Shown: positions 1 through 64,000 of the stretch, in pieces | Layout of the letters: each line of letters begins with the position of its first letter | How positions within the stretch are numbered: position 1 is the first letter of the stretch | Source: Myxococcales bacterium | GTDB lineage: Bacteria; Myxococcota_A; Polyangia; Haliangiales; Haliangiaceae | Assembly: GCA_016707895.1 (NCBI GenBank) | Contig: JADJGV010000034.1 | Span: 501,625 to 565,624 of the forward strand | Direction: 5' to 3' | DNA: 64,000 nt | Made by a program: the position numbers and the translations under genes | The notes under the pieces: generated by a model | Told to the model about the DNA's origin: nothing | The model's input: the letters and a program-made list of their open reading frames with translations, nothing else | The model's database searches: none

Positions 1-3000
1 GATGACGTCGTGGTCGCGCTGCTCGGCGATCAGCGACTCGAGGATGACCGCGTCGACGCGGCGATCGCTCTGCAGGATCAGGTAGGCGCCGTCGGAGGTG
101 GCGGTCGTGAAGTTGGCGGCGGCGGCGGTCTCGGTGACCTTGTTGTCGAGCAGCCGCAGGATCGCCTTGCGCTCGTCGGCGGCGTCGGCCTGCTGCGCGA
201 CCACGCCGAGCAGCCAGCCGACGGCCTCGAGCGACAGCTTGTCGGCGCCGCCGGCCTCCTTGATCAGGCCCTTGGCGCGGGCGACGTCGCGATCGCCGGC
301 GAGCATGCGGGTGTACAGCGCGTACGAGGTGATCGTCCGGCGGATGTCCTCGCCGTAGTAGTACGGGTAGCGCTGCTCGATCGTGCGCAGGTACTCGAGG
401 CCGTTGTCGAGCGGGCCGCGCTCGATGGTGAAGCCCTTGGCCTTGGCCCGCACCAGCGCGTTGACGACGTGGACCGTCAGGTACGGCCACGACTCGTAGC
501 CGCGCTGCCAGAACGGGAAGCCGCCGTCGTAGTTCTGCATGCTGTACAGGCGCTCGAGGTCCTCGCCGACCTTGGCCTCGAGCGCGGCCTTGCCGGGCAG
601 GCCCGGGGCCTTGAACGCGTCGAGCACGTCGCGCAGGTCGGCGATGCCGGCGATGCGCGAGCTGATCTGCTCGCTGCACTCGAACGGGTACGAGACCAGG
701 TACAGGAACGCGTCGGTCAGCGCCTGCAGCTGGGTCGAGGAGGTCTCGACCTGGAGGCCGCCGAACTGCGTGACCACCTGGCCGGGCAGCGCGACCGGCT
801 GCTTGATCGCGCCGTCGTCGATCTGGCCGTAGGTGGCGAAGGCCTCGGTGGTGGCCGGCGTCCAGACCGGCAGCGCGACCTCGGCGGCGTCGGAGCCGGC
901 GCTGGCCGTGCCGACGATCTGGAAGCGCGCGGTGCCGGCCAGCGCGGCGGCGGCCGGGAACCGGACCTCGACGCGATCGTTGGCGGGCACGGTGACGCGC
1001 TTGCCGCTGCCGGCGGTGAGCGTGGCGTTCGACGCGCGCACCGCGACGTCGACCGCGAGCGGCGCGTCGGTCTGGTTCTGCACCACGACCGGCAGCTCGA
1101 ACTTGTCGCCGAAGTTGAGGAACCGCGGCGGCGACGGCCGCACCATCACCGGCAGCCGCGCCGTCAGCGCGCTCTCGCCCTTGCCGAACTGCTTGTCGCC
1201 GGCGACGGCGATCGCGATGAGGCGATAGCGCGTGAGGTTGTCGGGCAAGGTCAGCGCGACGCTCGCGCTGCCGTCGGCGCCGGTCGTGACCTCGGGGGAG
1301 AACGCGGCCAGCGGGTTGATGTTGGTGCGCACCGCGATCGCCGGCGGGGGCTGGCTGCCGCCGCCGCCCGGCGTGGTCGTCGAGGGGTCGGCCAGGGCGA
1401 GGCCGTCGACGACGTACTGGTTCTCGGCGCTCGACGAGCCGGAGAACGACACGCCGGTCGAGTCGCCCTGGCTGCCGGCGGCGGCGCCGAGCGCGGACTC
1501 GAAGTTGCGGCCGCGCGTCGGGATGTTCTTGGTGAATTCGTCGGTGGGCTTCTGCGCGACCGCCAGCTGGTTGGCGTCGGGCTGCGCCAGCTTGACGAAG
1601 CCGCGCAGGCGGTGGTCGCTCGCGCCCATGTCGCGCCGCTGGTAGAAGGTGTCGATCGGGTTGGCGAACTGGTAGCCGGTGAGCGACAGCACCGCCTCGT
1701 CGACGGCGATCACCGCGACCTCGGCGCCGCTGACCGGCTTGCCGGCGGCGTCCTTGACCGTCACCGCGAGCGAGGTCTTGGCGCCAGGCGCCAGCTTGTC
1801 GGTCGGCGGCGCGATCGTCACCGCCAGCGTGCGGTGCTTGGGCGGCACCGACAGGTCGATGCTGCCGACGCCGTAGGCCGGGCGCTTGGGCAGCGCCGCG
1901 TCGGGCTGGCCGTCGTCGCCGACCCGCGCGCTCATGCCGATCAGATCGACCTGGACGTAGAGGTTGGGCGTGAAGCCGTCGGTGATCGGCACCGTCAGCT
2001 TCTGCGTCGGGCCGGTCATCGTGAACCGGGTCGAGGTGACGATGCCCGAGCGGCGGACGCTCATGACGCCCTCGGCCGGGTAGAACGGCGCCTGCACCAA
2101 CAGCTCGGCGGTGTCGCCGGGCTTGTACTCCTTGGCGTTGGGGATGAGCGTGACCTGCTCCTCCTCGACGTCGCGGGCCGGCGGGGTCTTGCCGCCCGAC
2201 ACCCACACGGTCAGCTCGGTCGAGTTCTTGCGGCCCTGGTCGTCGGTGACCACGCCGGTGATGCGGTATTGGCCGCCCTCGGGCGTCTGGAACGAGCACA
2301 GCCCGGCGGCGGCGGCCGAGGTCAGCGCGCACGCCTGGACGTCCTCCTCGGTCTCGACGTACTTGCCCTTGTCGTACTTCCAGTCGAGCCGCACCGCCTG
2401 GACGTCGATGGCCTTGCCGACCACCGCCTTGCCGTCGAGGTCGACGTCGATCGCCTCGATCTCGATGGCCTGGCCCTTGTCGACGTACGGCTTCTTGGCG
2501 CGCATGCCGACGTAGTGCGCGGCCGGGTGCACCAGCAGCGTCGTCGACGCGTTCCACGCCTGGCGGTTGACGTCGGTGACCGCCGCGTTGGCGTTGACGC
2601 TCATCGGCACGGGCGGGTTGACGCCGAGGAAGTCGAGGTGCAGCACGTGGGCGCCGGTGGCGTCGGTCTTGCCCTGGTGGTTCCAGCTCTGCGGCGCCTG
2701 GTAGCTCGGACCTTCGTCCCACCAGCGCCGGCCCCAGCCCCACCACGGCACCCACTTGCCGAACGTGAAGTCGTCGCGGTTGGGCGGCGTGAACGTCGTC
2801 TCGCTCGCGGTCAGGTACCAGTTCACCTCGGCGCCGGCGAGCCCGCCGCCGGCGAAGTAGCTGGCCTGGACCGTCACGTCGGCGCTGCCGCCGATCATCT
2901 TGATCGCGTCGTCGGCCTTGGCGCTGACCTCGTACTCGGGGCGGCGGAACTCCTGGATCTGGAAGCCGTGGTAGCCCGAGCCGCTGACCCGGCCCTTGGC

Positions 3001-5318
3001 CTCGAGCTGGATCGACGCGTAGCCGAGGTTGGGCGTCTTGGGCAGCGTGAACGCGAGGTCGAAGCCGCCGAGCGCGCTGACCTTGACGGTGCCCTTGGTG
3101 AGCTCGTTGCCGACGGGGTCGATGACCTTGTACGTCACCGACGACACCTGCCCGGCGATGCCGGCGACGTCGCCGCCCTCGCGGCCCTGGTGCACGCGCA
3201 GCCAGCCCTTGACGTGGACGTCCTCGCCCGGCCGGTACATCTGCCGGTCGTCGGTGATGTGCCACAGCAGCGAATCGGCGCGCTCCTGCTTGCGCCACTG
3301 CGGCTCGTCGGCCCAGTAGCCGTAGCCATCGGGCACGAACGCGACGTCGTCGCCCTTCTTCGCGACTAGCATGCCGGCGCCGCCCTTGCGCTGCGCCGAC
3401 AGCGCGATCACCGCGGTGCCGTCGTCGCCCGAGGTCGCCGTGAGGCCCCACGGCTCGATCGACAGCGCCGCGTCGGCGACCGCGCGCCGTCGGCCAGCTT
3501 GTTGACCCACGCGTGCAGCTCGCCGGCGTCGACCGCGGCGTCGACGCCCAGCCGGGTCGACTGCACCCACGCGATCAGCCGCGGCGGCTCGTAGCGCTCC
3601 TTCCACGGCGACGGCTCGATCACCGCGATCACGTGGCCGAGGCCGCTCTTCAGCGCGCCGGCCAGCTCGACCTTGGTCTCCGGTCAGGTCGTCGGCCGCG
3701 CCCTTCACGCGCACCAGCGTGTCGACCACCTTCTTGCCGGGCAGGCTCGGCTTCTTCCGCTGCCACTGGTTCTCGAGGTAGTTGCCGTACGCGCCGTAGT
3801 CGCTCGGCGACACCTGGTACAGCTGCACCTTCAGCGCGTCGTAGTTGGTGGTGAACACGTCGAGCGTCGGCGTCCGCGCGCCCGGGTCCAGCACCACCAG
3901 CCCCGACGGGCCGTAGAAGTTCGGGTACGCCTTGCCGGTCTTCCACGTGAGCGTCGCGTCCTTGCCCAGCGTCTGCCCGAATTGATCGAGCACGCCGCCC
4001 GACACCACCGTCTTGTAGGACGTCTGGCCCTTGGTCAGGCCTTGCACCGTGAGGTAGTTGCCGTTGGCCAGCACCTGGCTGCGCTCGATCGTCGGCGCCG
4101 TCACCACCTGCGCCGCGTCGAAGCGATCGACGTCGAGCGGGTTGTTGAACTCGATCTGGAACGGCGCGCCCGGCGGGCACTCGCCCAGCCGCACTCGGCG
4201 CGCACGATCTGGAGCGGCGGGTAGGTGTCGAAGCCGAAGCTCTGCCGATCCGGCGTCTTGTTGGGCCCCTCGGCCGACGGGGTGCCCGGGCCGATCGTCA
4301 CCTCGACGTGGGTGTCCTTGGGGAACGCCTCGGTCGCGGCGAACGCCAGCCAGCGGCCGTCCTGCTCGGCGGCCTTGGTCGCGTCGACCAGGCTCGTGAG
4401 CGTCTCGTGCTTGGCGATCTCGTCGGCGGTGAGCAGCCGCGCCGCGTAGGGCTTGCCCGCCGCGGTGATCTTGATCGTCGCCAGCACCGCGGCCGGATCG
4501 ATCCGCTGATCGAAGCGCACGAACATCGGCGCGTCGAGCTGCTGTGGGCCACCACCCGGCCAGCTGGTCTCGACCCGCGGCGTCGGCGTCGTGAACGTGA
4601 ACGTCTTGCCGGTGGCCAGCGCGTTGCCGGTCGCGCTCTTGGTGCCCTTGGCGATCTCGACCGTGTAGGTCGTCGCCTGAGGGAAGCGCACCGTCGGGTC
4701 GAAGATGATCGTCTTGGTGCTGAGCCAGCGCCAGCGCCCGGGCGGCGTCGGCGTGAGCTTGACCGGCACCACGCTCGCGGCGTCGTCCTGCGACGTCACC
4801 GCCACCATCGGCTGCGAGAACGTCAGCTGCAGCTGCGGCGCCAGCGGCACGTCGCCCTCGGGCGCCCACCGCAGGATCGTCAGCGGCTTGCCGGCGTCGT
4901 TGGTCGCCGGCGGCGGCCCCGCCTGCGGGTTCGGCACCGGGAACGTGCCCTTGATCGTCTTGCCGGTCCGCGGCGGCGGCTGCGACCGGTCGCGCAGCGC
5001 GAACGCCTGGGTGTCATCGGGCTTCGCGCCGATCGGCGACACCCGATCCAGGATCGCCTTGGCCGCGGCGTCGGTGATCGGCTGGGTCGGCGGCAAGGTC
5101 GACCGGTCGGCCGCCGGCGCCCCGGCCTTGCCGTCGGACAGCCGCATCGTCAGCCCGGGCTTGCTGCTATCGAGCGTCAGCGCCCGCCCGGGGGTGACCA
5201 CGCCGCTGCCGCCGCCGCCGGGTGGCTTGCTGCCGGCCCGCGGGCCGCACGATGCGAGGAAGGCGAGCAGGGTCGCGAGGGCGACGCCGCGGAGTGCAGG
5301 GCTGCGGTGGACCGGCAT
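1..5318 (-). CDS. Alpha-2-macroglobulin family lipoprotein (bacterial A2M, thioester type); the 3' end lies beyond the window start. As assembled the frame is broken by three 1-nt indels near 4190, 3680 and 3480, so it is a possible pseudogene or carries local sequence errors
   Basis: Hand translation of the minus strand gives a lipoprotein signal (MPVHRSPALRGVALATLLAFLASCGP) and MG-domain-like sequence (TILRWAPEGDVPLAPQLQLTFSQPMVAV). A continuous A2M-like reading covers about 3380 down to position 1 and includes YPFECSEQ (CxEQ thioester motif, about 665-676). The plus-strand 1119-aa ORF 10..3369 is the antisense artefact. The frame changes three times between 3480 and 4190. Confidence 0.85.
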
Positions 5319-5437
5319 CAGGGCCTGGAACGTACTCGCACGCGCGCCGGTCTGCGCACGGCATCGACGCGCGCTCGCCGATCACCGCGGCGGTGTGACG
5401 CGGGCGCCGCAACGCGGTGTCGCAGCCGGCCGGCGGG

Positions 5438-6742
5438 TCAACGCGGGGCAGGGGCTGGGGCGGGGACGGCGGCGAGCGCGACGTCGAGCGCCGCGTGCAG
5501 CTCGCCATCGACCAGCGCGAGCTGAGTCAGGCGCGTGGTGAGCGGGTGGCCGGCGATCGTGAGCTGGACGTGGGCGACGCGCCGGCGCGTGCGATCGAGC
5601 GAGCCGACCACGAGGTACTTGACCCAGGCCGCGGCGCTGATCACCGGCGACGCGATCGCGCGCTCGAGGTCGCGGTCGAGCGCGGTCGCGCGCAGCTGGT
5701 CGCCCTCGAGGGCGATCGCGACCCGGACGCCGACCCGGAAGTACGAGCAGCCGTCGCGCTCCTGCAGCACGTGGACCTTCCACGGGTGCGCGGGATCCTC
5801 GGCGACGTAGTCGAAGCGCGGCCGGAACGCGCCGCGCGGCGTCGGGGTCAGGCTGCGATCGTACCAGCGCGGCGCGCGGCCCGACGCGATCGCCCAGTTG
5901 GCCAGCTCGGCGACGGTGCTGGCGGCGACGGCGACGCCGACATGGTCGCCCGACGCGGGCGCGGTCGGCGCGCCGAGGCCGCCCCGGATCGGCAGGCCGG
6001 TGTGGATCTCGACCAGCAGCGCCGCGGGATCGGTCAGCGAGCGGACCGCGACGTCGGCGACCGGCACGTCGGGGAGCTGCAGGCGCAGCCGGGCCACCTG
6101 GCCCAGCCGCACCAGCAGCAGATCGTGCAGGCCGCGGTACGCGGTGCCGGTGAGGTAGGTCGCGAGGCGGCTGACGGCGGCGTCGCGCAGCACCGGCGGT
6201 ACGCGGCCGCGCGCCGCCGGCGGCAACCAGCGCTCGATCGCGGCGCCGAGCGCCGCGGCGGCGTCGGGCCCGAGCGTCGGCGCGATCGCCAGCAAGTCGG
6301 CGGGGCGAACCCCGAACGCGAGCGCGACGTCGCCGTGGGCGCGCTCGACCTCGGGCGCCAGCGCGACCTCGAGCGCCAGCGTGGCGATGGTGGCGTCGTC
6401 GTCGGCGATGGCGAGCGTCACCGCGAGCTGGACGTGGCCCGGCGCGCCCGGCCGCAGCGCGACCTGGTCGAGGCGCGCGCGCAACCCGCCCGGGACGACC
6501 AGCGCCAGCGGGCCGAGCTCGGGCAGCGCCAGCGGCGCGGCCCACGGCGTCCGCGTCAGCAGCTCGGCGATCACCGCGTTGGCGCGGGCCAGCGGCACGG
6601 TGACGCGCACGTCGGGCGAGGGCGCGGTGGCCACCGCGCGGGCCGCGAGCGTCGCGCGGGCGGCGCGCACGTCGGCGCACCGCGAGCCACAGCCGGCCAG
6701 CGCCGCGGTCGTCGCGAGCAGGGCGATCAGGAGCGGGCGCAT
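5438..6742 (-). CDS. Hypothetical lipoprotein, upstream partner of the A2M gene
   Basis: 434-aa ORF with signal and lipobox (MRPLLIALLATTAALAGCGS) and non-repetitive composition. Same strand as A2M and 119 bp upstream of it. Confidence 0.7.
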   Translation of the reverse strand: MRPLLIALLATTAALAGCGSRCADVRAARATLAARAVATAPSPDVRVTVPLARANAVIAELLTRTPWAAPLALPELGPLALVVPGGLRARLDQVALRPGAPGHVQLAVTLAIADDDATIATLALEVALAPEVERAHGDVALAFGVRPADLLAIAPTLGPDAAAALGAAIERWLPPAARGRVPPVLRDAAVSRLATYLTGTAYRGLHDLLLVRLGQVARLRLQLPDVPVADVAVRSLTDPAALLVEIHTGLPIRGGLGAPTAPASGDHVGVAVAASTVAELANWAIASGRAPRWYDRSLTPTPRGAFRPRFDYVAEDPAHPWKVHVLQERDGCSYFRVGVRVAIALEGDQLRATALDRDLERAIASPVISAAAWVKYLVVGSLDRTRRRVAHVQLTIAGHPLTTRLTQLALVDGELHAALDVALAAVPAPAPAPR

Positions 6743-6828
6743 CGTGTGAATCTACGCGAGGCGCGGGGAGCGCGGCGGGCGACCCTGGTAGCATCGCGTG
6801 TCGATGATCACGGAACCGCGGGCCGCGC

Positions 6829-10248
<3,420 letters not shown>

Positions 10249-10252
<4 letters not shown>

Positions 10253-13200
10253 AGCGCACCTACGCGATCACCGTCTACGAGCGCAAGGTCGAGGGCACGC
10301 TGACCTGGACGCCGCTGGTGCCGCCGGGGTTGATCGCGGCGCTGAGCGGCAAGAGCGAGGTGCGGCTGCGCGAGCAGCTGGGCAAGCTGCTGGCCGCGGC
10401 GGTGCGCCAGGTCGAGCCCGAGCAGCACGAGCTGTTCGAGACCGCGCCCGGCACCCGGCTGCACCACGTGTCGCTGGATCTCAACCTGCGCGAGCGCGGG
10501 CGGGTCGGCGGGCGGTTCCCGCTGGTGCTCGAGCCGCGGTGGTTCACCGACGCGCGCCAGCGGCTGCTCGCGTACCACCCGGCGGATCCCAGCGCGTGGT
10601 TCGACGCCGACGACGTCCACGAGGTCGAGCGGCTGGCGGCGCACTTCGCGCGCCAGGCGTGGGCCAGCGACGACGTCACCGCGCTCGAGGCCAAGAAGAG
10701 CGCGGCCAAGGAGCGGCTGATCACGGTGTCGTTCGACCTGGCGCCGCGGACGCTGCTCGATCGCGCCAAGGCCGCGGCCGAGGGCAAGCAGCGGGCCGGG
10801 CTGGCGCGGTCGGTGCGCCAGCACCTGGCGCAGCTCGGCGTCGACCAGACCGCGCGCGCGATCGACGGCACCTTGCCGATGGGCGTGCCCCGGCCGGCCT
10901 ACCGGGCCCAGCTGGCGCGGCTCCTGGGCGGGCCGCGGCCGCGCTCGACGGTGCTGGTGGGACGTCCGGGATCCGGACGCGCGACGTTGCTGGCGCGCTG
11001 GGTCGGCGATCGGCTCGAGGCCGACGGCTGGTACCTGCACCGCAACGCCGATCGCGTGCACCGGGTGTGGCGGCTGTCGGGCAAGCGGCTGATCGCGGGC
11101 ATGCAGTACTTCGGCGACTGGGAGGACCGGCTGCTCGATCTGGTGACCGACGCCCGCGCCCACCGCGGCCTCCTGTGGTTCGACGATCTGCACCTGTTCG
11201 GGCGGCTGGGCGTGACCCGGCAGTCGGAGCGCTCGTTCGCCGACTTCTTCCGCGGCCCGGTGCAGCGCGGCGAGCTGACGATCGTCGCCACCGCGACCCG
11301 CGAGCAGCTGGCGCGGCTGGAGGACGACGCGCCGTCGTTCGCGCAGCTGTTCGCGCGGGTCGCGGTCGAGCCGACCGACGCCGCCGAGACCGCGGCGCTG
11401 ATGCTGGCCGAGGTGCGCCGGCTCGAGGCCGAGCACCCGGTCGAGGTCCACCCGTTCACGCCGCGGACGGTCTACGAGCTGGCCACCAGCCTGTACCCGT
11501 GGACCGCGACGCCGGGCGGGCCGATCGACATGCTGCGCAAGCTGGTGGCCGCCGCCGGGCCGCGGCCGGCGCCGGGGGCGCGGCGGGCGCTGCCGCCCGA
11601 GGCCGCGGTGGCGCAGGCGGCGCGCGACACCGGCCTGCCCGAGCACCTGATCACGCTCGACGCGCCGCTCGATCCGGCGGCGGTGACCGCGCACTTCGCG
11701 GCCCGGGTGATCGGCCAGGACGAGGCGGTGGCGGTGGCCACCGACGTGGTGGTCAAGGTGCGCGCCGGGTTGACCGACCCCGGGCGGCCGCTCGGCGTGT
11801 ACCTGTTCACCGGCCCCACCGGCACCGGCAAGACCGAGCTGGCCACCGCGCTGGCCGAGTACCTGTACGGCGAGCGCCGCCGGCTGGTGCGGCTCGACAT
11901 GAGCGAGCTGGCCGGCCCCGACGCGGTGGCGCGGCTGATCGGCGACCGCTTCACGCCCGACGGCCTGCTCACCAGCCGGATCCGCGAGCAGCCGTTCGCG
12001 GTGGTGCTGCTCGACGAGATCGAGAAGGCCCACCCGTCGGTGCTCGGGCTGCTCTTGCAGCTGTTCGACGAGGGCCGGCTGACCGACGCCGGCGGCGAGG
12101 TCGCGAGCTTCCGCCACGCGGTGATCGTGATGACCTCGAACCTGGGCGCGCGGGTGCAGCAGCCGATCGGGTTCGGCGACTCGACCGAGGCCGTGCTCGG
12201 GCAGATCGCCAAGGCCGTGCGCGAGTTCTTCCCGCCCGAGCTGTGGAACCGCATCGATCGCGTGGTGCGGTTCCGGCCGTTGACCGCCGAGGTCGCGGCG
12301 CGGGTGGTCGACAAGGAGCTGGCCAAGCTCCTGGGCCGGCGCGGCCTGCGCGAGCGCGACGTCTTCGTCTACGCCGGCCGGGCGGTGCGCGAGCGCGCGG
12401 TGGCGCAGGCGTTCGATCCGCGGTTCGGCGCGCGCACGGTCAAGCGCTGGCTCGAGGAGCACGTCGCCGGCGCGCTGACCGAGGCGTTGACCGAGGCGCC
12501 GCCGGCGCGGATGACCGTGGCCCGGCTGCGCGAGGAGGCCGGCGCGATCGCGGTGACGCTCGAGCTGGTGCCCGAGGCGGTCGCGTGGGGCGGCGGCTTC
12601 CCGCTGATCGAGGCCCGCGAGCTGTCGGCGGCGGCGCTGGTGCCGGCGGCCGAGGCGATGGCCGATCGCATCGACGCGCTCCTGGCCACCGATCCGGTGG
12701 GGCGGGCGCTGGCCACGTTGCGGGCCCGGCCCGACGGCGAGCGCGGGCGGTACTTCGTCGAGCACTTCGCCGACGAGCTGGCGGCGCTGCGGACGACGCT
12801 GGTCGGCCGCCGCCGGGCCCGGCCGGGGCCGATCGCGCCCGAGGCCCACGAGGAGCACGACCTCGAGGCCTGGCCGCGCGAGGCCCACGTCGAGAAGAGC
12901 GGCGCGTGGTCGCAGCGCCGCGAGGTGCGCCGCTACGATCCGCGCTCCGGCGATCGCGCGCCCAAGGCCGCCGCCGGCCAGGCGGCGACGCTGGCGGCGC
13001 TGGCGCGCGCCGAGCTGCTGCTCGGCCACGTCGACGAGCTGGCCGATCCCGACGCCCACGTCGTGACCGTGCTGGTCACGCCGGTCGGCGTGGTCGGCGG
13101 CGGGCCGCGGCCGCTGGGCTGGGGCCTGCTCGAGGCGCTGCGCGCGGTCGCCGATCAGGCGATGGCGCGCACCAAGGACGGCCGGATCGAGGCCTACCAG

Positions 13201-13613
13201 GCGCCGGCGGTCGGCCACGTGCAGCGCGCGTTCGCGGTGCGCGATCTGTTCGCGCGCGCGGCGTTCACGCCCGAGCACGGCACCCACTTCTTCCAGTCGC
13301 TCACCGACGAGCCCGAGGTGTACCGGGTCGAGGTGCGGCCCGGCGATCAGCCGCTGGCGCCGCTGCTGCGCGCGCACGCCGAGGCGCTGGCGGCGTTCGA
13401 GGCGGCGCAGGCCGCGGGCGTCGCCGGGCCGCCCAACCCCGAGGCGCTGCTGCCGGCGGTGCGGACGCTGGCGGCCGCGCCCGGGCAGCGGCCCGGCGAG
13501 GCGTTCGTCGCCGACGTCGAGGACTTCGTGATCGGCCTGGCGACCCGGCAGCACGCGGCCAGCCTGGCCGAGGTGGTGCGGGCGCTGTGGCACGTCCGCT
13601 GGAGCCACCGGCC

Positions 13614-13617
<4 letters not shown>
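10249..13617 (+). CDS. Hsp100/Clp-like AAA+ ATPase, paralog 2 (about 1122 aa). D1 P-loop is degenerate (GR in place of GK). D2 is ClpA/B-like. Long C-terminal extension
   Basis: The GTG start overlaps the paralog 1 stop (GTGA). D1 VLVGRPGSGRATLLARWVG and LLWFDDLHLFG. D2 VYLFTGPTGTGKTELATALA, VVLLDEIEKAHPSVLGLLLQLFDEGRLTD and VIVMTSNLG. Confidence 0.85.
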
Positions 13618-15884
<2,267 letters not shown>

Positions 15885-16742
15885 TCACCCGGGCAGCTCG
15901 GCGAGCAGCAGGTCGCGCAGCGCGCGCACCCGCGCCGGCAGCTGCGCGATCGGCGCCGACACCAGGTACAGCGGCGCGCTGGCCAGCGCGTACTCCGGCA
16001 CCACCCGCGCCAGCTCGCCGCGCGCCAGCGGCCGCGCCGCGACGAACGTGGGCAGGAGCGCGATGCCGGCGCCGGCCACCGCCAGCTCGGCCAGCGTGCC
16101 GAAATCGGCGCAGGCGATCGACGGCGGCCGCGGCCGCGACGCCGGCGCGAAGCTCTTGTGGCCGCGGGCGTCGGGCCACATGACCTCGTGGCCGGCGAAC
16201 TCGGCGGCGCGCTTCGGCGTGCCGCGGCGGGCCAGGTAGGCCGGGCTGGCGAAGAACCCGGCGGTCAGCGCGCGCAGCCGCCGCGCCACCAGACCGCCGG
16301 CGCCGGGCCGCCCCAGCCGCAGCGCCAGATCGACGCCGCGGGTGAACGGCACCAGCTGATCGGACAGCTCGAGGACCAGCCGCACCGCCGGGTAGCGCGC
16401 GCGGAAGCCGGGCAGGAGCGGCGCCACCAGCGCGCGCGCCAGCTCGGGCGTGGTGGTGAGGCGGACGGTGCCGGTCGGGATGGCGTGGGCCGCCGGCACC
16501 GCCCCGGCGGCGCGCTCGAGCTCGGCCAGCGGCGCGGCGACCTGGCGGGCCAGCGCCTCGCCCTCGGCGGTGGGCCGGACCGAGCGGGTGGTGCGCACGA
16601 ACAGCCGCGCGCCGAGGTCGCGCTCGAGGGCGCCGATCACGCGGCTGACCCGGGTGCGATCGACGCCGAGCTCGCGGGCCGCGACGCTGAACGAGCCGGC
16701 GCCCGCGACCCGCGCGAAGACCGCGAGGTGGTTGAGATCCAT
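15885..16742 (-). CDS. LysR-family transcriptional regulator
   Basis: MDLNHLAVFARVAGAGSFSVAARELGVDRTRVSRVIGALERDLGARLF helix-turn-helix followed by a LysR substrate-binding domain. It forms the C-terminal 285 aa of ORF 15885..17396. The stop overlaps the paralog 3 stop, so the genes converge with no spacer. Confidence 0.85.
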   Translation of the reverse strand: MDLNHLAVFARVAGAGSFSVAARELGVDRTRVSRVIGALERDLGARLFVRTTRSVRPTAEGEALARQVAAPLAELERAAGAVPAAHAIPTGTVRLTTTPELARALVAPLLPGFRARYPAVRLVLELSDQLVPFTRGVDLALRLGRPGAGGLVARRLRALTAGFFASPAYLARRGTPKRAAEFAGHEVMWPDARGHKSFAPASRPRPPSIACADFGTLAELAVAGAGIALLPTFVAARPLARGELARVVPEYALASAPLYLVSAPIAQLPARVRALRDLLLAELPG

Positions 16743-16762
16743 TGATGCGAGAGTCGCATCAA
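16742..16762. promoter_or_regulatory. Perfect palindrome TTGATGCGA-gag-TCGCATCAA (LysR-box-like, T-N11-A) at the LysR start in the divergent intergenic region
   Basis: Seen directly in the sequence. A 9-bp inverted repeat with a 3-bp spacer abuts the LysR ATG, between lysR and the divergent lipoprotein gene. Confidence 0.5.
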
Positions 16763-16817
16763 TGACGTGCTGATTCCACGGATTGTCGCGGCGGCCGCGC
16801 GGCCGCATCGTGCCGTC

Positions 16818-17468
16818 ATGCACCACCTGTCGCGCCTCGTCGTCGCCTCGCTCCTCGCGGCCACCGCCGCCTCGTCCCTGGCCGGCTGCGGCCCCGGTCG
16901 CCCCGGCTCCCCGGTCGGCCTGACCCTGGCCGCCGCCGCGCCGCCGCCGCCGCTGGCGACGCTGGTGTGGGTCGGCCGCGGCGTCGCCGAGCGCCACGGC
17001 CCCGACGGCTGGGCGCCGGCGCCCAGCTTCGACTACGACTTCACCGTCGTCCAGCGCCGCTACGCCGACCACTGGGACTCGACCAAGACGATGCGCCGGT
17101 CGCACCCGGCCTACGACGGCTCGGCTGGGCCGCGGCTCTTGGTCTACCAGTTCCGCCTCGACCTCGCGCCCGGCCCCGACGCCGCGGTCGCGTACCGGAT
17201 CGCGTCGACGATCGGCAGCGGCCGGGGCCACGGCGATCCCGAGTTCCGCGAGGCGGTGCTCGAGCTCACCGCCGACGTGTCGATGTTCGCCCCGTTCGAC
17301 CGCTACCGCATCACCCAGCACTACCAGTACGAGGAGGGCCGGCTGACCGAGCTGGTCGAACTCAACGATGGCGCCGCGCCGTGGGTGCGCAACCACGAGG
17401 AGGCGCTGCTGTTCGGGCCCGAACGGTTCGCCGGCCCGCCGACGACGCTGGCCGACGCGGCGCCGTGA
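16818..17468 (+). CDS. Hypothetical small lipoprotein, divergent from the LysR gene
   Basis: MHHLSRLVVASLLAATAASSLAGCGPG lipobox. The ORF opens at 16767; the likely start is the Met at 16818. Confidence 0.6.
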   Translation: MHHLSRLVVASLLAATAASSLAGCGPGRPGSPVGLTLAAAAPPPPLATLVWVGRGVAERHGPDGWAPAPSFDYDFTVVQRRYADHWDSTKTMRRSHPAYDGSAGPRLLVYQFRLDLAPGPDAAVAYRIASTIGSGRGHGDPEFREAVLELTADVSMFAPFDRYRITQHYQYEEGRLTELVELNDGAAPWVRNHEEALLFGPERFAGPPTTLADAAP

Positions 17469-17471
17469 CGG

Positions 17472-18904
<1,433 letters not shown>

Positions 18905-18907
<3 letters not shown>

Positions 18908-20083
18908 CGCCGACACGTCCAGCGTGACGCCGTCCCAGGCCAGCACGTCGCCGACGATCAGCTGCACCCGGCCGGCGCCGATGCGATCCTCGCCCAGCGT
19001 GAACGGCCCGGCCGCGCGGCCCAGCCACGGCGCGCCGGCGGTGAACGCGACCTCGCACGGCAGCCCGGCCGGCGCCAGGTCGATCACCTGATCGGGCCGC
19101 CCGATCACCAGCCGCCGGCCGCGGTCGAGGCCGCTGGCGACGCGCAGGTACGCGACCCCGTCGATCACCTCGAACTCGAGCCGGCAGTCCTCGCCCAGCT
19201 CGACCGCGCCGCGGCCGGCCAGCGGCACCTTGCCCGCCACCGGCAGCCCGCCGATCAGCGTGCCGTTGCGCGAGCCGGCGTCGCCGATCGTGAACCCGTC
19301 GCCGCCGACGGTGATCTCGGCGTGGCGGCGCGACACCCCGCCGGCGCGCAGCGGCAGATCGCACACCGCGTCGCGGCCCATCGCGACCAGGGGCCGGACG
19401 CTCACGATCACCGCGTCGCCGCCGCGCGGGCGCAGCTCGACCTTGCCGCCGCTGATCAGATCGGCGGTGAGCGCGTCGAGCACGCGCTGGCGATCGTCGG
19501 ACGGCTCGGCGGCCAGGCTGCGCGTCAGCGCGGCGCGCGCCTCGCCGCGGCGCCCGAGCCGGCGGTGCAGCTCGTAGTCGGCGAAGGCGTCGCGCGCCGA
19601 CTGCTCGGCGGTGGCGCGGCGCTCGTCGGCGGCCAGCGTGTCCTCGACGCGATCGATCAGGCCGGCGTCGGAGTAGGCCTGGGCCGCGCCGGCCAGCTCG
19701 CCGATCGCGGCCAGCGCGTCGCCGGCCTCGCGGTGGGCGCCGCCGGCCACGAGCAGCGCCGCCGCCTCGCGCACCCGCTCGCGATCGCGCGCGGTGGCGA
19801 CGCCCTCGGCCTTGGTCTTGGCGTACAGCGCGCGGCCCAGCGCCGCGGAGGCCTGGGCCACCAGCGCCGGCTCGTCGCCGGCCCAGTGCACCGCGTCGCG
19901 CAGCGCGGCCAGCTCGGCGGCGCGATCGGCGGCGCGCGCGGCCCGCGCCAGGTGCATGCGCACCGCGCCGGCGCGATCGCCGGCCAGGCCGTAGTGGGTC
20001 GCGGCGGTGTCGGGATCGCCCGCGGCCTCGGCGGCGCGCGCGGCGCGCAGGTCAGTCGAGAACAGCTGGCGGAAGATGCCCAC
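18905..20083 (-). CDS. Protein with a C-terminal FHA domain and an N-terminal TPR-like helical region
   Basis: FHA-domain hallmarks GRDAVCDLPLRAGGVSRRHAEI and SRNGTLIGGLPV. Translationally coupled to the downstream kinase. Confidence 0.75.
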
Positions 20084-20135
20084 GCGAGGGTCGATTATAC
20101 AGCCCGGCGTGGGCCCTCAGCGCCGGTCAGTTCGT

Positions 20136-20245
20136 TTCGCTCGAGCACCGGAGGACGCGTCGGGAGTCTCGCGTCGCGGGGGGAGGCTCGATCCCGGCTT
20201 TGCCGGGATCGAGGGGGGCTCGGCGACGAGCCCCCTGGAACTCAA
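20136..20245. repeat. Structured REP-like intergenic repeat, intact copy (two hairpins)
   Basis: GTTTCG..GACGCGTCGGGAGTCTCGCGTC..GGGGGGAGGCTCGATCCCGGCtttGCCGGGATCGAGGGGGGCTCGgcgacGAGCCCCCTG. A second copy at 31509-31561 plus 33026-33090 keeps both stems through compensatory substitutions. Confidence 0.6.
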
Positions 20246-22083
20246 GGAAGCGCGGCGCCGAAGCGCGCCTGGTACTCGGTGGCGAGCTGGGCCTTGGCGG
20301 CGGCGTCGCCGGCGCGGTCGAGGGCCTTGCCCAGCGCGCGGTAGGCCTGCGCCAGCTCGGGCTCGGCGGCGATCGCCGCGCGCAAGGACGCGATCCCGGC
20401 CGGCAGCTTGTTGCCCTGGGCCAGCATCACGCCGCGCAGGTACAGCGCCCAGGCCGCGCCGCTCCACGCGGCGATCGCCTGATCGCACAGCTTGCGCGCG
20501 GCCGGCACCGCCTGCTGGCGCAGCGCCAGGTCGCACTCGGCGGCGAGCAGCCCGGGCGCGCCGCGCCAGCGCTTGCCCGCGGCCTTGGCCAGCCGCTTGG
20601 CGTCGGCGAACTTGTCGGCGTAGATCGCCGCCAGCAGGTCGCGCACCGCCGCGACGTAGGCCGGCTCGTCGAGCGGCGCGATCTTGCCGGGGACGCCGCC
20701 CGGGGGCAGGCCGTAGCGGCCGCGGGTGCGCAGCACCCAGGCCAGCACGTCGGCGCCCACGCCCGGCTGACGCTGCTCGGCGCTCCGCGCGGCGCGCTCG
20801 GCGTCGGACACCAGCCCCAGGGCCAGGTACGCCTCGGCGGTGGCCATCCACACCGGCACGCGATCGCCGGCCATCGCGTCGACCGCCGCCAGGTGGGCGC
20901 GCGCGCCGGCGAGGTCGCCGCCGGACGCCAGCGCGCCGGCCAGCACCATCCGCGGTCGCGGATCGTCGGGCGCGACGTCGGCCACGCGCTGGCACGCCTT
21001 CACCGCGGCGTCGTCGGCGGCGCCGTCGCGCGCCACCCGCAGCTCGCAGATCGCCATCCGCACGTCGGGCGACGCCGGGTACGCGGCGGCGATCGCGTCG
21101 AGCTCGGCCAGCGCCTCGCCGAGCTTGCCGGCCTGGGCCAGCCGCCGCGCCGCCAGCAGCTGCTCGTTGGCCGCGCCGGCCAGGTCGACCGCGGCGCCGC
21201 CGCTGGCGTCGACCATGACCCGCAGCGCGGCGAGGAACTCGCCCTTGGCGTCGTCGTCCCAGCCGCCCCACGGGTTGCCCTCGAAGTAGCTGGTCAGCCG
21301 CGCCGCCAGCGTGCGCACGTCGAAGCTGCCCCGCGGCGCCAGCCAGGTCTCGAGCGACAGCTGCATGATCGCGCGGCTCGGCTCCGACAAGGTCGCCATC
21401 TCGGCGCTGTAGATCGCGGCCAGCAGCCAGGTCGGATCGTTCTCGTGCGGCGCGCCCAGCGTGTGGGCCAGCTCGTGCAACAGCACGACGGTCTGCTTGT
21501 GGCGGCGCCGCGCCAGGTGCACCCGCTCGCGCTCGGCGTCGCTGGTGTCGGGGAACAGCTGCGTGAACGCCTTGCGCTCGGCGCCGTCGGCGTAGCCGCG
21601 CACGACGACGTGGCGGCCCAGCGGGCGCGCCACGCCGAGCTCCTCGAAGCTGCCCTCGACCAGGCTCAGCGCCGACGCGTAGCCGATGACCCAGTCGACG
21701 TCGTCGCCGGGATCCTTGGCCTCGAGCGCCGCCAGCACGTCACCCAGCTTGCGATCGGCCGAGCGCGCGGGCCACGGCTCGATGGCCTTGGCCTCGAGGC
21801 GGACGCCGACCGCCGGCACCAGGAACTGGTTGGCCTCGTCGAGCTGCTCCTCGATCTGCTGCCGCCAGTGCAGCGTGCCGGCCCGGTAGTCCTCGTCGAC
21901 CCAGACCCGCACGCGCGCGGTGCGGGCCTCGCCCGGCAGCGGCCGCGCCACCTCGAGCCCGGCCGGCAGCGCCTTGCTCAGGTTGCGCCGCTGGATCTCC
22001 TTCTCCTTGGCCGCGTTCGAGAACGCGTTGGTGTAACAGCCGGCGGCCAGGGCCGCGATCGCACACAGGAGAGCGGCGCGCAT
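20242..22083 (-). CDS. Zn-metallopeptidase lipoprotein (HEXXH) with C-terminal TPR repeats
   Basis: Lipobox LAAGCYTN. HELAH in VVLLHELAHTLGAPHEND. TPR-like C-terminal third. Confidence 0.75.
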   Translation of the reverse strand: MRAALLCAIAALAAGCYTNAFSNAAKEKEIQRRNLSKALPAGLEVARPLPGEARTARVRVWVDEDYRAGTLHWRQQIEEQLDEANQFLVPAVGVRLEAKAIEPWPARSADRKLGDVLAALEAKDPGDDVDWVIGYASALSLVEGSFEELGVARPLGRHVVVRGYADGAERKAFTQLFPDTSDAERERVHLARRRHKQTVVLLHELAHTLGAPHENDPTWLLAAIYSAEMATLSEPSRAIMQLSLETWLAPRGSFDVRTLAARLTSYFEGNPWGGWDDDAKGEFLAALRVMVDASGGAAVDLAGAANEQLLAARRLAQAGKLGEALAELDAIAAAYPASPDVRMAICELRVARDGAADDAAVKACQRVADVAPDDPRPRMVLAGALASGGDLAGARAHLAAVDAMAGDRVPVWMATAEAYLALGLVSDAERAARSAEQRQPGVGADVLAWVLRTRGRYGLPPGGVPGKIAPLDEPAYVAAVRDLLAAIYADKFADAKRLAKAAGKRWRGAPGLLAAECDLALRQQAVPAARKLCDQAIAAWSGAAWALYLRGVMLAQGNKLPAGIASLRAAIAAEPELAQAYRALGKALDRAGDAAAKAQLATEYQARFGAALP

Positions 22084-22115
22084 CAGGTGGGAGCGAGGCT
22101 ACCACCGCGCCGCGG

Positions 22116-22580
22116 TCAGGCAGCCAGCTTCGACAGCGCCGGGTCGGCGGCGAGCGAGTTGCCGTGGCGCAGCAGCACCGGCGTGCCGGTCCACGCGAAG
22201 CCGAGCAGGTAGTCGTCGCCGTCCTCGCGCGTCCACTGCACGCGGGCCTTGAAGCGGTAGGTCAGCCCGAGCTCGACGTCGTCGATGATGATCTCGACCG
22301 CGCTGCCGATCTCGGCGTACGGCGCGCGACCGCACACCATGCCGCCCGGGCCGATGTCGTCGACCGTGATCGCGTCGTGCAGCTTGCCGCCGCGGACCAC
22401 CGCCGGCAGCCGCACGTGCTCGCGCCGGAAGCGGCGGCCGTCGACCGCCGGGCTGGCGTCTTCGGCGAACGCCGCCTCGAGCGCGGTCAGCGCCTCGATC
22501 TCGTCGAAGCTGAGCCCCGCCCCCGACGCAGCCTTCCCCAGCAGCAGCCGGTATTGGTAGACGCGGTCGAGGGCGGTCAT
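22116..22580 (-). CDS. PilZ-domain protein (c-di-GMP receptor)
   Basis: RRFRREHVR ... DDIGPGGM matches the PilZ RxxxR and D/NxSxGG motifs. Start taken at MTALDRV. Confidence 0.7.
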   Translation of the reverse strand: MTALDRVYQYRLLLGKAASGAGLSFDEIEALTALEAAFAEDASPAVDGRRFRREHVRLPAVVRGGKLHDAITVDDIGPGGMVCGRAPYAEIGSAVEIIIDDVELGLTYRFKARVQWTREDGDDYLLGFAWTGTPVLLRHGNSLAADPALSKLAA

Positions 22581-22725
22581 GCCTGGACCTAGAGCAGAAC
22601 CCCGGGCCACGGGTGAGCTGGCCCCGGCGCCGGGTTAACCGGCGGAGATCACAGATCGGGGGAGGGGGGCTGGCGGATCGGGTGGCCGGGTTTGCCGTCA
22701 CCAGGGGTGCAGCGACCTCGCCACA

Positions 22726-24084
22726 TTGACAGGCCGCCGTCGGGCCGCGATCGTCCCGATCACCTCCGTGGATCTCTTTGCCCAGAACGCCGCGGCGCGC
22801 CGCGTCGGCCAGCCGCTCGCCGAGCGCATGCGCCCGCGATCGCTGGCGGAGTTCGCCGGCCAGGAGCACCTGCTCGGCCCCGGCAAGCTGCTGGGCCAGC
22901 TGGCGGCGGGGCGGAACATCCCGTCGCTCCTGTTGTGGGGCCCACCTGGGACCGGAAAGACCACCCTGGCGCGCCTGGTCGCCGAGGCGATCCGCGCACA
23001 CCTGGTGACCCTGTCGGCGGTCGACGCCGGGGTCAAGGACGTCCGCGAGGCGGTGGCCGAGGCCGCCACCCGCCGCGATCAGTACGGGCGGCGGACCGTG
23101 CTGTTCATCGACGAGATCCACCGGTTCTCGCGGACCCAGCAGGACGCGCTCCTGCCCCACGTCGAGGCCGGCACGGTGACGCTGGTCGGCGCGACCACCG
23201 AAAACCCGTCGTTCGGGGTGGTCGGCGCGCTCCTGTCGCGGGCCCGCGTGGTGCGGCTCGAGGCGCTGACCGACCCGGTGATCGACGCGCTGGTGCGGCG
23301 CGCGCTGGTCGACCGCGAGCGCGGGCTGGGCGCGCTCGACGTCCAGATCGCCGACGAGACCATCGCCGACGTCGTGACCCTGGCCGGCGGCGACGCGCGG
23401 CGCGCGCTGGGCATCCTCGAGGCCGCCGCCGAGCTGGCCGGCGGGGTGGCGCCGGCGGCGATCGAGCGGGCCCACGTCGCCGAGGCCGCCCAGGGCAAGG
23501 TGCTGACCTACGATCGCGCCGGCGACGAGCACTACGGCGTGGTCAGCGCGCTGATCAAGAGCCTGCGCGGCTCCGACCCCGACGCGGCGGCGTACTGGAT
23601 GACCCGCATGCTCGAGGCCGGCGACGATCCGCGCTTCATCCTGCGCCGGCTGGTGATCTTCGCGTCGGAGGACGTCGGCAACGCCGACCCCCAGGCGCTG
23701 GTGGTGGCGGTGAGCGCGCTGTCGGCCTACGAGCTGGTCGGGCTGCCCGAGGGCGCGCTGGTCATGACCCAGGCCGCGGTCTACCTGGCGTGCGCGCCCA
23801 AGTCGAACACCGCGCTCACCACCTACGCCGCCGCGCGCAAGGCGGTGCGGGACCACGGCGCGCTGCCGGTGCCGGCGGCGCTGCGGCCGGCGTCGACCGG
23901 CCTGGCCCGGGCCATGGGCCACGGCCAGGGCTACAAGTACCCCCATGACTTCGAGGGCGCCTACGTGCCCGCCGACTACCTGCCCGAGGCGCTGATCGGG
24001 ACCCGGCTGTACCAGCCGACCGAGTCGGGCTTCGAGGCCGAGCTGAAGGCGCGGCTGGCGGCGCTGGCCGCGCGCAAGCGCTGA
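22726..24084 (+). CDS. rarA: Replication-associated recombination protein A (AAA+ ATPase, MgsA/RarA)
   Basis: LLLWGPPGTGKTTLARLVAE, VLFIDEIHRFSRTQQDALLPHVE and the C-terminal MgsA helical domain. Confidence 0.9.
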   Translation: MTGRRRAAIVPITSVDLFAQNAAARRVGQPLAERMRPRSLAEFAGQEHLLGPGKLLGQLAAGRNIPSLLLWGPPGTGKTTLARLVAEAIRAHLVTLSAVDAGVKDVREAVAEAATRRDQYGRRTVLFIDEIHRFSRTQQDALLPHVEAGTVTLVGATTENPSFGVVGALLSRARVVRLEALTDPVIDALVRRALVDRERGLGALDVQIADETIADVVTLAGGDARRALGILEAAAELAGGVAPAAIERAHVAEAAQGKVLTYDRAGDEHYGVVSALIKSLRGSDPDAAAYWMTRMLEAGDDPRFILRRLVIFASEDVGNADPQALVVAVSALSAYELVGLPEGALVMTQAAVYLACAPKSNTALTTYAAARKAVRDHGALPVPAALRPASTGLARAMGHGQGYKYPHDFEGAYVPADYLPEALIGTRLYQPTESGFEAELKARLAALAARKR

Positions 24085-24111
24085 CCAGGCATCACTCTTC
24101 GCCGGCGCGAT

Positions 24112-24393
24112 GTGATACCCCTTTGGGCGATGTCCGCCCTCGACTCCACCCAGGAAGAGCTGTTCCTCGGCATCGCCTACGCGCTCTTCATGAACCGCCT
24201 GCACGTGCTGCGTCTGACCGAGGTCGTGCGCCACGGGATCCGGCCCAACGCCGACGACGGCAACATGGAAGTGCCGGATCCGCTCGACGGCGAGCTCAAG
24301 CAGCAGGCCGTCGAGTACGTGATCAAGTGCTTCCCGGCCACGTTCGGCAAGCGGCTGCGGGCCGCCGCCGACACGTGGCTGTCGCTGTCGTGA
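24112..24393 (+). CDS. Small hypothetical protein (about 90 aa)
   Basis: ORF with a diverse, non-artefact-like composition (MSALDSTQEELFLGIAYALFMNRLHVLRL...) in a region of lower GC. No recognisable domain. Confidence 0.4.
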   Translation: MIPLWAMSALDSTQEELFLGIAYALFMNRLHVLRLTEVVRHGIRPNADDGNMEVPDPLDGELKQQAVEYVIKCFPATFGKRLRAAADTWLSLS

Positions 24394-24481
24394 TGCGGTA
24401 GGGGCGCGTCGCCGGGCCCTGGGCGCGGGGATCGCCACCCCTGCACGGGGCGCGGGCACGGTCGATATCCGATCGTGCAAG

Positions 24482-25681
24482 ATGCCCATCGCCCAGCTCT
24501 CCGCGCGGGCTGATGATCCCGCGACCTACCTCCGCGACCGGATCGCGCGCGGCGACGTCGTCGTCCCGCCGTACCCAGCGGTGGCGGCCGCGCTGCAAGC
24601 GCTCGCGGCCAACCCGAAGTGCGGCAGCCGCGCGCTGGCCGAGGTGGTCGGGCGCGACGTGGCGCTGGCGGCGGCGGTGGTGCGGCGCGCGTCGAGCGCG
24701 GCGGCCGCTGGCCACGCCGGCATCCTCACGCTCGAGCAGGCGGTGTGCAAGCTGGGCGTCGCCGAGCTGGGCCGGCTGGCGCTGGCGGTGTCGGTCGGCG
24801 CCACCGCGACCCGCCGGGGGCCGCTGGCGCTGTTGCGGCGCGACCAGTGGCGCCACGCGCTCCTGGCCGCGGTGTTCGCGCAGGAGCTGGCGCCGCGCCG
24901 GGGCATCCACCCCGATCAGGCGTTCCTGGCCGGGCTGATCCACGATCTCGGCGCGGTGATCGCGGTCGGCCTCCTCGAGGAGTACCTCGGCCTGCACGCC
25001 GACGCGACGTTCGACGCGACCGCCGGCGGGGCGCTGATCCAGGAGGTCCACGTCGAGCTGGGGCTCCTGATCGCCGAGCGCTGGCAGCTGCCCGAGGTGC
25101 TGCGCGAGATCATCACCTACCACCACGATCCCACCGCGTGCCTCCGCGTCTACCGGCGCGAGGTGACGCTGATCGGCCAGGTCGAGCGGATCATCGCGGC
25201 GCTTGCCAGCCCGGCCGGCGCCGAGGCGCTGCGCGAGCTGCCCGGGCTCGAACACGACGAGCGGTTCCGCATCGTCGCGCTCCTGCCGCGGGTCGGCGAG
25301 GTCATGGCCAGCTTCGCCGCCGAGCTGCCCGACGCCGCGCCGCCGCCGCGCGCGAGCGCGCCGCCCCCGGCCGCGCCCCGGCCGGCGACGTTCCCGGTCG
25401 ACTTCGCGGTCGAGCCCGGCGCCAACCGCGCGCCCGGGCGGGCGACCGCGATCGGGCCGGCGACCCTCGAGCTCGACTGTCCGGCGGCGCTGCCGATCAA
25501 CTGGCTGGTCGCGCTCGGCCTCGACCTGCCCGACGGGCGGGTCGAGCTGCTCGCCAACGTGCTCGCGTGCGCGCGCGGGCCCCGCGGCTTCCACGTCGTC
25601 ATCGCGCCGTTCGCCCTCAACGGGCCGCCCAAGCGCGCGTGGCTCGCGCTGCTCGAGCGGGCCCGCGCCGCCGCGGCCTGA
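24482..25681 (+). CDS. HDOD-domain signalling protein with a C-terminal domain of unknown function
   Basis: HDOD-like region LTLEQAVCKLGVAELGRLALAV ... AGLIHDLGAV. Confidence 0.7.
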   Translation: MPIAQLSARADDPATYLRDRIARGDVVVPPYPAVAAALQALAANPKCGSRALAEVVGRDVALAAAVVRRASSAAAAGHAGILTLEQAVCKLGVAELGRLALAVSVGATATRRGPLALLRRDQWRHALLAAVFAQELAPRRGIHPDQAFLAGLIHDLGAVIAVGLLEEYLGLHADATFDATAGGALIQEVHVELGLLIAERWQLPEVLREIITYHHDPTACLRVYRREVTLIGQVERIIAALASPAGAEALRELPGLEHDERFRIVALLPRVGEVMASFAAELPDAAPPPRASAPPPAAPRPATFPVDFAVEPGANRAPGRATAIGPATLELDCPAALPINWLVALGLDLPDGRVELLANVLACARGPRGFHVVIAPFALNGPPKRAWLALLERARAAAA

Positions 25682-25703
25682 CCGCCGTCCCCGGAGCCGA
25701 TCC

Positions 25704-26846
25704 ATGTCCCTTCACATCAAGCGTGCCGGTTCGAGCGCCACCGACCCCGCGGCCGCGGTGGCCGAGGTGTTCGCGGGCGTCCACCAGCCCGACGCGGCGT
25801 TGACGATCTTCTACTGCTCCTCTCGCTACGACCTGCCGGCGCTGGCGGCGGCGCTGGTCGCGCGGTTCGGGCCGGACGCGCCGCTGCTCGGCTGCACCAC
25901 CGCCGCGGAGATCGCGCCGACCGGCTACCACGAGGGCTCGCTGACCGCGGTCAGCCTGGCCGGCCCGGGGTTGACCGCCCACGTCGAGCGCATCGACGCG
26001 CTGCACGCGTTCGAGCTCGAGCAGGGCGCGGCGGCGGCGCAGCGCGCGCGCGCGGCGTTGGTCGCGCAGGGCGGCCTCCCCGACGCCGGCAACACCTTCG
26101 CGTTCCTGCTGGCTGACGGGCTGGCCTCGCAAGAGGAGGCGCTGGTCACGTCGATCTACCACGCGCTCGGCGGCATCCAGCTGTGCGGCGGCTCGGCCGG
26201 CGACGGCATGCGCTTCGAGCAGACCCACCTGTTCCATGGCGGTCGCTTCCACACCGACTGCGCGCTCTTGACGCTGGTCCGGTCGCCGGCGCCGTTCCGG
26301 GTGTTCAAGACCGAGCACTTCGCGCCGTCGAGCGAGCAGCTGGTCGTGACCGGCGCCGACCCCGGGCGCCGCATCGTCACCGAGATCAACGGCGAGCCGG
26401 CCGCGGTCGAGTACGCGCGGATCTGCGGCGTGCCCGCCGACGCGCTGACGCCGATGGTGTTCGCCACCCACCCGGTCGTGGTCACGCTCGGCGGCAGCGT
26501 CTTCGTGCGGTCGATCCAGAAGGTCAACCCCGACGGCAGCCTGACGTTCTTCTGCGCGATCGACGAGGGCATCGTGCTGCGGGTCGCGCGCGGGGGCGAC
26601 ATGGTCGCGAACCTGGCCGACGCGTTCGCCGGGGTGGTGCGCGAGATCGGGGTGCCCGATCTGGTGCTCGGCTGCGACTGCGTGCTGCGCTACCTCGAGC
26701 TCGAACAGGGCCGGCTGCGGCCCGCGATCGACGCGCTGATGACGCGGCACAACGTGATCGGCTTCGCCACCTACGGCGAACAGTTCAACGCGATGCACGT
26801 CAACCAGACCTTCACCGGCGTCGCGATCGCCGCCACCCGAGGCTGA
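25704..26846 (+). CDS. FIST-domain sensory protein (FIST_N plus FIST_C)
   Basis: [22 protein letters not shown] ... [11 protein letters not shown] ... [10 protein letters not shown] is typical of FIST proteins. The stop abuts the start of the hybrid kinase. Confidence 0.75.
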
Positions 26847-26847
26847 G

Positions 26848-29266
<2,419 letters not shown>

Positions 29267-29277
<11 letters not shown>

Positions 29278-31465
29278 TCTCCCCCGTCCCCGGGTGCTGA
29301 TCGTCGACGACGACGACATGACCCGCCTGCTCGCGACCGAGACCCTGGAGGGCGCGGGCTTCGAGGTGTTCGAGGCGGCCGACGGCGCGGCCGGCGTCGC
29401 CGCGCACGCCGAGCTGACGCCCGACCTGATGCTGCTCGACGTCAACATGCCCGGCCTCGACGGCTACGGCGTGTGCGCGCAGGTGCGGGCGCGGCCCGAG
29501 GGCAGCGCCACGCCGATCCTGGTGATGACCGCGCTCGACGACGTCGACGCCGTCGAGCGCGCGTTCGCCGCCGGCGCGACCGACTTCCTGACCAAGCCGC
29601 TCAACCTGCCGCTCCTGGCCCACCGGGTGCGCTACCTGCTGCGCGCGGCCCAGGCGTTCCACGACGAGCGCGAGCAGGCGCAGGTGCTGGCGCGGGTGCA
29701 GCGGCTCGCGCGGCTGGCCCACTGGCGGGTCGACGCGGCCGGCTTCGCCTGGGCGTGCGACGTCGGCGCCGTGCTGTGGCCCGAGGTGGCGGCGTCGGTG
29801 CCGGCGCCGCGCTCGCTGCTGGCGCTGGTCCACCCCGACGATCGCGACCTGGTCGCGACCGCGCTGACCACCACCGCGCCCCACCAGCTCGACTACCGGA
29901 TGGTCCTGCCCGACGGCAGCGAGCGCCTGGTCCGCCAGGACGCCGAGGTCATCGACGACGCCGGGCGGCCGGTGCTGATCGGCGCCACCCAGGACGTCAC
30001 CGAGCAGCGCGCGGCCGAGCGCCGGATCGCCCAGCTGGCGTTCTTCGACGATCTCACCGGCCTGCCCAGCCGCGCGTTCCTGCACCGGTTCTTGCGGCGG
30101 GTGCTGCTCGACGCGCGCGCCGCCGGCACGCCGGTGACGCTGATCAGCATCGGCATCGCGCTGGGCGCGGTGCCGGGCACCGTCAGCCCGACCGATCGCG
30201 ACGAGCTGCGCCGGGCCATCGCCGCGCGGGTGGTCGAGCACGTGCGCGGCGCCGATCTCGACCTGCGGCTCGATCAGCCGGTCGGAGATCCCGACGCCTG
30301 GGTCGGCGGCGCGCTGCTGGCGCGGCCCGGCTCCGACGAGCTGGTGCTGGTGTTGCGCGACGCGCGCGCCACCGAGCCCGAGCCGGTGGCGGCGCGGATC
30401 GCGGCGGCGCTGGCGGTCGGCTACCGGGTCGGCGACCACGAGCTGTTCGTGACCTCGCCGGTCGGCATCGCGACCTCGGACGACTCCGGCGACGACCCGC
30501 GGACGCTGATCGAGCACGCCCGGGCCGCCAGCCACCAGGCCCGGGTCGCGGGCCAGCCGGTCCACCGCTTCTCGGCCGACGTGCTGCGCGCGGCGCGGCG
30601 CTCGGCCGACTTCGAGCGCCGGGTCCGCACCGCGGTCGCGCGCCTCGGCGATCCCGCCCGGGAGCCGGAGTTCACGCTCTACTACCAGCCCAAGATCGAG
30701 CGCGGCAGCGGCCGCACCGTCGGGGTCGAGGCGTTGATGCGGTGGTTCCCGCCCGACGGGCCGCCGATCTCGCCGGGCGAGTTCATCCCGGTGGCCGAGC
30801 GCTCCAACGCGATCTCGCTCCTCGGCGACTGGCTGCTGCAGGAGGCGTGCGCCCAGGGCGCGGCCTGGGTCGAGGCCGGCACGCCGATCCACGTCGCGGT
30901 CAACGTCTCGCCCCGGCAGCTGCGCTCGGTCGGCTTCGTCGAGCGGGTGGTCGCGAGCGCGGCCGCCGCCGGCTTCGATCTCGGCCTGCTCGAGATCGAG
31001 ATCACCGAGCACGCCACCGTCGACGACTTCGATCAGGCGGCGGCGGTGCTGCACGCGCTGCGGGCGCGGGGCGCGCGGATCGTGCTCGACGACTTCGGCG
31101 TCGGCCAGTCGTCGCTGGCGTACGTCGCGCGGCTGCCGGTCGACGTGATCAAGATCGACCGCGCGTTCGTGGCCGGCCTCGGGCGCGACCCGGTCAGCGG
31201 CGCGATCGTCTCGGCGGTGATGGCGATGGCCGAGGCGCTCGACATCACCGTGGTGGTCGAGGGCGTCGAGACCGCGCAGCAGGTGCGGATCCTGGGGCGC
31301 TACCCGGCGTGCGAGATCCAGGGTTACTACTGCGCGCGGCCGGCGCCGCCCGCCGAGCTGACGCCGTTCCTCACCGGGCGCTTCGCGTGGAACGTCGACG
31401 ACGACGGCGCCGCGATCGAGATCGCCGTCGACGACGTGCCCGGCGAGGTCGTGCTGGCGTCGTGA
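29267..31465 (+). CDS. Response regulator REC-PAS-GGDEF(degenerate)-EAL, a predicted c-di-GMP phosphodiesterase
   Basis: [14 protein letters not shown]...[16 protein letters not shown] replaced by GDHELF. EAL motifs [19 protein letters not shown] and DVIKIDRAF. Confidence 0.85.
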
Positions 31466-31508
31466 CCTGGCCCGGCCGAGGGAGGTGCGGCGACCGGCCG
31501 GAGCCTGC

Positions 31509-31561
31509 ACGTGTTTCGTTTGAGCCCCCGTCGACGCGTCGGGAGTCTCGCGTCCTGGGGG
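31509..31561. repeat. Left half of the second REP-like repeat copy, interrupted by the IS
   Basis: GTTTCGTTTGAGCCCCCGTCGACGCGTCGGGAGTCTCGCGTCCTGGGGG matches the 5' half of the copy at 20136-20245. Confidence 0.55.
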
Positions 31562-33025
31562 CTGACCATTGGCTACAAGTCCCCGGCGCCGTGACGGAGG
31601 GCGGTGACGGCAGCGGCGGCGGCCGCGACGCGCTCAAGCCCGCGCGTGATGATGCGGACGCCTGGTGGTCCGCCCGAGGATTTGCCCGTGTAGCCGCCGA
31701 TGTCGGCGATCCAGTAGACCAGTTGGCCGACGGTCGCGTCGGCACCGACGGTGACGCCCTTGGGCTTCCGGAGGAGGATGACGGCGTCGATCTCGTCGCG
31801 CGAGAACTCGGTCGCCGCTGGCAGTTCAGGGGTTGTGCGCGATAGCTGCTTGAGGTGTTCAGCCCGGATGGCCACGGTGGCCAAGACGGTAGCCCACTTG
31901 GTGAACGCCGCGACGCTGCGGAGCAGCGAGTCCTCGATGCCGCACGCGCCCGACTTCCAGGCCAGGTGGAACTCCTCGACGCGCCACCGCATCGTGTAGC
32001 CGACGATGACGTCGTGGGCCGCGGCCATCGTGACGACCGACCGGTTGGTCAACAGGCGCCAGTGGATCGGCTCGGCACCGTCGGGTTGATGCCGCTCGCG
32101 CGCCTCGAGCGCGGTCACCGCGAACTGCTCGAACGGGCCCATGCCCGATCGCCCGAGGGGCACGATCAGCTTGACCACACAGGCCCGAACGTCGACGAGC
32201 GCCGTGCGCGCAGCGCGGTCGCGCGTCGCGGGAACGCGCAGCGTATACGCACCCAGCCACCGGCTCGCGCCCAGGACCTCGTTGAGGCTGCGCGTCCCGG
32301 TGTCGGTTGCGACCCGCCGGTTCGACGACGCACGCACCGTGTAGGCCACGTCGAGGCGTGCGAGGTGGCGCAACACCGGCGTCGCGTCACCGCCGCGGTC
32401 GAGTTGGAACCACGGCAACGTCGCCGGCGCGAGCGCCGCCAGGGTCTCCGCACTCATCGTCAACACGTCGATCCAGCGCTGCAACTCGGTCTCTTCGACG
32501 GGCGGCCGCGCGTTGTGGGGTTGCGCGCGCTGCGACCACGACCGCGTCCAGATCGCCTGCGCACCCAGTCCGACCGGCACGCCCTCGGGACTCACGAGCA
32601 GCGCCGACACCGCCTGTAAGCCACTCACGCCGGTGTTGCGCGTCGACAGCGGCCCGAAGTGCGTGCCGGCGCGATCCGTCAGCCCCAGCGCGCTCTGGTC
32701 GACCGGGACGAACACGATGTTGAACGCCGCGGCGCTGCGCGCGCCCGCGCGAAACGCCGCCTGCTGCACTTCGTCTGCGACGACGGCGCGGTTCTCAAGC
32801 AACCGATACGCCGCCTCGCGTTCGGCGCCTTCGAAGACCTGGGTCACGCGGCCGTTGGGGCGCTCGCTCACGCCCGCGGCTATCTCGACCAACCGCGCGG
32901 TCCGTCGCGCGTCGCCGAGCGCTGCATCACCAAACGTCGACGTGGCCCACGCAAGCTGGCTATTCTGCACCTCGAGCAAATCCACGGCCTTGGGCCGAAA
33001 TTCCCGAGATGTGATCAATGGTCAG
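31562..33025 (-). mobile_element. IS4-family insertion sequence with about 11-bp terminal inverted repeats (CTGACCATTGG / CCAATGGTCAG-like) and a 10-bp target-site duplication GTCCTGGGGG
   Basis: Transposase ORF carrying the IS4 signature GYTMRWRVEEFHLAWK (Y-2-R-3-E-6-K). Terminal inverted repeats at 31562-31572 and 33015-33025. The direct repeat GTCCTGGGGG at 31552-31561 and 33026-33035 flanks the element. It sits inside a REP-like repeat copy. Confidence 0.8.
31573..33018 (-). CDS. IS4-family DDE transposase
   Basis: 481-aa ORF with the YxxRxxxE..K motif. Locally lower GC. The reported start is a TTG. Confidence 0.8.
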   Translation of the reverse strand: MITSREFRPKAVDLLEVQNSQLAWATSTFGDAALGDARRTARLVEIAAGVSERPNGRVTQVFEGAEREAAYRLLENRAVVADEVQQAAFRAGARSAAAFNIVFVPVDQSALGLTDRAGTHFGPLSTRNTGVSGLQAVSALLVSPEGVPVGLGAQAIWTRSWSQRAQPHNARPPVEETELQRWIDVLTMSAETLAALAPATLPWFQLDRGGDATPVLRHLARLDVAYTVRASSNRRVATDTGTRSLNEVLGASRWLGAYTLRVPATRDRAARTALVDVRACVVKLIVPLGRSGMGPFEQFAVTALEARERHQPDGAEPIHWRLLTNRSVVTMAAAHDVIVGYTMRWRVEEFHLAWKSGACGIEDSLLRSVAAFTKWATVLATVAIRAEHLKQLSRTTPELPAATEFSRDEIDAVILLRKPKGVTVGADATVGQLVYWIADIGGYTGKSSGGPPGVRIITRGLERVAAAAAAVTALRHGAGDL

Positions 33026-33090
33026 GTCCTGGGGGGAGGCTCGTCGGGGACCTGGCCCCGACGAGGGGGGCTGGGCGACCAGCCCCCTGC
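33026..33090. repeat. Right half of the second REP-like repeat copy (two hairpins)
   Basis: GGGGGGAGGCTCGTCGGGGAcctggCCCCGACGAGGGGGGCTGGgcgacCCAGCCCCCTG. The hairpin stems match the copy at 20136-20245 through compensatory changes. Confidence 0.55.
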
Positions 33091-33093
33091 CAC

Positions 33094-34049
33094 TCAGCGC
33101 ATGAACGTGCGCCGCACCAGGTCGACCGCGCGTGGCCCGAGGGTCTCGCCGCGCCACGCCAGCGCGCGCGACACCACCAGCGCCTTGTCGGCCGGGTTGA
33201 TCCGCGGCCGATCGGCGAACAGGCGCGGGCCGGCCGCGGCGATCTTGTCGAGGATGCGCATGCCGCCGTGCCACATCAGCGCCAGCTCGACCGCGAGGTC
33301 GGGGCCGACCACGTCGACCAGCGGGCGGGCGCGCTCGAACAGCGCCCGGGTGCGCGCCACCTCGTAGCGGACCAGCGCGCCGACCTGCGGCGTCGTGCGC
33401 CGGGCCTCGACGTCGGCCTCGCTGACGCCGAAGTGGCGCAGGTCCTCCTGCGGCACGTAGATCCGGCCCCGGGCGAGGTCGGCCGGCATGTCCTGGATCA
33501 GCCGCGCGAACGCCAGCCCGGTCGCCAGGTCGGCGGCGAACGCGTGCAGCTCGGGGGCGCGGTAGCCGCCGATGTACAACAGCAGGTGCCCGACCGGCTC
33601 GGCGGCCTCGCGGGTGTAGGCGCGCAGGTCGTTCCAGGTCGGGTAGCGCAGCGTCTCGAGATCGGTCCGGAACCCGGACACCAGCTTGACGAACTCGGTG
33701 ATCGGCAGGGCCAGCGACTTGATCGTCGCGGCCAGCGCGACGAACACCGGGTGCTCGGGCGGCTTGCCGAAGTAGGTCTGGTGCAGCAGCTCCTCCCAGC
33801 GATCGAGCTCGCGCGCGCGCCGGCCCTCGTAGGCCGGCTCGTCGGCGAAGTCGTCGGCGACCCGCGCGAACGCGAAGATCGCGAAGATGTGCTGGCGCAG
33901 GTTCGAGCGCGCGAAGATCGACGCCACCGGGAAGTTGTGGTGGTGGGCGCGGCACAGCGCCTCGCAGTAGCGGTAACAGGCGCCGACCTCGAGCGAGGGC
34001 GGCAGCGGGACGGCTTGGGCGGTGGCGCGGCGGTCGCCGATGCGGTGGA

Positions 34050-34056
<7 letters not shown>
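33094..34056 (-). CDS. Squalene/phytoene synthase family protein (HpnD/HpnC- or CrtB-like)
   Basis: YRYCEALCRAHHHNF, ARVADDFADE and the DxxxD-type motifs of trans-isoprenyl diphosphate synthase head-to-head enzymes. Confidence 0.7.
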
Positions 34057-35345
<1,289 letters not shown>

Positions 35346-35356
35346 GCGGCCGGACC

Positions 35357-36283
35357 TTAGGGCCGCGGCCCCGGGATGTCCACCCCGGTCGGATCGAGGG
35401 CGAGCGACAACGGGCACAGTCCGGCTTCGACGAGCGCGGCGGTCACCAGGTTACGCGCGAGCGCGGCCGGGCGCGCGATCACGACCAGATCGCCGCCGCC
35501 GGCGCCGGTGGTCTTGGCGACCGCGCCCAGCGGGGCCAGCCGGAGCTGCAGCGCGCGCACCGCGGCGGGGACCAGCGCGACGCCGGTGGTCGCCGCCAGC
35601 CGCGCGGTCGCCTCGGCGGCCGCGGCGAACCCGGCCAGCGCCGCCGGCGCGGTGGTGGCCCCCGCCAGCGCCGCCGACGCGGCGGCGATCGCGGCCAGCG
35701 CGGCGTCGACGCCCGGGCGCGCGCGGGCCGCGGTGACCGCGGCCACCAGCGTCGCGGTGTCGGCCGGCGCGCCGGTCCAGGCCACGTCGAGCGCCAGCCC
35801 GGCCGGCAGCGCGATCGGCGCCACCGCGCCGCGGGTGAACACGATCGCGCCGCCCCAGGTCGAGGCGGCGATGTCGGCGCCGCTGCCGGCGGCGCCGCGC
35901 CGGCCCTGCGCCGCCGCGTGGGCCGCGGCCGCCAGCCGTCCGACGTGCGCGCGATCGAAGGCGCCGACCGCGTGCAGCGCCGCGGCCACCGCGGCGACGG
36001 TCGCGGCCGCCGACGACCCGAGCCCCAGCTTGTGGCCGTCCTGGCGCAGCGCCTCGCTGTCGACGGTGACCCGGGCCAGCGCCGCGGCGGCCTCGGCGCC
36101 GACCTCGCGGCCGAGCTCCTCGGCGGCGGCGGCCAGGAACTCGGACAGTGCGACCGGCGCCGGGCCGACCGTCGCGCGCACCCGGCGATCGACCGCGATC
36201 ACCACCGCGGCGCCGCCGTCGAGCACCGCGTACTCGCCGGTCAGCATGATCTTGCCGGGCGCGGTGGCGATCACGCCGGCTCC
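35357..36283 (-). CDS. Phosphomevalonate kinase (GHMP kinase family)
   Basis: GKIMLTGEYAVLDGGAAVV and KLGLGSSAAATVA. Only the C-terminal third of ORF 35357..37270 is protein-like. Confidence 0.7.
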   Translation of the reverse strand, partial: GAGVIATAPGKIMLTGEYAVLDGGAAVVIAVDRRVRATVGPAPVALSEFLAAAAEELGREVGAEAAAALARVTVDSEALRQDGHKLGLGSSAAATVAAVAAALHAVGAFDRAHVGRLAAAAHAAAQGRRGAAGSGADIAASTWGGAIVFTRGAVAPIALPAGLALDVAWTGAPADTATLVAAVTAARARPGVDAALAAIAAASAALAGATTAPAALAGFAAAAEATARLAATTGVALVPAAVRALQLRLAPLGAVAKTTGAGGGDLVVIARPAALARNLVTAALVEAGLCPLSLALDPTGVDIPGPRP

Positions 36284-37263
36284 ACGCCGGGGCCGGCCGC
36301 CGCCGTGGTCACCGCGGTCACGCCGGGCACCGCCGCCATCGCCGCCGCGACCGCCGCGCCGTCGGCGGCGCGGGTCAGCACCTTGACGTGGGGGCCGGCG
36401 TCCATCGTCGCCCACGCCCCGACGCCGGCCGCGCGCAGCTCGCGCACCGCGGCCAACGCCGCCAGCGTCGCCGGCTGCCAGTACAGCACGGTCGGCCGCG
36501 ACGCGATCGCCGCCGCGTGCATCGCCAGCGCGCTGCCCTCGGTCACCGCGCCCAGCGCCTCGAGATCGCCGGCGGCGATCGCGGCTTCGGCGGCGCCCAG
36601 GTCGCCGTCGACGCACGCCACCCACGCGGCGTACAGCGGCGAGGTGGCGGCGCAGTGATCCATCGCGTCGCGCGAGCCGTGGGTCTTGGCCGCGCCGCCG
36701 CCGACCTCGGCGACGATCATCCGCAGGTCGGCGACGAACGCTGGCGCGGCGGCGATCGGCGTGGCGATCGCGTCGTCGCCGTCCGCGCGGGCGCCGGCGT
36801 GCATCCGCACCAGCCCGCCGTAGATCGAGCGCGCGGCCGAGCCGGAGCCCAGCCGGGCCAGGCGCGACAGCGCCGCGCCGTCGAGGTCGAGGCCGGCGGC
36901 GCGGGTCGCGGCCAGCGCCAGCGCGGCGAAGCCCGAGGCCGACGACGCCAGCCCCGACGCGGTCGGGAAGTGGTTGACGCTGTCGATCGCGGCCCGGGCG
37001 TCGACGCCGGCCAGCTCGCGCACCCGATCGAGCCAGGTCGTGGTGCGGGCCAGCACCTTGGCGCTGGCGGCGGCGCCGTCGAGGGTCATCGCGTCGGCGG
37101 CCAGCGCGGGATCGAAGCGCACGGTCGTGACCGTGGTCAGCGCGTCGAGCGTCAGCGACAGGCTGCCGGCCGCCGGCAGGTTGCGCACGCCGTCGCGCTT
37201 GCCCCAGTACTTGACGAGCGCGATGTTGGCGCACGCGCGCGCGGTGAACGAACGACCGATCAT
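36271..37263 (-). CDS. Diphosphomevalonate decarboxylase
   Basis: NIALVKYWGKRD and GLASSASGFAALA. Confidence 0.8.
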   Translation of the reverse strand: MIGRSFTARACANIALVKYWGKRDGVRNLPAAGSLSLTLDALTTVTTVRFDPALAADAMTLDGAAASAKVLARTTTWLDRVRELAGVDARAAIDSVNHFPTASGLASSASGFAALALAATRAAGLDLDGAALSRLARLGSGSAARSIYGGLVRMHAGARADGDDAIATPIAAAPAFVADLRMIVAEVGGGAAKTHGSRDAMDHCAATSPLYAAWVACVDGDLGAAEAAIAAGDLEALGAVTEGSALAMHAAAIASRPTVLYWQPATLAALAAVRELRAAGVGAWATMDAGPHVKVLTRAADGAAVAAAMAAVPGVTAVTTAAAGPGVEPA

Positions 37264-38183
37264 GGAGCACCTCCCAGCGTCGTGACGAAGCCGTCGGCGC
37301 CGAGCGCGCGCCACGCGGCCACCACCGCGTCGGCGCGGTCGGGGGCCAGCGCGATCACCGCGCCGCCGCCGCCGCCGCCGGTGAGCTTGGCCCCGAGCGC
37401 GCCGGCGCCGCGGGCGCCCGCGACCAGCGCGTCGAGCCGCGCGGTCGAGACGCCGAGCCCGGCGAGGTGGCGGTGGCCCTCGTCGAGCGCCGCGCCCAGC
37501 GCCGGCCAGCCGGCGGCGCCCGCGGCCAGCTGCCCGACCGCGGCGTCGGCCAGCGCGCCGAGCCGCGCCAGCGTCGCGTCGGTCGCGGCGGGCGCGGCGG
37601 CCCGGGCGTCGGCCACCCGCGCCACCATCGCCGCGGTCGAGCGCGGCTGCCCCGACAGGCCGATCACCAGCGGCAGCGGCGGCGCCGCGATCGCGGTCAG
37701 CCCGGCGCCGCGCACGAACCGGCCGAGCCCGCCGGCGCTGGCCAGCGCGGCGTCGAGGCCGCTGGGGTTGCCGTGGAAGCTGCGCTCGGCGCGGTTGGCC
37801 AGCTCGGCCACCGCGCCGTCGTCGAGGGCCAGCCCGCGCGCGCCGGCCAGCGCGCGGACGATCGCCACGCACAGCGCCGCCGACGAGCCCAGCCCGGCGC
37901 CGGCCGGCACGGTCGCGGTCGCGGTCACGAGGACGCCGTCGGCCACGCCCACGCCGTCGCCGATCGCCCGCAGCGCCGCGGCCACCGGGTGATCGTCGCC
38001 GGCGGTCACCGCCACCGCGAACGCGCCGGTCACGGTCAGCGCCAGCGGGCCGGGCCGCGCCGCGGCCACCGCTTCGACCCCGCGATCGATCGCGCCGGCC
38101 ACCGCGGCGTGGCCGTACACCGCCGCGTGCTCGCCGAGCACGATCACCTTGCCGTGGCCGTGGCCGCGGGCGCCGGCGATCAC
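37260..38183 (-). CDS. Mevalonate kinase
   Basis: GKVIVLGEHAAVYG and AGLGSSAALCVAIV. The GTG start overlaps the IDI stop (GTGA). Confidence 0.75.
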   Translation of the reverse strand: MIAGARGHGHGKVIVLGEHAAVYGHAAVAGAIDRGVEAVAAARPGPLALTVTGAFAVAVTAGDDHPVAAALRAIGDGVGVADGVLVTATATVPAGAGLGSSAALCVAIVRALAGARGLALDDGAVAELANRAERSFHGNPSGLDAALASAGGLGRFVRGAGLTAIAAPPLPLVIGLSGQPRSTAAMVARVADARAAAPAATDATLARLGALADAAVGQLAAGAAGWPALGAALDEGHRHLAGLGVSTARLDALVAGARGAGALGAKLTGGGGGGAVIALAPDRADAVVAAWRALGADGFVTTLGGAP

Positions 38184-39268
38184 GGCCGCGCCACGCCCAC
38201 CGCGGGCAGGCCGAGATCCTCGAGCCACCCGCGCAGCGGCGCGCCCAGGTGCCGCGGCGCCGCGCGCAGATCGGCGACCCGGCGGCTGCCGGTCAAGAGC
38301 ATCACCGCGCGCACCGACGCGATCACCCCGGCCAGGAGCTCGCCGATCGCCTCGACGCCGCCGGCGCGCTGCGCCCGCAGCACCGGCGCCGCCAGCCCGC
38401 CCAGCGCCGCGCCCAGCGCCAGCGCGCGCGCCACGTCGAGCCCGCTGCGCAGCCCGCCCGACGCGATCGTCGTGAGCCCGTGGCTGGCGCACGCCACGGT
38501 GGCCACCGCGGTCGGCACGCCCCAGTCCCACAGCTCGGTGCCGAGCGCCCGGGCCCGCGAGCCCTCGGCCGCGCGCCGCGCCTCGACCGCGACCCAGCTG
38601 GTGCCGCCGGCGCCGGCCACGTCGACGGTGGTCACGCCGACGAACTTCAGCCGCGCCGCCGCCTGCGCCGACAGCCCGCAGCCGGTCTCCTTGACGATCA
38701 CCGGCACCGGCAGCGCGTCGACCAGCCGGGCGATCGTGTCGACCGCGCCGCGGAAGTCGCGATCGCCGTCGGCCTGGATCAGCTCCTGGCCGGGGTTCAG
38801 GTGGATCGCCAGCGCGTCGGCCTCGATCTGCTTGATCAGCTCGATCACCCGCGCGGTGCCGAGCGCCTTCGCTTGCACCACGCCGAGGTTGCCGATCAGC
38901 ACGACCCCCGGCGCGACGTCCTTGACCCGGAACGTCGCCAGGAGCTCGGGGTGCTCGGCCATCGCCCGCTGCGAGCCGACGCCCATCGCGAGGCCGGCGG
39001 CGGCCGCGGCGGTCGCGACCTCGCGGTTGATGCGCGCCGCGGTCGCGGTGCCGCCGGTCATGCCGGTCACCATCACCGGCGCGGCCAGCCGGTGGCCACA
39101 CAGCTCGACGTCGAGCTCGAGCTCGTCGGCGGCCAGCTCGGGCAGCGCCTGGTGCACCAGGTGGACGTGCTCGAGCAGCGTCGTGCGCTCGGCGAAGTCG
39201 GCCTCGCCCGAGGCCGCGACCTCGAGGTGATCGGCCTTGCGCCGCGCGATCGCAGGTTCGTCGACCAT
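38180..39268 (-). CDS. fni: Type 2 isopentenyl-diphosphate delta-isomerase (FMN-dependent)
   Basis: Full-length IDI-2-like 362-aa ORF with a TIM-barrel flavoprotein pattern (VIVKETGCGLS, AGAGGTSW). Confidence 0.85.
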   Translation of the reverse strand: MVDEPAIARRKADHLEVAASGEADFAERTTLLEHVHLVHQALPELAADELELDVELCGHRLAAPVMVTGMTGGTATAARINREVATAAAAAGLAMGVGSQRAMAEHPELLATFRVKDVAPGVVLIGNLGVVQAKALGTARVIELIKQIEADALAIHLNPGQELIQADGDRDFRGAVDTIARLVDALPVPVIVKETGCGLSAQAAARLKFVGVTTVDVAGAGGTSWVAVEARRAAEGSRARALGTELWDWGVPTAVATVACASHGLTTIASGGLRSGLDVARALALGAALGGLAAPVLRAQRAGGVEAIGELLAGVIASVRAVMLLTGSRRVADLRAAPRHLGAPLRGWLEDLGLPAVGVARP

Positions 39269-39321
39269 CGCCGGTTTCTAGCACGCTGCCGCCCCGCCGG
39301 CGGCCGGGCGCCGGCCGCGCG

Positions 39322-40203
39322 TCAATACACCATCAACAGCACCAGCGCGCCGAACGCCAGGCCGTTGAGCAAGAACAGCGGGTCGCGCAGCATCGCGTCG
39401 GTGGGGCTGTCCTCGCCGGCCTTGCGCAGCGCCAGGTCGGCGAAGCGCAGGATGCCGACGGCGCCGAGCGGCGCGGTCCACACCAGGTTGCGGGTGCCGA
39501 AGAAGCGGATGGTGTGCGCGTCGAGCGTGTACGCGACGTACGCGCCGATCGTCGCCAGCGCCAGCACGATCATCGACCACTGCACCGCCGTCGGGTGGTA
39601 GCCGGCCAGCGCCGCGCGGGTGGTGCCGACGTCGCGGCCGGCCAGCTTGGCGCGGGCCAGCTCGTGGGCGCGCTTGCCCAGCCCCAGGAACATCGCCAGC
39701 AGCCCGGTGCACGCCAGCAGCCACGGCGACGGCGCGACGCCGATGGCCGCGCCGCCGGCCATGACCCGCAGGATGAACCCGGCGGCGATCAAGATGACGT
39801 CGACGAACGCCACCTGCTTGAGCTTGAAGCTGTAGGCCAGGTTCTGCGCGAGGTACACGCCGGCCCACACCCCCGCCATCGGCGCCAGCGCGAACGCGGT
39901 GCCGAGGCCGGCCAGCGCCAGCACCGCCGCGACCACCAGCGCCGCGCGCTCGCCGAGGTGCCCCGCGGCGATCGGCCGCTTGCACTTGGTCGGGTGCGCG
40001 CGATCGGCGGCCACGTCGAGCACGTCGTTGAACGCGTAGACCGCGCCGGCCAGGGCGCAGAACGCCGCCACCGCCAGCGCGGCGCGCAGCGCGTAGTGCC
40101 CGTCCGCGAGGTGCTTGGCGAACACCAGCGGCGCGGCCACGAACACGTTCTTCACCCACTGGTGTGGGCGGAGCGTCTTGAGGACTGCGCGGGCCGGGCT
40201 CAT
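39322..40203 (-). CDS. UbiA-family integral membrane prenyltransferase
   Basis: NDVLDVAADRAHPTKCKRPIAAG (NDxxDxxxD ... KxxRP) and multiple TM helices. Confidence 0.75.
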   Translation of the reverse strand: MSPARAVLKTLRPHQWVKNVFVAAPLVFAKHLADGHYALRAALAVAAFCALAGAVYAFNDVLDVAADRAHPTKCKRPIAAGHLGERAALVVAAVLALAGLGTAFALAPMAGVWAGVYLAQNLAYSFKLKQVAFVDVILIAAGFILRVMAGGAAIGVAPSPWLLACTGLLAMFLGLGKRAHELARAKLAGRDVGTTRAALAGYHPTAVQWSMIVLALATIGAYVAYTLDAHTIRFFGTRNLVWTAPLGAVGILRFADLALRKAGEDSPTDAMLRDPLFLLNGLAFGALVLLMVY

Positions 40204-40272
40204 CGGCGAGCGCGCGGTGTTAGCACGGGGCTCGACGCGATGCCGAGTTCCCGGCGCCAACCGTGCGGTGGG

Positions 40273-42150
40273 CTACGGCGCGACCGCGGCAGAACCCGTG
40301 CCCGTCCCCGAACCCGAACCCGTCGCCGTGCCCGTCCCCGATCCCGTCCCCGATCCCGATCCCGTCCCCGATCCCGTCCCCGATCCCGATCCCGTCCCCG
40401 ATCCCGATCCCGTCCCCGATCCCGTCCCCGATCCCGCGCCCACGCCGGCGTCGCCATCGTCGGCGGCCGGCGCGGCGTCCTCGGTGTCGGTGTCCTCGGT
40501 GTCGGTGTCCTCGGTGTCGGTGTCCTCGGTGTCCTCGTCCTCGTCGTCCTCGAAGTCGCCGCCGTCGTCGGCGCCGCCGTTGGCCTCGACCCAATCGGCG
40601 ATCTTCGCCGTCTCGCAGGCCTTGGCCTCATCCGGCGCCTTCTTGCGGCAGTTGGTGACGTCGGTGAACAGGCCCAGGCAGTTCTCGCGCTCGAACTCGT
40701 CCTCGATGCCCTTGCACTCGTCCTGCTTCTTGACCGTGCCGTCGGGCAGGGTGACCTCGTCGACGTTGATCACCGCCTGGGCGCTGGACTTCACCACCGC
40801 CACCAGGCCGTCGAGGGTCCCGGTGGGCTTGGGCGGCGGCACCACGGTCAGGCTCGGCACGTAGGTCACGATCAACAGCGCCGCCATCACGGTGAACATG
40901 AATGGCAAGGTCGCGACCGTGACCTCCAGCAACGGTTTTCGAAACTTGAAGCTGGAGATGAACAGGTTGAGGCCGATCGGTGGGTGCAGGTAGCCGATCT
41001 CGAGGTTGAGCAAGAAGATCACGCCGAGGTGGTACGGGCTGACGTCGTACTCGTGGGCCACGGGCGCGATCAGCGGCACGACGATCAAGATCGCCGAGAA
41101 GATGTCCATGACCATGCCGGTCAGGAGCAAGAGCCCGTTGAGCGCCAGCAGGAACGCCCACCGCGAGTCGATGTGGTCGCGGGTCCAGTGCACCAGCTTG
41201 GCGGGGACGCCCGCGGTCACCAGGTAGTTGGTCAGCGCGGTCGCCGAGTAGATGATGATGAAGATCGCGCCGATCAGCGCCATCGACTCCTTGGTGATGG
41301 CCCACAGCGCCTGGGGCTTGAGGTCGCGGAAGATGCCCATCTCGACGATGATCAGGTACAGCACCGTCAGCGACGCGATCTGCGAGATGTCGCCGACGCC
41401 CTTGGCCAGGCCCAGCAAGATCAAGATCGGCAGGAAGATCACCGGCAGCGCGCCGGGCAGCGAGGCGAACAGCTCGCCCCACTCGAACTTCTGGCGCGGC
41501 ACCTTCTTGATGATCGCGATCGCCACCACCAGCGCCGACAGCATCAGGATCAGCAGCGCGCCCGGGATGATGCCGGCGAAGTAGAAGCGCTCGGTGGCCC
41601 ACTCCCATTGCCAGTTCTCGGGCTTGGGCTGGATGCGCTGCAGGCCATAGATCGTGCCGAACAGGATGATCGGCAGGGCCGGCGGGAACAGCAGGCCGAC
41701 CGAGCCGGTGCCGGTCACCAGGCCGAGCGCGAACCGCTCGGGGTACCGCTGCTTGATCAGCGCCGGCATCAACAGGCCGCCGAGCGCGACGATCGTGACG
41801 CCCGAGGCGCCGGTGAACGTGGTGTACACCGAGCACGCCAGGATCGTGACGATGCCGAGCCCGCCCGGCACCCAGCCCAGCGCGGCGTTGGCGAAGCGCA
41901 CCAGCCGCTCGGCGGTCTTCGACGCGGCCATCACGTAGCCGGCGTAGATGAACAGCGGGATGCTCGAGAAGATCGTCGACTTGTCGCCGGTGCCGAGGCT
42001 GAAGAACTCGTAGGCGAAGCCGCCGAAGTCCTTCTCGAAGCCCTTGGTGCCGGTCTCGGCGCCGATCGCGGTCAAGAACAACATCACCGCGAACAGCGGC
42101 GAGCCGGCGACGAACGCCAGCACCAGCAGGATGATCAGGAGCGTCAGCAT
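40273..42150 (-). CDS. dctM: TRAP transporter large permease DctM with an unusual C-terminal extension of about 190 aa (Cys-rich segment, acidic TEDTD repeats, GSGTGSG repeats)
   Basis: DctM-like polytopic core followed by DECKGIEDEFERENCLGLFTDVTNCRKK...ACETAKI, then EDTDTEDTDTEDTDTED and GSGTGSGTGSGSGTGSG encoded by DNA tandem repeats. Confidence 0.8.
   Translation of the reverse strand: MLTLLIILLVLAFVAGSPLFAVMLFLTAIGAETGTKGFEKDFGGFAYEFFSLGTGDKSTIFSSIPLFIYAGYVMAASKTAERLVRFANAALGWVPGGLGIVTILACSVYTTFTGASGVTIVALGGLLMPALIKQRYPERFALGLVTGTGSVGLLFPPALPIILFGTIYGLQRIQPKPENWQWEWATERFYFAGIIPGALLILMLSALVVAIAIIKKVPRQKFEWGELFASLPGALPVIFLPILILLGLAKGVGDISQIASLTVLYLIIVEMGIFRDLKPQALWAITKESMALIGAIFIIIYSATALTNYLVTAGVPAKLVHWTRDHIDSRWAFLLALNGLLLLTGMVMDIFSAILIVVPLIAPVAHEYDVSPYHLGVIFLLNLEIGYLHPPIGLNLFISSFKFRKPLLEVTVATLPFMFTVMAALLIVTYVPSLTVVPPPKPTGTLDGLVAVVKSSAQAVINVDEVTLPDGTVKKQDECKGIEDEFERENCLGLFTDVTNCRKKAPDEAKACETAKIADWVEANGGADDGGDFEDDEDEDTEDTDTEDTDTEDTDTEDAAPAADDGDAGVGAGSGTGSGTGSGSGTGSGSGTGSGTGSGSGTGSGTGTATGSGSGTGTGSAAVAP
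40290..40560. repeat. Coding hexanucleotide and 12-bp tandem repeats (GATCCC/GTCCCC units and gtcctcggtgtcggt units) that encode the DctM tail
   Basis: Directly visible periodic DNA. GC is locally lower. Confidence 0.7.
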
Positions 42151-42151
42151 G

Positions 42152-42844
42152 TCAGCCCGCCACTTCCGGCTCGGGCGCGGTCTTGCCCTGGCGCAGGTAG
42201 TCGATCTCGATGACGATGTGCAGGGTGACGTGGAACATGATCAGCACGGCGCACACCGGGATCAGCCAGCCCACGGTCGTGGTCGGGATGACCTCGTAGT
42301 GCTGCTTCTCCTTGGTCAAGGCGTGCTGGATGAGCCGACCGCCGTGGAACAAGAGCGCGCCGGCCAGCAGCGCGGCGACGTTGGTGAACACCCGCACCAG
42401 CGCCTTCACCTTGGTGGGGAACAGCGCCGAGACCAGGTCGAGGCCAAAGTTGCGCCGGCTCTGGGTGGCGTAGGCGGCGCCGAGCATGCCGATCGAGAAC
42501 GCCGACAGGCGCACGATCTCGATCGCCCACAGCGGCCGTTCGCTGGCGAACATGTCGATGAACGTGCGGTACAAGCTGACCAGGACCAGCACGGCGAACG
42601 CGCCGAACAGCCCGGCGCGCTCGCCCGCGCCGACCGCCTCGTCGATCCGGCGCACCGCGCGCGCCAGCGGTGGCTCATCGGCGAAGTGATCGACCACGTG
42701 GGGCTCCGGGAACGCGACGGCCACGGCTACGCCCATCCCCGTCGCGGCAGGTGGTTCGGTCTTGAGGTGGACCTCGCCATCGGCCTTGGGGTCGGGCAGG
42801 TCGGGCGATGGCTTGACGGGTGGGTCATCACCGGATGCGCTCAC
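42152..42844 (-). CDS. dctQ: TRAP transporter small permease DctQ with an N-terminal extension
   Basis: Four-TM DctQ-like core. The stop abuts the dctM start. Confidence 0.7.
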   Translation of the reverse strand: MSASGDDPPVKPSPDLPDPKADGEVHLKTEPPAATGMGVAVAVAFPEPHVVDHFADEPPLARAVRRIDEAVGAGERAGLFGAFAVLVLVSLYRTFIDMFASERPLWAIEIVRLSAFSIGMLGAAYATQSRRNFGLDLVSALFPTKVKALVRVFTNVAALLAGALLFHGGRLIQHALTKEKQHYEVIPTTTVGWLIPVCAVLIMFHVTLHIVIEIDYLRQGKTAPEPEVAG

Positions 42845-42975
42845 ACCAGCATCTTACGCAGGATCCGGAACCTGCCTCAACCGATGCCGCCACCAAGTGC
42901 TCGTCCCGTCGGCCGCGTCGCGGCAGCCACCACGGTCGACTCGAGTGGAGGCGGCGTCTCGGCTACCCTCGCGCC

Positions 42976-43152
42976 ATGCCGATCTGCCGCGAGTGCAAGG
43001 ACGAAGTCGATCGCCTGGTCTCGGTCAAGGTCGCCGGCAAGGCCGTCAAGCTGTGCGCCGACTGCGCCGACCGCGCCCGCGAGGGCGCCGAGATCGCCGA
43101 GGCGAGCGAATCGGTGATCCAGGGCATGATGGGCTTCAAGGGCCGCCGCTAG
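42976..43152 (+). CDS. Small zinc-ribbon protein (about 58 aa, CxxC...CxxC)
   Basis: MPICRECKDEVDRLVSVKVAGKAVKLCADCADRAREG. Confidence 0.45.
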   Translation: MPICRECKDEVDRLVSVKVAGKAVKLCADCADRAREGAEIAEASESVIQGMMGFKGRR

Positions 43153-43285
43153 CCACCAAGCGCGCGAGCACCGCCGCGCTACCTCCGAAACGCAACCGCC
43201 CCGCACGAGGCGGGGCGGTTGTTCCCTCAGACGGCCCCGCGCTGAACGCTCCGGGCCGTTTCGGGTGGGGGCCCCGGCGCATGCC

Positions 43286-43313
43286 GGGGGAGGGTCTTAC
43301 GAAAGACCCTCTC
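43286..43313. terminator. Hairpin (GAGGGTCTT-acga-AAGACCCTC) between convergent genes, a putative bidirectional terminator
   Basis: A 9-bp perfect stem lies between the end of the zinc-ribbon ORF (plus strand) and the end of dctP (minus strand). There is no U-tract, as is common in high-GC genomes. Confidence 0.4.
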
Positions 43314-43317
43314 TAGG

Positions 43318-44340
43318 TCACGGCGCGGGGTTCTTCGCGCGGTACTCGTCGCGGTACTTCAGCACCATCTCGAGCTCGGCCTTCGAGTAGACCTTGCCGG
43401 TCAGATCGGCCCAGACGTCCTTGGCCGCCTTGTCGAAGTCGGCCAGGAGCTCCGGCGTGGTCGCGCTGATCTTCACGCCCTTGCGCTCCATCTGCTTCTT
43501 GGCGCTCTCGTTGTCCTTGCGGATCTGCTTGCGGAGCGTCTTCTGCATGCCCTTGGAGATCTTGAGCACCAGCTTCTGGTCCTCGGCCGTCACCTTCTTG
43601 TAGGCGTCCAGCTTGATGACCGTGGCGGCGATGCCGTAGCTCATCGGCATCGAGGTCATGTACTTGACCTTGGTGTTCCACTGCAGCGCCACGGCGGCCA
43701 AGGGCGACCCGTAGCACGCGTCGATGCGGCCGGTGGTCAGGTTGGGCTCGACCTCGGGCACGCCCAGCGGCACGCCCGAGATGCCGAGCCGCTTGTACAT
43801 GGCGCGGACGATCGCGTCGTCGCCCCACATCCACACCTTCGAGCTCTTGAGGTTGCCGACGCTGGTGATCTCGGACTTCGAGAGCAGGTAGATCCAGCCG
43901 ACGTCGCCGCGATCGCCGAGCTTGTAGCCCTTGGCCTCGAACTTCTTGACGAAGTACGGCCACATCTTGTCGGCGACGTAGTCGAGCTCCTCGACCGTCG
44001 CGAACATGCGCGGCAGCTCGAGCACGCGGATCGACTCTTCGACCATCGACAGGCCGACCGAGGTCACGGCGGCGCCGTCGAGCTGGCCGAGGTTGATCTT
44101 GCGGACGACGTCGCGCTCGTCGCCCTGGACGCCGCCGGCGTAGTACTTGACCTTGACCCGGCCCTCGGTCTTCTTGTCGATCTCGGCGGCGCCCTTGCCG
44201 AGGATCTTCATCCACGAGCTGCCGTCGGGCGCCAGGGTGGCCAGGCGGATCTCGACGTTGTCGGCCGCCGCCGGGGCGATCGCCGCGAGGGAAGCCGCGA
44301 CGGCGGTCGCGAGGGTGAGACGGTTGACAAGGCTGCGCAT
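43318..44340 (-). CDS. dctP: TRAP transporter solute-binding protein DctP
   Basis: Signal peptide MRSLVNRLTLATAVAASLAAIAPAAA and a DctP-family fold pattern. Confidence 0.8.
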   Translation of the reverse strand: MRSLVNRLTLATAVAASLAAIAPAAADNVEIRLATLAPDGSSWMKILGKGAAEIDKKTEGRVKVKYYAGGVQGDERDVVRKINLGQLDGAAVTSVGLSMVEESIRVLELPRMFATVEELDYVADKMWPYFVKKFEAKGYKLGDRGDVGWIYLLSKSEITSVGNLKSSKVWMWGDDAIVRAMYKRLGISGVPLGVPEVEPNLTTGRIDACYGSPLAAVALQWNTKVKYMTSMPMSYGIAATVIKLDAYKKVTAEDQKLVLKISKGMQKTLRKQIRKDNESAKKQMERKGVKISATTPELLADFDKAAKDVWADLTGKVYSKAELEMVLKYRDEYRAKNPAP

Positions 44341-45272
44341 CAGAAGAGCTCCTTTTCCTGGCTGAGGTACCGGCGGGCGCGCCGGTGGGCGATCTCGTTG
44401 GCGAGGCGCTGCTCCGGCCAGATCGCCGGATCGGTCTGCAGCACCTTGACCAGTTCGTCGTGGAACAGCGTGCGGTTCTGGGTCATGACGCCGACCCGCT
44501 TGGCGTAATTCACGCGGGCGAGCAGGAACTTGTCGTCGGTCAGCGCGAGGGCCTTCTTGAAGTGCTCCTCGGCCTTGGCCGCGTCGCCGCCCAGCTGGGC
44601 GCCGGCCGCGGTGTAGAGCAGGCCCAGCGCGACGTGGGGCAGGGCCGCCAGCGCCTTGTCCTTGGGCGGGTGCTTGTCGTCCATCTCGACGACCTTGAGC
44701 AGCATCGCCTTCGCGGTCGGCGCCTGCGCCACCAGCTCGACGTTGTCCTTGTTGTGGTTGATCATCGAGCCGAGGCCGATCGCCGCCCACATCAACGGGG
44801 TGCGCTGGCCGCTCGACGCGCCGTTGATCAGCTTGGTCACCGACTCGGTGTCGCCGAACAGGCCGTCCTGCCACTTCTTACCGAGCTGCATCAGCGCGTA
44901 GTTCATGCAGCGCACGAACATCCGGGTCGCGCGGTTGTCGAGCTCCTGCGCCGCGTCGTAGTCGTTGGCGATCAGCGCGCGCTCCCACTCGTCCTCGACG
45001 AAGCCGATGCCGTACTGGCAGTAGCCCTCGGCGAGGATGCCGCGCAGGATCGGGTTGCCGGGATCGACCACCCAGAAGCCCTCGACGGTCTTGAGCGTGC
45101 CGGGGATGGCGCGCGCCGCCAGCTCGTAGTCGGACTCCATCTTGATCGACGGCTGGGCGCGGATCAGCACCTTCGCCGTGGTGTTGACGGTGAACTGGCC
45201 CATGTCGCACGCGGCGAGCACGAGCGTCGCCACGGCGGCGACGGCGAGAGCGAGGCGAGAGGTTCGGATCAT
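44340..45272 (-). CDS. TatT-family TPR lipoprotein (TRAP-T-associated component)
   Basis: Lipobox LVLAACDMG and TatT-like helical repeat sequence, located directly upstream of dctP-dctQ-dctM. Confidence 0.65.
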   Translation of the reverse strand: MIRTSRLALAVAAVATLVLAACDMGQFTVNTTAKVLIRAQPSIKMESDYELAARAIPGTLKTVEGFWVVDPGNPILRGILAEGYCQYGIGFVEDEWERALIANDYDAAQELDNRATRMFVRCMNYALMQLGKKWQDGLFGDTESVTKLINGASSGQRTPLMWAAIGLGSMINHNKDNVELVAQAPTAKAMLLKVVEMDDKHPPKDKALAALPHVALGLLYTAAGAQLGGDAAKAEEHFKKALALTDDKFLLARVNYAKRVGVMTQNRTLFHDELVKVLQTDPAIWPEQRLANEIAHRRARRYLSQEKELF

Positions 45273-45427
45273 GCGCGAGGTCCTGTGAGAGACGAGGGTT
45301 CGGCGTAGGGCATTCACGGCGGTGGCGGGATGAACCCGTCCGCTACCCCGGACGCGAAGGCTAAGTGAGCGAAAGGCGAGAGTCAATCACGGCGACGCGG
45401 TGGGCGACCGGGTACACTGGGCCGGTG

Positions 45428-47035
45428 ACGCGCGCCTGGCTGGTCCTCGCCTGCGCCCTGGCCCTGGCGGCGGTCGGCTGCGACGCGTCGTGGCTGGGCG
45501 CCGCGCCGTCCGACCGCGGGCCGGGCGGGCTCAAGGCGGGCACGATCGTCGTGGCCCGCCCCGCCGACGCCAGCTCGCTCGACCCGGCGCGCCCCAGCGA
45601 CAACGAGTCGTCGGAGGTGATCTCGCAGCTCTACGACACGCTGGTGCGCTACCGCCCGGGCACCACCGAGATCGAGCCGGGCCTGGCGGTGGCGTGGGAG
45701 GTCGATCCCGCCGGGCGCTCGTGGACGTTCCGGCTGCGGCCGGGCGTGCGGTTCCACGACGGCACCGCGCTCGACGCGGCGGCCGTGGTGTTCAGCTTCG
45801 AGCGCCAGCGCGATCCCCAGCACCCGTACCACCGCGGCAAGTTCGCGTACTGGGAGAACGCGTTCAAGAACATCGAGCGGGTCGAGGCGATCGCGCCGAT
45901 GATCGTGCGGATCACGATCAGCGATCGCTTCGCCCCGTTCCTGGCGGCGATGGCGACCTTCCCGGTGTCGATCGTGTCGCCGGCCGCGGTGGCCCGGTCC
46001 GGCGACGACTTCGGCGATCACCCGGTCGGGACCGGCGCGTACCGGCTGGAGCGCTGGACCCGCGGCGAGCGGATCGTCATCGTGCGCAACCCCGACTACT
46101 GGGGGCCGCGGCCGGCGATCGAGCGGGTGGTGTTCGAGGTCGTCCCCGACGCCCGGCAGCGGCTCATCGCGCTCGAGAGCGGCGCGGTCGACCTGGCGCT
46201 GGCGATCCTGCCCGCCGAGTCGCAGTTCCTCGATCTGCACCCAGGCCTGACGCTGCACCGGCCGCCGGCCAACAACGTCACCTACCTGGCGATGAACTGC
46301 GCGCAGCCCCCGTTCGATCAGCCGGCGGTGCGGCAGGCGCTGGCCCTGGCGATCAACAGGCAGGCGATCGTCCGGCTGGCGTACCAGGGCCTGGCCACCG
46401 TCGCCGACGGCCCCCTGCCGCCGTCGCAGTGGGGGTACCGACCGGGGCTGGGCGCGGTGGGCTTCGATCCGGATGCGGCGCGGGCCCGGCTCGAGCGGCT
46501 GGCCGCCGAGGGCGAGATCGACCTGGGCCACACCTACAAGCTGTACGCACCGACGACGCCGCGGCCGTACCTGCCCAACCCCGAGCAGGTCGCGCGGATC
46601 ATCCGCGCCAACCTCGAGGAGGTCGGCCTGCACGTCGAGCTGGTGCTGCAGCCGTTCGCGGCGACGCGGCAAGACACCCAGGCCGGGCGCCACGACCTGG
46701 CGCTGGCCGGCTGGGTCGGCGACAACGGCGACCCCGACAACTACCTGTACCTGATGTTCGACAAGGACAACACGGTGCCCGGCATCGCCCGCAACATCGC
46801 GTTCTACCGCGACGACGCGGTGTCGACGCTGCTGCGCCGGGCCCAGCGGGTCGAGGACCGCGGCGAGCGCGAGCGGCTGTACGCCGAGGCCCAGACCCGG
46901 ATCGCGGCCGACGCGCCGTGGGTGCCGCTGGCCCACTCGCAGGTGACCGTGGCCGCGCGCGAGGACATCACCGGCGTGGTGGTCGATCCCACCGGCCACG
47001 TCGTGTACGCCGGGCTCAAGCGGGTCAAGCGGTGA
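45428..47035 (+). CDS. Family-5 (peptide/nickel type) solute-binding lipoprotein, an orphan with no adjacent ABC permease or ATPase
   Basis: Lipobox LALAAVGCD and an SBP_bac_5-like sequence. The stop overlaps the GTG start of the histidine kinase. The ORF opens at 45365; the start was taken at 45428. Confidence 0.75.
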   Translation, partial: TRAWLVLACALALAAVGCDASWLGAAPSDRGPGGLKAGTIVVARPADASSLDPARPSDNESSEVISQLYDTLVRYRPGTTEIEPGLAVAWEVDPAGRSWTFRLRPGVRFHDGTALDAAAVVFSFERQRDPQHPYHRGKFAYWENAFKNIERVEAIAPMIVRITISDRFAPFLAAMATFPVSIVSPAAVARSGDDFGDHPVGTGAYRLERWTRGERIVIVRNPDYWGPRPAIERVVFEVVPDARQRLIALESGAVDLALAILPAESQFLDLHPGLTLHRPPANNVTYLAMNCAQPPFDQPAVRQALALAINRQAIVRLAYQGLATVADGPLPPSQWGYRPGLGAVGFDPDAARARLERLAAEGEIDLGHTYKLYAPTTPRPYLPNPEQVARIIRANLEEVGLHVELVLQPFAATRQDTQAGRHDLALAGWVGDNGDPDNYLYLMFDKDNTVPGIARNIAFYRDDAVSTLLRRAQRVEDRGERERLYAEAQTRIAADAPWVPLAHSQVTVAAREDITGVVVDPTGHVVYAGLKRVKR

Positions 47036-49818
47036 GCCGGCCGGGGCGGTGGCTGCGCGGGCTCGGCGCCGGCCTGGCCTGGCCGGCGCGGCGCATCGCG
47101 CGGGCGCGCCTGCGCACCAAGCTGGCGCTGGCGCTGACCGTCGCGGCGCTGCTGCCGATGCTGGTGGTGGCGTCCTTGGCCTCGGGCGTCGTGCTCGGCA
47201 GCCTCGATCGCGGCCTGCAGTCCGACGTGCAGCGCCAGCTCGACGTCGGGCTCAACCTGACCCTGCGCGCGGTCGAGCGGCTGGGCGAGGACGCCGTGCG
47301 GCTGGCCGCCAACCCCGAGCTGGCCGACTCGGTGCCGCGCGGCGCCGCCGCGATCCACGAGGTGGTGGCGCAGCGGGCGGCGTACCTGCCGTCGGCGCTG
47401 GTCCAGGTGCTGTCGCGCGACGGCCTGCCGCTCACCAGCGAGGTCATCGGCGGCGACGAGGCCCGGTTCTCGGAGCTGGCGGTCGACGGCAGCTCGGCGA
47501 CGGTGGCGTCGGCGCGCGACTGGGCCCGGCGGGTGCAGCTCGAGCTGTCGCCCAAGGGCGTCGTGGTGCGGGCCTCGGCGCCGGTGCTCGACCGCCAGCT
47601 GTCGCTGGTCGGCGTGGTCGTGATCTCGGTGCCGCTCGACGGCGCGTTCGCCGACGGCATCAAGGGCGCGCTCGGCGTCGACGTGCTGATCGGCAGCCTC
47701 AACGCCGGCGTGGCCACCTCGACGGTGCGCGACGCCGACGGCCGGCGGCTGTCGGCGCTGCAGGTGCCGACCCGGGTGCTGGCCCAGGTGCGCGAGCGCC
47801 GCCACCCGGTCGTGACCCAGGCCATCGCCGGCCGCGAGCACGCGGTGGCGTGGACCGCGCTCGAGGACGATCGCGGGCGCGCGGTCGGGCTGTTCGCGGT
47901 GGCGATCGATCGGCGGTCGCTGTCGCAGGCGCAGCGGGTGGCGTTCCGCTCGCTGGCCATCGGCGCGGCGGTGGCGGTGGCGTTCGCGTTCGTGCTGGCG
48001 GCGGCGCTGACCCGGCGCGTGGGCCGGCCGATCGCGACCCTGCACCGCGGCGCGATCGCGATCGCGCGCGGCGAGCTCGATCAGGTGATCGACGTGCCGG
48101 CCGGCGACGAGATCGGCGACCTGGCCAAGGCCTTCACCCACATGACCGCGGCGCTCAAGGAGAACCAGCAGCGCCTGGCGGCGCGCATGCGCGAGATGGT
48201 GGCGATCCAGGACGCCGGCCGGGCGATGTCGTCGGTGATCGAGTTCGACCAGGTGTCGGCCAAGATCGTCGACGCGGTGGCCCGGGTGTTCGACGTGCGG
48301 CTGTGCGCGCTGTTCGCGGTGGCCGGCGGCGGCCGCGACGAGCCGCGGGTGACGGTGGCGGCGGCCCGGGTGCGCAAGGCCGAGCTGGCCAGCGCGCTGA
48401 TCGGGGTCGACCCCGCCGACGCCGCGCCGCTGGCGCCGATCGCCGCGCAGGTGGCCCGGCTGCGCGCGACGTTGCGCGTCGACGACGTGATCGCCGATCC
48501 CCGGCGCAAGGACGCGGCGCTGGCGGCCGGCGTCGACGGCTCGCTGCTGGCCATGCCGCTCGAGCGCAAGGGCGCGGTGGTGGGCGTGCTGGTGCTCGGC
48601 CGCACCCAGCGCAGCCGGACCTTCCTCGAGGCCGACGCCAACCTGCTGGCGACCTTCGCCGACCAGGCGGCGGCGGCGGTCGAGAACGCCCGGCTGTACG
48701 CGCAGGTCCGCGACGCCAGCGAGGAGCTCGAGGCCAAGGTGCGGCTGCGCACCGCCGAGCTGACGGCGATCAACGCCGAGCTGGGCCGCGCGCTGTCCGA
48801 GCTGCGCGACACCCAGGCCCAGCTGGTGCTGTCGGAGCGGATGGCCGGCCTCGGCCTCCTGGTGGCCGGCGTGGCCCACGAGATCAACTCGCCGTCGGCG
48901 GCGATCCGCGGCGCGGTCGAAGGGATGACCGCGGCGATCGGCCGGCTGGCGGTGCCCATGCACGAGCTGGCGGCGGCGGTGCCGACCGCGGCGGCCTTGT
49001 TCGCCACCGTCGAAGCGCACGCGCGCCGGCTGGCCGGCGAGCGCATGCCGACCGGCGCGGCGGTGCGGCGGGCCGCCAAGGAGCTGCGGGCCCGGCTGGT
49101 CGAGCTGGGCGCCGGGGCGGCGCCCGAGCTGGGCACCCGCCTGGCCGAGGCCGGGGCCGAGCTGGCCACCGTCGACGCGCTGGTGGCGGCGGTCCCGCCC
49201 GGCGCGGCCGGCGCGGTCCTGACCTACCTGGTCGAGCTGGCCGAGGTCCACCGGGCGTCGCTGCTGATCGCCAACGCGATCGTGCGCATCCAGCGCATCG
49301 TAGGTGCGCTCAAGACCTACTCGCACCTCGACCAGGAGCCGACCCGGGTCGCCGCCGACGTCCACGAGGGGATCGAGACCACGCTCACCCTCATGGGGTA
49401 CGCGCTGCGTGATATAACGGTGGTGAGGCGGTTCGCCGAGTTGCCCGCGGTGCCGATCTTTGTCGATGAGCTCAATCAGGTTTGGACGAACCTGATCCAG
49501 AACGCTGTCCAGGCGTGCGCGGGGAGAGGCACGATCACGATCGAGACCGTGGCCGCGGCGGCCACCGCCGCTGACCCCGCTGGGGTGGTGGTGCGGATCG
49601 TCGATGACGGGCCCGGCGTGCCGCCCGAGATCCTGCCGCGGATCTTCGAGCCGTTCTTCACCACCAAGCCCAAGGGCGAGGGCACCGGGCTGGGGCTGGG
49701 CATCGTCGCGCAGATCGTCGTCAAGCACGGCGGTCGGGTGGCGTGCGACTCGGTGCCCGGGCGCACCGCGTTCGAGGTGTGGCTGCCGACCGTGCGCCGC
49801 GGAGGCGCGACCGCGTGA
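47031..49818 (+). CDS. Sensor histidine kinase with periplasmic sensor, HAMP, GAF, HisKA and HATPase_c
   Basis: HAMP GDEIGDLAKAFTHMTAALKEN. GAF region. H-box GVAHEINSPSAAIRGAVEG. N/G boxes NLIQNAVQA and GTGLGLGIV. Confidence 0.85.
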
Positions 49819-50879
49819 GCCTGCGCGAGACCATCCTGTGCGTCGACGACGAGGAGGGCGTGCTCCACGCGCTGCGCCAGCAGCTCGCGGCCCGCTTCGG
49901 CCACGAGTGCGACATCGCGACCGCGTCGTCGGGCGCCGACGCGCTCGAGCTGCTCGACGAGCTGGAGCGCGACGGCGAGAAGATCGCGGTGGTGATCGCC
50001 GATCAGATCATGCCGGGCATGAAGGGCGTCGACCTGCTCGAGCTGGTCGATCGCCGCAGCCCGTCGACCACCAAGATCCTGCTGACCGGGCAGGCCGGCC
50101 TCGACGCGGTGGTCAGCGCGATCAACCGCGCCAACCTCAACCACTACCTGTCCAAGCCGTGGGACGAGGCGTCCTTGCGGCTGGCCGTCGAGAACCTGCT
50201 GCGGCAGTACCGCCTGACCGCCGAGAACCGCGAGCTGATCGCGACCTTGTCGGCCAAGAACCAGGCGCTGCTCGAGATGAACCGCGAGCTCGAGGCCAGG
50301 ATCCACGAGCGCACCCACGAGCTGGCCGAGGCCAACGCCCGGCTGGCGCAGCTGGCGGTCACCGACGGCTTGACCGGGCTGTACAACCACCGCCACTTCC
50401 ACGAGCGGCTGGCGCTCGAGGTCGAGCGCTCGGCGCGCAACGGCCTGCCGCTGTCGTTGTTGATGATCGACGTCGATCACTTCAAGCACTACAACGACCA
50501 CCACGGCCACCCGTCGGGCGACGAGGTGCTGCGGCAGATCGCCCGGCTGCTCGCCGAGGGCCGGCGCGCCAACGACCTGGTCGCGCGCTACGGCGGCGAG
50601 GAGTTCGGCGTGGTGCTGGTCGACACCGCCAAGTTCACCGCCGCCAAGCTGGCCGAGCGGGTGCGCGAGCGGGTGGTCGGGTTCGGCTTCGCCCACAAGG
50701 AGGCGCAGCCGCTGGGCCGGGTCACGATCTCGATCGGCGTGGCGTCGTTCCCCGACGACGCCGGCGACGCGATGGCGCTGGTGCGGTCGGCCGACGACGC
50801 GCTGTACGCGGCCAAGCGCGCCGGCCGCGATCGGGTGGTGCTCGCCACCGCCAACCCCGGCGAGCCAGCCAGCGGCTGA
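49815..50879 (+). CDS. Response regulator diguanylate cyclase (REC-GGDEF, PleD-like)
   Basis: REC ILCVDDEEGV...IADQIMPGMKG. GGDEF RYGGEEFGVVL. The GTG overlaps the kinase stop. Confidence 0.85.
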   Translation: MSLRETILCVDDEEGVLHALRQQLAARFGHECDIATASSGADALELLDELERDGEKIAVVIADQIMPGMKGVDLLELVDRRSPSTTKILLTGQAGLDAVVSAINRANLNHYLSKPWDEASLRLAVENLLRQYRLTAENRELIATLSAKNQALLEMNRELEARIHERTHELAEANARLAQLAVTDGLTGLYNHRHFHERLALEVERSARNGLPLSLLMIDVDHFKHYNDHHGHPSGDEVLRQIARLLAEGRRANDLVARYGGEEFGVVLVDTAKFTAAKLAERVRERVVGFGFAHKEAQPLGRVTISIGVASFPDDAGDAMALVRSADDALYAAKRAGRDRVVLATANPGEPASG

Positions 50880-50944
50880 GCCACGGCGCCCTACCCGAAG
50901 CGAGATCCCACGGGCAGATCCGAGTTGCGGTAGGTTCACCGGCG

Positions 50945-51973
50945 ATGACCACCGCCCCCGCGCGCTCGCCCAAGGACGTCGCCGTGATCGGCGCCGGCAG
51001 CTACGGCACCTGCCTGGCCATCCTCGCCGCGTCGGCGGGGCACCGGGTCCACTTCTGGTGCCGCGGCGAGGCGGCCGCCGCCGAGCTGCAGGCGACCCGC
51101 GAGAACAAGCTCTACCTGCCGGGGTTCCGGCTGCCCGACGGCGTGACCGTCACCGCCGACCTCGAGGCCGCGGTGCGCGGCAAGCAGATCGTCGTCGGGG
51201 TGACGCCGTCGCACGCGATCCGCGACGTGCTCGGCCGGGCGGCGGCGTGGCTCGATCCCGACGTGGTGGTGGTCAACGCGTCCAAGGGGCTCGAGGACGG
51301 CACGCTGCAGACCATCGAGCAGGTCTACGCCGACATCTTCCCGGCGCGGATCGCGGGGCGCGCGACCTACCTGTCGGGGCCGACCTTCGCCGCCGAGATC
51401 GCCGGCGGCATGCCGTCGGCGATCGTGCTGGCCGGCCACGACCCCGAGACCACCGCGATGGTGCAGCGCGCGCTGTCGACCGATCGCTTCCGCACCTACT
51501 CGACCGACGACGTCACCGGCGTGCTGGTCGGCGGCGCGATCAAGAACGTCGTCGCGATCGCCGCCGGCGTGTCCGACGGCCTCGGCTTCGGCTCCAACGC
51601 CCGCGCGGCGCTGATCACCCGCGGCCTGGCCGAGATCACCCGCATCGGCGTGGCGATGGGCGCCGACCCGGTGACCTTCGCCGGCCTGTCGGGCATGGGC
51701 GATCTGGTGCTGACCTGCTCGAGCGACACCTCGCGCAACCGCAAGGTCGGCCTGGCGCTGGGCCGCGGCCAGGCGATGGCCGACATCCTCGCCGACATGC
51801 GCATGGTCGCCGAGGGCGTGAAGACGACGAAGGTGGCGTGGGACCTGGCGCGCAAGCTGGGCGTGCCGGCGCCGATCACCGAGGTGATGCACGCGATCGT
51901 CCACGAGGGCGCGCCGGCCCGCGAGACGATGCAGCGCCTGATGGCGCGCTCGCTGCGCAGCGAGAAGGACTGA
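50945..51973 (+). CDS. gpsA: NAD(P)H-dependent glycerol-3-phosphate dehydrogenase
   Basis: VAVIGAGSYGTCLAILAA Rossmann fold and a GpsA-like sequence throughout. Confidence 0.9.
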   Translation: MTTAPARSPKDVAVIGAGSYGTCLAILAASAGHRVHFWCRGEAAAAELQATRENKLYLPGFRLPDGVTVTADLEAAVRGKQIVVGVTPSHAIRDVLGRAAAWLDPDVVVVNASKGLEDGTLQTIEQVYADIFPARIAGRATYLSGPTFAAEIAGGMPSAIVLAGHDPETTAMVQRALSTDRFRTYSTDDVTGVLVGGAIKNVVAIAAGVSDGLGFGSNARAALITRGLAEITRIGVAMGADPVTFAGLSGMGDLVLTCSSDTSRNRKVGLALGRGQAMADILADMRMVAEGVKTTKVAWDLARKLGVPAPITEVMHAIVHEGAPARETMQRLMARSLRSEKD

Positions 51974-51981
51974 GCGACGTC

Positions 51982-52803
51982 TCAGAGCGCGCCACGGACG
52001 GTGAGCCCGACGGTGGTCGGCGACAGGCTGGGGACCACCGCCACCTCGGCCGCGCCGCGGCCGCGGCGATCGACCGCGAACAGGATCACGCCGCCGACCA
52101 CCAGCGCGCCGCCGGCGGCCCAGCCGACGATGGCGAGGGTCTCGGCGCGGCGGCCCTGGTCCTGCTTGGCCAGCGCGGCGTCGGTCCACGGGCCCTCATG
52201 GGCGGACAGCTCGTCGGATAGCGACCGCGCCTGCAACCCGAAATACACGCCGGCGCCGACGCCGGCGAGGCCGCCGACGGTCAACGCCAGCGCGGTGGGC
52301 CGGCGCCAGCCACCACCGGCGTGGGCGCGCGGCGCGGGCGGCGGCGCGGGGTCCGGCGGCGGCGCCAGGGTCGGCCCGGGCTCGACCACCGGCGGCGGCT
52401 CGGCGACCGGCGGCGGCTCGGCGACCGGCGGCGGCTCGGCCTCGACCGGCCGGGGCTTGCCGGCGGTGGCCTTCTTCAGCTTGGCCAGGTGCTGCCGCGC
52501 CGACGCGGCGAACTGCCCCTTGGGCTCGACGGCGAGGTAGCGCTGGTACTGCTCGATCGCGTCCCACGGCTGATCGGCCAGCCGGTACGCCTGCCCGAGG
52601 TTGTAGAGCAGCGCCGGGTGCGGGATCAGGTCGTAGGCCTCGCGCAGCTTGGCGATCGCGGTCGGGTAGTCGCTGGCGGCCTGCGCCGCCGACGCGGCGT
52701 CGACCAGCGCCGCGGCCTTGGCCTTGCGATCGGCGGCGTCGTCCGCGGCGGCGGTGCCGACGAGCGCCCCCAGCGCGAGCGCGCTCGCGAGCACGAACCT
52801 CAT
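51982..52803 (-). CDS. Secreted TPR-repeat protein with a proline-rich linker and a C-terminal TM anchor
   Basis: MRFVLASALALGALVGTAAA signal. TPR-like YNLGQAYRLADQPWDAIEQYQRYL. PPPVAEPPPVAEPPPV repeats. Confidence 0.65.
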   Translation of the reverse strand: MRFVLASALALGALVGTAAADDAADRKAKAAALVDAASAAQAASDYPTAIAKLREAYDLIPHPALLYNLGQAYRLADQPWDAIEQYQRYLAVEPKGQFAASARQHLAKLKKATAGKPRPVEAEPPPVAEPPPVAEPPPVVEPGPTLAPPPDPAPPPAPRAHAGGGWRRPTALALTVGGLAGVGAGVYFGLQARSLSDELSAHEGPWTDAALAKQDQGRRAETLAIVGWAAGGALVVGGVILFAVDRRGRGAAEVAVVPSLSPTTVGLTVRGAL

Positions 52804-52887
52804 GGTCCCATCGTACCAGCCCGCCGCGGGCGCCGGGGCCGCGATCGACCTTGACCCCTGGCCGACGGCGGAGGATCCTGATCGGCG

Positions 52888-54630
<1,743 letters not shown>

Positions 54631-54648
54631 GCCGCGCGGCCGCGGGCC

Positions 54649-55572
54649 TCACCGCGGGAACAGCGCGTCGCGCATCGCGACGACGTCGGCGCAGGTGGTG
54701 CCGACCGGGACGCGGACCGCGCGGAACGTCGACGGCGTGCCCGGCTGCTGGGTGATGATCGGGTTGAGGTTCTTGACCGCGCCGATCTGCGCCGGCGTGC
54801 ACGCGCCGCCGGTCGCGAGGTGGCAGCCGAGGATGCCCTGCTGCAACGACGCGTCGACCTCGCCGAGGATCAGGTCGGTCGAGAACACCTCGCCGGTGAG
54901 CTCGAACTGCGTGCGCAGCGTGACGTAGACCTCGTCGAGGTTGACCGCCGGCACGTCGTAGGCGCGCAGCGTCGCGCCGGGCTTGGCGTCGCCCTCTTGA
55001 TCGCAGGCGCAGCTGACGCCGATCGCCAGCGCGCACGAGGTGTCGGCCGACGGCGGGCAGAAGCGGAACGCGCCGTCGGCGTCGGCCTCGGGCAGCGGCG
55101 TGGTGCCGGCGGTCGCCGGGTCGAGGTTGGCGCCGATCACCAGCGTCAGGCGCTCGACGGCGAGCTCGGCGCAGGTGGCGTCGGCCGAGGTCAGCGTGCC
55201 GGCGCCGGTCACGCCGGCCACCGACGCCACCGTCGCCGCCGGCACCTCGAAGCGGATCGGCCGGTCCTGCCCGGCGATCGGGATCGCCGGGATCTCGATG
55301 GCGCACGCCTCGGCGCGCACCGCGACCGCGGTGCCGGTCTGATCGAGATCGAGCGCGATCAGCAGCTCGGCCGAGGTGTCGACCTCGACCAGGCCCGACG
55401 CGTTGACGTGGACGTTGAGCGTCGCGAGCACCGCGGCGCGGCCGTCGAGCTCGGCGAACCGGCCGCCGGGCACGCACTGCTCGCCGAACACCCGGGCGTC
55501 GATGGTGCTGCCGCCGCCGTCGCCGCCGCAGGCGGCGAGCAGCCCGGCGAGTCCCACGAGCGAGCGGCGCAT
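54649..55572 (-). CDS. Hypothetical Cys-containing lipoprotein
   Basis: Lipobox LLAACGGDGGGS and a plausible composition. Confidence 0.6.
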   Translation of the reverse strand: MRRSLVGLAGLLAACGGDGGGSTIDARVFGEQCVPGGRFAELDGRAAVLATLNVHVNASGLVEVDTSAELLIALDLDQTGTAVAVRAEACAIEIPAIPIAGQDRPIRFEVPAATVASVAGVTGAGTLTSADATCAELAVERLTLVIGANLDPATAGTTPLPEADADGAFRFCPPSADTSCALAIGVSCACDQEGDAKPGATLRAYDVPAVNLDEVYVTLRTQFELTGEVFSTDLILGEVDASLQQGILGCHLATGGACTPAQIGAVKNLNPIITQQPGTPSTFRAVRVPVGTTCADVVAMRDALFPR

Positions 55573-55671
55573 CGGTCCACGCTACCACCGCTCGGCGCGG
55601 GTGGCGCCAGCAGACTGCGATGACCGCGATCACGCTGGCGACCCGCCCCGGGAGGATGATATTCGGGGGCG

Positions 55672-57009
55672 ATGGGACGCGCGACCGCGCTGGCGGTGAT
55701 CGCACTGGGCGTCGGGGCCGCGCCGGCCGCGGCGAGCCCGGTCGAGCTGTTCGGCTTCGGCAGCCGCCACGGCGCCCACGCCGGCGCCGGCGTCGCCGAC
55801 GTCGACGACATGGCCGCGACCTGGATGAACCCGGCCGGGCTGGCCGCCGGTCGCAAGACGCTGACCACCGGCATGCTCGGCTGGGTGTCGAACCTGCGCG
55901 TCGGCGAGCGCCGCAGCCCGATGGCGCAGACCGGCGGCGGGCTGTTCGGCGTGACCTTGCCGGCGCCGCTGGGCGGGCCGCTGGCCGGGCGGCTGGGGCT
56001 GGGGCTCGGCATGTTCGTGCTGCCGACGTCGATCGTGCGCATCACCGCGCGCCTGCCCGACGAGCCGTTCTTCCCCTACTACCAGGGCCGCGCCGAGCGG
56101 CTGGTGCTGGTGCCCGGCGTCGGCGTGCGGGTCACCGACGCGCTCGACGTCGGCGTCGCCGCCAACTTCCTGGCCGGGCTGGGCGGCGGCATCGAGGCCG
56201 GCGAGGGCGCGACCCGCGCGCTCGAGGCCCGCGTCGACGAGGTGGTGCCGGCGGTGGCGCGGCTGGTGGCCGGCGCGCGCTGGCGGGTGCGGCCCGACCT
56301 GGCGATCGCCGCGGTCTACCGGCAGCGCTTCGAGGTGCCGTTCACCACCGTCGCGCGCACCGAGGTCGCGGGCGAGCCGATCAACCTCGACCTGGCCGCC
56401 AGCGGGCAGTTCGCGCCGCACACCGCGGTGCTCGGCGCGACCTGGAAGCCGCCGGGCGGCGCGCTGCACCTCGATCTGGCCTACGCGCGGTGGTCGAGCT
56501 ACCCGGGGCCGTTCGTCAAGGTCGGCAGCGAGCTGCCGCTGGTCGGCCCGCTCGCCGCCGAGCTGCCGGCGGTGCCGTGGCGCGACACCGTCGCGGTGCG
56601 GCTGGGCGGCGACGTCGCGATCGGCGAGCGCGTGCTGGGCCGCGCCGGCTACGCGTTCGAGACCTCGCCGGTGCCGGCGGCGCAGCCCGGCGTCACCAAC
56701 CTGCTCGACGGACCGCGCCACACCGTGGCGCTCGGCGCGGCGATCACCTGGCCGGCGGCGCTGGCCGGCAAGCCGGTGACCCTGGCGCTGCACGCGCAGG
56801 CGCAGCTGGTCGGCGGGCGCACGCTGACCAAGGCGATCCTGCCGGCCGGCGCGGCCGGCGGCACCTTCGACGGCCTGCGCGACGAGGTCACCGACGATCC
56901 GCAGGACCCGGCGACCCAGGGCGCGCAGATCTCCAACCCCGGCTACCCGCGGCTCGACAGCGGCGGCCAGGTGTTCTCGGGCGGCGCGACGTTGGAGGTG
57001 GGGCTGTGA
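55672..57009 (+). CDS. Outer-membrane beta-barrel transport protein, FadL/OmpP1/TodX-like, paralog 1
   Basis: Signal peptide and a C-terminal aromatic terminus. Alternating beta-strand pattern. Confidence 0.6.
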   Translation: MGRATALAVIALGVGAAPAAASPVELFGFGSRHGAHAGAGVADVDDMAATWMNPAGLAAGRKTLTTGMLGWVSNLRVGERRSPMAQTGGGLFGVTLPAPLGGPLAGRLGLGLGMFVLPTSIVRITARLPDEPFFPYYQGRAERLVLVPGVGVRVTDALDVGVAANFLAGLGGGIEAGEGATRALEARVDEVVPAVARLVAGARWRVRPDLAIAAVYRQRFEVPFTTVARTEVAGEPINLDLAASGQFAPHTAVLGATWKPPGGALHLDLAYARWSSYPGPFVKVGSELPLVGPLAAELPAVPWRDTVAVRLGGDVAIGERVLGRAGYAFETSPVPAAQPGVTNLLDGPRHTVALGAAITWPAALAGKPVTLALHAQAQLVGGRTLTKAILPAGAAGGTFDGLRDEVTDDPQDPATQGAQISNPGYPRLDSGGQVFSGGATLEVGL

Positions 57010-58286
57010 GGGCCGCGGTCGCGCTGGCGTCGCTCGCGGCCGTCGCCGCGCCCGCGGGCGCCGATCCGTTCGATCAGTTCGGGCTGGGCGGCGCCGCCGG
57101 TGGCACCGCCGGCGCGGTCACCGCCACCGCGACCGGCGCCGCGGCCGCGCACCACCAGCCCGGCGGCGTCGCGCGGGCCGCGCACCCCGAGGTGGTCGCC
57201 GGCTGGAGCGCCGGCTGGATGGGGCTCGAGCTCGACGGGCGCGACGCCGGCGTCGAGGCGGTCCACGGCACGACGCTGGCCCTGGCGGTGCCGATCGCGG
57301 TCGGGCCCGAGCTGCGGCTCGGCGCCGGCCTGGCGCTGTACCTGCCCGATCAGTACCTGGCGCGCATCCGCCTGGCGCCGATCACCGAGCCGCGGTTCGT
57401 GCTGCTCGACAACGACGCCCGGGTGGTGGTGGAGCCGGTGGCGGCGCTGGCCTACGCCGACAAGCTCGGCGTCGGCGTCGGCGCGTCGCTGCTGGCCGAC
57501 GCGCGCTCCAACCGGATCGCGTTCGACGTCGGCGTCGTCGCCGGGGCCAAGGTCGGCGCCGCCGATCTCGACGTCGAGCTGCCGCCGCGGGTGGCGCCGC
57601 TGGTCGGGCTGTGGCTCAAGCCGCACCCGCGGGTGCGCGCCGGCGTCACCTACCGCGGCCAGCTGTCGCTCGACCTCGCGCTCGACATCCTGGCCAACGT
57701 CGAGGTGGCCGGCGTGGTCACCGGCGACGCGCTGGTGGCGCTGCGCGCCAGCGACTACTTCACGCCGGCGCGGCTGACCGGCGCGATCGCGATCGACGTC
57801 ACCGCCGACGCGACCCTGGCCGCCGAGGTGGCGTGGGTGCGGTGGTCGGCGTTCCCGCCGCCGCCCGCGCTCGACGTGCTGGTCGCGCTCGACATCACGC
57901 CGCCGCTGGTGTCGACCGAGGCGCCGCCGCCCGACTTCACCGACGTGGTCACGGCGCGGCTGGGCGGCGAGCTGTGGCGGCGCGGCGCGCGGGTCGACGT
58001 CGCGGCCCGGGCCGGCGTGGCCTACCTGCCGTCGCCGGTGCCGCCCCAGCTCGGGCTCACCAGCTACGCCGACGGCGATCGCCTGCAGCTGGCGGCCGGC
58101 GCCGGCGTCGAGCTGCGCGACCTGCGGCCGTACCTGACCCGGCCGATCGCGTTCGATCTGGCGCTCAGCTGGCAGCACCTGGAAGATCGCCTGACCGTGA
58201 AGCACGTCGATCGGCTGCCCGGCCAGGCGTTCTCGTCGGGCGGCGACGTCGTCCACGCCACGCTCACCTCGACGGTGCGGTTCTGA
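57006..58286 (+). CDS. Outer-membrane beta-barrel protein, FadL-like, paralog 2
   Basis: GTGA overlap with the upstream gene. Ends in ...LTSTVRF. Confidence 0.55.
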   Translation: MRAAVALASLAAVAAPAGADPFDQFGLGGAAGGTAGAVTATATGAAAAHHQPGGVARAAHPEVVAGWSAGWMGLELDGRDAGVEAVHGTTLALAVPIAVGPELRLGAGLALYLPDQYLARIRLAPITEPRFVLLDNDARVVVEPVAALAYADKLGVGVGASLLADARSNRIAFDVGVVAGAKVGAADLDVELPPRVAPLVGLWLKPHPRVRAGVTYRGQLSLDLALDILANVEVAGVVTGDALVALRASDYFTPARLTGAIAIDVTADATLAAEVAWVRWSAFPPPPALDVLVALDITPPLVSTEAPPPDFTDVVTARLGGELWRRGARVDVAARAGVAYLPSPVPPQLGLTSYADGDRLQLAAGAGVELRDLRPYLTRPIAFDLALSWQHLEDRLTVKHVDRLPGQAFSSGGDVVHATLTSTVRF

Positions 58287-59737
58287 TGCGCGCCGCGTGG
58301 GTCGCGATCGCGCTGGCGGCGAGCTGCGGCTTCGCCCCCGAGGAGCCGTTCTCCGGCGCGCGCGCCGGCGACGGCATCGCGCCGTGGCGCGACCTGGGGC
58401 CGGCGCCGGTGTGCCTGGGCAACCAGTACCTCGGCCCCGACGGCACCGCCGCCGGCGGCTTCTGCTTCGACCGCAGCGCGATCGAGGCGCCGTGCACCAC
58501 CGACGGCGACTGCCGCTCGCGCGAGGCGTGCGTGTGCGGGCGCTGCACCGTGCCGTACTGCGCGACCCAATCGGACTGCGCCGCCGATCGGGTGTGCACG
58601 TTCAGCCAGCACCGCTGCGATCTGGCGTGCGGCGACGCCGGCGACTGCGCGCCCGGCGAGGAGTGCAGCAACGGCGCGTGCCGCGGCCGGTGCGCGACGT
58701 CGGCCGAGTGCCAGACCGGCGAGGTGTGCTCGAGCCGGAACTTCTGCGTCACCGACGACTGCGCCACCGACGGCGAGTGCGCCGGCGCCGAGCGCTGCCA
58801 CGTCCAGCGGGTGCCGCGGCTGGTGCTCGAGCCGTTCGCGGTGGCGACGGCGGCGGCGGTGGTGCTGTACCTCGAGGTCGGCGACGACGCCCAGCCGACC
58901 CAGCGCGCGATCTGGCGCGCCACCTCGGCCGACGGCGTGCACTACCGCTTCGATCCCGCGCGGCCGGTGCTCGAGGACGCCGGCGCCGCCCACGCGCCGT
59001 CGCTGGTCGCCACCGCCACCGGCTGGGCGCTGTACTACGAGGCCGGCGACGGCGCGGCGATCAAGGTCGCGACCTCGACCGACGGCGTCGGCTTCGGCGC
59101 GCCGACCGTGGCGCTGACGGGCGGCGTCGGCGCGGCGGCGATCCACGCGCCGAGCGCGGTGGCGCTGCCCGACGGGACGGTCGCGGTGTACTTCCAGCGC
59201 GGCGCGGCGATCGAGGTCGCCACCGGCCCGCTCGGCGGCGCGCTGACCGGCCGCGGCGTGGTGCTGGCGCCGGCCGACGTGACGATCCCGCCCGGGGCGC
59301 CGCGGGCGCCGTTCTGGGACGCGGTGGTCGCGCTGCGCAGCCCCCACGCCGCGGTCACCGCGGGCGCGGGCGGCCCGTCGCTGCGGCTGTGGTTCGCCGG
59401 CTTCGGTCGCGAGAGCGCCGACTCGCAGCAGTTCGGCATGGACGTGGCGATCCCGGCCAACTACTCCATCGGCTACGCCGCCGGCGACGTCGCCGATCCC
59501 ACCCGCTTCACGCCGTGGCCGTACGGGCCGGTGGTCGATCGCGTCGCGGCGTTCCTCGATCACCGCCAGGAGCTGGGGCCCGGCGTGGTGCAGCTGGTCG
59601 ACGGCGACGGCCCGGCGCCGCGCTACCTGATGTACAGCGTCGAGGCCAGCGCCACCGATCCGACGATGCTCGGCCCCGACGCGCCGCTGACGATCGGCCG
59701 CCTCGGCGTGCTGGCGAACGGTGGCGCGACGCCTTGA
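58286..59737 (+). CDS. Cys-rich (EGF/Dickkopf-like CxxCxxxxC modules) lipoprotein with a C-terminal beta-rich domain
   Basis: The ATG overlaps the upstream stop (ATGA). Lipobox LAASCGF. Many CxC motifs. Confidence 0.6.
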   Translation: MRAAWVAIALAASCGFAPEEPFSGARAGDGIAPWRDLGPAPVCLGNQYLGPDGTAAGGFCFDRSAIEAPCTTDGDCRSREACVCGRCTVPYCATQSDCAADRVCTFSQHRCDLACGDAGDCAPGEECSNGACRGRCATSAECQTGEVCSSRNFCVTDDCATDGECAGAERCHVQRVPRLVLEPFAVATAAAVVLYLEVGDDAQPTQRAIWRATSADGVHYRFDPARPVLEDAGAAHAPSLVATATGWALYYEAGDGAAIKVATSTDGVGFGAPTVALTGGVGAAAIHAPSAVALPDGTVAVYFQRGAAIEVATGPLGGALTGRGVVLAPADVTIPPGAPRAPFWDAVVALRSPHAAVTAGAGGPSLRLWFAGFGRESADSQQFGMDVAIPANYSIGYAAGDVADPTRFTPWPYGPVVDRVAAFLDHRQELGPGVVQLVDGDGPAPRYLMYSVEASATDPTMLGPDAPLTIGRLGVLANGGATP

Positions 59738-59823
59738 CCGGCCCCGCGGCGGCTGGCTACAAGGGGCGCGACGCGGTGGTTTTCTTTACCCCGCGCCGAT
59801 CTGCTGCCTACGATTTCAACTCC

Positions 59824-59904
59824 ATGATCGTCGTCATCGGCAACGTCCTCGCTGGTCTGCTCGGCCTCTCGCTGTTCACCGCCACCGTGCGGCTGAGCCG
59901 CTAG
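59824..59904 (+). CDS. Putative 26-aa hydrophobic micropeptide
   Basis: MIVVIGNVLAGLLGLSLFTATVRLSR in a locally AT-richer intergenic stretch. Speculative. Confidence 0.2.
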   Translation: MIVVIGNVLAGLLGLSLFTATVRLSR

Positions 59905-60012
59905 GCGGGCGAGCCTCCTCCCTGCGAGTGACTCGTAGCGGGCCCTCCGCTACCTGACCGCGCCCCGCGCCGAACTCGACTCGGGTGGCCCGGCCGCCTT
60001 ACAACGTGAGGC

Positions 60013-60333
60013 GTGAGTGAGGACGACACCCGCTACCGGATGCGGCCCCGCGAGCGGATCGCGGTGGCGATGCGCAAGGCGCCGGGGCCCACGCCCGACG
60101 CGGCGCCCGCCGACTTCCCGGCCGGGAGCGATCCCGAGATCCCCGTGATCCCGCCGCTCGCGGTGCCCACCGCCGGCGCGACCCGGATCCGCTTCGGCGA
60201 CACGGCGGTGGTCGTCGAGCGCAAGGGCGACCGCGTGACGCTGGTGTTCCCCGGCGGCGTGCGGGTCGAGGGCACCGCGGCCGAGGCGGCGAGCCTGGCC
60301 GCCGCGCTGTCGGTCCGGCCCCCACCTCGGTGA
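60013..60333 (+). CDS. Small hypothetical protein (106 aa)
   Basis: ORF with plausible composition and no recognisable domain. Confidence 0.3.
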   Translation: MSEDDTRYRMRPRERIAVAMRKAPGPTPDAAPADFPAGSDPEIPVIPPLAVPTAGATRIRFGDTAVVVERKGDRVTLVFPGGVRVEGTAAEAASLAAALSVRPPPR

Positions 60334-60461
60334 GCGGTGGGGGTGCCGTGAGAGATCGGTGAGGGTGTTTGGTCGGCTGGCGGCGTTGCATCGACATGGC
60401 CGCACCGCATCGCTCGCTGACCCCGCCAACCATCCTCGGCGCTCGTGCCACAGTAGGCGGG

Positions 60462-61355
60462 ATGCGCACTTGCGCCACGCTGCGCCTGCCGGACGGGAGC
60501 TCGGTCGAGGTCGGCCCCGGGGATCTGCTCGGGCGCACGCCGACCGCCGCCGCGATGATCGACGACCCGCGGGTCTCCGAGGCCCACGCGTTCTGCAGCC
60601 TGCGCCACGGCGAGCTGCACCTCTTGTCGCTGCGCCGCTTGCTGGTGGTCGGCGGCAAGCCGGTCAACGACGTCGTCTTGCGGCCCGGCATCACGATCGG
60701 CATCGCCGACGAGCTGACGCTGACCGTGGTGGCGGTGGTCACGCCCGAGGCGCTGCTCGGCGTGCGCGCCCCGGGGCAGCCGACCCGGATCTTGTCGCAG
60801 GTGGCGTCGATCATCGGCACGCCGCCGCGGATCGTGCCGCGGGTCGAGCGCGACGCCGCGGCGGCGCTGTGGTCGATCGGCGACAGCTGGCGGCTCCGGC
60901 TGCGTGGCCGCCCGCAGGAGCGGGTCGGGCCCGGCGACAGCTTCGAGGTCGACGGCGTGACGTTCACGCTGACCACCGTGCCGATCGGCCAGGCCGGCCC
61001 GTCGGCGACGGTCGCCGGCGGCGCGACCGCCGAGCCGCTGCGCCTGGTGGCGTTCTACGACACCGTCCAGATCCACCGCCGCAACCGCGAGATCGCGACC
61101 GTCGGCGGCACCGGCGCGCGCATCCTGTCGGAGCTGGTCGCGTGCCAGGGGCCGACCGGCTGGGAGGTGCTGGCGCGCGGGGTGTGGACCGACGAGGCCG
61201 ACGCGGTGGCGCTGCGCCACCGCTGGGACGTGGCGCTGGGGCGGCTGCGGGCCCGGCTGCGCGAGCTGGGCGTGCGCGACCTGGTCCGGTCGGATGGCGC
61301 CGGCCAGCTGGCCCTCGAGCTGTACGATGGGGACCAGGTTGACGACCGCACGTGA
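60462..61355 (+). CDS. FHA-domain protein with a C-terminal winged-helix-like region
   Basis: MRTCATLRLPDGSSVEVGPGDLLGRTP...SEAHAFCSLRHGELHLLSL matches the FHA pattern. Confidence 0.65.
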   Translation: MRTCATLRLPDGSSVEVGPGDLLGRTPTAAAMIDDPRVSEAHAFCSLRHGELHLLSLRRLLVVGGKPVNDVVLRPGITIGIADELTLTVVAVVTPEALLGVRAPGQPTRILSQVASIIGTPPRIVPRVERDAAAALWSIGDSWRLRLRGRPQERVGPGDSFEVDGVTFTLTTVPIGQAGPSATVAGGATAEPLRLVAFYDTVQIHRRNREIATVGGTGARILSELVACQGPTGWEVLARGVWTDEADAVALRHRWDVALGRLRARLRELGVRDLVRSDGAGQLALELYDGDQVDDRT

Positions 61356-61446
61356 TCGCCGCGGCCCGACGTCGTCCGATCCCGGCCCGCGCGCGATCGC
61401 GCGCTCGGGCGCGGGCTGGAGCGATCGACCGGCCGGCGCGCGGCCG

Positions 61447-64000
61447 GTGACGGCGCCGAGCATCGACGCCGAGCCGCGCTACGTCGACGTCGAGCTGGCC
61501 GGGGTCGGCGGCATGGGCACCGTGATGATCGCCCACGATCGCCACCTCGGGCGCGACGTCGCGATCAAGCGGATCGCCGCCGAGCCCGACGATCACGCGG
61601 CCGGCGCGCGGCTGGCGCGCGAGGCGGCGATCACGGCGCGGCTCGAGCACCCGTCGATCGTGCCGATCTACGACGCCGGCGTCGGCCCCGACGGCCGCCC
61701 GTACTACGCGATGCGGCTGGTGCGCGGGCGATCGCTGGCCGAGCGGCTGGCCGACACGCCCGACCTCGCCGCGCGGCTGCCGCTGGTGCGCGCGTTCCTC
61801 GCGGTGTGCCAGGCGATGGCGTACGCCCACCGCCAGGGCGTGATCCACCGCGACCTCAAGCCGGCCAACGTGATGATCGGCGAGTTCGGTGAGGTGCACG
61901 TCGTCGACTGGGGGCTGGCCCGCCGGCTCGACGAGCCCGAGCCGGAGCACGAGGCGCTGGCCGGCACGCCGGCGTACCTGGCGCCGGAGCGCGCGCGCGG
62001 CGAGGGCTCGACCCGCGCCAGCGACGTGTGGTCGCTGGGCGCGATCCTCGGCGAGCTCCTGTGCGGGGCGGCGCTCTTGCCGGCGAGCCGGCTCGAGATC
62101 CTGGCGCGGCTGTCGGCGAGCGAGCCGCCGCCGTGGCCGTGGCCCGCGCGCTGCCCCGGCGAGCTGGTGGCGATCGCGCACAAGGCGCTGGCGTGGCGGG
62201 TGGAGGATCGCTACGTCGACGCCGAGGTGCTGGCCGCCGACGTGTCGGCGTACCTCGACGGCCGCCGGGTCGGCGCCCACGCCTACTCGACGACCGAGCT
62301 GGCGCGGCGGCTGATCTACGCGTGGCGCTGGCAGGTGGCCGCGGTCAGCGCCGGGCTGGTCGCGGGCTCGGTGGTGCTGGCCTTGACCTGGAGCCGGATC
62401 GCCGGCGAGCAGCGGCGGGCGATCCTCGCCGAGCGGCGCGCCACCGCCGCGCTGGCCGACACCCGGGTCGCGCTGGCGTGGGCGCTGGATCGCGGCGCGG
62501 TGGCGGCGCTCTTGGCCGGCGACGTCGCCGAGGCCGAGACCTCCGCCGCGCAGGCGCTCACCTACGGCGAGTCGATCGACGCCCGTGGCGTGCTGGCCGC
62601 GACCCGGGCCGCGGCGCGGCCGCTGGCGGCCCAGCGCGTCGACGTGCCGGGCTGCGCGCAGGTCGTCCCTGACGGCGCCACCACCTTCCTCTGCCACGGC
62701 GCCGATCAGCTCGCGCTGTGGCGGGTCGGCGAGGCCGCGCCGCGCTGGCAGGTGCCGTCGGTGGCGACCGGCGCGATCGCGCTCGACGGGCGCTGGGTGA
62801 TCGCGCTCGAGCGCGGCGTCGCGGCCACCGTGCTCGACGGGCGCGACGGCACGATCCACGCGCGGGTGCCGGTGGCGGCGCTGGTCGACAGCCTGGCCCG
62901 GGATCCGGGCGCGACCCGGGTGGTGCTGTCGAACCAGCGCGAGGCGATCCTGATCGCGCCCGACAGCGATCGGGTGCGCGCGCTCGAGCGGCCGTGCGGC
63001 ACCCGCGCCACCATCGACGCGCTGGCGGTGGGCCGCGCCCAGGTGCTGATCGCGTGCAACGACGGCCGGCTGGTCAAGATCGGCGACGACGGGGCGGCCG
63101 CGGTGATCGCCGAGGTGCCGCTGGGCGGGCAGGACCCGGCCAGCACCGCGGCGCTGGCCGACGACGAACGCACGCTGGCGATCGGCGGCATCCACGGCCA
63201 GCTGGTGCTGGTCGATCTGGTCACCGGCACGGTGTCGGCGCCGCGCACGGTGCTGCCCGAGCCGGTCCGCCGGGTGCGCCTCCTCGGCGAGCTGGTCGCG
63301 GTCGCCGGCGAGCGCGGCGGTATCCACGTGTGGAGCCGCAGCCTCGAGGCCGAGCTGCTGCGCCTGCCCGAGCGCGCCGGCGGGCGGTTCGAGCGGGTCG
63401 GCGACGAGCTGGTGACCGGCGGCGCCGGCTGGTGGCGCTGGCGGCTGCCGCCGGTCCCGCAGGCCCGCCGCTTCGAGGCGCCGGCCGGGCTGGCGGCGGC
63501 GGCGGTCTCGCCCGACGGCACCCAGGTCGTGGCCGCGCGCGGCGACGGCCGGCTGTCGATGTGGCAGACCGCGCTCGGGCGGCTGATCGCCGAGCCGGTG
63601 CTGGGCCCCGGCGTGATCAAGCGCGCGGCCTTCTCGCCCGACGGGCGCGAGATCGGCGTGGCGATCGCCGGGCCGCCTGGCGCGCTGGTGGTCGACGCGG
63701 CGTCCGGGGCGATCGTCTCGACCTCGCCCGATCTCCCGGGCTCGCACCGGGTCGCGTACCTGCGCGACGGCACGCGCGTGCTGGTGCCGTACGGCGACCG
63801 GCTGATCCGCTGGACGCCGAGCGGCGAGCGCCGCGAGGTGCGCGGCGCGCTGTGGGGCGATCTCGAGCTGTCGGGCGATCGCGCGCAGATCTGGCTGCTG
63901 TCGCGCAGCGGCGAGGTGTGGCGCGCCGACGGCGGCGCGCCGGTGCGGCGGTTCGAGGTGCCCGGGGCGCTGTCGATCGCGCCGTTCACCGCCGCCGCCG
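61447..64000 (+). CDS. Ser/Thr protein kinase with a TM segment and a C-terminal WD40/beta-propeller-like repeat region; partial, continuing past the window end
   Basis: Hand translation gives VIHRDLKPANVMI, DWGLA and GTPAYLAPE. The repeat-rich C-terminal region is open to the window edge. ORF 60964..63747 on the opposite strand is the antisense artefact. Confidence 0.8.
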   Translation, partial: MTAPSIDAEPRYVDVELAGVGGMGTVMIAHDRHLGRDVAIKRIAAEPDDHAAGARLAREAAITARLEHPSIVPIYDAGVGPDGRPYYAMRLVRGRSLAERLADTPDLAARLPLVRAFLAVCQAMAYAHRQGVIHRDLKPANVMIGEFGEVHVVDWGLARRLDEPEPEHEALAGTPAYLAPERARGEGSTRASDVWSLGAILGELLCGAALLPASRLEILARLSASEPPPWPWPARCPGELVAIAHKALAWRVEDRYVDAEVLAADVSAYLDGRRVGAHAYSTTELARRLIYAWRWQVAAVSAGLVAGSVVLALTWSRIAGEQRRAILAERRATAALADTRVALAWALDRGAVAALLAGDVAEAETSAAQALTYGESIDARGVLAATRAAARPLAAQRVDVPGCAQVVPDGATTFLCHGADQLALWRVGEAAPRWQVPSVATGAIALDGRWVIALERGVAATVLDGRDGTIHARVPVAALVDSLARDPGATRVVLSNQREAILIAPDSDRVRALERPCGTRATIDALAVGRAQVLIACNDGRLVKIGDDGAAAVIAEVPLGGQDPASTAALADDERTLAIGGIHGQLVLVDLVTGTVSAPRTVLPEPVRRVRLLGELVAVAGERGGIHVWSRSLEAELLRLPERAGGRFERVGDELVTGGAGWWRWRLPPVPQARRFEAPAGLAAAAVSPDGTQVVAARGDGRLSMWQTALGRLIAEPVLGPGVIKRAAFSPDGREIGVAIAGPPGALVVDAASGAIVSTSPDLPGSHRVAYLRDGTRVLVPYGDRLIRWTPSGERREVRGALWGDLELSGDRAQIWLLSRSGEVWRADGGAPVRRFEVPGALSIAPFTAAA

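What the first reader, a model, noticed from the sequence alone, without database searches (positions are those of the whole stretch)
3470..4200. Cluster of three single-nucleotide indels disrupting the A2M gene
The A2M coding frame, followed by hand translation, switches three times within about 700 bp. A missing base near 4190 turns ...RAECGWG-ECPPGAPFQIEF into the wrong frame. An extra base near 3680 turns DDLT-ETKVELAGALKSG into DDLTGDQ. A missing base near 3480 turns ADGA-AVADAALSIEP into ADGARSPT. Elsewhere the gene reads cleanly for more than 1100 codons. This is either a genuine pseudogene of an otherwise intact periplasmic-defence gene or a local burst of assembly errors. Which it is matters for any functional claim about the locus.
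Basis: seen in the sequence. Interest (0 to 1): 0.55.

Follow-up and report, generated by a model that had tools for sequence, protein, structure and literature searches.

The report
Assembly indel errors splitting an A2M gene
Three single-base insertions or deletions do break a bacterial alpha-2-macroglobulin gene in this sequence, but comparison with many related assemblies indicates they are leftover long-read sequencing errors, so the gene is most likely intact in the organism.

Summary
The alpha-2-macroglobulin (A2M) gene lies on the minus strand, starting at ATG 5318 and running off the left edge of the window. It changes reading frame three times. One base is missing at 4184-4186, where the window has CCC and relatives have CCCC. 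One base is extra at 3680-3681 (CC versus C). One base is missing at 3482 (G versus GG).

I found a fourth indel of the same kind at 7035-7037, in the neighbouring AAA+ ATPase gene. No other frame break occurs in the remaining ~57 kb (19,157 codons checked).

The best explanation is a local patch of unpolished long-read consensus errors, not a pseudogene:
- A sister assembly, P0003, is identical to the repaired protein for 827 residues and reads through all three sites. It then has a different frameshift of its own.
- Eight near-identical assemblies each break this gene at different positions.
- Sixteen other relatives read the gene in one frame.
- Third-codon-position G+C (GC3, 97-99%) and dN/dS (about 0.2) show no decay in the shifted segments.
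- The sister assembly comes from a Nanopore/CANU activated-sludge study whose polishing step kept unpolished windows.

Read-level data could not be checked, so a very recent genuine inactivation remains possible at about 7%. Interest is low.

The parts
4185..5318 (-). A2M gene, codons 1-378. It starts at ATG 5318 and has a lipoprotein signal (LAFLASC, Cys24). In the window this frame continues as out-of-frame sequence to a stop at 4101, giving a 405-aa product.
   Evidence: ORF 4101..5318. The product is identical to P0124 / MBK7197990.1. It matches the repaired protein for 378 residues.
4184..4186 (-). Indel 1: one base is missing. The + strand has CCC where relatives have CCCC; the minus strand G run is GGG instead of GGGG. 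This destroys codon 379 (Gly).
   Evidence: Alignments to L037, L038, L039, L040 and L044. P0001, P0002, P0003 and P0122 read AECGWGECPPG.
3682..4182 (-). A2M gene, codons 380-546, shifted by one base relative to the first part.
   Evidence: GC3 phase. The translation matches homologues.
3680..3681 (-). Indel 2: one base is extra. The + strand has CC where relatives have C; the minus strand reads ACCGGAGACC instead of ACCGAGACC.
   Evidence: Alignments to L013, L037, L038, L039, L040 and L044. In 123 homologues a single alignment runs unbroken across this site.
3483..3680 (-). A2M gene, codons 547-612, back in the phase of the first part. If frame 0 is read straight through, this stretch gives about 67 out-of-frame residues with no stop codon.
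   Evidence: GC3 segment 3489-3680 lies in ORF 3408..3683. Translations.
3481..3482 (-). Indel 3: one base is missing. The + strand has G where relatives have GG; the minus strand reads GCGCGGTC instead of GCGCCGGTC. This destroys codon 613 (Pro).
   Evidence: Alignments to L013, L037, L038, L039 and L044. P0003, P0001, P0121 and P0122 read KLADGAPVADA.
1..3480 (-). A2M gene, codons 614-1773. This part contains the MG2, bait-region (A2M_BRD) and A2M domains and the CSEQ thioester motif at residue 1548. The gene runs off the left edge of the window; intact orthologues are about 2035 codons long.
   Evidence: Single uninterrupted GC3 phase, GC3 0.989. Pfam hits. CSEQ position. Orthologue ORF lengths in L001, L017 and L041.
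7035..7037 (+). Fourth indel of the same kind, outside the finding. There is one extra C (CCC versus CC) in the N-terminal region of the neighbouring ClpB/ClpA-like AAA+ ATPase gene. It cuts about 72 N-terminal codons (6808-7034) away from ORF 7043..10252.
   Evidence: Frame translations. Alignments to L037, L039 and L040. Deleting one C restores ...ARYFVPAGLEVVAIAVPL..., identical to the L037 protein.

Best explanation
The three indels, plus a fourth at 7035-7037, are residual consensus errors in a metagenome-assembled genome built from error-prone long reads. In the organism the A2M gene is most likely one intact ORF of about 2035 codons. It would encode a thioester-containing, lipoprotein-anchored alpha-2-macroglobulin.

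The window matches a Myxococcales/Haliangiaceae MAG contig of 941,544 bp. This match is shown: its 405-aa truncated product is the public protein MBK7197990.1.

Sister assemblies of the same species come from a Nanopore/CANU pipeline. That pipeline polished with Racon, then medaka, then one round of Racon with Illumina reads, using --include-unpolished. This is shown for the sister MAG JADJFN and inferred for the window's own MAG.

The likely mechanism is inferred. A few polishing windows around 3.4-7.1 kb lacked usable short-read support. Possible causes are extreme G+C or co-occurring strains that are 93-98% identical. Plus-or-minus-one length errors in short G/C runs would then survive locally while the rest of the contig was corrected.

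The practical consequence is annotation damage. The gene is deposited as a 405-aa fragment, probably followed by a long second CDS carrying about 67 residues of out-of-frame sequence.
For: 1. P0003 (MBK7070948.1) is identical to the repaired window protein for the first 827 residues. It reads through all three sites, then has its own frameshift where the window is intact.
2. Eight assemblies at 93-100% identity each break this gene at different positions, and none is shared. The positions are: window 379/546/613; P0003 827; P0122 ~903; P0001 ~1474 onward; P0002 ~1341 onward; P0123 709 onward; P0036 564; P0121 777.
3. Sixteen other related contigs carry the gene in a single frame over their whole overlap. 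Several of them have SPAdes- or MEGAHIT-style contig names. L044 is 95.6% identical over 4.5 kb and differs in length only at the three sites plus one in-frame 3-nt indel.
4. In 122-123 homologues a single alignment runs unbroken across each junction.
5. There is no sign of decay. GC3 is 0.97-0.99 in every piece. dN/dS inside codons 379-612 is 0.18-0.23, against about 0.27 outside. There are no amino-acid differences from P0003.
6. All four indels are plus-or-minus-one changes in G/C runs.
7. The fourth indel lies in a different, divergently oriented gene, so the burst is regional rather than gene-specific.
8. The provenance of P0003 is established. Its contig length, 1,741,108 bp, equals MaxContigBP of MAG Bjer_18-Q3-R1-45_MAXAC.048 (JADJFN, Haliangiaceae g__UBA2376) in Supplementary Data 3 of PMC8012365. 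That study's methods describe CANU, Racon, medaka and Racon-Illumina with --include-unpolished.
9. PMC9262707 states that such assemblies need short-read polishing to remove homopolymer-derived indels.
Against: No reads were available, so the error is inferred rather than observed.

The rest of the window (about 57 kb, 19,157 codons) has no frame breaks. The assembly is therefore well polished overall, and a local cause has to be assumed.

The runs involved are short (1-4 bases), not the long homopolymers most typical of Nanopore errors.

The window's own MAG was not identified by accession. Its membership in the same Nanopore project rests on a neighbouring protein-accession series, its contig size and the species match.

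A very recent genuine inactivation would also leave no decay signal.
Confidence: 0.88

Rival explanations
1. This is a genuine, very recent pseudogene. In this strain the A2M gene, and the N-terminus of the adjacent AAA+ gene, really acquired single-base indels. The A2M would then be non-functional or split.
For: The indels are present in the deposited sequence, and the truncated 405-aa product is a public protein record. They are significantly clustered while the rest of the window is clean. A second copy of the gene, 98% identical, exists (P0001). Its accession lies about 2,500 away from the window's product and may belong to the same MAG. That copy could make this one redundant.
Against: The 100%-identical sister assembly is intact at all three sites. 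Three or four independent indels with no amino-acid substitution in 827 residues is not what neutral decay produces. From general knowledge, substitutions outnumber indels several-fold in bacterial pseudogenes. GC3 and dN/dS show no relaxation. Every other long-read-style assembly of the gene, including the putative second copy, carries its own different breaks. That fits one technical cause better than eight independent inactivations.
Confidence: 0.07
2. This is a strain-mixture consensus artefact rather than a raw-read error. Two or more co-occurring haplotypes, 93-98% identical, were collapsed. The assembler or polisher then produced chimeric plus-or-minus-one lengths where the haplotypes align ambiguously.
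For: Several close variants of this locus exist in the same kind of sample: P0001 and P0122 at about 98%, P0002 and P0123 at about 93%. The bait region and signal peptide differ sharply between them. The two species-cluster MAGs have CheckM strain heterogeneity of 17-29% in Supplementary Data 3.
Against: At the four sites all relatives agree with each other on run length, so there is no haplotype length polymorphism to mix. This is a sub-type of the best explanation, not a biological alternative.
Confidence: 0.04
3. The frame structure is functional. It could reflect programmed ribosomal frameshifting, or phase variation by slipped-strand mispairing that regulates A2M expression.
For: The indels lie in mononucleotide runs. 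Indels 2 and 3 compensate each other, and frame 0 stays open from 5013 to 1.
Against: The runs are only 1-4 bases long, far below the tracts of about 7 or more that support phase variation (general knowledge). No relative at any distance shares the frame structure. Three shifts would be needed within one gene. The fourth indel is in another gene.
Confidence: 0.01

Closest known systems
Residual homopolymer indels in Nanopore (R9-era) metagenome-assembled genomes, which split genes into truncated ORFs
   Same: The indels are single-base changes in mononucleotide runs. They fragment an otherwise conserved gene and are not reproducible between assemblies. They are absent from the other related assemblies that read the gene in one frame, several of which have short-read-style contig names. 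The sister MAG comes from a CANU/Racon/medaka pipeline (PMC8012365). The general problem is described in PMC9262707.
   Different: The runs are short (1-4 bases) and the errors are confined to a 3.6-kb patch of an otherwise clean 64-kb window. This points to locally failed polishing rather than a uniformly high error rate.
Bacterial alpha-2-macroglobulin of the thioester-containing, lipoprotein-anchored type (E. coli YfhM/ECAM-like)
   Same: It has an N-terminal lipobox, Big_5, MG2 and bMG3 domains, a bait-region domain, an A2M domain and a CxEQ thioester motif (CSEQ).
   Different: At about 2035 residues it is longer than the roughly 1650 residues I recall for YfhM. No pbpC partner is seen next to the orthologue in L001. 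The C-terminal part is off the window.
Genuine bacterial pseudogenes with multiple frameshifts
   Same: There are several frame-disrupting indels within one gene.
   Different: There are no accompanying substitutions, no stop codons in the original frame, no loss of codon bias, and the breaks are not shared with the nearest relative.

Membership tests
Bacterial alpha-2-macroglobulin (thioester type) | Macroglobulin, bait-region and A2M domains | tested here: met
   On the repaired protein, Pfam finds A2M_BRD (3.6e-19), A2M (1.1e-16), MG2 (5.5e-14) and Big_5 (1.3e-18), all above their cut-offs. bMG3 is weak.
Bacterial alpha-2-macroglobulin (thioester type) | CxEQ thioester motif | tested here: met
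   CSEQ at residue 1548, in the context YPFECSEQISSR.
Bacterial alpha-2-macroglobulin (thioester type) | N-terminal lipoprotein signal (lipobox Cys) | tested here: met
   MPVHRSPALRGVALATLLAFLASCGP has lipobox LASC. This was read from the sequence; no signal-peptide predictor was run.
Bacterial alpha-2-macroglobulin (thioester type) | C-terminal thioester domain and MG10 / receptor-binding-like domain | not testable with these tools
   The last ~260 codons lie beyond the window edge. Relatives carry PF17973 (bMG10) and PF07678.
Bacterial alpha-2-macroglobulin (thioester type) | Operon partner pbpC (feature of the YfhM type) | tested here: inconclusive
   The downstream region is off the window. 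In orthologous locus L001 the next gene is a convergent amidohydrolase, not a PBP.
Genuine pseudogene | The disrupting mutations are present in the organism's DNA (read or Sanger support) | not testable with these tools
   No reads are available.
Genuine pseudogene | Relaxed selection: loss of codon bias, raised dN/dS, accompanying substitutions or stops | tested here: not met
   GC3 is 0.97-0.99 in all pieces. dN/dS is 0.18-0.23 inside against about 0.27 outside. There are 0 differences from P0003 in 827 residues.
Genuine pseudogene | Lesions shared by independent assemblies of the same lineage | tested here: not met
   None of P0001, P0002, P0003, P0121-P0123, L013, L039, L040 or L044 has any of the three indels.
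Long-read consensus indel artefact | Single-base length change in a mononucleotide run | tested here: met
   The changes are G4 to G3, G1 to G2, C2 to C1 (minus strand) and C2 to C3 at 7035.
Long-read consensus indel artefact | Not reproducible: each assembly has different breaks, and short-read-style assemblies have none | tested here: met
   Break positions per assembly. Sixteen relatives read in a single frame.
Long-read consensus indel artefact | The source assembly was made from error-prone long reads | tested here: inconclusive
   This is shown for sister MAG JADJFN by its contig length of 1,741,108 bp, using CANU Nanopore with Racon, medaka and Racon-Illumina. The window's own MAG (contig 941,544 bp, MBK7197990.1) is inferred to belong to the same project, but it was not found in the truncated supplementary table.
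Programmed frameshift / phase variation | Frame structure conserved in orthologues, or a long slippery tract | tested here: not met
   In 122-123 homologues a single alignment runs unbroken across each junction. The runs are 4 bases or shorter.

The most novel reading that the evidence does not exclude
The indels are real. One strain of an activated-sludge Haliangiaceae bacterium would then have very recently inactivated its periplasmic-defence alpha-2-macroglobulin, and truncated the adjacent AAA+ ATPase, through a local burst of single-base indels. Possible causes are error-prone repair of a localised lesion, or redundancy with a 98%-identical second copy.
Probability: 0.06. Interest if true: 0.3.

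Novelty: not a real feature. Interest (0 to 1): 0.08.

Why it matters
The value is mainly practical. The public record splits a gene of about 2035 codons into a 405-aa 'Ig-like domain-containing protein' and, probably, a second CDS carrying about 67 residues of out-of-frame sequence. The neighbouring AAA+ gene loses about 72 N-terminal residues.

This applies to statements such as 'A2M is a pseudogene in this lineage', to domain architecture and to protein clustering.

The case also shows a useful test. In genomes with extreme G+C, GC3 phase together with cross-assembly comparison pinpoints residual indels to the base, and polishing failures can be local rather than uniform.

The finding opens no new biology.

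Tried and rejected
- **Exact look-ups.** Looking up the 405-aa ORF, P0003 and P0001 in the gene-position index found nothing. DNA of the NCBI sister MAGs could therefore not be compared base by base, and I used protein sequences and JGI/GTDB contigs instead.
- **Genome-collection scan.** It returned no contig of the same species except a 2-kb mis-binned fragment, L013. The species representative appears to be absent or masked.
- **Candidate frameshift near 40445.** The GC3 scan flagged it. It is a low-complexity Gly/Ser/Thr-rich C-terminal tail that ends at a normal stop, not a frameshift.
- **Weak coding signal at 31.5-33.1 kb.** This is a Tn5/IS4-like transposase gene, not a broken gene.
- **Hidden compensated frameshifts.** A search inside all 41 coding segments found none.
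- **Apparent out-of-frame stretch in P0001 at residues 1252-1323.** This is the hypervariable bait region, not a frameshift.
- **Supplementary table search.** I looked for contig lengths 941,544 and 330,091 to name the window's own MAG. They were not found: the table lists only the longest contig per MAG and is truncated as stored.
- **Rfam and tRNA scans.** Neither found anything in the window.
- **Shared sequence motif.** By eye I saw no motif common to the four indel sites, for example a methylation site.

Full report
**What is there**

The window is extremely G+C-rich (70-79%). Third codon positions are 97-99% G+C, so the coding phase can be read directly from composition.

The gene in question lies on the minus strand. 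It starts at ATG 5318 with a lipoprotein-type signal peptide (MPVHRSPALRGVALATLLAFLASCGP) and runs off the left edge of the window.

The GC3 phase flips at about 4190, 3685 and 3485. The real reading frame is:
- 5318-4185: codons 1-378
- 4182-3682: codons 380-546
- 3680-3483: codons 547-612
- 3480-1: codons 614-1773

Pfam on the repaired protein finds Big_5, bMG3 (weak), MG2, A2M_BRD and A2M domains. A CSEQ thioester motif sits at residue 1548. The alpha-2-macroglobulin identification is therefore sound. Intact orthologues are about 2035 codons long, so roughly 260 codons lie beyond the window.

**The indels at base resolution**

I aligned the window to six related contigs. They are L013, L037, L038, L039, L040 and L044, at 83-96% nucleotide identity, and come from JGI and GTDB collections. 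The alignments place each lesion exactly:
- The window lacks one base in the + strand C run 4184-4186 (minus strand TGGGGCGAG reads TGGGCGAG). Gly379 is lost.
- It has one extra base at 3680-3681 (ACCGAGACC reads ACCGGAGACC).
- It lacks one base at 3482 (GCGCCGGTC reads GCGCGGTC). Pro613 is lost.

L044 is 95.6% identical over 4.5 kb. It differs in length from the window only at these three sites, plus one in-frame 3-nt indel in the bait region.

Minus-strand frame 0 is open from 5013 to 1. Indels 2 and 3 therefore cancel each other for a gene caller. The deposited annotation would be a 405-aa fragment and a long second CDS carrying about 67 out-of-frame residues.

**A fourth indel, and nothing elsewhere**

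The same comparison exposed one extra C at 7035-7037 (CCC versus CC). It lies in the neighbouring, divergently oriented ClpB/ClpA-like AAA+ gene. Removing it restores an N-terminus identical to that of L037.

I scanned all 41 coding segments of the window (19,157 codons) for out-of-phase dips and found none. Two earlier suspects were cleared:
- A candidate near 40445 is a low-complexity Gly/Ser/Thr tail.
- A region of weak coding signal at 31.5-33.1 kb is a Tn5-like transposase.

All four indels thus lie within 3.55 kb of a 64-kb window (P about 0.0006). Three lie within 703 bp (P about 0.0015). The burst is local and spans two genes.

**Real or artefact**

The protein search was decisive.

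P0124 (MBK7197990.1) is a 405-aa product on a 941,544-bp contig of a 'Myxococcales bacterium' MAG. It is exactly the window's truncated product, which identifies the source record.

P0003 (MBK7070948.1, contig 1,741,108 bp) is identical to the repaired window protein for its first 827 residues. It passes cleanly through all three sites, then goes out of frame where the window is intact.

Six further near-identical proteins (93-98% identity) each go out of frame at their own positions, and none is shared:

| Assembly | Approximate frame breaks (window residue numbering) |
|---|---|
| Window / P0124 | 379, 546, 613 |
| P0003 | 827 |
| P0122 | ~903 |
| P0001 | ~1474 onward |
| P0002 | ~1341 onward |
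| P0123 | 709 onward |
| P0036 | 564 |
| P0121 | 777 |

Other evidence points the same way:
- Sixteen other related contigs carry the gene in a single frame across their whole overlap. Several have SPAdes- or MEGAHIT-style names.
- In 122-123 homologues a single alignment runs unbroken across each junction.
- The shifted segments show no decay. GC3 is unchanged. dN/dS inside codons 379-612 is 0.18-0.23 against about 0.27 outside.

Eight independent inactivations of a gene that is otherwise under purifying selection is far less parsimonious than one technical cause.

**Provenance and mechanism**

P0003's contig length equals MaxContigBP of MAG Bjer_18-Q3-R1-45_MAXAC.048. This MAG is JADJFN, classified as Myxococcota; Haliangiales; Haliangiaceae; g__UBA2376, with Illumina coverage 42.5x and Nanopore coverage 26.2x. 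It is listed in Supplementary Data 3 of PMC8012365. A second MAG of the same species cluster, Damh_18-Q3-R51-60_BATAC.454, has coverages of only 23x and 14x.

Another frameshifted cluster member, P0122, is labelled Candidatus Vicinibacter affinis. That species was named from the same MAG set (PMC9304909).

That study assembled Nanopore reads with CANU. It polished with Racon, two rounds of medaka and one round of Racon with Illumina reads, each Racon step using --include-unpolished. PMC9262707 states that such assemblies need short-read polishing to remove homopolymer-derived indels.

I infer, but cannot show, that a few polishing windows around 3.4-7.1 kb lacked usable short-read support. Extreme G+C or multi-mapping among co-occurring 93-98% identical strains could be the cause. 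Those windows would then have been kept unpolished.

That the window's own MAG belongs to this project is also an inference. It rests on the neighbouring accession series, the contig size and the species match.

**Alternatives**

- **Genuine, very recent pseudogene.** This cannot be excluded without reads. It requires three or four indels with no substitutions relative to the sister assembly, and it leaves the other assemblies' unrelated breaks unexplained. I give it about 7%.
- **Strain-mixture consensus artefact.** This is a technical variant of the main explanation. It is weakened because all relatives agree on run length at the four sites.
- **Programmed frameshifting or phase variation.** This is excluded by the short runs (4 bases or fewer) and by the absence of the frame structure in every homologue.

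**Verdict**

The feature is an artefact of the deposited sequence rather than biology, and interest is low. The useful outputs are the exact repair (add C at 4184-4186, remove C at 3680-3681, add G at 3482, remove C at 7035-7037) and the warning for annotation-based claims at this locus.

Noticed in passing
window 7035-7037 (gene 6808-10252, + strand): A fourth single-base indel (CCC versus CC in L037, L039 and L040) cuts about 72 N-terminal codons off the first AAA+ ATPase gene. Deleting one C restores a protein N-terminus identical to the L037 orthologue.
   Followed up: yes
window 7043-10252, 10249-13617, 13614-15884 (+ strand): There are three tandem genes with overlapping stop and start codons. 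All encode ClpB/ClpA/ClpV-like double AAA+ ATPases (1069, 1122 and 756 aa). They score far below the curated cut-offs of every named Clp family. The arrangement is conserved next to the A2M gene in L037 and L039. The function of this triple AAA+ module is unknown.
   Followed up: partly
window 1351-1566 (A2M codons ~1252-1323, bait region): The bait region is hypervariable between strains. P0001 is about 98% identical elsewhere but has a completely different Pro/Ala-rich sequence here, while P0002 shares the window's type. The signal peptides also fall into two types (MPVHRSPALRG... versus MHRSFAIRCVA...).
   Followed up: partly
window 31573-33018 (- strand): A 481-aa Tn5/IS4-like transposase (Tnp_DNA_bind, DDE_Tnp_1, Dimer_Tnp_Tn5). 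Its GC3 signal is clearly weaker than in the surrounding genes, which suggests a recently acquired insertion sequence.
   Followed up: partly
window 5438-6742 (- strand): A 434-aa predicted lipoprotein (MRPLLIALLATTAALAGCGS...) lies between the A2M and AAA+ genes. It has no Pfam or NCBIfam hit. The corresponding DNA also aligns in L037 and L039.
   Followed up: partly
window 40273-40460 (- strand): A gene ends in a long low-complexity (Gly-Ser/Gly-Thr)n tail. This mimics a frame change in GC3-phase scans but is not a frameshift.
   Followed up: yes
P0001 (MBK7195532.1, contig 330,091 bp) versus the window product P0124 (MBK7197990.1, contig 941,544 bp): The two accessions are only about 2,500 apart, so both 98%-identical A2M copies may sit in the same MAG. 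That would mean either a recent duplication or two co-binned strains. This is relevant to polishing ambiguity.
   Followed up: no
L037 11160-13054 (corresponds to window ~3620-1775); L038 throughout: The JGI contigs Ga0558717_27121 and Ga0558719_38999 carry dozens of single-base insertions relative to the window and to short-read-style contigs. These public contigs are far more error-laden than the window.
   Followed up: partly

Follow-up and report, generated by a model that had tools for sequence, protein, structure and literature searches.

What is a GC-rich, hairpin-forming module doing at the 3' ends of two genes in one stretch of a myxobacterial genome? The first-pass annotation of the window (the whole 64,000-nt stretch of DNA analyzed here) described such a module, of about 105 bp, at 20136-20245 and reported it again, in two pieces, at 31509-31561 and 33026-33090. 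The sequences lie where it placed them, and the 22-mer GACGCGTCGGGAGTCTCGCGTC matches the window exactly twice, both times on the + strand (20154 and 31533), for a chance expectation of 0.03 and with two or more matches in 0 of 100 shuffles. Its estimate of length was too small: 20136-20245 does hold the module sequence, but comparison with an empty site gives copy 1 a larger extent, 20103-20241 (139 nt). A covariance model (R1) found no further copies in the window, where the motif GTCTCGCGTNNNGG is no more frequent than chance.

Copies and structure of the module

The family comprises 11-12 distinct copies from at least three related uncultured Myxococcales MAGs and from wastewater metagenomes: copies 1 and 2 of the window (c1 and c2), L002/L003, L005, L007, m3 (L015/16/21/22/23 with L014/20/22/23), m4 (L024), L025, L026, L028A and L028B. 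The element is about 125-140 nt long (115 nt for the unsplit copy 2 module). Read in the sense of the upstream gene, the consensus runs from YTGA into a GTTCCA-like lead, hairpin hp3 (9-10 bp, TCGC loop), hairpin hp2 (9-12 bp), a linker CCTCCC.., hairpin hp1 (GACGCG-N10-CGCGTC) and a tail, GACCGGTGCTCG..CGAAA..(GCG)CTGA. The upstream genes are unrelated across copies (TPR, SQS_PSY, OYE, YgaP-like and protein kinase genes, among others), the genes flanking the two window copies are not paralogues, and identity between copies at unrelated loci reaches 94%. When the fetched loci were compared with the window by tblastx, the module was all they had in common and no synteny was found, which rules out orthology or segmental duplication. 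Some copies form tandem pairs, the second beginning right after the terminal CTGA of the first, and mosaic, tandem or partial arrangements are present at 31464-31494 of the window, in L025 and in L028.

The exact 20-mer of hp1 was found at one locus among representatives of 185,579 species and at three distinct module loci in JGI metagenomes. This pattern misses variant copies; such scans argue against very high numbers of canonical copies, and copy number appears low. Scans of viral contigs with three patterns gave no matches, or only chance 17-mers within genes. The metagenome matches L001, L004 and L006 contain the 22-mer alone in another context; they may be solo hp1 units or chance, and were left out of the copy set.

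The stems vary between copies yet stay paired, and the loops, linker and tail are conserved. All 25 of 25 pairs hold throughout five independent copies (100% pairing), and nine of them are altered on both sides; 0 of 500 shuffles did as well, and slid controls were 41-56% paired. These counts uphold the compensatory covariation proposed by the first-pass annotation, and the stems it quoted as differing between the window copies while remaining self-complementary are correct in both. Full pairing is found for hp3 in 10 of 11 copies, with nine different stems, and for hp2 in all 10 of 10, with at least five. The most conserved sequence block of the family is hp1, which is unvarying in the first five copies; three later copies have one mismatch in it, and one later copy has a compensatory change from A-T to G-C. 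The hp3 loop (TCGC in gene sense) is identical in 11 of 11 copies.

The three hairpins were recovered in every fold computed. Against shuffles, the fold of the gene-sense strand reaches z = -5.7 over 126 nt and -2.0 to -3.9 in six copies, that of the + strand z = -2.55. Covariation seen at the level of sequence would fit RNA or single-stranded DNA alike and does not single out RNA; as guides to the strand, GC skew, wobble pairs and the types of loop were dropped as uninformative. In every copy the 5' hairpin, hp3, lies 6-7 nt from the element end. A subterminal hairpin on the 3' side is seen only weakly, in c1 and L025, and is inconsistent between copies. No terminal inverted repeat is convincing: GAGCACCGG versus GAGTTCCAGG is weak and lost in L007. 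Two further pairings were left out of the count: a terminal inverted repeat or closing stem (GAGCACCGG/CCTGGAACTC), which c1 and L005 have and L007 has lost, and a linker-tail helix (CACC/GGTG; CCCCC/GGGGG in c2) with mixed support.

Insertion directly behind stop codons

Copy 1 (20103-20241) lies on the minus strand, as do all of its parts. In gene sense it begins with the lead GTTCCA and continues with hp3 (20214-20235), which has a 9-bp stem GGGGGCTCG/CGAGCCCCC and the loop TCGC (GCGA on the + strand), hp2 (20187-20213), with a 12-bp stem CTCGATCCCGGC/GCCGGGATCGAG and a 3-nt loop, a C-rich linker, hp1 (20154-20175), with the 6-bp stem GACGCG/CGCGTC and a conserved 10-nt loop, and a tail ...GGTGCTCGAGCGAAACGAACTGACCGGCGCTGA. 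The covariance model scores this copy at 134 bits over 20130-20244. By tail alignment the tail proper (CTCCGGTGCTCGAGCGAAACGAACTGACCGGCGCTGA, 20117-20153) ends in CTGA, as it does in L025, L028A and L028B. The insert continues for 14 extra nt (GGGCCCACGCCGGG in gene sense, 20103-20116), of which 11 (GGCCCACGCCG) reappear at the equivalent place in L007. These may be either a long variant or a second small insertion, and because they lie past the consensus CTGA end the 3' boundary of the element is not sharply defined.

On its 5' side the element begins at the base after the TGA stop (20242-20244, minus strand) of a TPR-protein gene (20242-22083). On the other side a TATAAT hexamer (20094-20099, minus strand) stands 10 nt upstream of the GTG start of an FHA-domain gene (18905-20083, minus strand), so that copy 1 sits between the TPR stop codon and the TATAAT box. 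The hexamer is kept as TATAAT or TATACT in orthologues; a promoter scan found no full sigma-70 promoter around it. A sigma-54 or sigma-70 promoter within the tail was also considered and did not fit.

The orthologous locus with a 96%-identical TPR protein has an empty site, ccgTGA|CTGTATAATCGACCCTCGC|gtg. The flanks in the window are the same with 139 nt in between (filled versus empty site, L029-L033), and orthologues of 70% and 64% identity likewise lack the element. Because TGA occupies the same position in the empty site, the TPR stop codon is native, and the insertion point lies between its last base and the next. At this single locus, comparison of the empty site (TGA|CTGTATAAT) with the filled one shows no repeated bases at the junctions and hence no target duplication. 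An apparent duplication of TCAG/TCA at both ends was rejected, since the right CTGA is the target, the left one is the tail of the element, and the empty site has no duplication. The flanking genes are syntenic core genes, and the element alone is missing. Its absence from orthologous sites, together with the clean empty site, indicates an inserted, non-autonomous mobile element and lends direct support to the REP/MITE family that the first-pass annotation had listed as one option.

The same placement is found throughout the family. Orientation is always the same in the 11 copies, ten of which directly follow CTGA and one TTGA; YTGA has a background frequency of 0.0037 per position. In 10 of the 11 this YTGA is the stop codon of unrelated genes; the eleventh copy, L028B, follows the terminal CTGA of L028A.

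A Tn5-like insertion sequence in the linker

Copy 2, also on the minus strand, is split by an insertion sequence (IS) of 1,464 bp (31562-33025, minus strand). Its stop-distal part (31511-31561) holds the tail, hp1 (31533-31554) and linker sequence, and ends in the left target duplication, GTCCTGGGGG. Its stop-proximal part (33026-33093) consists of the right duplication (33026-33035), linker, hp2 (33040-33065), hp3 (33066-33087) and the lead GTGGCA (33088-33093), which begins at the base after the TGA stop (33094-33096, minus strand) of a squalene/phytoene-synthase-family gene (33094-34788). The 564-aa ORF of this gene has no exact-protein record, and gene callers use a 319-aa start. Without the IS and one repeat copy, copy 2 is a colinear 115-nt module, and this unsplit allele was found in other assemblies of the same organism (L036, L037, L041). 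The insertion is thus polymorphic, and the existence of the intact allele shows that it was clean. The population also holds an allele without hp1 and tail beside the IS-split allele, which makes three alleles at one locus. A remnant of a second element (31464-31494, minus strand), equal at 30 of 31 positions to the L003 copy from the hp2 loop to the hp3 loop, is truncated on both sides and overlaps the TGA stop of a convergent GGDEF-EAL gene (29267-31465, + strand).

The ends of the IS, CTGACCATTG.../...CAATGGTCAG, are imperfect inverted repeats agreeing at 14 of 19 positions, and its direct repeat (31552-31561 and 33026-33035) measures 10 bp, where the duplication is 9 bp in L026 and 8 in L025. 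The transposase ORF (31573-33018, minus strand; TTG start, 481 aa) has the Pfam domains Tnp_DNA_bind (1.7e-12), DDE_Tnp_1 and Dimer_Tnp_Tn5. NCBI labels its relatives 'IS4 family transposase', and an identical transposase is present on at least 24 wastewater contigs; the GC content of the IS is 70%, versus 75% for the window. Judged by domains, inverted repeats and duplication, the IS belongs to the IS50/Tn5-like group of the IS4 family. It shares with Tn5/IS50 the transposase domain set, the N-terminus LITS..WA.S.F..AALGD.RRTARLV and a duplication of 9-10 bp. Its ends start with CTGAC and match 13 of 19 positions of the Tn5 outside end and 15 of 19 of the inside end.

This IS and its relatives, with transposases 98%, 63% and 53% identical, reside inside modules of the family. 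Nine distinct junctions (c2, m3, m4, L026, LF(c), RF(d), RF(e), RF(f) and the 63% relative) share one position adjoining GTCTCGCGT, in both orientations and in modules that differ in sequence. The target is the hp1-hp2 linker, consisting of the motif GTCTCGCGT and then a 10-nt GTYYYGGKKG. Some IS-bearing contigs (L014, L016, L017, L018/19) join mismatched flanks and are assembly chimeras or recombinants, for which reason RF(d)-RF(f) are known from one side. The 53% relative is inserted in the hp3 loop of another module, and one junction (L015 RF) lies outside any module. The hp1-hp2 linker is a preferred target of this Tn5-like IS4-family element, which is near-site-specific, whereas the target consensus of Tn5 is weak.

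An IS that resides in REPs has a precedent in ISRm22, an IS4-family element of Sinorhizobium meliloti with 10 of 10 copies in REPs (PMC1525189). Like ISRm22, IS1397, ISKpn1, IS621, ISPpu9/10 and ISPa11, the myxobacterial IS has copies at a defined position inside one family of intergenic palindromic repeats, and on its nine junctions, with L015 RF as the exception, it counts as REP-targeting in the sense of Tobes and Pareja 2006. It differs from ISRm22 in belonging to the Tn5/IS50-like branch (Tnp_DNA_bind with Dimer_Tnp_Tn5) in a Myxococcota host, in an association with the module that spans transposases down to 53-63% identity and diverged modules, and in its target, which is a conserved single-stranded linker by GTCTCGCGT or, in one relative, the hp3 loop. 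The splitting of copy 2 by an IS with such site specificity, the abutment on TGA in a fixed orientation and the lack of target duplication are all absent from the first-pass annotation.

A probable miniature mobile element and its alternatives

In our view the module is probably one copy of a mobile element, small, non-coding and non-autonomous, that belongs to a lineage of uncultured Myxococcota; this view includes a PATE/REP-like reading. Insertion without duplication on the 3' side of a 4-nt target read from one strand, together with structured ends and no convincing terminal inverted repeats, would suit single-strand 'peel and paste' transposition by an HUH Y1 enzyme. On that reading an enzyme supplied in trans would mobilise the element as a PATE/REP-like passenger of the IS200/IS605-RAYT kind. 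Its position at stop codons would come from a target that contains TGA together with selection against insertions within genes, and its fixed orientation from strand-specific insertion. Once inserted, it would enter the upstream gene's transcript as a 3' UTR, where it may stabilise or end transcripts, as REPs do.

Elements with a Y1 transposase are target-specific, insert 3' of a 4-5-bp site without duplication and have subterminal hairpins and no terminal inverted repeats; PATEs and REPs are their short non-coding forms (PMC4810608). The myxobacterial element resembles PATEs and the IS200/IS605 group in being short and non-coding, in having no target duplication (one empty site) and no convincing terminal inverted repeats, in having one 4-nt sequence 5' of it on one strand, a fixed orientation and structured ends, and in inserting in tandem after its own CTGA. 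It differs in that its three hairpins are unlike, where two alike subterminal ones would be expected, and their stems drift; in that its 3' end is ill-defined; and in that its target is a stop codon in 10 of 11 copies. Unlike end hairpins and drifting stems are also atypical of IS608-type ends. Neither a cognate Y1/RAYT transposase nor a full-length, autonomous parent with these ends was found in about 300 kb of related DNA, which held only an unrelated Y1_Tnp in L027.

With the REP/BIME/REPIN families of Enterobacteria and Pseudomonas the element shares its extragenic position at gene 3' ends, GC-rich hairpins with compensatory stem changes, mosaic and tandem arrangements with partial copies, and a role as an IS hot spot. 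However, its unit of 115-140 nt has three hairpins, whereas a REP is a palindrome of 20-40 nt or an inverted doublet; it has no GTAG-type 5' tetranucleotide, its tandem copies are direct with no inverted doublets, and it strictly abuts the stop codon in a single orientation. REP/RAYT systems have tens to hundreds of copies per genome, whereas the myxobacterial copy number appears low. The MIRUs of Mycobacterium are likewise short intergenic repeats of a high-GC genome that have a fixed orientation and abut the upstream gene's stop codon. MIRUs, however, are tandem units of 40-100 bp whose small ORFs overlap stop and start codons; they lack the form of a hairpin module and any sequence similarity to the myxobacterial element. 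An integron attC site would need one long imperfect palindrome with RYYYAAC...GTTRRRY cores in a cassette array, and here there are three hairpins between syntenic core flanks. This reading and those of a retron, a group II intron or a TnpB guide RNA were dropped, as no defining feature is present.

Could placement reflect mRNA function instead? The host might have selected a 3'-end cassette, either a terminator without a U-tract or an mRNA-stabilising 3' UTR, that spread by occasional recombination or gene conversion. We regard this as rather unlikely, although every copy lies directly 3' of a gene in sense orientation, the gene-sense strand folds better than shuffles, and the stems covary. 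Enterobacterial REPs, too, stabilise upstream mRNA. There is no U-tract, however, since no T-run follows any hairpin, and a terminator scan returned 0 sites. Copy 1 and L007 lie between two co-oriented genes where close relatives manage with a 19-nt spacer, and the element is therefore dispensable; alleles lacking hp1 and tail, or split by the IS, coexist in the population. Function would also leave unexplained the base-exact insertion, the conservation outside stems over 115 nt, the 94% identity at unrelated loci and the tandem copies after CTGA. A role at the 3' end is compatible with the mobile-element explanation as a secondary one; the rival poses it as the primary cause. A small RNA gene on the + strand, antisense to the 3' end of the upstream gene and with functional stem-loops and a GCGA (GNRA) tetraloop, seems improbable to us. 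The hp3 loop reads GCGA in all copies, the sole stem irregularity (hp3 of L007) is a G-T wobble on the + strand and C-A on the other, and the + strand has GGAGG-like motifs. Against this, the hp2 loop of L025 and L028A, GCAAG, is GNRA-like on the opposite strand, so that loop identity does not pick the strand; the + strand fold barely beats shuffles, no promoter-like site is present, and the element is absent in close relatives and interrupted or partly deleted within the population. Rfam, myxobacterial sRNAs included, has no match: a search of 19900-20500 at E up to 10 returned noise only (mir-1276, E 1.1; gyrA, E 4.4), far below gathering scores. ARAGORN found no tRNA or tmRNA in the window.

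The physical association of element and IS in several genomes might suggest a MITE that arose from the Tn5-like IS or is mobilised by it through DDE cut-and-paste. We give this very little weight: the ends of the element (GTTCCA... / ...GCGCTGA) are unlike CTGACCATTG, the IS duplicates 9-10 bp and the element none, and the element is the target and not the passenger, as the IS-split copy and its intact allele show. Least credible of all is a similarity found in this window alone, through chance or a recent local duplication, the outcome that the first-pass annotation had set against a dispersed myxobacterial family. It would agree with the presence of only two copies in the 64-kb window, with none added by covariance model or motif search. 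But other loci and other MAGs hold at least nine further copies, the genes on either side are unrelated, and two chance matches of the 22-mer are hardly expected; the dispersed family is thus borne out.

Structured intergenic repeat families are well studied in Proteobacteria, and our full-text literature searches found none described for Myxococcota. The miniature mobile element adds a family to a known kind (REP/MITE-like) and involves no new principle. Going further, we tentatively suggest, as a possibility well short of even odds, that it is an undescribed HUH-mobilised miniature family of Myxococcota that uses the TGA stop (CTGA) as its site, accompanied by a Tn5-like clade that evolved near-site-specific recognition of the linker (GTCTCGCGT plus 10 nt). 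The genetics are clear: the empty site is clean, one locus has three coexisting alleles, and the rule of 'after TGA, one orientation' is strict. This rule offers a simple account of how repeats might gather at gene 3' ends in high-GC genomes, by a stop-containing target and selection. If the suggestion is right, each inserted copy would be a ready-made structured 3' UTR and the linker a safe landing pad for Tn5-like transposases, in a nested, co-evolving pair of mobile elements whose association was maintained while both partners diverged (53-63% transposase identity). Tn5 is the workhorse of random mutagenesis and tagmentation, and a naturally site-specific relative with a defined target of about 20 nt could reveal how transposases of this family encode their choice of target.

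Metagenome contigs end inside or at the module in L002, L009, L011 and L012. Short-read assemblies of these MAGs are broken by both the element and its IS, with chimeric or recombinant joints as a result.

Anatomy, copies and covariation of the module

The repeat that the first-pass annotation placed at 20136-20245 and again at 31509-31561 plus 33026-33090 is confirmed by the sequences, which we read as one module at 20130-20244 (copy 1) and, in two pieces, at 31509-31561 and 33026-33096 (copy 2), with gene sense on the minus strand in both cases. Its 22-mer GACGCGTCGGGAGTCTCGCGTC occurs exactly twice in the window, against 0.03 occurrences expected by chance. On the upstream-gene strand the order is a TGA stop, a GTTCCA-like lead of 6-7 nt, hairpin hp3 (9-10 bp, loop TCGC), hairpin hp2 directly abutting it (9-12 bp, variable loop), a C-rich linker (CCTCCCCCCGC or ..CCAG), hairpin hp1 (GACGCG-AGACTCCCGR-CGCGTC) and a tail (GACCGGTGCTCG..CGAAA..CTGAC..GCGCTGA). 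All three hairpins were recovered in all folds computed. Over 126 nt the folding z was -5.7 on the gene-sense strand versus -2.55 on the plus strand; six copies gave -2.0 to -3.9, values that are modest because the 75% GC background itself folds strongly. Rfam, tRNA and viral-contig searches returned no match.

The DNA comes from a myxobacterium of wastewater or activated sludge that is uncultured, and the coding sequence of the TPR protein beside copy 1 is identical on NCBI MAG GCA_943370995.1 and on ENA, Logan and JGI wastewater contigs. Some contigs (L009, L011, L012, also L002) break off within or at the module, as is expected of a repeat. Exact-pattern scans found full modules in metagenomes (L002/L003, L005) and in the Myxococcales MAG GCA_016794525.1 (L007), and further copies lie in the flanks of the insertion sequence described below (m3, m4/L024, L025, L026, LF(c)). 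Another locus, L028 (MAG GCA_016717005.1), had been fetched for another purpose and not by module pattern; it carries a full and a degenerate copy in tandem behind a protein-kinase gene. Unrelated genes precede the copies (TPR, squalene/phytoene synthase family, OYE flavin oxidoreductase, YgaP-like membrane protein, protein kinase and others), and the module is the sole sequence that the fetched loci share with the window. Copies thus exist at unrelated loci, in other MAGs and in metagenomes, and the similarity is not the product of a recent local duplication. Copy number is apparently low, judging from the exact-pattern scans.

The exact hp1 22-mer also occurs in three related metagenome contigs (L001 6729-6750, L004 3055-3076, L006 4944-4965; GC 71%) in another context, where an A-rich stretch follows it and neither hp2 nor hp3 is present. 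This may be a solo hp1 unit of another organism or a chance match.

Among five independent full copies, all 25 base pairs hold in each sequence and nine are altered on both sides; none of 500 shuffles did as well, and slid controls paired at 41-56%. These figures bear out the earlier reading of stems that differ between copies yet stay self-complementary, with covariation fitting RNA or DNA structure. Across 11-12 copies, hp3 pairs perfectly in 10 of 11 with nine different stems and an invariant loop, hp2 pairs perfectly in 10 of 10 with at least five stems, and hp1 is nearly invariant, showing three single mismatches and one A-T to G-C exchange. In part, the hp2 difference reflects the exchange of a whole block (ATCCCGGC type versus GCGGGG type) rather than five independent changes. 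Stems that vary while loops, linker and tail stay conserved point to selection acting on a folded single strand. The covariation is compatible with RNA and single-stranded DNA alike, and the few irregular pairs and the loop types favour neither strand.

Insertion behind stop codons and possible mobility

In a close relative whose TPR protein is 96% identical (five contigs), the orthologous junction is an empty site, ccgTGA|CTGTATAATCGACCCTCGC|gtg. Compared with this one empty site, the window holds 139 nt (20103-20241) between otherwise equal flanks, and no bases are duplicated at the junctions. In the orthologues at 70% and 64% identity the spacers, of 44 and 32 nt, are unrelated and likewise module-free, and the ancestral state was therefore empty. 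Judged from these junctions, the element entered precisely behind the last base of the native stop codon. Copy 1 runs fourteen nt past the consensus end, of which 11 are common to L007.

The 4 nt before the element are YTGA in 11 of 11 copies (CTGA ten times, TTGA once), against a background frequency of 0.0037 per position, and the element's orientation relative to YTGA is identical in every copy. In 10 of the 11 this YTGA is the stop codon of the upstream gene, in keeping with the earlier placement of copies at the 3' ends of genes. The eleventh, L028B, starts behind the terminal CTGA of the preceding copy, and a partial copy in L025 begins directly behind a tail GCGCTGA.

By analogy with REPs, it is plausible that the module terminates or stabilises the upstream mRNA. 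It has no U-tract, it is dispensable in relatives, and the population includes alleles in which it is interrupted or partly deleted; terminator and small-RNA readings are less likely as primary explanations. The REP/MITE option raised in the first-pass annotation is supported by the empty site and the further copies. [quoted passage not shown] The module resembles them in its one-strand 4-nt target, its insertion 3' of that target and the absence of duplication at the empty site. It shows no convincing terminal inverted repeats, and hp3 lies 6-7 nt from the 5' end in all copies, whereas a 3' subterminal hairpin is seen weakly, in copy 1 and L025. From these properties together we infer a PATE/REP-like passenger mobilised in trans. 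We propose that a Y1 HUH transposase would supply this mobility, that the stop-codon position would follow from the TGA within the target together with selection against insertions in coding sequence, and that the single orientation would reflect strand-specific insertion. Weak points of the PATE/REP-type reading are the single empty site, the fourteen nt past the consensus end at copy 1, the apparently low copy number, and end hairpins that are unlike each other and drifting; in addition, no transposase for the module was found in the fetched related DNA.

Contig L027, of lower GC, carries a 252-aa Y1_Tnp-like ORF (1710-2468, HUH motif HIHL) directly downstream of a Tn5-like relative of the insertion sequence (transposase 57% identical); no link between this ORF and the module was found. 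At copy 1, a TATAAT hexamer (20094-20099, minus strand; L028 ~11876-11881; TATACT in L034/35, L034 ~11889-11894) precedes the GTG start of the FHA-domain gene by 8-10 nt and is retained in orthologues, a position that suggests a leaderless or very short-leader transcript. The insertion point of copy 1 is where the -35 region would lie.

A Tn5-like insertion sequence that lands in the module

An insertion sequence of 1,464 bp (31562-33025) splits copy 2, with the direct repeat GTCCTGGGGG on either side. It contains a 481-aa ORF with the domains typical of Tn5 (Tnp_DNA_bind, DDE_Tnp_1, Dimer_Tnp_Tn5). The ends of the insertion sequence, CTGACCATTG... and ...CAATGGTCAG, agree with each other at 14 of 19 positions, and with the Tn5 outside and inside ends at 13 and 15 of 19. 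Other assemblies of the same organism hold the uninterrupted module (L036, L037, L041), matching the reconstruction in which the insertion sequence and one repeat copy are removed, while L039, L042 and L043 hold the interrupted allele. In a third allele (L038 2640-2712 and L044, orthologous to window 31466-33093), 82 nt are missing, so that hp1 and the tail are gone and hp2 and hp3 are kept. That deletion lies between two CCTCCC/GGGAGG microhomologies, and all three alleles coexist in wastewater samples.

An identical transposase is present on at least 24 wastewater contigs, and one 98% identical in MAG GCA_016794525.1. In ten of these contigs examined and in that MAG, the end of the insertion sequence adjoins GG[AC]GTCTCGCGT followed by the 10-nt GTYYYGGKKG, or the complementary hp2 side; the insertion point is that of the window, and both orientations are seen. 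Distinct sites are c2 (copy 2), m3 (duplication CCACCAGGAC), m4, LF(c), RF(d), RF(e) and RF(f); the L015 RF junction does not resemble a module. Among relatives, the one with a 63% identical transposase (L026) occupies this position of a diverged module, and one at 53% (L025) lies in the hp3 loop of another diverged module (duplication CTGGCGAC); the 57% relative in L027 lies outside any module. A 50% relative (L060, L061; transposase gene 1501-2895) is bordered on both sides by a different multi-hairpin palindromic repeat (GCTAACGCACGGCC..., GGACGCCTGCGGCGTCC, GGGGGAGCTCGGACAG), whose two copies are perfect inverted repeats of each other over at least 48 nt; it may have very long terminal repeats or sit in the centre of a REPIN-like palindrome. 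The use of the module as a landing site parallels REP-targeting insertion sequences such as the IS4-family ISRm22, for which 10 of 10 copies lie in REPs of Sinorhizobium (PMC1525189).

The small structured non-autonomous element and the insertion sequence that targets it each belong to a known kind; a literature search found no description of such a repeat family in Myxococcota. Most worthy of note are the rule that makes stop codons the target and the existence of a Tn5 relative with near-site-specific insertion.

Several contigs (L014, L016, L017, L018/19) join flanks of different insertion sites across the insertion sequence with duplications that do not match, and are either assembly chimeras or IS-mediated recombinants. 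L018 and L019 have the same joint in two independent assemblies, so some joints may be real IS-mediated rearrangements. In L025 (2550-2818), behind a truncated PDZ gene (77 aa), lies a module piece starting exactly at the hp3 loop (GGCGACAGGCCTCCCAGGAAACTCAG), the same point at which the related insertion sequence is inserted 130 nt downstream; this shared breakpoint suggests an IS-associated rearrangement. The first 55 nt of L020 (1-55; public contig ERZ27280346 k141_219796) fuse a Nextera adapter with Tn5 mosaic end (GTCTCGTGGGCTCGGAGATGTGTATAAGAGACAG) to the module linker, which is adapter contamination of the assembly.

Mosaics and other repeats of the window

A 31-nt remnant of a second element lies at the copy-2 locus (31464-31494), matching the L003 copy at 30 of 31 positions from the hp2 loop to the hp3 loop. 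Together with the partial or degenerate tandem copies of L025 and L028, it indicates that the family forms BIME-like mosaics.

A 67-nt inverted repeat (17931-17997 / 61812-61878, 84% complementary) was rejected as a repeat element, since it corresponds to the conserved HRDLKPxN catalytic-loop region in a pair of Ser/Thr protein kinase paralogues encoded on opposite strands. Three tandem paralogous genes at 8325-15400, spaced by 3,455 and 3,302-3,305 nt, share 68-82% identical blocks that include a Walker A motif (GPTGVGKTELA); in orthologous contigs their annotation is AAA_2/ClpB_D2-small, with lengths of 756-1,139 aa. The run of imperfect 6-nt units (GATCCC/GTCCCC; periods 12 and 18) at 40268-40453 probably represents a low-complexity repeat, acidic/Gly-rich, that is coding on the opposite strand.

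Follow-up and report, generated by a model that had tools for sequence, protein, structure and literature searches.

Between the convergent 3' ends of two genes in a 64-kb stretch of DNA from an uncultured Myxococcales bacterium (the whole stretch is called the window here), an insertion sequence (IS) divides a REP-like repeat. The locus raises the question of whether this arrangement records a recent transposition whose target can be read exactly, and whether the repeat was chosen by the element. Taken together, the evidence makes it highly probable that a Tn5/IS50-like IS was recently inserted at a fixed position of a REP-like repeat, with duplication of 10 bp, through Tn5-type cut-and-paste movement and repeat-directed targeting. 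The features on which this reading rests are collected in Table 1.

Table 1. Coordinates of the IS, its target repeat and the neighbouring genes in the window
Feature	Position	Strand	Remarks
Response regulator gene with PAS, GGDEF and EAL domains	29267-31465	plus	Flanking gene
Degenerate partial copy of the repeat's right part	31460-31499	plus	Begins just before the EAL stop codon and overlaps it
Left part of interrupted REP-like repeat	31512-31561	plus	GTGTTTCGTTTGAGC...GGGAGTCTCGC, then the duplicated 10-mer; nhmmer profile match
Target-site duplication, left copy	31552-31561		GTCCTGGGGG
Insertion sequence	31562-33025	minus	1464 bp; bounded by CTGACCATTG and CAATGGTCAG
Terminal inverted repeat, transposase-distal	31562-31581	plus	CTGACCATTGGCTACAAGTC
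Transposase ORF	31573-33018	minus	One intact Tn5-like DDE/YREK gene
Terminal inverted repeat, transposase-proximal	33006-33025	minus	Reverse complement CTGACCATTGATCACATCTC
Right part of interrupted repeat	33026-33099	plus	Hairpins 2 and 3, tail
Target-site duplication, right copy	33026-33035		GTCCTGGGGG
Hairpin 2 of repeat	33040-33065	plus	CTCGTCGGGG ACCTGG CCCCGACGAG
Hairpin 3 of repeat	33066-33087	plus	GGGGGCTGG GCGA CCAGCCCCC
Squalene/phytoene synthase family gene	33094-34053	minus	Last gene of mevalonate-pathway cluster
Uninterrupted, unoccupied paralogue of repeat	20132-20249	plus	E = 6.8e-31; 10-mer at target position GTCGCGGGGG

Judged by its sequence, the element is an ordinary, intact IS4-family IS that lies closest to the IS50/Tn5 subgroup. 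A single ORF fills it, the inverted repeats are short and imperfect and the target duplication is 10 bp long, within the norms of a family whose inverted repeats span 10-40 bp, often imperfectly, and whose duplications cover about one helix turn (PMC2266710). A position-by-position comparison of the two termini finds them perfect over the first 10 bp and matching at 15 of 20 positions overall. The original prediction of an element bounded by inverted repeats therefore stands, with the perfect portion shortened from 11 bp to 10 bp and with the right end corrected from ...CCAATGGTCAG to the actual letters TCAATGGTCAG, ...GATCAATGGTCAG. In the 64-kb window, the terminal 10-mer CTGACCATTG is found at the two IS ends only, in inverted orientation, and no further copy of the IS is present.

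The family assignment made earlier is borne out by the transposase. The ORF matches the NCBIfam model for IS4 family transposases (NF033590, transpos_IS4_3) and scores 242.4 bits where the cutoff is 160. Also present are the Pfam domains Tnp_DNA_bind, DDE_Tnp_1 and Dimer_Tnp_Tn5, with scores of 47.3 bits for PF14706 and 31.2 bits for PF02281, each above its cutoff, so that the N-terminal DNA-binding and C-terminal dimerisation domains of the Tn5 type are both present. A HMMER comparison with the Tn5 transposase in the PDB gives E = 2.7e-28 over residues 23-398, a match that is significant but modest. The segments VDQS, LDRGGD and RWRVEE align opposite EDTT, CDREAD and RWRIEE of the Tn5 enzyme, and the Y(2)R(3)E(6)K motif is found as YTMRWRVEEFHLAWK, opposite YTHRWRIEEFHKAWK. 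We take VDQS, LDRGGD and RWRVEEFHLAWK to lie opposite the Tn5 catalytic residues D97, D188 and E326 with the YREK motif, presuming the Tn5 numbering. Counted approximately along the 481-aa ORF, the catalytic residues are D about 106, D about 207 and E about 348, and the resulting spacings of about 100 and 140 fall within the D(60-110)D(100-150)E arrangement of the IS4 family (PMC2266710). The 481-aa reading is the longest one and starts from a TTG inside the inverted repeat. The true start is likely the GTG at codon 12 (about 32985), which would give a protein of 470 aa; a 98%-identical copy from a metagenome-assembled genome (MAG; P0001) is annotated by NCBI with 470 aa, and the alignment to Tn5 transposase begins at query residues 22-23, which correspond to Tn5 residues 11-14.

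The three-domain transposase (N-terminal DNA-binding domain, DDE core with YREK motif and Tn5 dimerisation domain) encoded by a single ORF is shared with IS50 and Tn5. We take the inside end of IS50 to read CTGTCTCTTGATCAGATCT, with which the proximal end CTGACCATTGATCACATCT agrees at 15 of 19 positions. The IS50 subgroup is characterised by 5'-CT ends, the end signature CW------Y---CA-A--W- and a size of 1350-1550 bp (PMC2266710 Table 1). The element has 5'-CT ends and, with its 1464 bp, falls within that range; its proximal end CTGACCATTGATCACATCTC fits all six specified positions of the signature and its distal end CTGACCATTGGCTACAAGTC five of the six. It departs from the subgroup, whose target duplications measure 8-9 bp and whose listed hosts are mainly proteobacterial (PMC2266710): the duplication here is 10 bp, which is a minor difference, and the host belongs to the Myxococcales.

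Natural empty alleles give direct proof of the insertion, of its boundaries and of the 10-bp duplication. In the window, the 10-mer GTCCTGGGGG occurs just twice, as a perfect repeat on both sides of the IS, against 0.25 copies expected by chance, and two or more copies arose in 1 of 100 shuffles. Public assemblies of the same lineage contain the site without the IS and with flanks that are 99.9-100% identical. One of them, L030, aligns with the window to the left of the IS over 3277 nt at 100% identity and to the right over 3914 nt at 99.9%, and its two alignments overlap by exactly the 10-bp duplication. Two further loci (L031 and L035) are also empty, whereas three others (L033, L036 and L037) carry the same filled junction as the window. 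Each empty allele has one copy of GTCCTGGGGG within an intact repeat of about 110 nt. The claim that the empty site could be inferred exactly is confirmed by L031, which is identical to the reconstruction at every base of the stretch compared (30 nt at the end of the EAL gene, then the spacer, then the first ~30 nt of the synthase gene); over the same stretch, the sole difference in L030 is one extra G in a G-run. Because empty alleles with such closely matching flanks exist in the same lineage, the insertion is recent and polymorphic, and the proposed comparison with strains that lack it shows that filled and empty alleles coexist.

The interrupted sequence belongs to a dispersed family of hairpin repeats. 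When the two flanks are joined, they align with the uninterrupted paralogue and are identical to the natural empty sites, which agrees with the earlier view that they rebuild one REP-like copy. The possibility that this similarity is coincidental is contradicted by the repeat alignments, the profile matches and hairpin covariation: across four copies, six base pairs of hairpins 2 and 3 stay paired through changes on both sides. The stem-loop palindrome with compensatory change by which REP elements are recognised is thus present, and the single-strand DNA fold of the repeat has z = -4.0. The repeat tail, CTGCCACTCA, contains at its end the stop codon of the synthase gene (33094-33096). The degenerate partial copy is recognised from 81% identity between 31464-31499 and 33049-33084 in the repeat search and from a weak nhmmer match at 31460-31497 (E = 0.014). 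REP elements are extragenic and often separate convergent genes; every repeat copy with a known context follows a stop codon, and the interrupted one has convergent genes on its two sides. REP elements typically number tens to hundreds per genome. Over all fetched DNA, other contigs included, the present repeat was seen in at least 10 distinct copies; in the 64-kb window there are two, plus a fragment, which together occupy about 0.3% of its length. As a composite unit of about 110 nt, the repeat is more BIME-like than the short unit of 20-40 nt typical of REP elements, which are associated with REP-associated tyrosine transposases (RAYTs).

Two alternative descriptions of the repeat were discarded. 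It was rejected as a known structured RNA, having no Rfam family: a search of the whole window returned no family at gathering thresholds, and a search of 20050-20320 gave chance-level matches alone (E about 0.5 or higher). Also dropped was the idea that the left part forms a simple hairpin 1 (GACGCG...CGCGTC), which the other copies do not support. A search of the available literature for myxobacterial REP elements found nothing relevant, and the family is apparently a dispersed hairpin repeat of Myxococcales that has not been described before.

The proposed search for other copies of the IS and their targets recovered nine distinct insertion sites (junction sets). Eight of these lie at the identical nucleotide of the repeat family, gtctcgc|GTNNNGGNNG (gtctcgc|GT...), five in one orientation and three in the other, while the ninth (CCTTCAGAAG) is outside the family. 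The motif GTCTCGC directly precedes the duplication on its 5' side in all six repeat-family sites for which the left flank was recovered. IS copies elsewhere thus share one position of other repeat copies in either orientation, and the suggestion of a REP-like insertion hotspot is sharpened to a single fixed position. A target duplication is also found beyond the window, so that the refuting condition set with the original prediction does not hold: at a second site, S2, a matching 10-bp CCACCAGGAC stands on both sides of the IS (L028 and L029). L001 and L003 carry the same element at 97.8-99% DNA identity. The IS is multicopy: the exact transposase protein is indexed in 26 collection blocks, mostly on IS-length contigs (24 contigs were read), and a scan of the genome collection with the transposase gave one locus only. 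The additional copies derive mostly from short metagenome contigs in which chimerism between IS copies is evident, with four (L002, L020, L021 and L022) joining flanks of different sites, and both flanks are co-assembled for just two sites, that of the window and one other.

These counts bear on the idea that insertion is essentially random in the manner of Tn5 and that the association with the repeat reflects survival in harmless intergenic DNA. The site outside the repeat family fits this idea, as does the Tn5 target consensus, which is described as only weak in work cited in PMC1525189. Selection for intergenic sites, on the other hand, cannot place eight of nine insertions at one nucleotide beside GTCTCGC, in a repeat with so small a share of the window. 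Random insertion is therefore largely refuted and is considered very improbable.

More distant relatives, with 41-57% amino-acid identity, occupy for the most part the loops of G/C hairpins. In L004, L006, L010, L016 and L040, the duplicated sequence consists mainly of the loop itself, and in L039 a 53%-identical IS occupies the GCGA loop of hairpin 3 in the same repeat family. The window IS and L039 use different positions of that one family. L004, L006, L008 and L040 have duplications of 10 bp. Those of L015 and L016 measure 9 bp, with 8 of the 9 bases agreeing in L015; that of L039 is 8 bp long, and that of L010, CTTTCCCG with one further, mismatched base, is 8-9 bp long. Members of this clade are frequent in MAGs of Myxococcales and in metagenomes from soil and wastewater, and their ends have the form CTGACCATTGATCAC.../...GGCTAATGGTCAG.

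Such targets suggest that the transposase might capture the loop of an extruded or easily bent hairpin instead of recognising the sequence GTCTCGC...GAGGCTC. Among reconstructed targets across the clade, 7 of 11 sit between the arms of perfect stems of 5 bp or more, compared with 13% of random window positions (binomial P about 1e-4), in a rough test whose controls are mostly coding DNA from one genome. The loop insertions described above point the same way. The window IS itself is a poorer example, with its target bracketed by 3 perfect bp, or by 6 of 7 with a T.G pair (GAGTCTC/GAGGCTC), and the bases that adjoin the duplication are strongly conserved. Structure-directed targeting is accordingly regarded as a possible reading, and one to be taken seriously, but not as the expected one. 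It is conceivable, if still tentative, that a clade of Tn5-like (IS50-subgroup-like) transposases has evolved near site-specific insertion. Its targets could, with the same reserve, be the loops of G/C-rich hairpins within REP-like repeats, or blocks close to those loops, the loop being duplicated (8-10 bp).

In several metagenome contigs of distant relatives (L005, L007, L009, L013 and L017), one flank is an imperfect inverted copy of the other for 26-112 nt. A fold-back assembly artefact was rejected as the cause, since the palindrome is imperfect and ends after 26-112 nt, making it repeat-sized and not contig-sized; the likeliest explanation is chimeric joins or recombination between oppositely oriented copies. 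The same inverted flanks would favour a view in which the repeat halves belong to the mobile element, either as long terminal repeats or as a MITE-like shell carried along with the IS. For the present IS, this view is rejected by the empty allele, which retains one complete repeat and a single 10-mer, and by the existence of the uninterrupted solo paralogue. The window flanks are moreover a left half and a right half and not inverted copies, flanks vary between copies while the IS remains 98-100% identical, and solo repeats occur without any IS-end sequence. The likelihood left to a travelling shell is close to nil.

Under the favoured reading of repeat-directed Tn5-type transposition, homology suggests how the element would move. 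A transposase dimer would synapse the two CTGACCATTG... ends, and after cut-and-paste excision of the Tn5 type the two 3'-OH ends would attack target positions separated by 10 bp. Insertion in both orientations would follow from the two-fold symmetry of the transpososome. Target capture may depend on the conserved repeat block GTCTCGC-N10-GAGGCTC, through its sequence, through a deformable or hairpin-prone geometry or through both, and an extragenic repeat between gene ends would provide a 'safe' landing site.

REP targeting is already documented for elements of the IS3, IS110 and IS4 families (PMC1525189), and the present case resembles each of them in part. One parallel is ISRm22 of Sinorhizobium meliloti, an IS4-family element with every copy at one position of REP elements, some of them with hybrid flanks ascribed to recombination between copies (PMC1525189; PMC2266710). 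It differs from the window IS in its IS4Sa subgroup, its 5'-CA ends and a reported 6-bp duplication at the palindrome axis, and its host and REP family are unrelated to those described here. IS1397 and ISKpn1 likewise insert specifically into REP palindromic units, and experiments suggest that the transposase itself chooses the target, but they are IS3-family elements whose transposases usually come from two ORFs, sometimes overlapping (PMC1525189). IS621, ISPpu9, ISPpu10 and ISPa11 of the IS110 family use a strict single REP position (PMC1525189; PMC11208160) but rely on a DEDD recombinase with a bridge or seek RNA, and the window IS has nothing of this kind. With respect to Tn5, there is a difference between a weak target consensus there and a near-fixed repeat position here. 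A search of the available literature for REP targeting by Tn5-like elements returned nothing relevant, and the only IS4-family case documented there was ISRm22 (IS4Sa).

The position of the insertion also raises the matter of the neighbouring genes, which do converge on it as predicted: the EAL regulator on one side and, on the other, a synthase cluster that also holds genes for HMG-CoA reductase, a GHMP kinase and a diphosphomevalonate decarboxylase-like protein (gene calls in L030 and L031). The effect of the insertion on these genes is probably small, because the synthase stop codon keeps hairpins 2 and 3 beside it and the EAL gene is still followed by a partial repeat that could form a hairpin. 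A larger effect could arise if a shared terminator or stabiliser were lost, if transcripts of the mevalonate/synthase operon read through into the transposase gene or if antisense transcripts ran from the EAL gene into the IS. Consistent with this, the transposase gene runs in the same direction as the synthase operon, its start lying 78 nt beyond the synthase stop codon, and, with the repeat split, hairpins 2 and 3 no longer adjoin its left part. Those hairpins nevertheless remain contiguous with the stop codon, and filled and empty alleles coexist in near-identical backgrounds, as would be expected of a nearly neutral change. A scan of 31300-33300 found no sigma-70-like promoter or T-tailed terminator, although at about 75% G+C such a scan is uninformative. 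An appreciable effect on the neighbours is thus judged unlikely.

For the genome itself, the insertion is routine: an apparently active IS, polymorphic among near-identical strains, that probably does little harm. The repeat that received it abuts stop codons and has been a target for at least two different IS. The finding extends the short list of IS known to target REP-type repeats by a Tn5/IS50-like lineage. Tn5 transposase is a standard tool for tagmentation and mutagenesis. If the clade has indeed evolved near site-specific insertion, it would represent a natural, protein-encoded, target-selective version of an otherwise promiscuous Tn5 enzyme, and such a naturally target-selective relative would merit a biochemical look.

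Reading of positions 31300-33300 finds the IS and its flanking 10-bp direct repeat as described in the original prediction, with the parts in the order listed in the table. The flanking 10-mer is absent from the rest of the 64-kb window; the chance expectation is 0.25 copies, and at least two appear in 1 of 100 shuffles. The terminal 10-mer CTGACCATTG is confined, within the window, to the two IS ends in inverted orientation. The predicted inverted repeats are present, but the right end reads TCAATGGTCAG, so they are perfect over 10 bp rather than 11; beyond this the repeat is imperfect, with 15 of 20 positions matching in a by-eye comparison of the ends. A single open reading frame, which includes YTMRWRVEEFHLAWK and has a longest reading of 481 aa, fills the IS, whose G+C content is 69-73% versus about 75-80% in the flanking genes.

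Alleles of the locus are sampled through nine public contigs that encode the exact protein of the neighboring EAL gene. Three of these (L033, L036 and L037) share the window's filled junction, one (L034) ends exactly at the junction, two (L032 and L038) have a shorter spacer, and in the remaining three (L030, L031 and L035) there is no IS and the EAL gene runs on into the repeat. Two IS-free contigs, L030 and L031, are long enough to reach the synthase gene. Within the stretch compared, which spans the spacer with the last 30 nt of the EAL gene on one side and the first ~30 nt of the synthase gene on the other, L031 equals, base for base, the site reconstructed by removal of the IS and a single 10-mer copy, and the empty site that had been held to be exactly inferable therefore exists as a natural allele. 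L030 is the closest overall match to the window (left 3277 nt 100% identical, right 3914 nt 99.9%), and its left and right alignments overlap by exactly 10 bp. Because natural empty alleles match the reconstructed site and the L030 alignments overlap in this way, the IS boundaries and the 10-bp duplication are observed directly. Near-identical strains from wastewater-type metagenomes are polymorphic for the insertion, which is recent. The shorter spacer is a third allele, 81 nt shorter and carried by more divergent strains (98.4-99.4% identity). It is without AGGGAGGTGCGG...GTCCTGG and so lacks the left part of the repeat together with most of the IS target; on the right, the deletion ends within the target 10-mer's run of G. 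This difference may go back to an old indel in the repeat or to an excision/repair scar.

Assignment to the IS4 family, as originally proposed, is borne out by a match of the transposase to the NCBIfam model 'IS4 family transposase' NF033590 (242 bits, cutoff 160), by its Pfam domains (Tnp_DNA_bind, DDE_Tnp_1 and Dimer_Tnp_Tn5) and by a match to the solved Tn5 transposase (E = 2.7e-28, residues 23-398). In our own reading of the alignment, the catalytic residues D, D and E of the transposase, like its Y-R-E-K motif, fall opposite their Tn5 counterparts, with the Tn5 residue numbering used to place the catalytic residues. Translation probably starts at the GTG at codon 12 and not at the TTG within the inverted repeat, because the Tn5 alignment begins at query residues 22-23 (Tn5 residues 11-14) and NCBI annotates a 98%-identical MAG copy of the transposase as 470 aa. 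The published definition of the IS50 subgroup gives a length of 1350-1550 bp and 8-9 duplicated bp, with ends of the form CW------Y---CA-A--W- (PMC2266710). The IS is 1464 bp long and its transposase-proximal end, CTGACCATTGATCACATCTC, agrees at 6 of 6 specified positions. With a duplication slightly longer than this subgroup's, at 10 bp, it is a Tn5/IS50-like element within the IS4 family.

An uninterrupted paralogue within the window can be aligned to the reconstructed empty site (nhmmer E = 6.8e-31), as can repeat copies adjoining other IS copies (L001, L003 and others). The repeat unit is about 110 nt long and consists of a left block, hairpin 2, hairpin 3 and a tail. Its pairing is kept through two-sided changes at six base pairs, with only four copies compared, and its single-strand DNA fold has a z of -4.0; no family is matched in a search against Rfam. 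'REP-like' is a fair description of this palindromic, extragenic and dispersed repeat, whose composite size resembles a BIME more closely than a single REP. The conserved 3' tail of the repeat, ...CTCA, terminates in the reverse complement of the TGA codon that stops the converging gene in 5 of 5 copies whose context is known, and therefore the repeat always starts right after the stop codon or provides it. This suggests a 3'-UTR role, as terminator or mRNA stabiliser, or a stop-codon-tied insertion mechanism. The 12-mer GAGTCTCGCGTC (at most 2 mismatches) is about five-fold rarer in the whole window than in dinucleotide shuffles (5 versus a mean of 26.8), and both exact matches fall in repeat copies.

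Features of the window and of public contigs (L numbers; MAG or metagenome)
Feature	Location	Sequence or remark
Target-site duplication, left	31552-31561	GTCCTGGGGG; also L001 site (known from right side only)
IS, left end	from 31562	CTGACCATTGGCTACAAG...
IS, right end	to 33025	...GATCAATGGTCAG
Target-site duplication, right	33026-33035	GTCCTGGGGG
Transposase reading frame	31573-33018, minus strand	
Degenerate repeat fragment	31460-31499	similarity to repeat
Uninterrupted repeat paralogue	20132-20249	
Repeat left block		GTTTCG...GAGC...GGGAGTCTCGCGTCCTGGGGGGAGG
Repeat hairpin 3		GCGA loop
Repeat tail		CTGNNACTCA
Tail/stop codon	33090-33096; 20238-20244; L001 about 1530-1540; L003 about 2920-2935; L039 2900-2926	
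Shorter spacer allele	L032 2640-2712; L038 2454-2501	versus window 31466-31561 + 33036-33093
Repeat-family target 10-mer		GTCCTGGTGG
Repeat-family target 10-mer		GTCCTGGAGG
Repeat-family target 10-mer		GTTTCGGGTG
Repeat-family target 10-mer		GTCTTGGGTG
Repeat-family target 10-mer		GTATTGGGTG
Repeat-family target 10-mer		GTATCGGAAG; IS is an 87% variant
Relative's target	L004	ACGTTCCCGT
Relative's target	L006	GGACCTTCAC
Relative's target	L008	CTCTCGCAAG
Relative's target	L016	CCTTTGAGG
Relative's target	L040, 82-kb contig	ACCAATGCGC
Tn5-like IS in repeat	L039 1437-2899	ends CTGATCATTGATCAG
Solo 14-bp IS-end fragment	L014 1-45	CTGACCATTGATCA, with repeated target GGGGCCTTCCCGC
Untrimmed Nextera adapter	L026 1-69	...AGATGTGTATAAGAGACAG
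Tandem 6-, 12- and 18-nt units	40268-40453	long run of GATCCCGTCCCC and similar; probably coding DNA
GTCCTCG-type repeats	40507-40588	after the tandem run
Paralogous segments	8325-8694; 11780-12149; 15085-15400	...GGCGTCGGCAAGACCGAGCTGGC... in one, close variants in other two

The paralogous segments in the table are 68-82% identical at a spacing of about 3.3-3.45 kb, which suggests three tandem paralogous genes.

A genome scan finds a 98%-identical IS copy in a Myxococcales MAG (L001), on a contig that starts exactly at the IS end. Its other end adjoins GTCCTGGGGG/GAGGCTCGGCGGGG..., the same repeat position in a different repeat copy beside a different gene, and this IS is reversed relative to the repeat compared with that of the window. 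Further junctions come from a metagenome scan and an exact-protein look-up, which yield many short contigs; these are visibly chimeric across IS copies, since flanks from different sites are paired, and their junctions are still informative. Nine distinct IS sites are tabulated, eight of them at one shared position within the repeat and one (CCTTCAGAAG) outside the repeat family. The arrangement gtctcgc/GTNNNGGNNG is found at all six repeat-family sites with the left flank recovered. Both orientations occur among the repeat-family insertions (5 one way, 3 the other). At a second site the 10-bp duplication CCACCAGGAC is co-assembled on both sides (L028 and L029). Duplications thus recur in other copies and the REP likeness of the flanks is not coincidental. 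One public metagenome contig, L026, carries an adapter stretch joined 14 nt from the IS junction, which is an assembly contaminant and not biology.

Soil and wastewater metagenomes and Myxococcales MAGs contain abundant relatives (41-57% amino-acid identity), which lie nearly always on IS-length contigs and have the conserved ends CTGACCATTGATCAC... and ...GGCTAATGGTCAG. Where both of their flanks match, as in L004, L006, L008, L016 and L040, 8-10 bp are duplicated, and these mostly correspond to the loop of a G-rich/C-rich hairpin. In a different Myxococcales MAG (GCA_016717005.1, JADJUF010000015.1; L039), a Tn5-like IS of 53% amino-acid identity with an 8-bp duplication, CTGGCGAC, occupies the GCGA loop of hairpin 3 in the same repeat family as at the window site, and one repeat family therefore serves two IS, each at its own position. 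By a rough test, 7 of 11 targets are bracketed by perfect stems of 5 bp or more, as against 13% of window positions drawn at random (P about 1e-4); the stem around the target of the window's own IS is weak, with 3 perfect pairs, or with 6 of 7 pairs and a T.G pair in addition (GAGTCTC/GAGGCTC). In six contigs of distant relatives (L005, L007, L009, L012, L013 and L017), one flank is an imperfect inverted copy of the other and not a direct repeat of it. This inversion extends over 26-112 nt, repeat-sized and not contig-sized, in all except L012, where it is about 17 nt with a one-base offset, by eye only. Such flanks probably arise from chimeric assembly or from recombination between oppositely oriented copies. 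The solo IS-end fragment in L014, directly upstream of a full IS copy, may be what an earlier insertion at the same hairpin, or an excision there, left behind.

By analogy with the established Tn5 mechanism, the IS would move by cut-and-paste transposition through a dimeric transpososome, and strand transfer would then be staggered, in this case by 10 bp. The transposase itself may recognise the GTCTCGC-N10-GAGGCTC block, with orientation presumably indifferent because the transpososome would have two-fold symmetry. REP targeting is described in the IS3 family (IS1397, ISKpn1 and ISPsy8), the IS110 family (IS621, ISPpu9, ISPpu10 and ISPa11), IS256, IS5 and one IS4-family element, ISRm22 (PMC1525189). 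ISRm22 belongs to the IS4Sa subgroup (PMC2266710) with reported 6-bp duplications, whereas the window's element is IS50-like with 10 bp. The literature searched describes neither REP targeting by IS50-subgroup elements nor myxobacterial REP elements, which is absence of evidence only.

The original prediction is correct and well explained. In the filled allele, hairpins 2 and 3 remain directly behind the synthase stop codon (33094-33096) and the transposase gene is co-directional with the synthase operon; promoter and terminator consensus scans around the IS (31300-33300) find none. The coexistence of filled and empty alleles suggests that the insertion is near-neutral.

What the first reader, a model, noticed from the sequence alone, without database searches (positions are those of the whole stretch)
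45428..50879. Orphan family-5 solute-binding protein coupled to a GAF histidine kinase and a REC-GGDEF cyclase
The SBP_bac_5 lipoprotein has no ABC permease or ATPase nearby, and its stop overlaps the kinase start. The kinase stop overlaps the start of a PleD-like diguanylate cyclase. This arrangement predicts that the solute-binding protein acts as a periplasmic co-sensor docking on the kinase, with output being c-di-GMP synthesis (ligand to c-di-GMP).
Basis: inference. Interest (0 to 1): 0.5.

Follow-up and report, generated by a model that had tools for sequence, protein, structure and literature searches.

The report
Peptide-binding protein feeding a c-di-GMP switch
A transporter-less, DppA-like binding protein is encoded together with a membrane kinase and a c-di-GMP-making enzyme, and related genomes (one of which fuses the binding protein to the same sensor domain) suggest the three form one signalling chain; this is a well-supported new example of a known design, not a new principle.

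Summary
Both junctions overlap by 4 bp. No ABC permease or ATPase occurs anywhere in the 64 kb.

- **Binding protein:** it is DppA/AibA-like and keeps the two DppA residues that clamp a peptide's termini.
- **Kinase:** its periplasmic part is a dCache-like double-PAS fold, the fold of LuxQ and other SBP-docking receptors.
- **Cyclase:** it is WspR-like (single REC), not PleD-like.

The co-sensor reading is supported by comparison, not experiment. The kinase's rare sensor domain has only 130 representatives among 1.84 billion proteins. In 7 of 9 contexts outside the core clade it sits next to a family-5 SBP. This holds whether the output is a kinase, a directly fused GGDEF or a Ser/Thr kinase. 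In one Ser/Thr kinase family the sensor domain and the SBP are fused in one polypeptide.

Direct binding, the ligand and the sign of regulation are untested. Two relatives lack an adjacent SBP.

Verdict: a new member of the known SBP-dependent receptor class, of moderate interest.

The parts
45318..45424 (.). Intergenic region of 107 bp between the divergent TAtT (TRAP-T) gene and the SBP gene. It presumably holds the cassette promoter.
   Evidence: No sigma-70-like site was found and there is no Rfam match.
45425..47035 (+). DppA/AibA-like family-5 solute-binding lipoprotein, 536 aa. The signal peptide and lipobox Cys19 lie at 45479-45481. Ligand-clamp residues are R380 (46562-46564) and D433 (46721-46723).
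   Evidence: Pfam SBP_bac_5 scores 2.4e-95. Nearest solved structures are H. pylori AibA/DppA 6ofq (3e-85) and E. coli DppA (about 1e-78). R380 and D433 align with DppA R355 and D408 and are invariant in 26 clade members.
47032..49818 (+). Sensor histidine kinase, 928 aa. Its start overlaps the SBP stop by 4 bp.
   Evidence: Pfam finds HAMP, GAF and HATPase_c, plus weak sCache_3_3 and HisKA matches. The GC3 frame supports the call.
47188..47943 (+). Periplasmic dCache-like (double PAS/Cache) sensor domain of the kinase, residues about 53-304. It is flanked by TM1 (47116-47187) and TM2 (47944-48015). This is the proposed docking site for the SBP.
   Evidence: The AF2 model has pLDDT above 90 over this part. 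Foldseek matches dCache ligand-binding domains, DctB, KinD and LuxQ (2hje, TMt 0.66). The domain family has only 130 representatives in 1.84e9 proteins.
48007..48687 (+). Cytoplasmic HAMP (48007-48159) and GAF (48244-48687) modules of the kinase.
   Evidence: Pfam HAMP 1.1e-12 and GAF_2 2.4e-13.
48853..49791 (+). Transmitter region. It holds the H-box helix with H616 (48877-48879), a roughly 130-aa insertion inside the DHp, and HATPase_c (49465-49791).
   Evidence: HEINSP motif. HisKA matches only profile positions 3-29 of 66. HATPase_c scores 1.5e-24.
49815..50879 (+). WspR-like response-regulator diguanylate cyclase, 354 aa. REC spans 49833-50189 (D11/D12, phospho-acceptor D63 at 50001-50003, T91, K114). 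A coiled coil follows, then GGDEF at 50355-50834 with GGEEF at 50592-50606 and the I-site RAND at 50565-50576.
   Evidence: Pfam Response_reg 2.3e-18 and GGDEF 3.4e-48. There is a full-length match to WspR 3bre at 3e-49. Motifs were read from the translation.
50945..51973 (+). gpsA (NAD(P)-dependent glycerol-3-phosphate dehydrogenase), 66 bp downstream. It may be the last gene of the operon.
   Evidence: Pfam. It follows the cyclase in L166-L168, L171 and L172. In L171 and L172 it overlaps the cyclase stop by 4 bp.
40273..45317 (-). Divergent TPAT-type TRAP transporter operon: TAtT 44340-45317, DctP 43318-44340, DctQ 42152-42736, DctM 40273-42150. This is conserved context, not an ABC system and not a partner for a family-5 SBP.
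   Evidence: Pfam. The block is conserved in L166-L168 but absent in L171 and L174, which still keep the SBP-kinase-cyclase cassette.

Best explanation
The three genes form one operon that encodes a three-protein relay.

1. The membrane-tethered, DppA-like lipoprotein binds a small ligand with a free amino group and a carboxylate. A di- or short peptide is most likely.
2. It contacts the dCache-like periplasmic domain of the kinase, either on ligand binding or as a pre-formed complex that changes shape.
3. The signal passes through TM2, HAMP and GAF to the transmitter, which autophosphorylates H616.
4. The phosphoryl group goes to D63 of the WspR-like REC-GGDEF protein. This controls its oligomerisation and c-di-GMP synthesis. 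Product feedback acts through the RAND I-site.

**Shown here:** the gene structure, domain content, catalytic motifs, absence of a transporter, and the repeated association (including a fusion) of this sensor domain with family-5 SBPs.

**Inferred:** physical docking, the nature of the ligand, the phosphotransfer partner, and the sign of regulation.
For: **Operon structure.** There are 4-bp start/stop overlaps at both junctions in the window. Junctions are equally tight in relatives.

**No transporter.** No Dpp-type transporter occurs in the 64 kb.

**Origin of the SBP.** All SBP relatives at least 50% identical that have room downstream carry the homologous kinase, and the cyclase where the contig is long enough. 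The nearest SBPs outside the clade (35-44% identity) sit with DppB-type permeases or ABC ATPases. The signalling SBP therefore derives from a transport SBP.

**Sensor fold.** The kinase periplasmic domain is dCache-like, as in known SBP-docking receptors.

**Independent contexts.**
- SAR324 L016: SBP followed by a kinase with the same sensor domain but PAS in place of GAF, and unrelated neighbours.
- L171 and L174: the cassette survives with sensor identity down to 26-32% and with changed flanks.
- L172: SBP followed by sensor-HAMP-GGDEF in one protein.
- P0157 and P0186 loci: a Ser/Thr kinase carrying the sensor domain, followed by an SBP5 gene.
- P0198/L169: Ser/Thr kinase, TM, sensor domain and SBP5 fused in a 1095-aa protein. 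Three full-length sequence variants were seen on at least four contigs.

**Ligand pocket.** The Asp that salt-bridges a dipeptide's N-terminus in DppA (D408; PMC3295651) is D433 here. The Arg aligned with DppA R355 (C-terminal carboxylate contact, from my own knowledge of the 1DPP structure) is R380. Both are invariant in 26 clade members and kept in the fused protein.

**Cyclase competence.** DD/D63/T91/K114, GGEEF and RxxD are all present. The cyclase is 60-82% identical across loci whose GpsA is 49-78% identical, which indicates strong constraint.
Against: - No binding or activity data exist.
- dCache domains usually bind small ligands directly, so the fold does not require an SBP.
- Two sensor-domain relatives have no SBP within 4 kb: L170 (kinase plus cyclase) and L173.
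- Within the core clade a much larger block is syntenic (mevalonate genes, UbiA, TRAP, cassette, gpsA). Adjacency there may be partly plain vertical inheritance.
- A distance-correlation (mirror-tree) test on 5 complete loci was uninformative.
- Experimental precedent shows that adjacent sbp and kinase genes can be unlinked (PMC11113362).
- The SBP scores far below the NCBIfam DppA equivalog cut-off (256 vs 1005 bits). Relatives of this scaffold bind glutathione, haem, nickel or AI-2, so the ligand could be something else.
Confidence: 0.7

Rival explanations
1. Dual-use SBP. The lipoprotein delivers peptides to a Dpp/Opp-type ABC importer encoded elsewhere in the genome, as E. coli MppA uses OppBCDF. 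It also signals to the kinase, as DppA does with Tap or CBP with ChiS.
For: The SBP is DppA-like with an intact peptide clamp. Its nearest relatives outside the clade are transporter-linked. Dual use is the rule for chemoreceptor-coupled SBPs (PMC8050422).
Against: No transporter lies near the gene in any of more than 15 cassette loci. The review notes that kinase-coupled SBPs are typically encoded with signalling genes. In the fused P0198 form the SBP is covalently tied to a receptor and can hardly shuttle to a permease.
Confidence: 0.15
2. Independent functions. The kinase senses its own small ligand directly through the dCache-like domain. The SBP is co-transcribed but serves only transport or scavenging.
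For: dCache domains commonly bind ligands directly (Foldseek hits to PctA, Mlp37, DctB and KinD with bound ligands). L170 and L173 lack an adjacent SBP. PMC11113362 describes adjacent but non-interacting pairs.
Against: The sensor domain and SBP5 are associated across three output classes and several lineages, including a covalent fusion. There are 4-bp overlaps. No transporter is present.
Confidence: 0.1
3. Chance adjacency or annotation artefact. The ORFs are spurious or unrelated neighbours in a 75% GC genome that is rich in long open frames.
For: Many overlapping spurious ORFs exist in this region.
Against: GC3 is 0.97-0.99 in exactly these frames. Pfam matches are strong. The same three genes are called on independent assemblies and are conserved down to 26% sensor identity.
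Confidence: 0.01

Closest known systems
LuxP-LuxQ (Vibrio AI-2 receptor)
   Same: A dedicated SBP without a transporter is encoded directly upstream of, and overlapping, a membrane kinase. The kinase's periplasmic domain is a tandem-PAS (dCache-like) fold, and the SBP docks onto it. Foldseek matches LuxQ 2hje/3c38 (PMC8050422).
   Different: LuxP is a Peripla_BP_4 protein that binds AI-2. LuxQ is a hybrid kinase feeding a phosphorelay to sRNAs. Here the SBP is family 5 and DppA-like, the kinase has HAMP-GAF, and the output is a diguanylate cyclase.
CBP-ChiS (Vibrio cholerae chitin sensor)
   Same: This is the only characterised family-5 SBP that controls a sensor kinase with a dCache-like periplasmic domain (PMC8050422).
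   Different: CBP is encoded with its ABC transporter and binds chitin oligosaccharides. ChiS is a DNA-binding hybrid kinase. Here there is no transporter, the pocket is a peptide-type clamp, and the output is c-di-GMP.
NspS-MbaA and ScrB-ScrC (Vibrio)
   Same: An orphan SBP encoded upstream of a membrane protein with a dCache-like periplasmic domain, so that the ligand sets the c-di-GMP level (PMC8050422). The L172 variant (SBP followed by sensor-HAMP-GGDEF) has exactly this two-protein layout.
   Different: In those systems the receptor is itself the GGDEF-EAL enzyme, and the SBPs belong to families 8 and 3. The window inserts a kinase to response-regulator phosphotransfer step and uses a family-5 SBP.
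E. coli DppA-Tap and H. pylori AibA(DppA)-TlpB
   Same: These are the closest solved relatives of the SBP (1dpp about 1e-78; 6ofq 3e-85). Both are known to double as co-sensors for chemoreceptors (PMC8050422). The peptide-terminus clamp residues are conserved.
   Different: They are encoded with DppBCDF transporters and signal to chemoreceptors. The window protein is only about 35-40% identical and scores far below the DppA equivalog cut-off. It is a lipoprotein and is paired with a kinase.
WspR (Pseudomonas) and DmxB (Myxococcus xanthus) REC-GGDEF cyclases
   Same: Single REC, helical linker, GGDEF with an I-site. There is a full-length match to WspR 3bre. DmxB has the same architecture in a myxobacterium (PMC4877007).
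   Different: WspR is fed by a chemosensory CheA-type pathway. DmxB has no known kinase and sits in a different neighbourhood. Here the cognate kinase is encoded immediately upstream.
BvgS-type kinases with fused periplasmic SBP (Venus-flytrap) domains
   Same: The fused relative P0198 (kinase, TM, sensor, SBP5) shows the same idea of an SBP domain built into a receptor.
   Different: BvgS uses SBP_bac_3 domains directly upstream of the TM of a histidine kinase. P0198 is a Ser/Thr kinase with a dCache-like domain between the TM and a C-terminal family-5 SBP.

Membership tests
SBP-dependent sensor kinase systems (LuxPQ / TorTS / CBP-ChiS type) | The SBP gene is linked to the signalling gene rather than to a transporter. 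| tested here: met
   There is a 4-bp overlap with the kinase gene. No ABC component occurs in 64 kb. The same holds in relatives.
SBP-dependent sensor kinase systems (LuxPQ / TorTS / CBP-ChiS type) | The kinase has an extracytoplasmic ligand-binding domain between two TM helices, of a fold known to dock SBPs. | tested here: met
   The AF2 model (pLDDT above 90 in the periplasmic part) shows a stalk helix plus two PAS-like modules. Foldseek matches dCache ligand-binding domains, including LuxQ.
SBP-dependent sensor kinase systems (LuxPQ / TorTS / CBP-ChiS type) | Direct physical binding of the SBP to the kinase's sensor domain. | not testable with these tools
   Only indirect support is available: a covalent fusion of homologous domains in P0198/L169, and repeated adjacency.
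SBP-dependent sensor kinase systems (LuxPQ / TorTS / CBP-ChiS type) | Ligand-dependent change of kinase activity through the SBP. | not testable with these tools
   This needs biochemistry or genetics.
DppA-type dipeptide-binding proteins | SBP_bac_5 fold, with closest similarity to DppA. | tested here: met
   Pfam 2.4e-95. PDB 6ofq, 1dpp and 8z1y are the top hits. The best NCBIfam model is DppA_dipep.
DppA-type dipeptide-binding proteins | An Asp (DppA D408) and an Arg (DppA R355) that clamp the peptide's N- and C-termini. | tested here: met
   D433 and R380 align with them and are invariant in the clade. The role of D408 is taken from PMC3295651. The role of R355 is from my own knowledge.
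DppA-type dipeptide-binding proteins | Equivalog-level similarity (NCBIfam NF043070 cut-off). | tested here: not met
   256.5 bits against a cut-off of 1005. It is DppA-like but not a DppA orthologue.
DppA-type dipeptide-binding proteins | Encoded with DppBCDF permease and ATPase genes. | tested here: not met
   None are in the window. The rest of the genome was not searchable.
PleD family response regulators | REC-REC-GGDEF architecture and the NCBIfam PleD cut-off. | tested here: not met
   There is one REC only. PleD structures match only residues 176-345. NF007135 scores 208 against a cut-off of 474.
WspR-like REC-GGDEF diguanylate cyclases | Single REC with phospho-acceptor Asp, helical linker, catalytic GG(D/E)EF and RxxD I-site. 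| tested here: met
   D63, T91, K114, GGEEF 260-264 and RAND 251-254 are read from the translation. The full-length match to WspR 3bre is 3e-49.
Pfam dCache_3 / sCache_3_3 sensor domains | A match above the Pfam gathering score. | tested here: inconclusive
   The window kinase scores sCache_3_3 26.1 bits against a cut-off of 28.8. 31 to 37 of 64 family members match dCache_3 or sCache_3_3 at E<=1e-4. The fold agrees.
HisKA-type histidine kinases | H-box, DHp and HATPase_c. | tested here: met
   HATPase_c 1.5e-24 and the H-box HEINSP. The HisKA profile matches only its first helix, because of a roughly 130-aa insertion.

The most novel reading that the evidence does not exclude
The DppA-like SBP plus this rare dCache_3-like domain may form a portable two-part peptide sensor. 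Myxococcota-like predators and SAR324 would plug it onto different transmitters: a histidine kinase feeding REC-GGDEF, a directly fused GGDEF, or a Ser/Thr kinase (sometimes as a covalent fusion). Extracellular peptides from proteolysis or prey would then set c-di-GMP levels and Ser/Thr phosphorylation. This would be the first defined peptide to c-di-GMP nutrient sensor. The conserved, sometimes translationally coupled gpsA hints at a link to membrane-lipid synthesis.
Probability: 0.3. Interest if true: 0.55.

Novelty: new member of a known kind. Interest (0 to 1): 0.4.

Why it matters
SBP-mediated receptor activation is thought to be widespread, but few systems are characterised (PMC8050422). 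Adjacency alone is known to mislead (PMC11113362). This locus offers a candidate with stronger than usual genomic support:

- a fusion of the two partners in a related protein;
- reuse of the same two-part input on three kinds of output;
- a plausible ligand class.

It gives a concrete, testable route from extracellular peptides to c-di-GMP in uncultured Kofleriaceae-like Myxococcota. In related myxobacteria, c-di-GMP governs motility, exopolysaccharide and development. The finding does not reveal a new signalling principle.

Tried and rejected
- **Word-index searches for the sensor domain.** Two searches with the kinase N-terminus or periplasmic domain returned only 10 and 4 proteins. Ala-rich words swamped the candidate list. 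The exhaustive HMMER search was needed instead.
- **Mirror-tree test.** I compared distance correlations between the SBP and the sensor domain with controls. Only 5 complete loci were available. The partial correlations (0.56-0.73) did not separate the pairs, so the test is uninformative.
- **NJ tree of 159 SBPs.** The SAR324 SBP falls in the same broad subgroup as the cassette clade. Permease-linked SBPs are interspersed and there is no support measure. I do not claim a single origin.
- **Promoter, terminator, inverted-repeat and Rfam scans.** Nothing useful appeared around the cassette.
- **Lipoprotein sorting.** Asp at +2 is common in the clade. The myxobacterial sorting rule differs from that of E. 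coli, so I draw no conclusion on localisation.
- **Complex modelling.** An SBP-sensor interface could not be evaluated, and I ran no further search on it.
- **ORF start at 45365.** I considered and rejected it. The upstream 20 codons have low GC3 and rare codons, and they would bury the signal peptide.
- **The TRAP transporter as the SBP's partner.** I considered and rejected it. It has its own DctP SBP, and it is absent in L171 and L174, which keep the cassette.
Full report
**Source and setting.** The window is about 75% G+C. The same genes occur on a metagenome-assembled genome (GCA_943370995.1, contig CALRTH020000009.1) and on several metagenome contigs. Named relatives of its proteins come from Kofleriaceae and Myxococcales MAGs. 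In DNA this GC-rich, long spurious ORFs are common. I therefore called genes from third-position GC content and checked them with Pfam.

**The observation.** Three consecutive + strand genes are real.

- *SBP.* The SBP_bac_5 protein (Pfam 2.4e-95) lies in the ORF 45365-47035. That start gives MTRAWLVLACALALAAVGC, a signal peptide with a lipobox cysteine. The 20 codons upstream have low GC3 and rare codons. The Cys is kept in nearly all clade members.
- *Kinase.* The kinase starts at the GTG at 47032, inside the SBP stop (GTGA), and ends at 49818. Its order is TM1, a roughly 250-residue periplasmic domain, TM2, HAMP, GAF, an H-box (HEINSP, H616) and HATPase_c.
- *Cyclase.* The cyclase starts at 49815, again with a 4-bp overlap, and ends at 50879. 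It has one receiver domain with all the usual residues (D11/D12, D63, T91, K114), a coiled coil, and a GGDEF domain with GGEEF and an RxxD I-site. It matches WspR over its whole length (3bre, 3e-49). It matches PleD only over the GGDEF domain and fails the NCBIfam PleD cut-off. It is therefore WspR-like, not PleD-like.

**No transporter.** No ABC signature occurs in any coding frame of the 64 kb. tblastn with Dpp-type permeases and ATPases taken from related loci finds nothing at E<=1e-2. The operon is bounded on both sides. Upstream lies a divergent TRAP-T operon (TAtT, DctP, DctQ, DctM). Downstream lies gpsA, then a convergent TPR gene.

**What the SBP is.** Its closest solved relatives are H. 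pylori AibA/DppA (6ofq, 3e-85), E. coli DppA (about 1e-78) and the glutathione/haem-binding GbpA/HbpA group. In the alignment to E. coli DppA, D433 matches D408. That residue salt-bridges the N-terminus of the bound dipeptide (PMC3295651). R380 matches R355, the carboxylate contact in the DppA structure (my own knowledge). Both are invariant in 26 clade members spanning 53-91% identity. The protein is not a DppA orthologue (256 bits against an equivalog cut-off of 1005). A di- or short peptide, or another small zwitterion, is the best guess for the ligand, and no more than that.

**What the kinase's sensor is.** An AlphaFold2 model of residues 1-383 has a mean pLDDT of 82.7, and above 90 across the periplasmic part. 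It shows a long stalk helix followed by two PAS-like modules. Foldseek matches dCache ligand-binding domains of chemoreceptors and kinases, including LuxQ (2hje, TM 0.66 over the target). According to the Matilla-Ortega-Krell review, most receptors known to be driven by SBPs (LuxQ, HptS, ChiS, MbaA, ScrC, BasT, CosT) have dCache-like domains. The review also notes that SBPs which stimulate kinases are typically encoded with signalling genes (PMC8050422). The fold fits, but dCache domains also bind ligands directly, so the fold alone decides nothing.

**Conservation within the clade.** The SBP has more than 120 cluster representatives at 52% identity or more. Every relative at least 50% identical with room downstream carries the homologous kinase, and the cyclase where the contig is long enough. 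These are L006, L007, L087, L088, L090, L098, L166-L168, L171 and L174. Junctions are tight or overlapping, and no ABC ATPase lies nearby. SBPs at 35-44% identity sit with ABC ATPases or DppB-type permeases. The signalling SBP therefore descends from a transport SBP.

One caution applies. In the core clade a much longer block is syntenic: mevalonate genes, UbiA, TRAP-T, the cassette and gpsA. Adjacency there could partly be plain inheritance.

**Independent evidence.** An exhaustive HMMER search with the periplasmic domain found only 130 representatives in 1.84 billion proteins. Most are HAMP-GAF kinases. A few carry GGDEF, Ser/Thr kinase or MCP outputs. I looked at the genomic context of nine members outside the core clade.

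| Locus or protein | Arrangement | SBP5 linked? |
|---|---|---|
| SAR324 L016 | SBP, then kinase with PAS in place of GAF; unrelated neighbours | yes |
| L171 | SBP, kinase, cyclase; 26% sensor identity; TRAP genes gone | yes |
| L174 | SBP, kinase without GAF, cyclase, then hrcA | yes |
| L172 | SBP, then a single sensor-HAMP-GGDEF protein whose GGDEF is 59% identical to the window cyclase | yes |
| P0157 locus | Ser/Thr kinase with sensor domain, then SBP5 gene with a 4-bp overlap | yes |
| P0186 locus | Ser/Thr kinase with sensor domain, then SBP5 gene 45 bp downstream | yes |
| P0198/L169 | Ser/Thr kinase, TM, sensor domain and SBP5 fused in one 1095-aa protein | yes (fused) |
| L170 | Kinase and cyclase only; no SBP within 4 kb | no |
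| L173 | Sensor-HAMP-Ser/Thr kinase; no SBP within 4 kb | no |

In P0198 the SBP part is 44% identical to the window SBP and keeps both clamp residues. Three full-length sequence variants were seen on at least four contigs, so it is not a one-off frameshift. Its domain order (sensor before SBP) cannot arise by read-through of the window's gene order.

A fusion of homologues of two adjacent gene products is classic evidence that they act together. So is reuse of the pair across three transmitter types. The L172 fusion likewise supports the wiring from the sensor to the cyclase.

**Mechanism proposed.**
1. Ligand-bound SBP, tethered to the membrane by its lipid anchor and a roughly 20-residue linker, engages the kinase's dCache-like domain.
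2. The signal crosses via TM2 and HAMP, and is possibly modulated by the GAF domain.
3. H616 is phosphorylated and the phosphoryl group passes to D63 of the cyclase.
4. The active cyclase makes c-di-GMP and is product-inhibited at RAND.

Steps 1 to 3 are inferred. The sign of regulation is unknown. In P0198 only about 12 residues separate the last sensor strand from the first SBP strand. This places the SBP near the membrane-proximal end of the sensor, where a lipid-anchored SBP would also sit. That point is my inference only.

**Rivals.**
- The SBP may also feed an ABC importer encoded elsewhere, as MppA, DppA-Tap and CBP-ChiS do. I cannot search the rest of the genome.
- The kinase may sense a ligand directly, and the SBP may be functionally separate. 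A Krell-lab study found adjacent but non-interacting pairs (PMC11113362), and L170 and L173 show the sensor domain can exist without a neighbouring SBP. The fusion and the repeated association argue against this as the general case.
- Artefact is excluded.

**Comparison and novelty.** The system works like LuxPQ, CBP-ChiS and NspS-MbaA. It differs in combining three things:
- a dedicated, transporter-less DppA-type SBP;
- a kinase to response-regulator step;
- a cyclase as the only visible output.

It also belongs to a small family in which the same two-part input is reused on other transmitters. I found no paper describing this family. That search covers open-access literature only. I rate it a new member of a known kind, with moderate interest (0.4).

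Noticed in passing
window 50945-51973 (+); L171 7737-8735; L172 1935-2942: gpsA follows the cyclase gene in the window and in L166-L168, L171 and L172. In L171 and L172 its start overlaps the GGDEF gene's stop by 4 bp. It may therefore belong to the same operon. The reason for linking a phospholipid-precursor enzyme to this signalling cassette is unexplained.
   Followed up: partly
window 36271-45317 (- strand): A conserved divergent block lies upstream. It holds a TPAT-type TRAP transporter (TAtT 44340-45317, DctP 43318-44340, DctQ 42152-42736, DctM 40273-42150), a UbiA prenyltransferase (39322-40260) and mevalonate-pathway genes (FMN_dh/IDI-2-like 38180-39268, GHMP kinase 37260-38228, diphosphomevalonate decarboxylase 36271-37314). 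The same order occurs in L166-L168, down to 53% SBP identity.
   Followed up: partly
window 48853-49464 (+), kinase residues about 608-811: The kinase has a roughly 130-residue, apparently helical insertion between the H-box helix and the second DHp helix. Pfam HisKA matches only profile positions 3-29 of 66. The insertion is shared by relatives P0124, P0126 and P0130. Its function is unknown.
   Followed up: no
L169 1536-4823 (protein P0198); contexts of P0157 and P0186: Ser/Thr protein kinases carry the same dCache_3-like extracellular domain. They are either fused to a C-terminal family-5 SBP (P0198) or followed by an SBP5 gene (P0157, P0186). This is an undescribed SBP-coupled Ser/Thr kinase architecture.
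   Followed up: partly
window 52888-54630 (+), 55672-58286 (+): A Ser/Thr kinase with a C-terminal PEGA domain lies downstream, followed by two tandem FadL/TodX-like outer-membrane protein genes. There is no evident link to the cassette.
   Followed up: no
L007 7249-8323: The kinase sensor region of this MAG matches in two different reading frames (7249-7821 and 7850-8323). This probably reflects a frameshift or assembly error in that record.
   Followed up: no
L132 2-9375: A more distant family-5 SBP (33% identity) lies between a large PAS-rich hybrid histidine kinase and four ORFs. The first two of these have the length of Dpp-type permeases. The last two carry the ABC ATPase signature. This is a CBP-ChiS-like layout. 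The four ORFs were not checked with Pfam.
   Followed up: no
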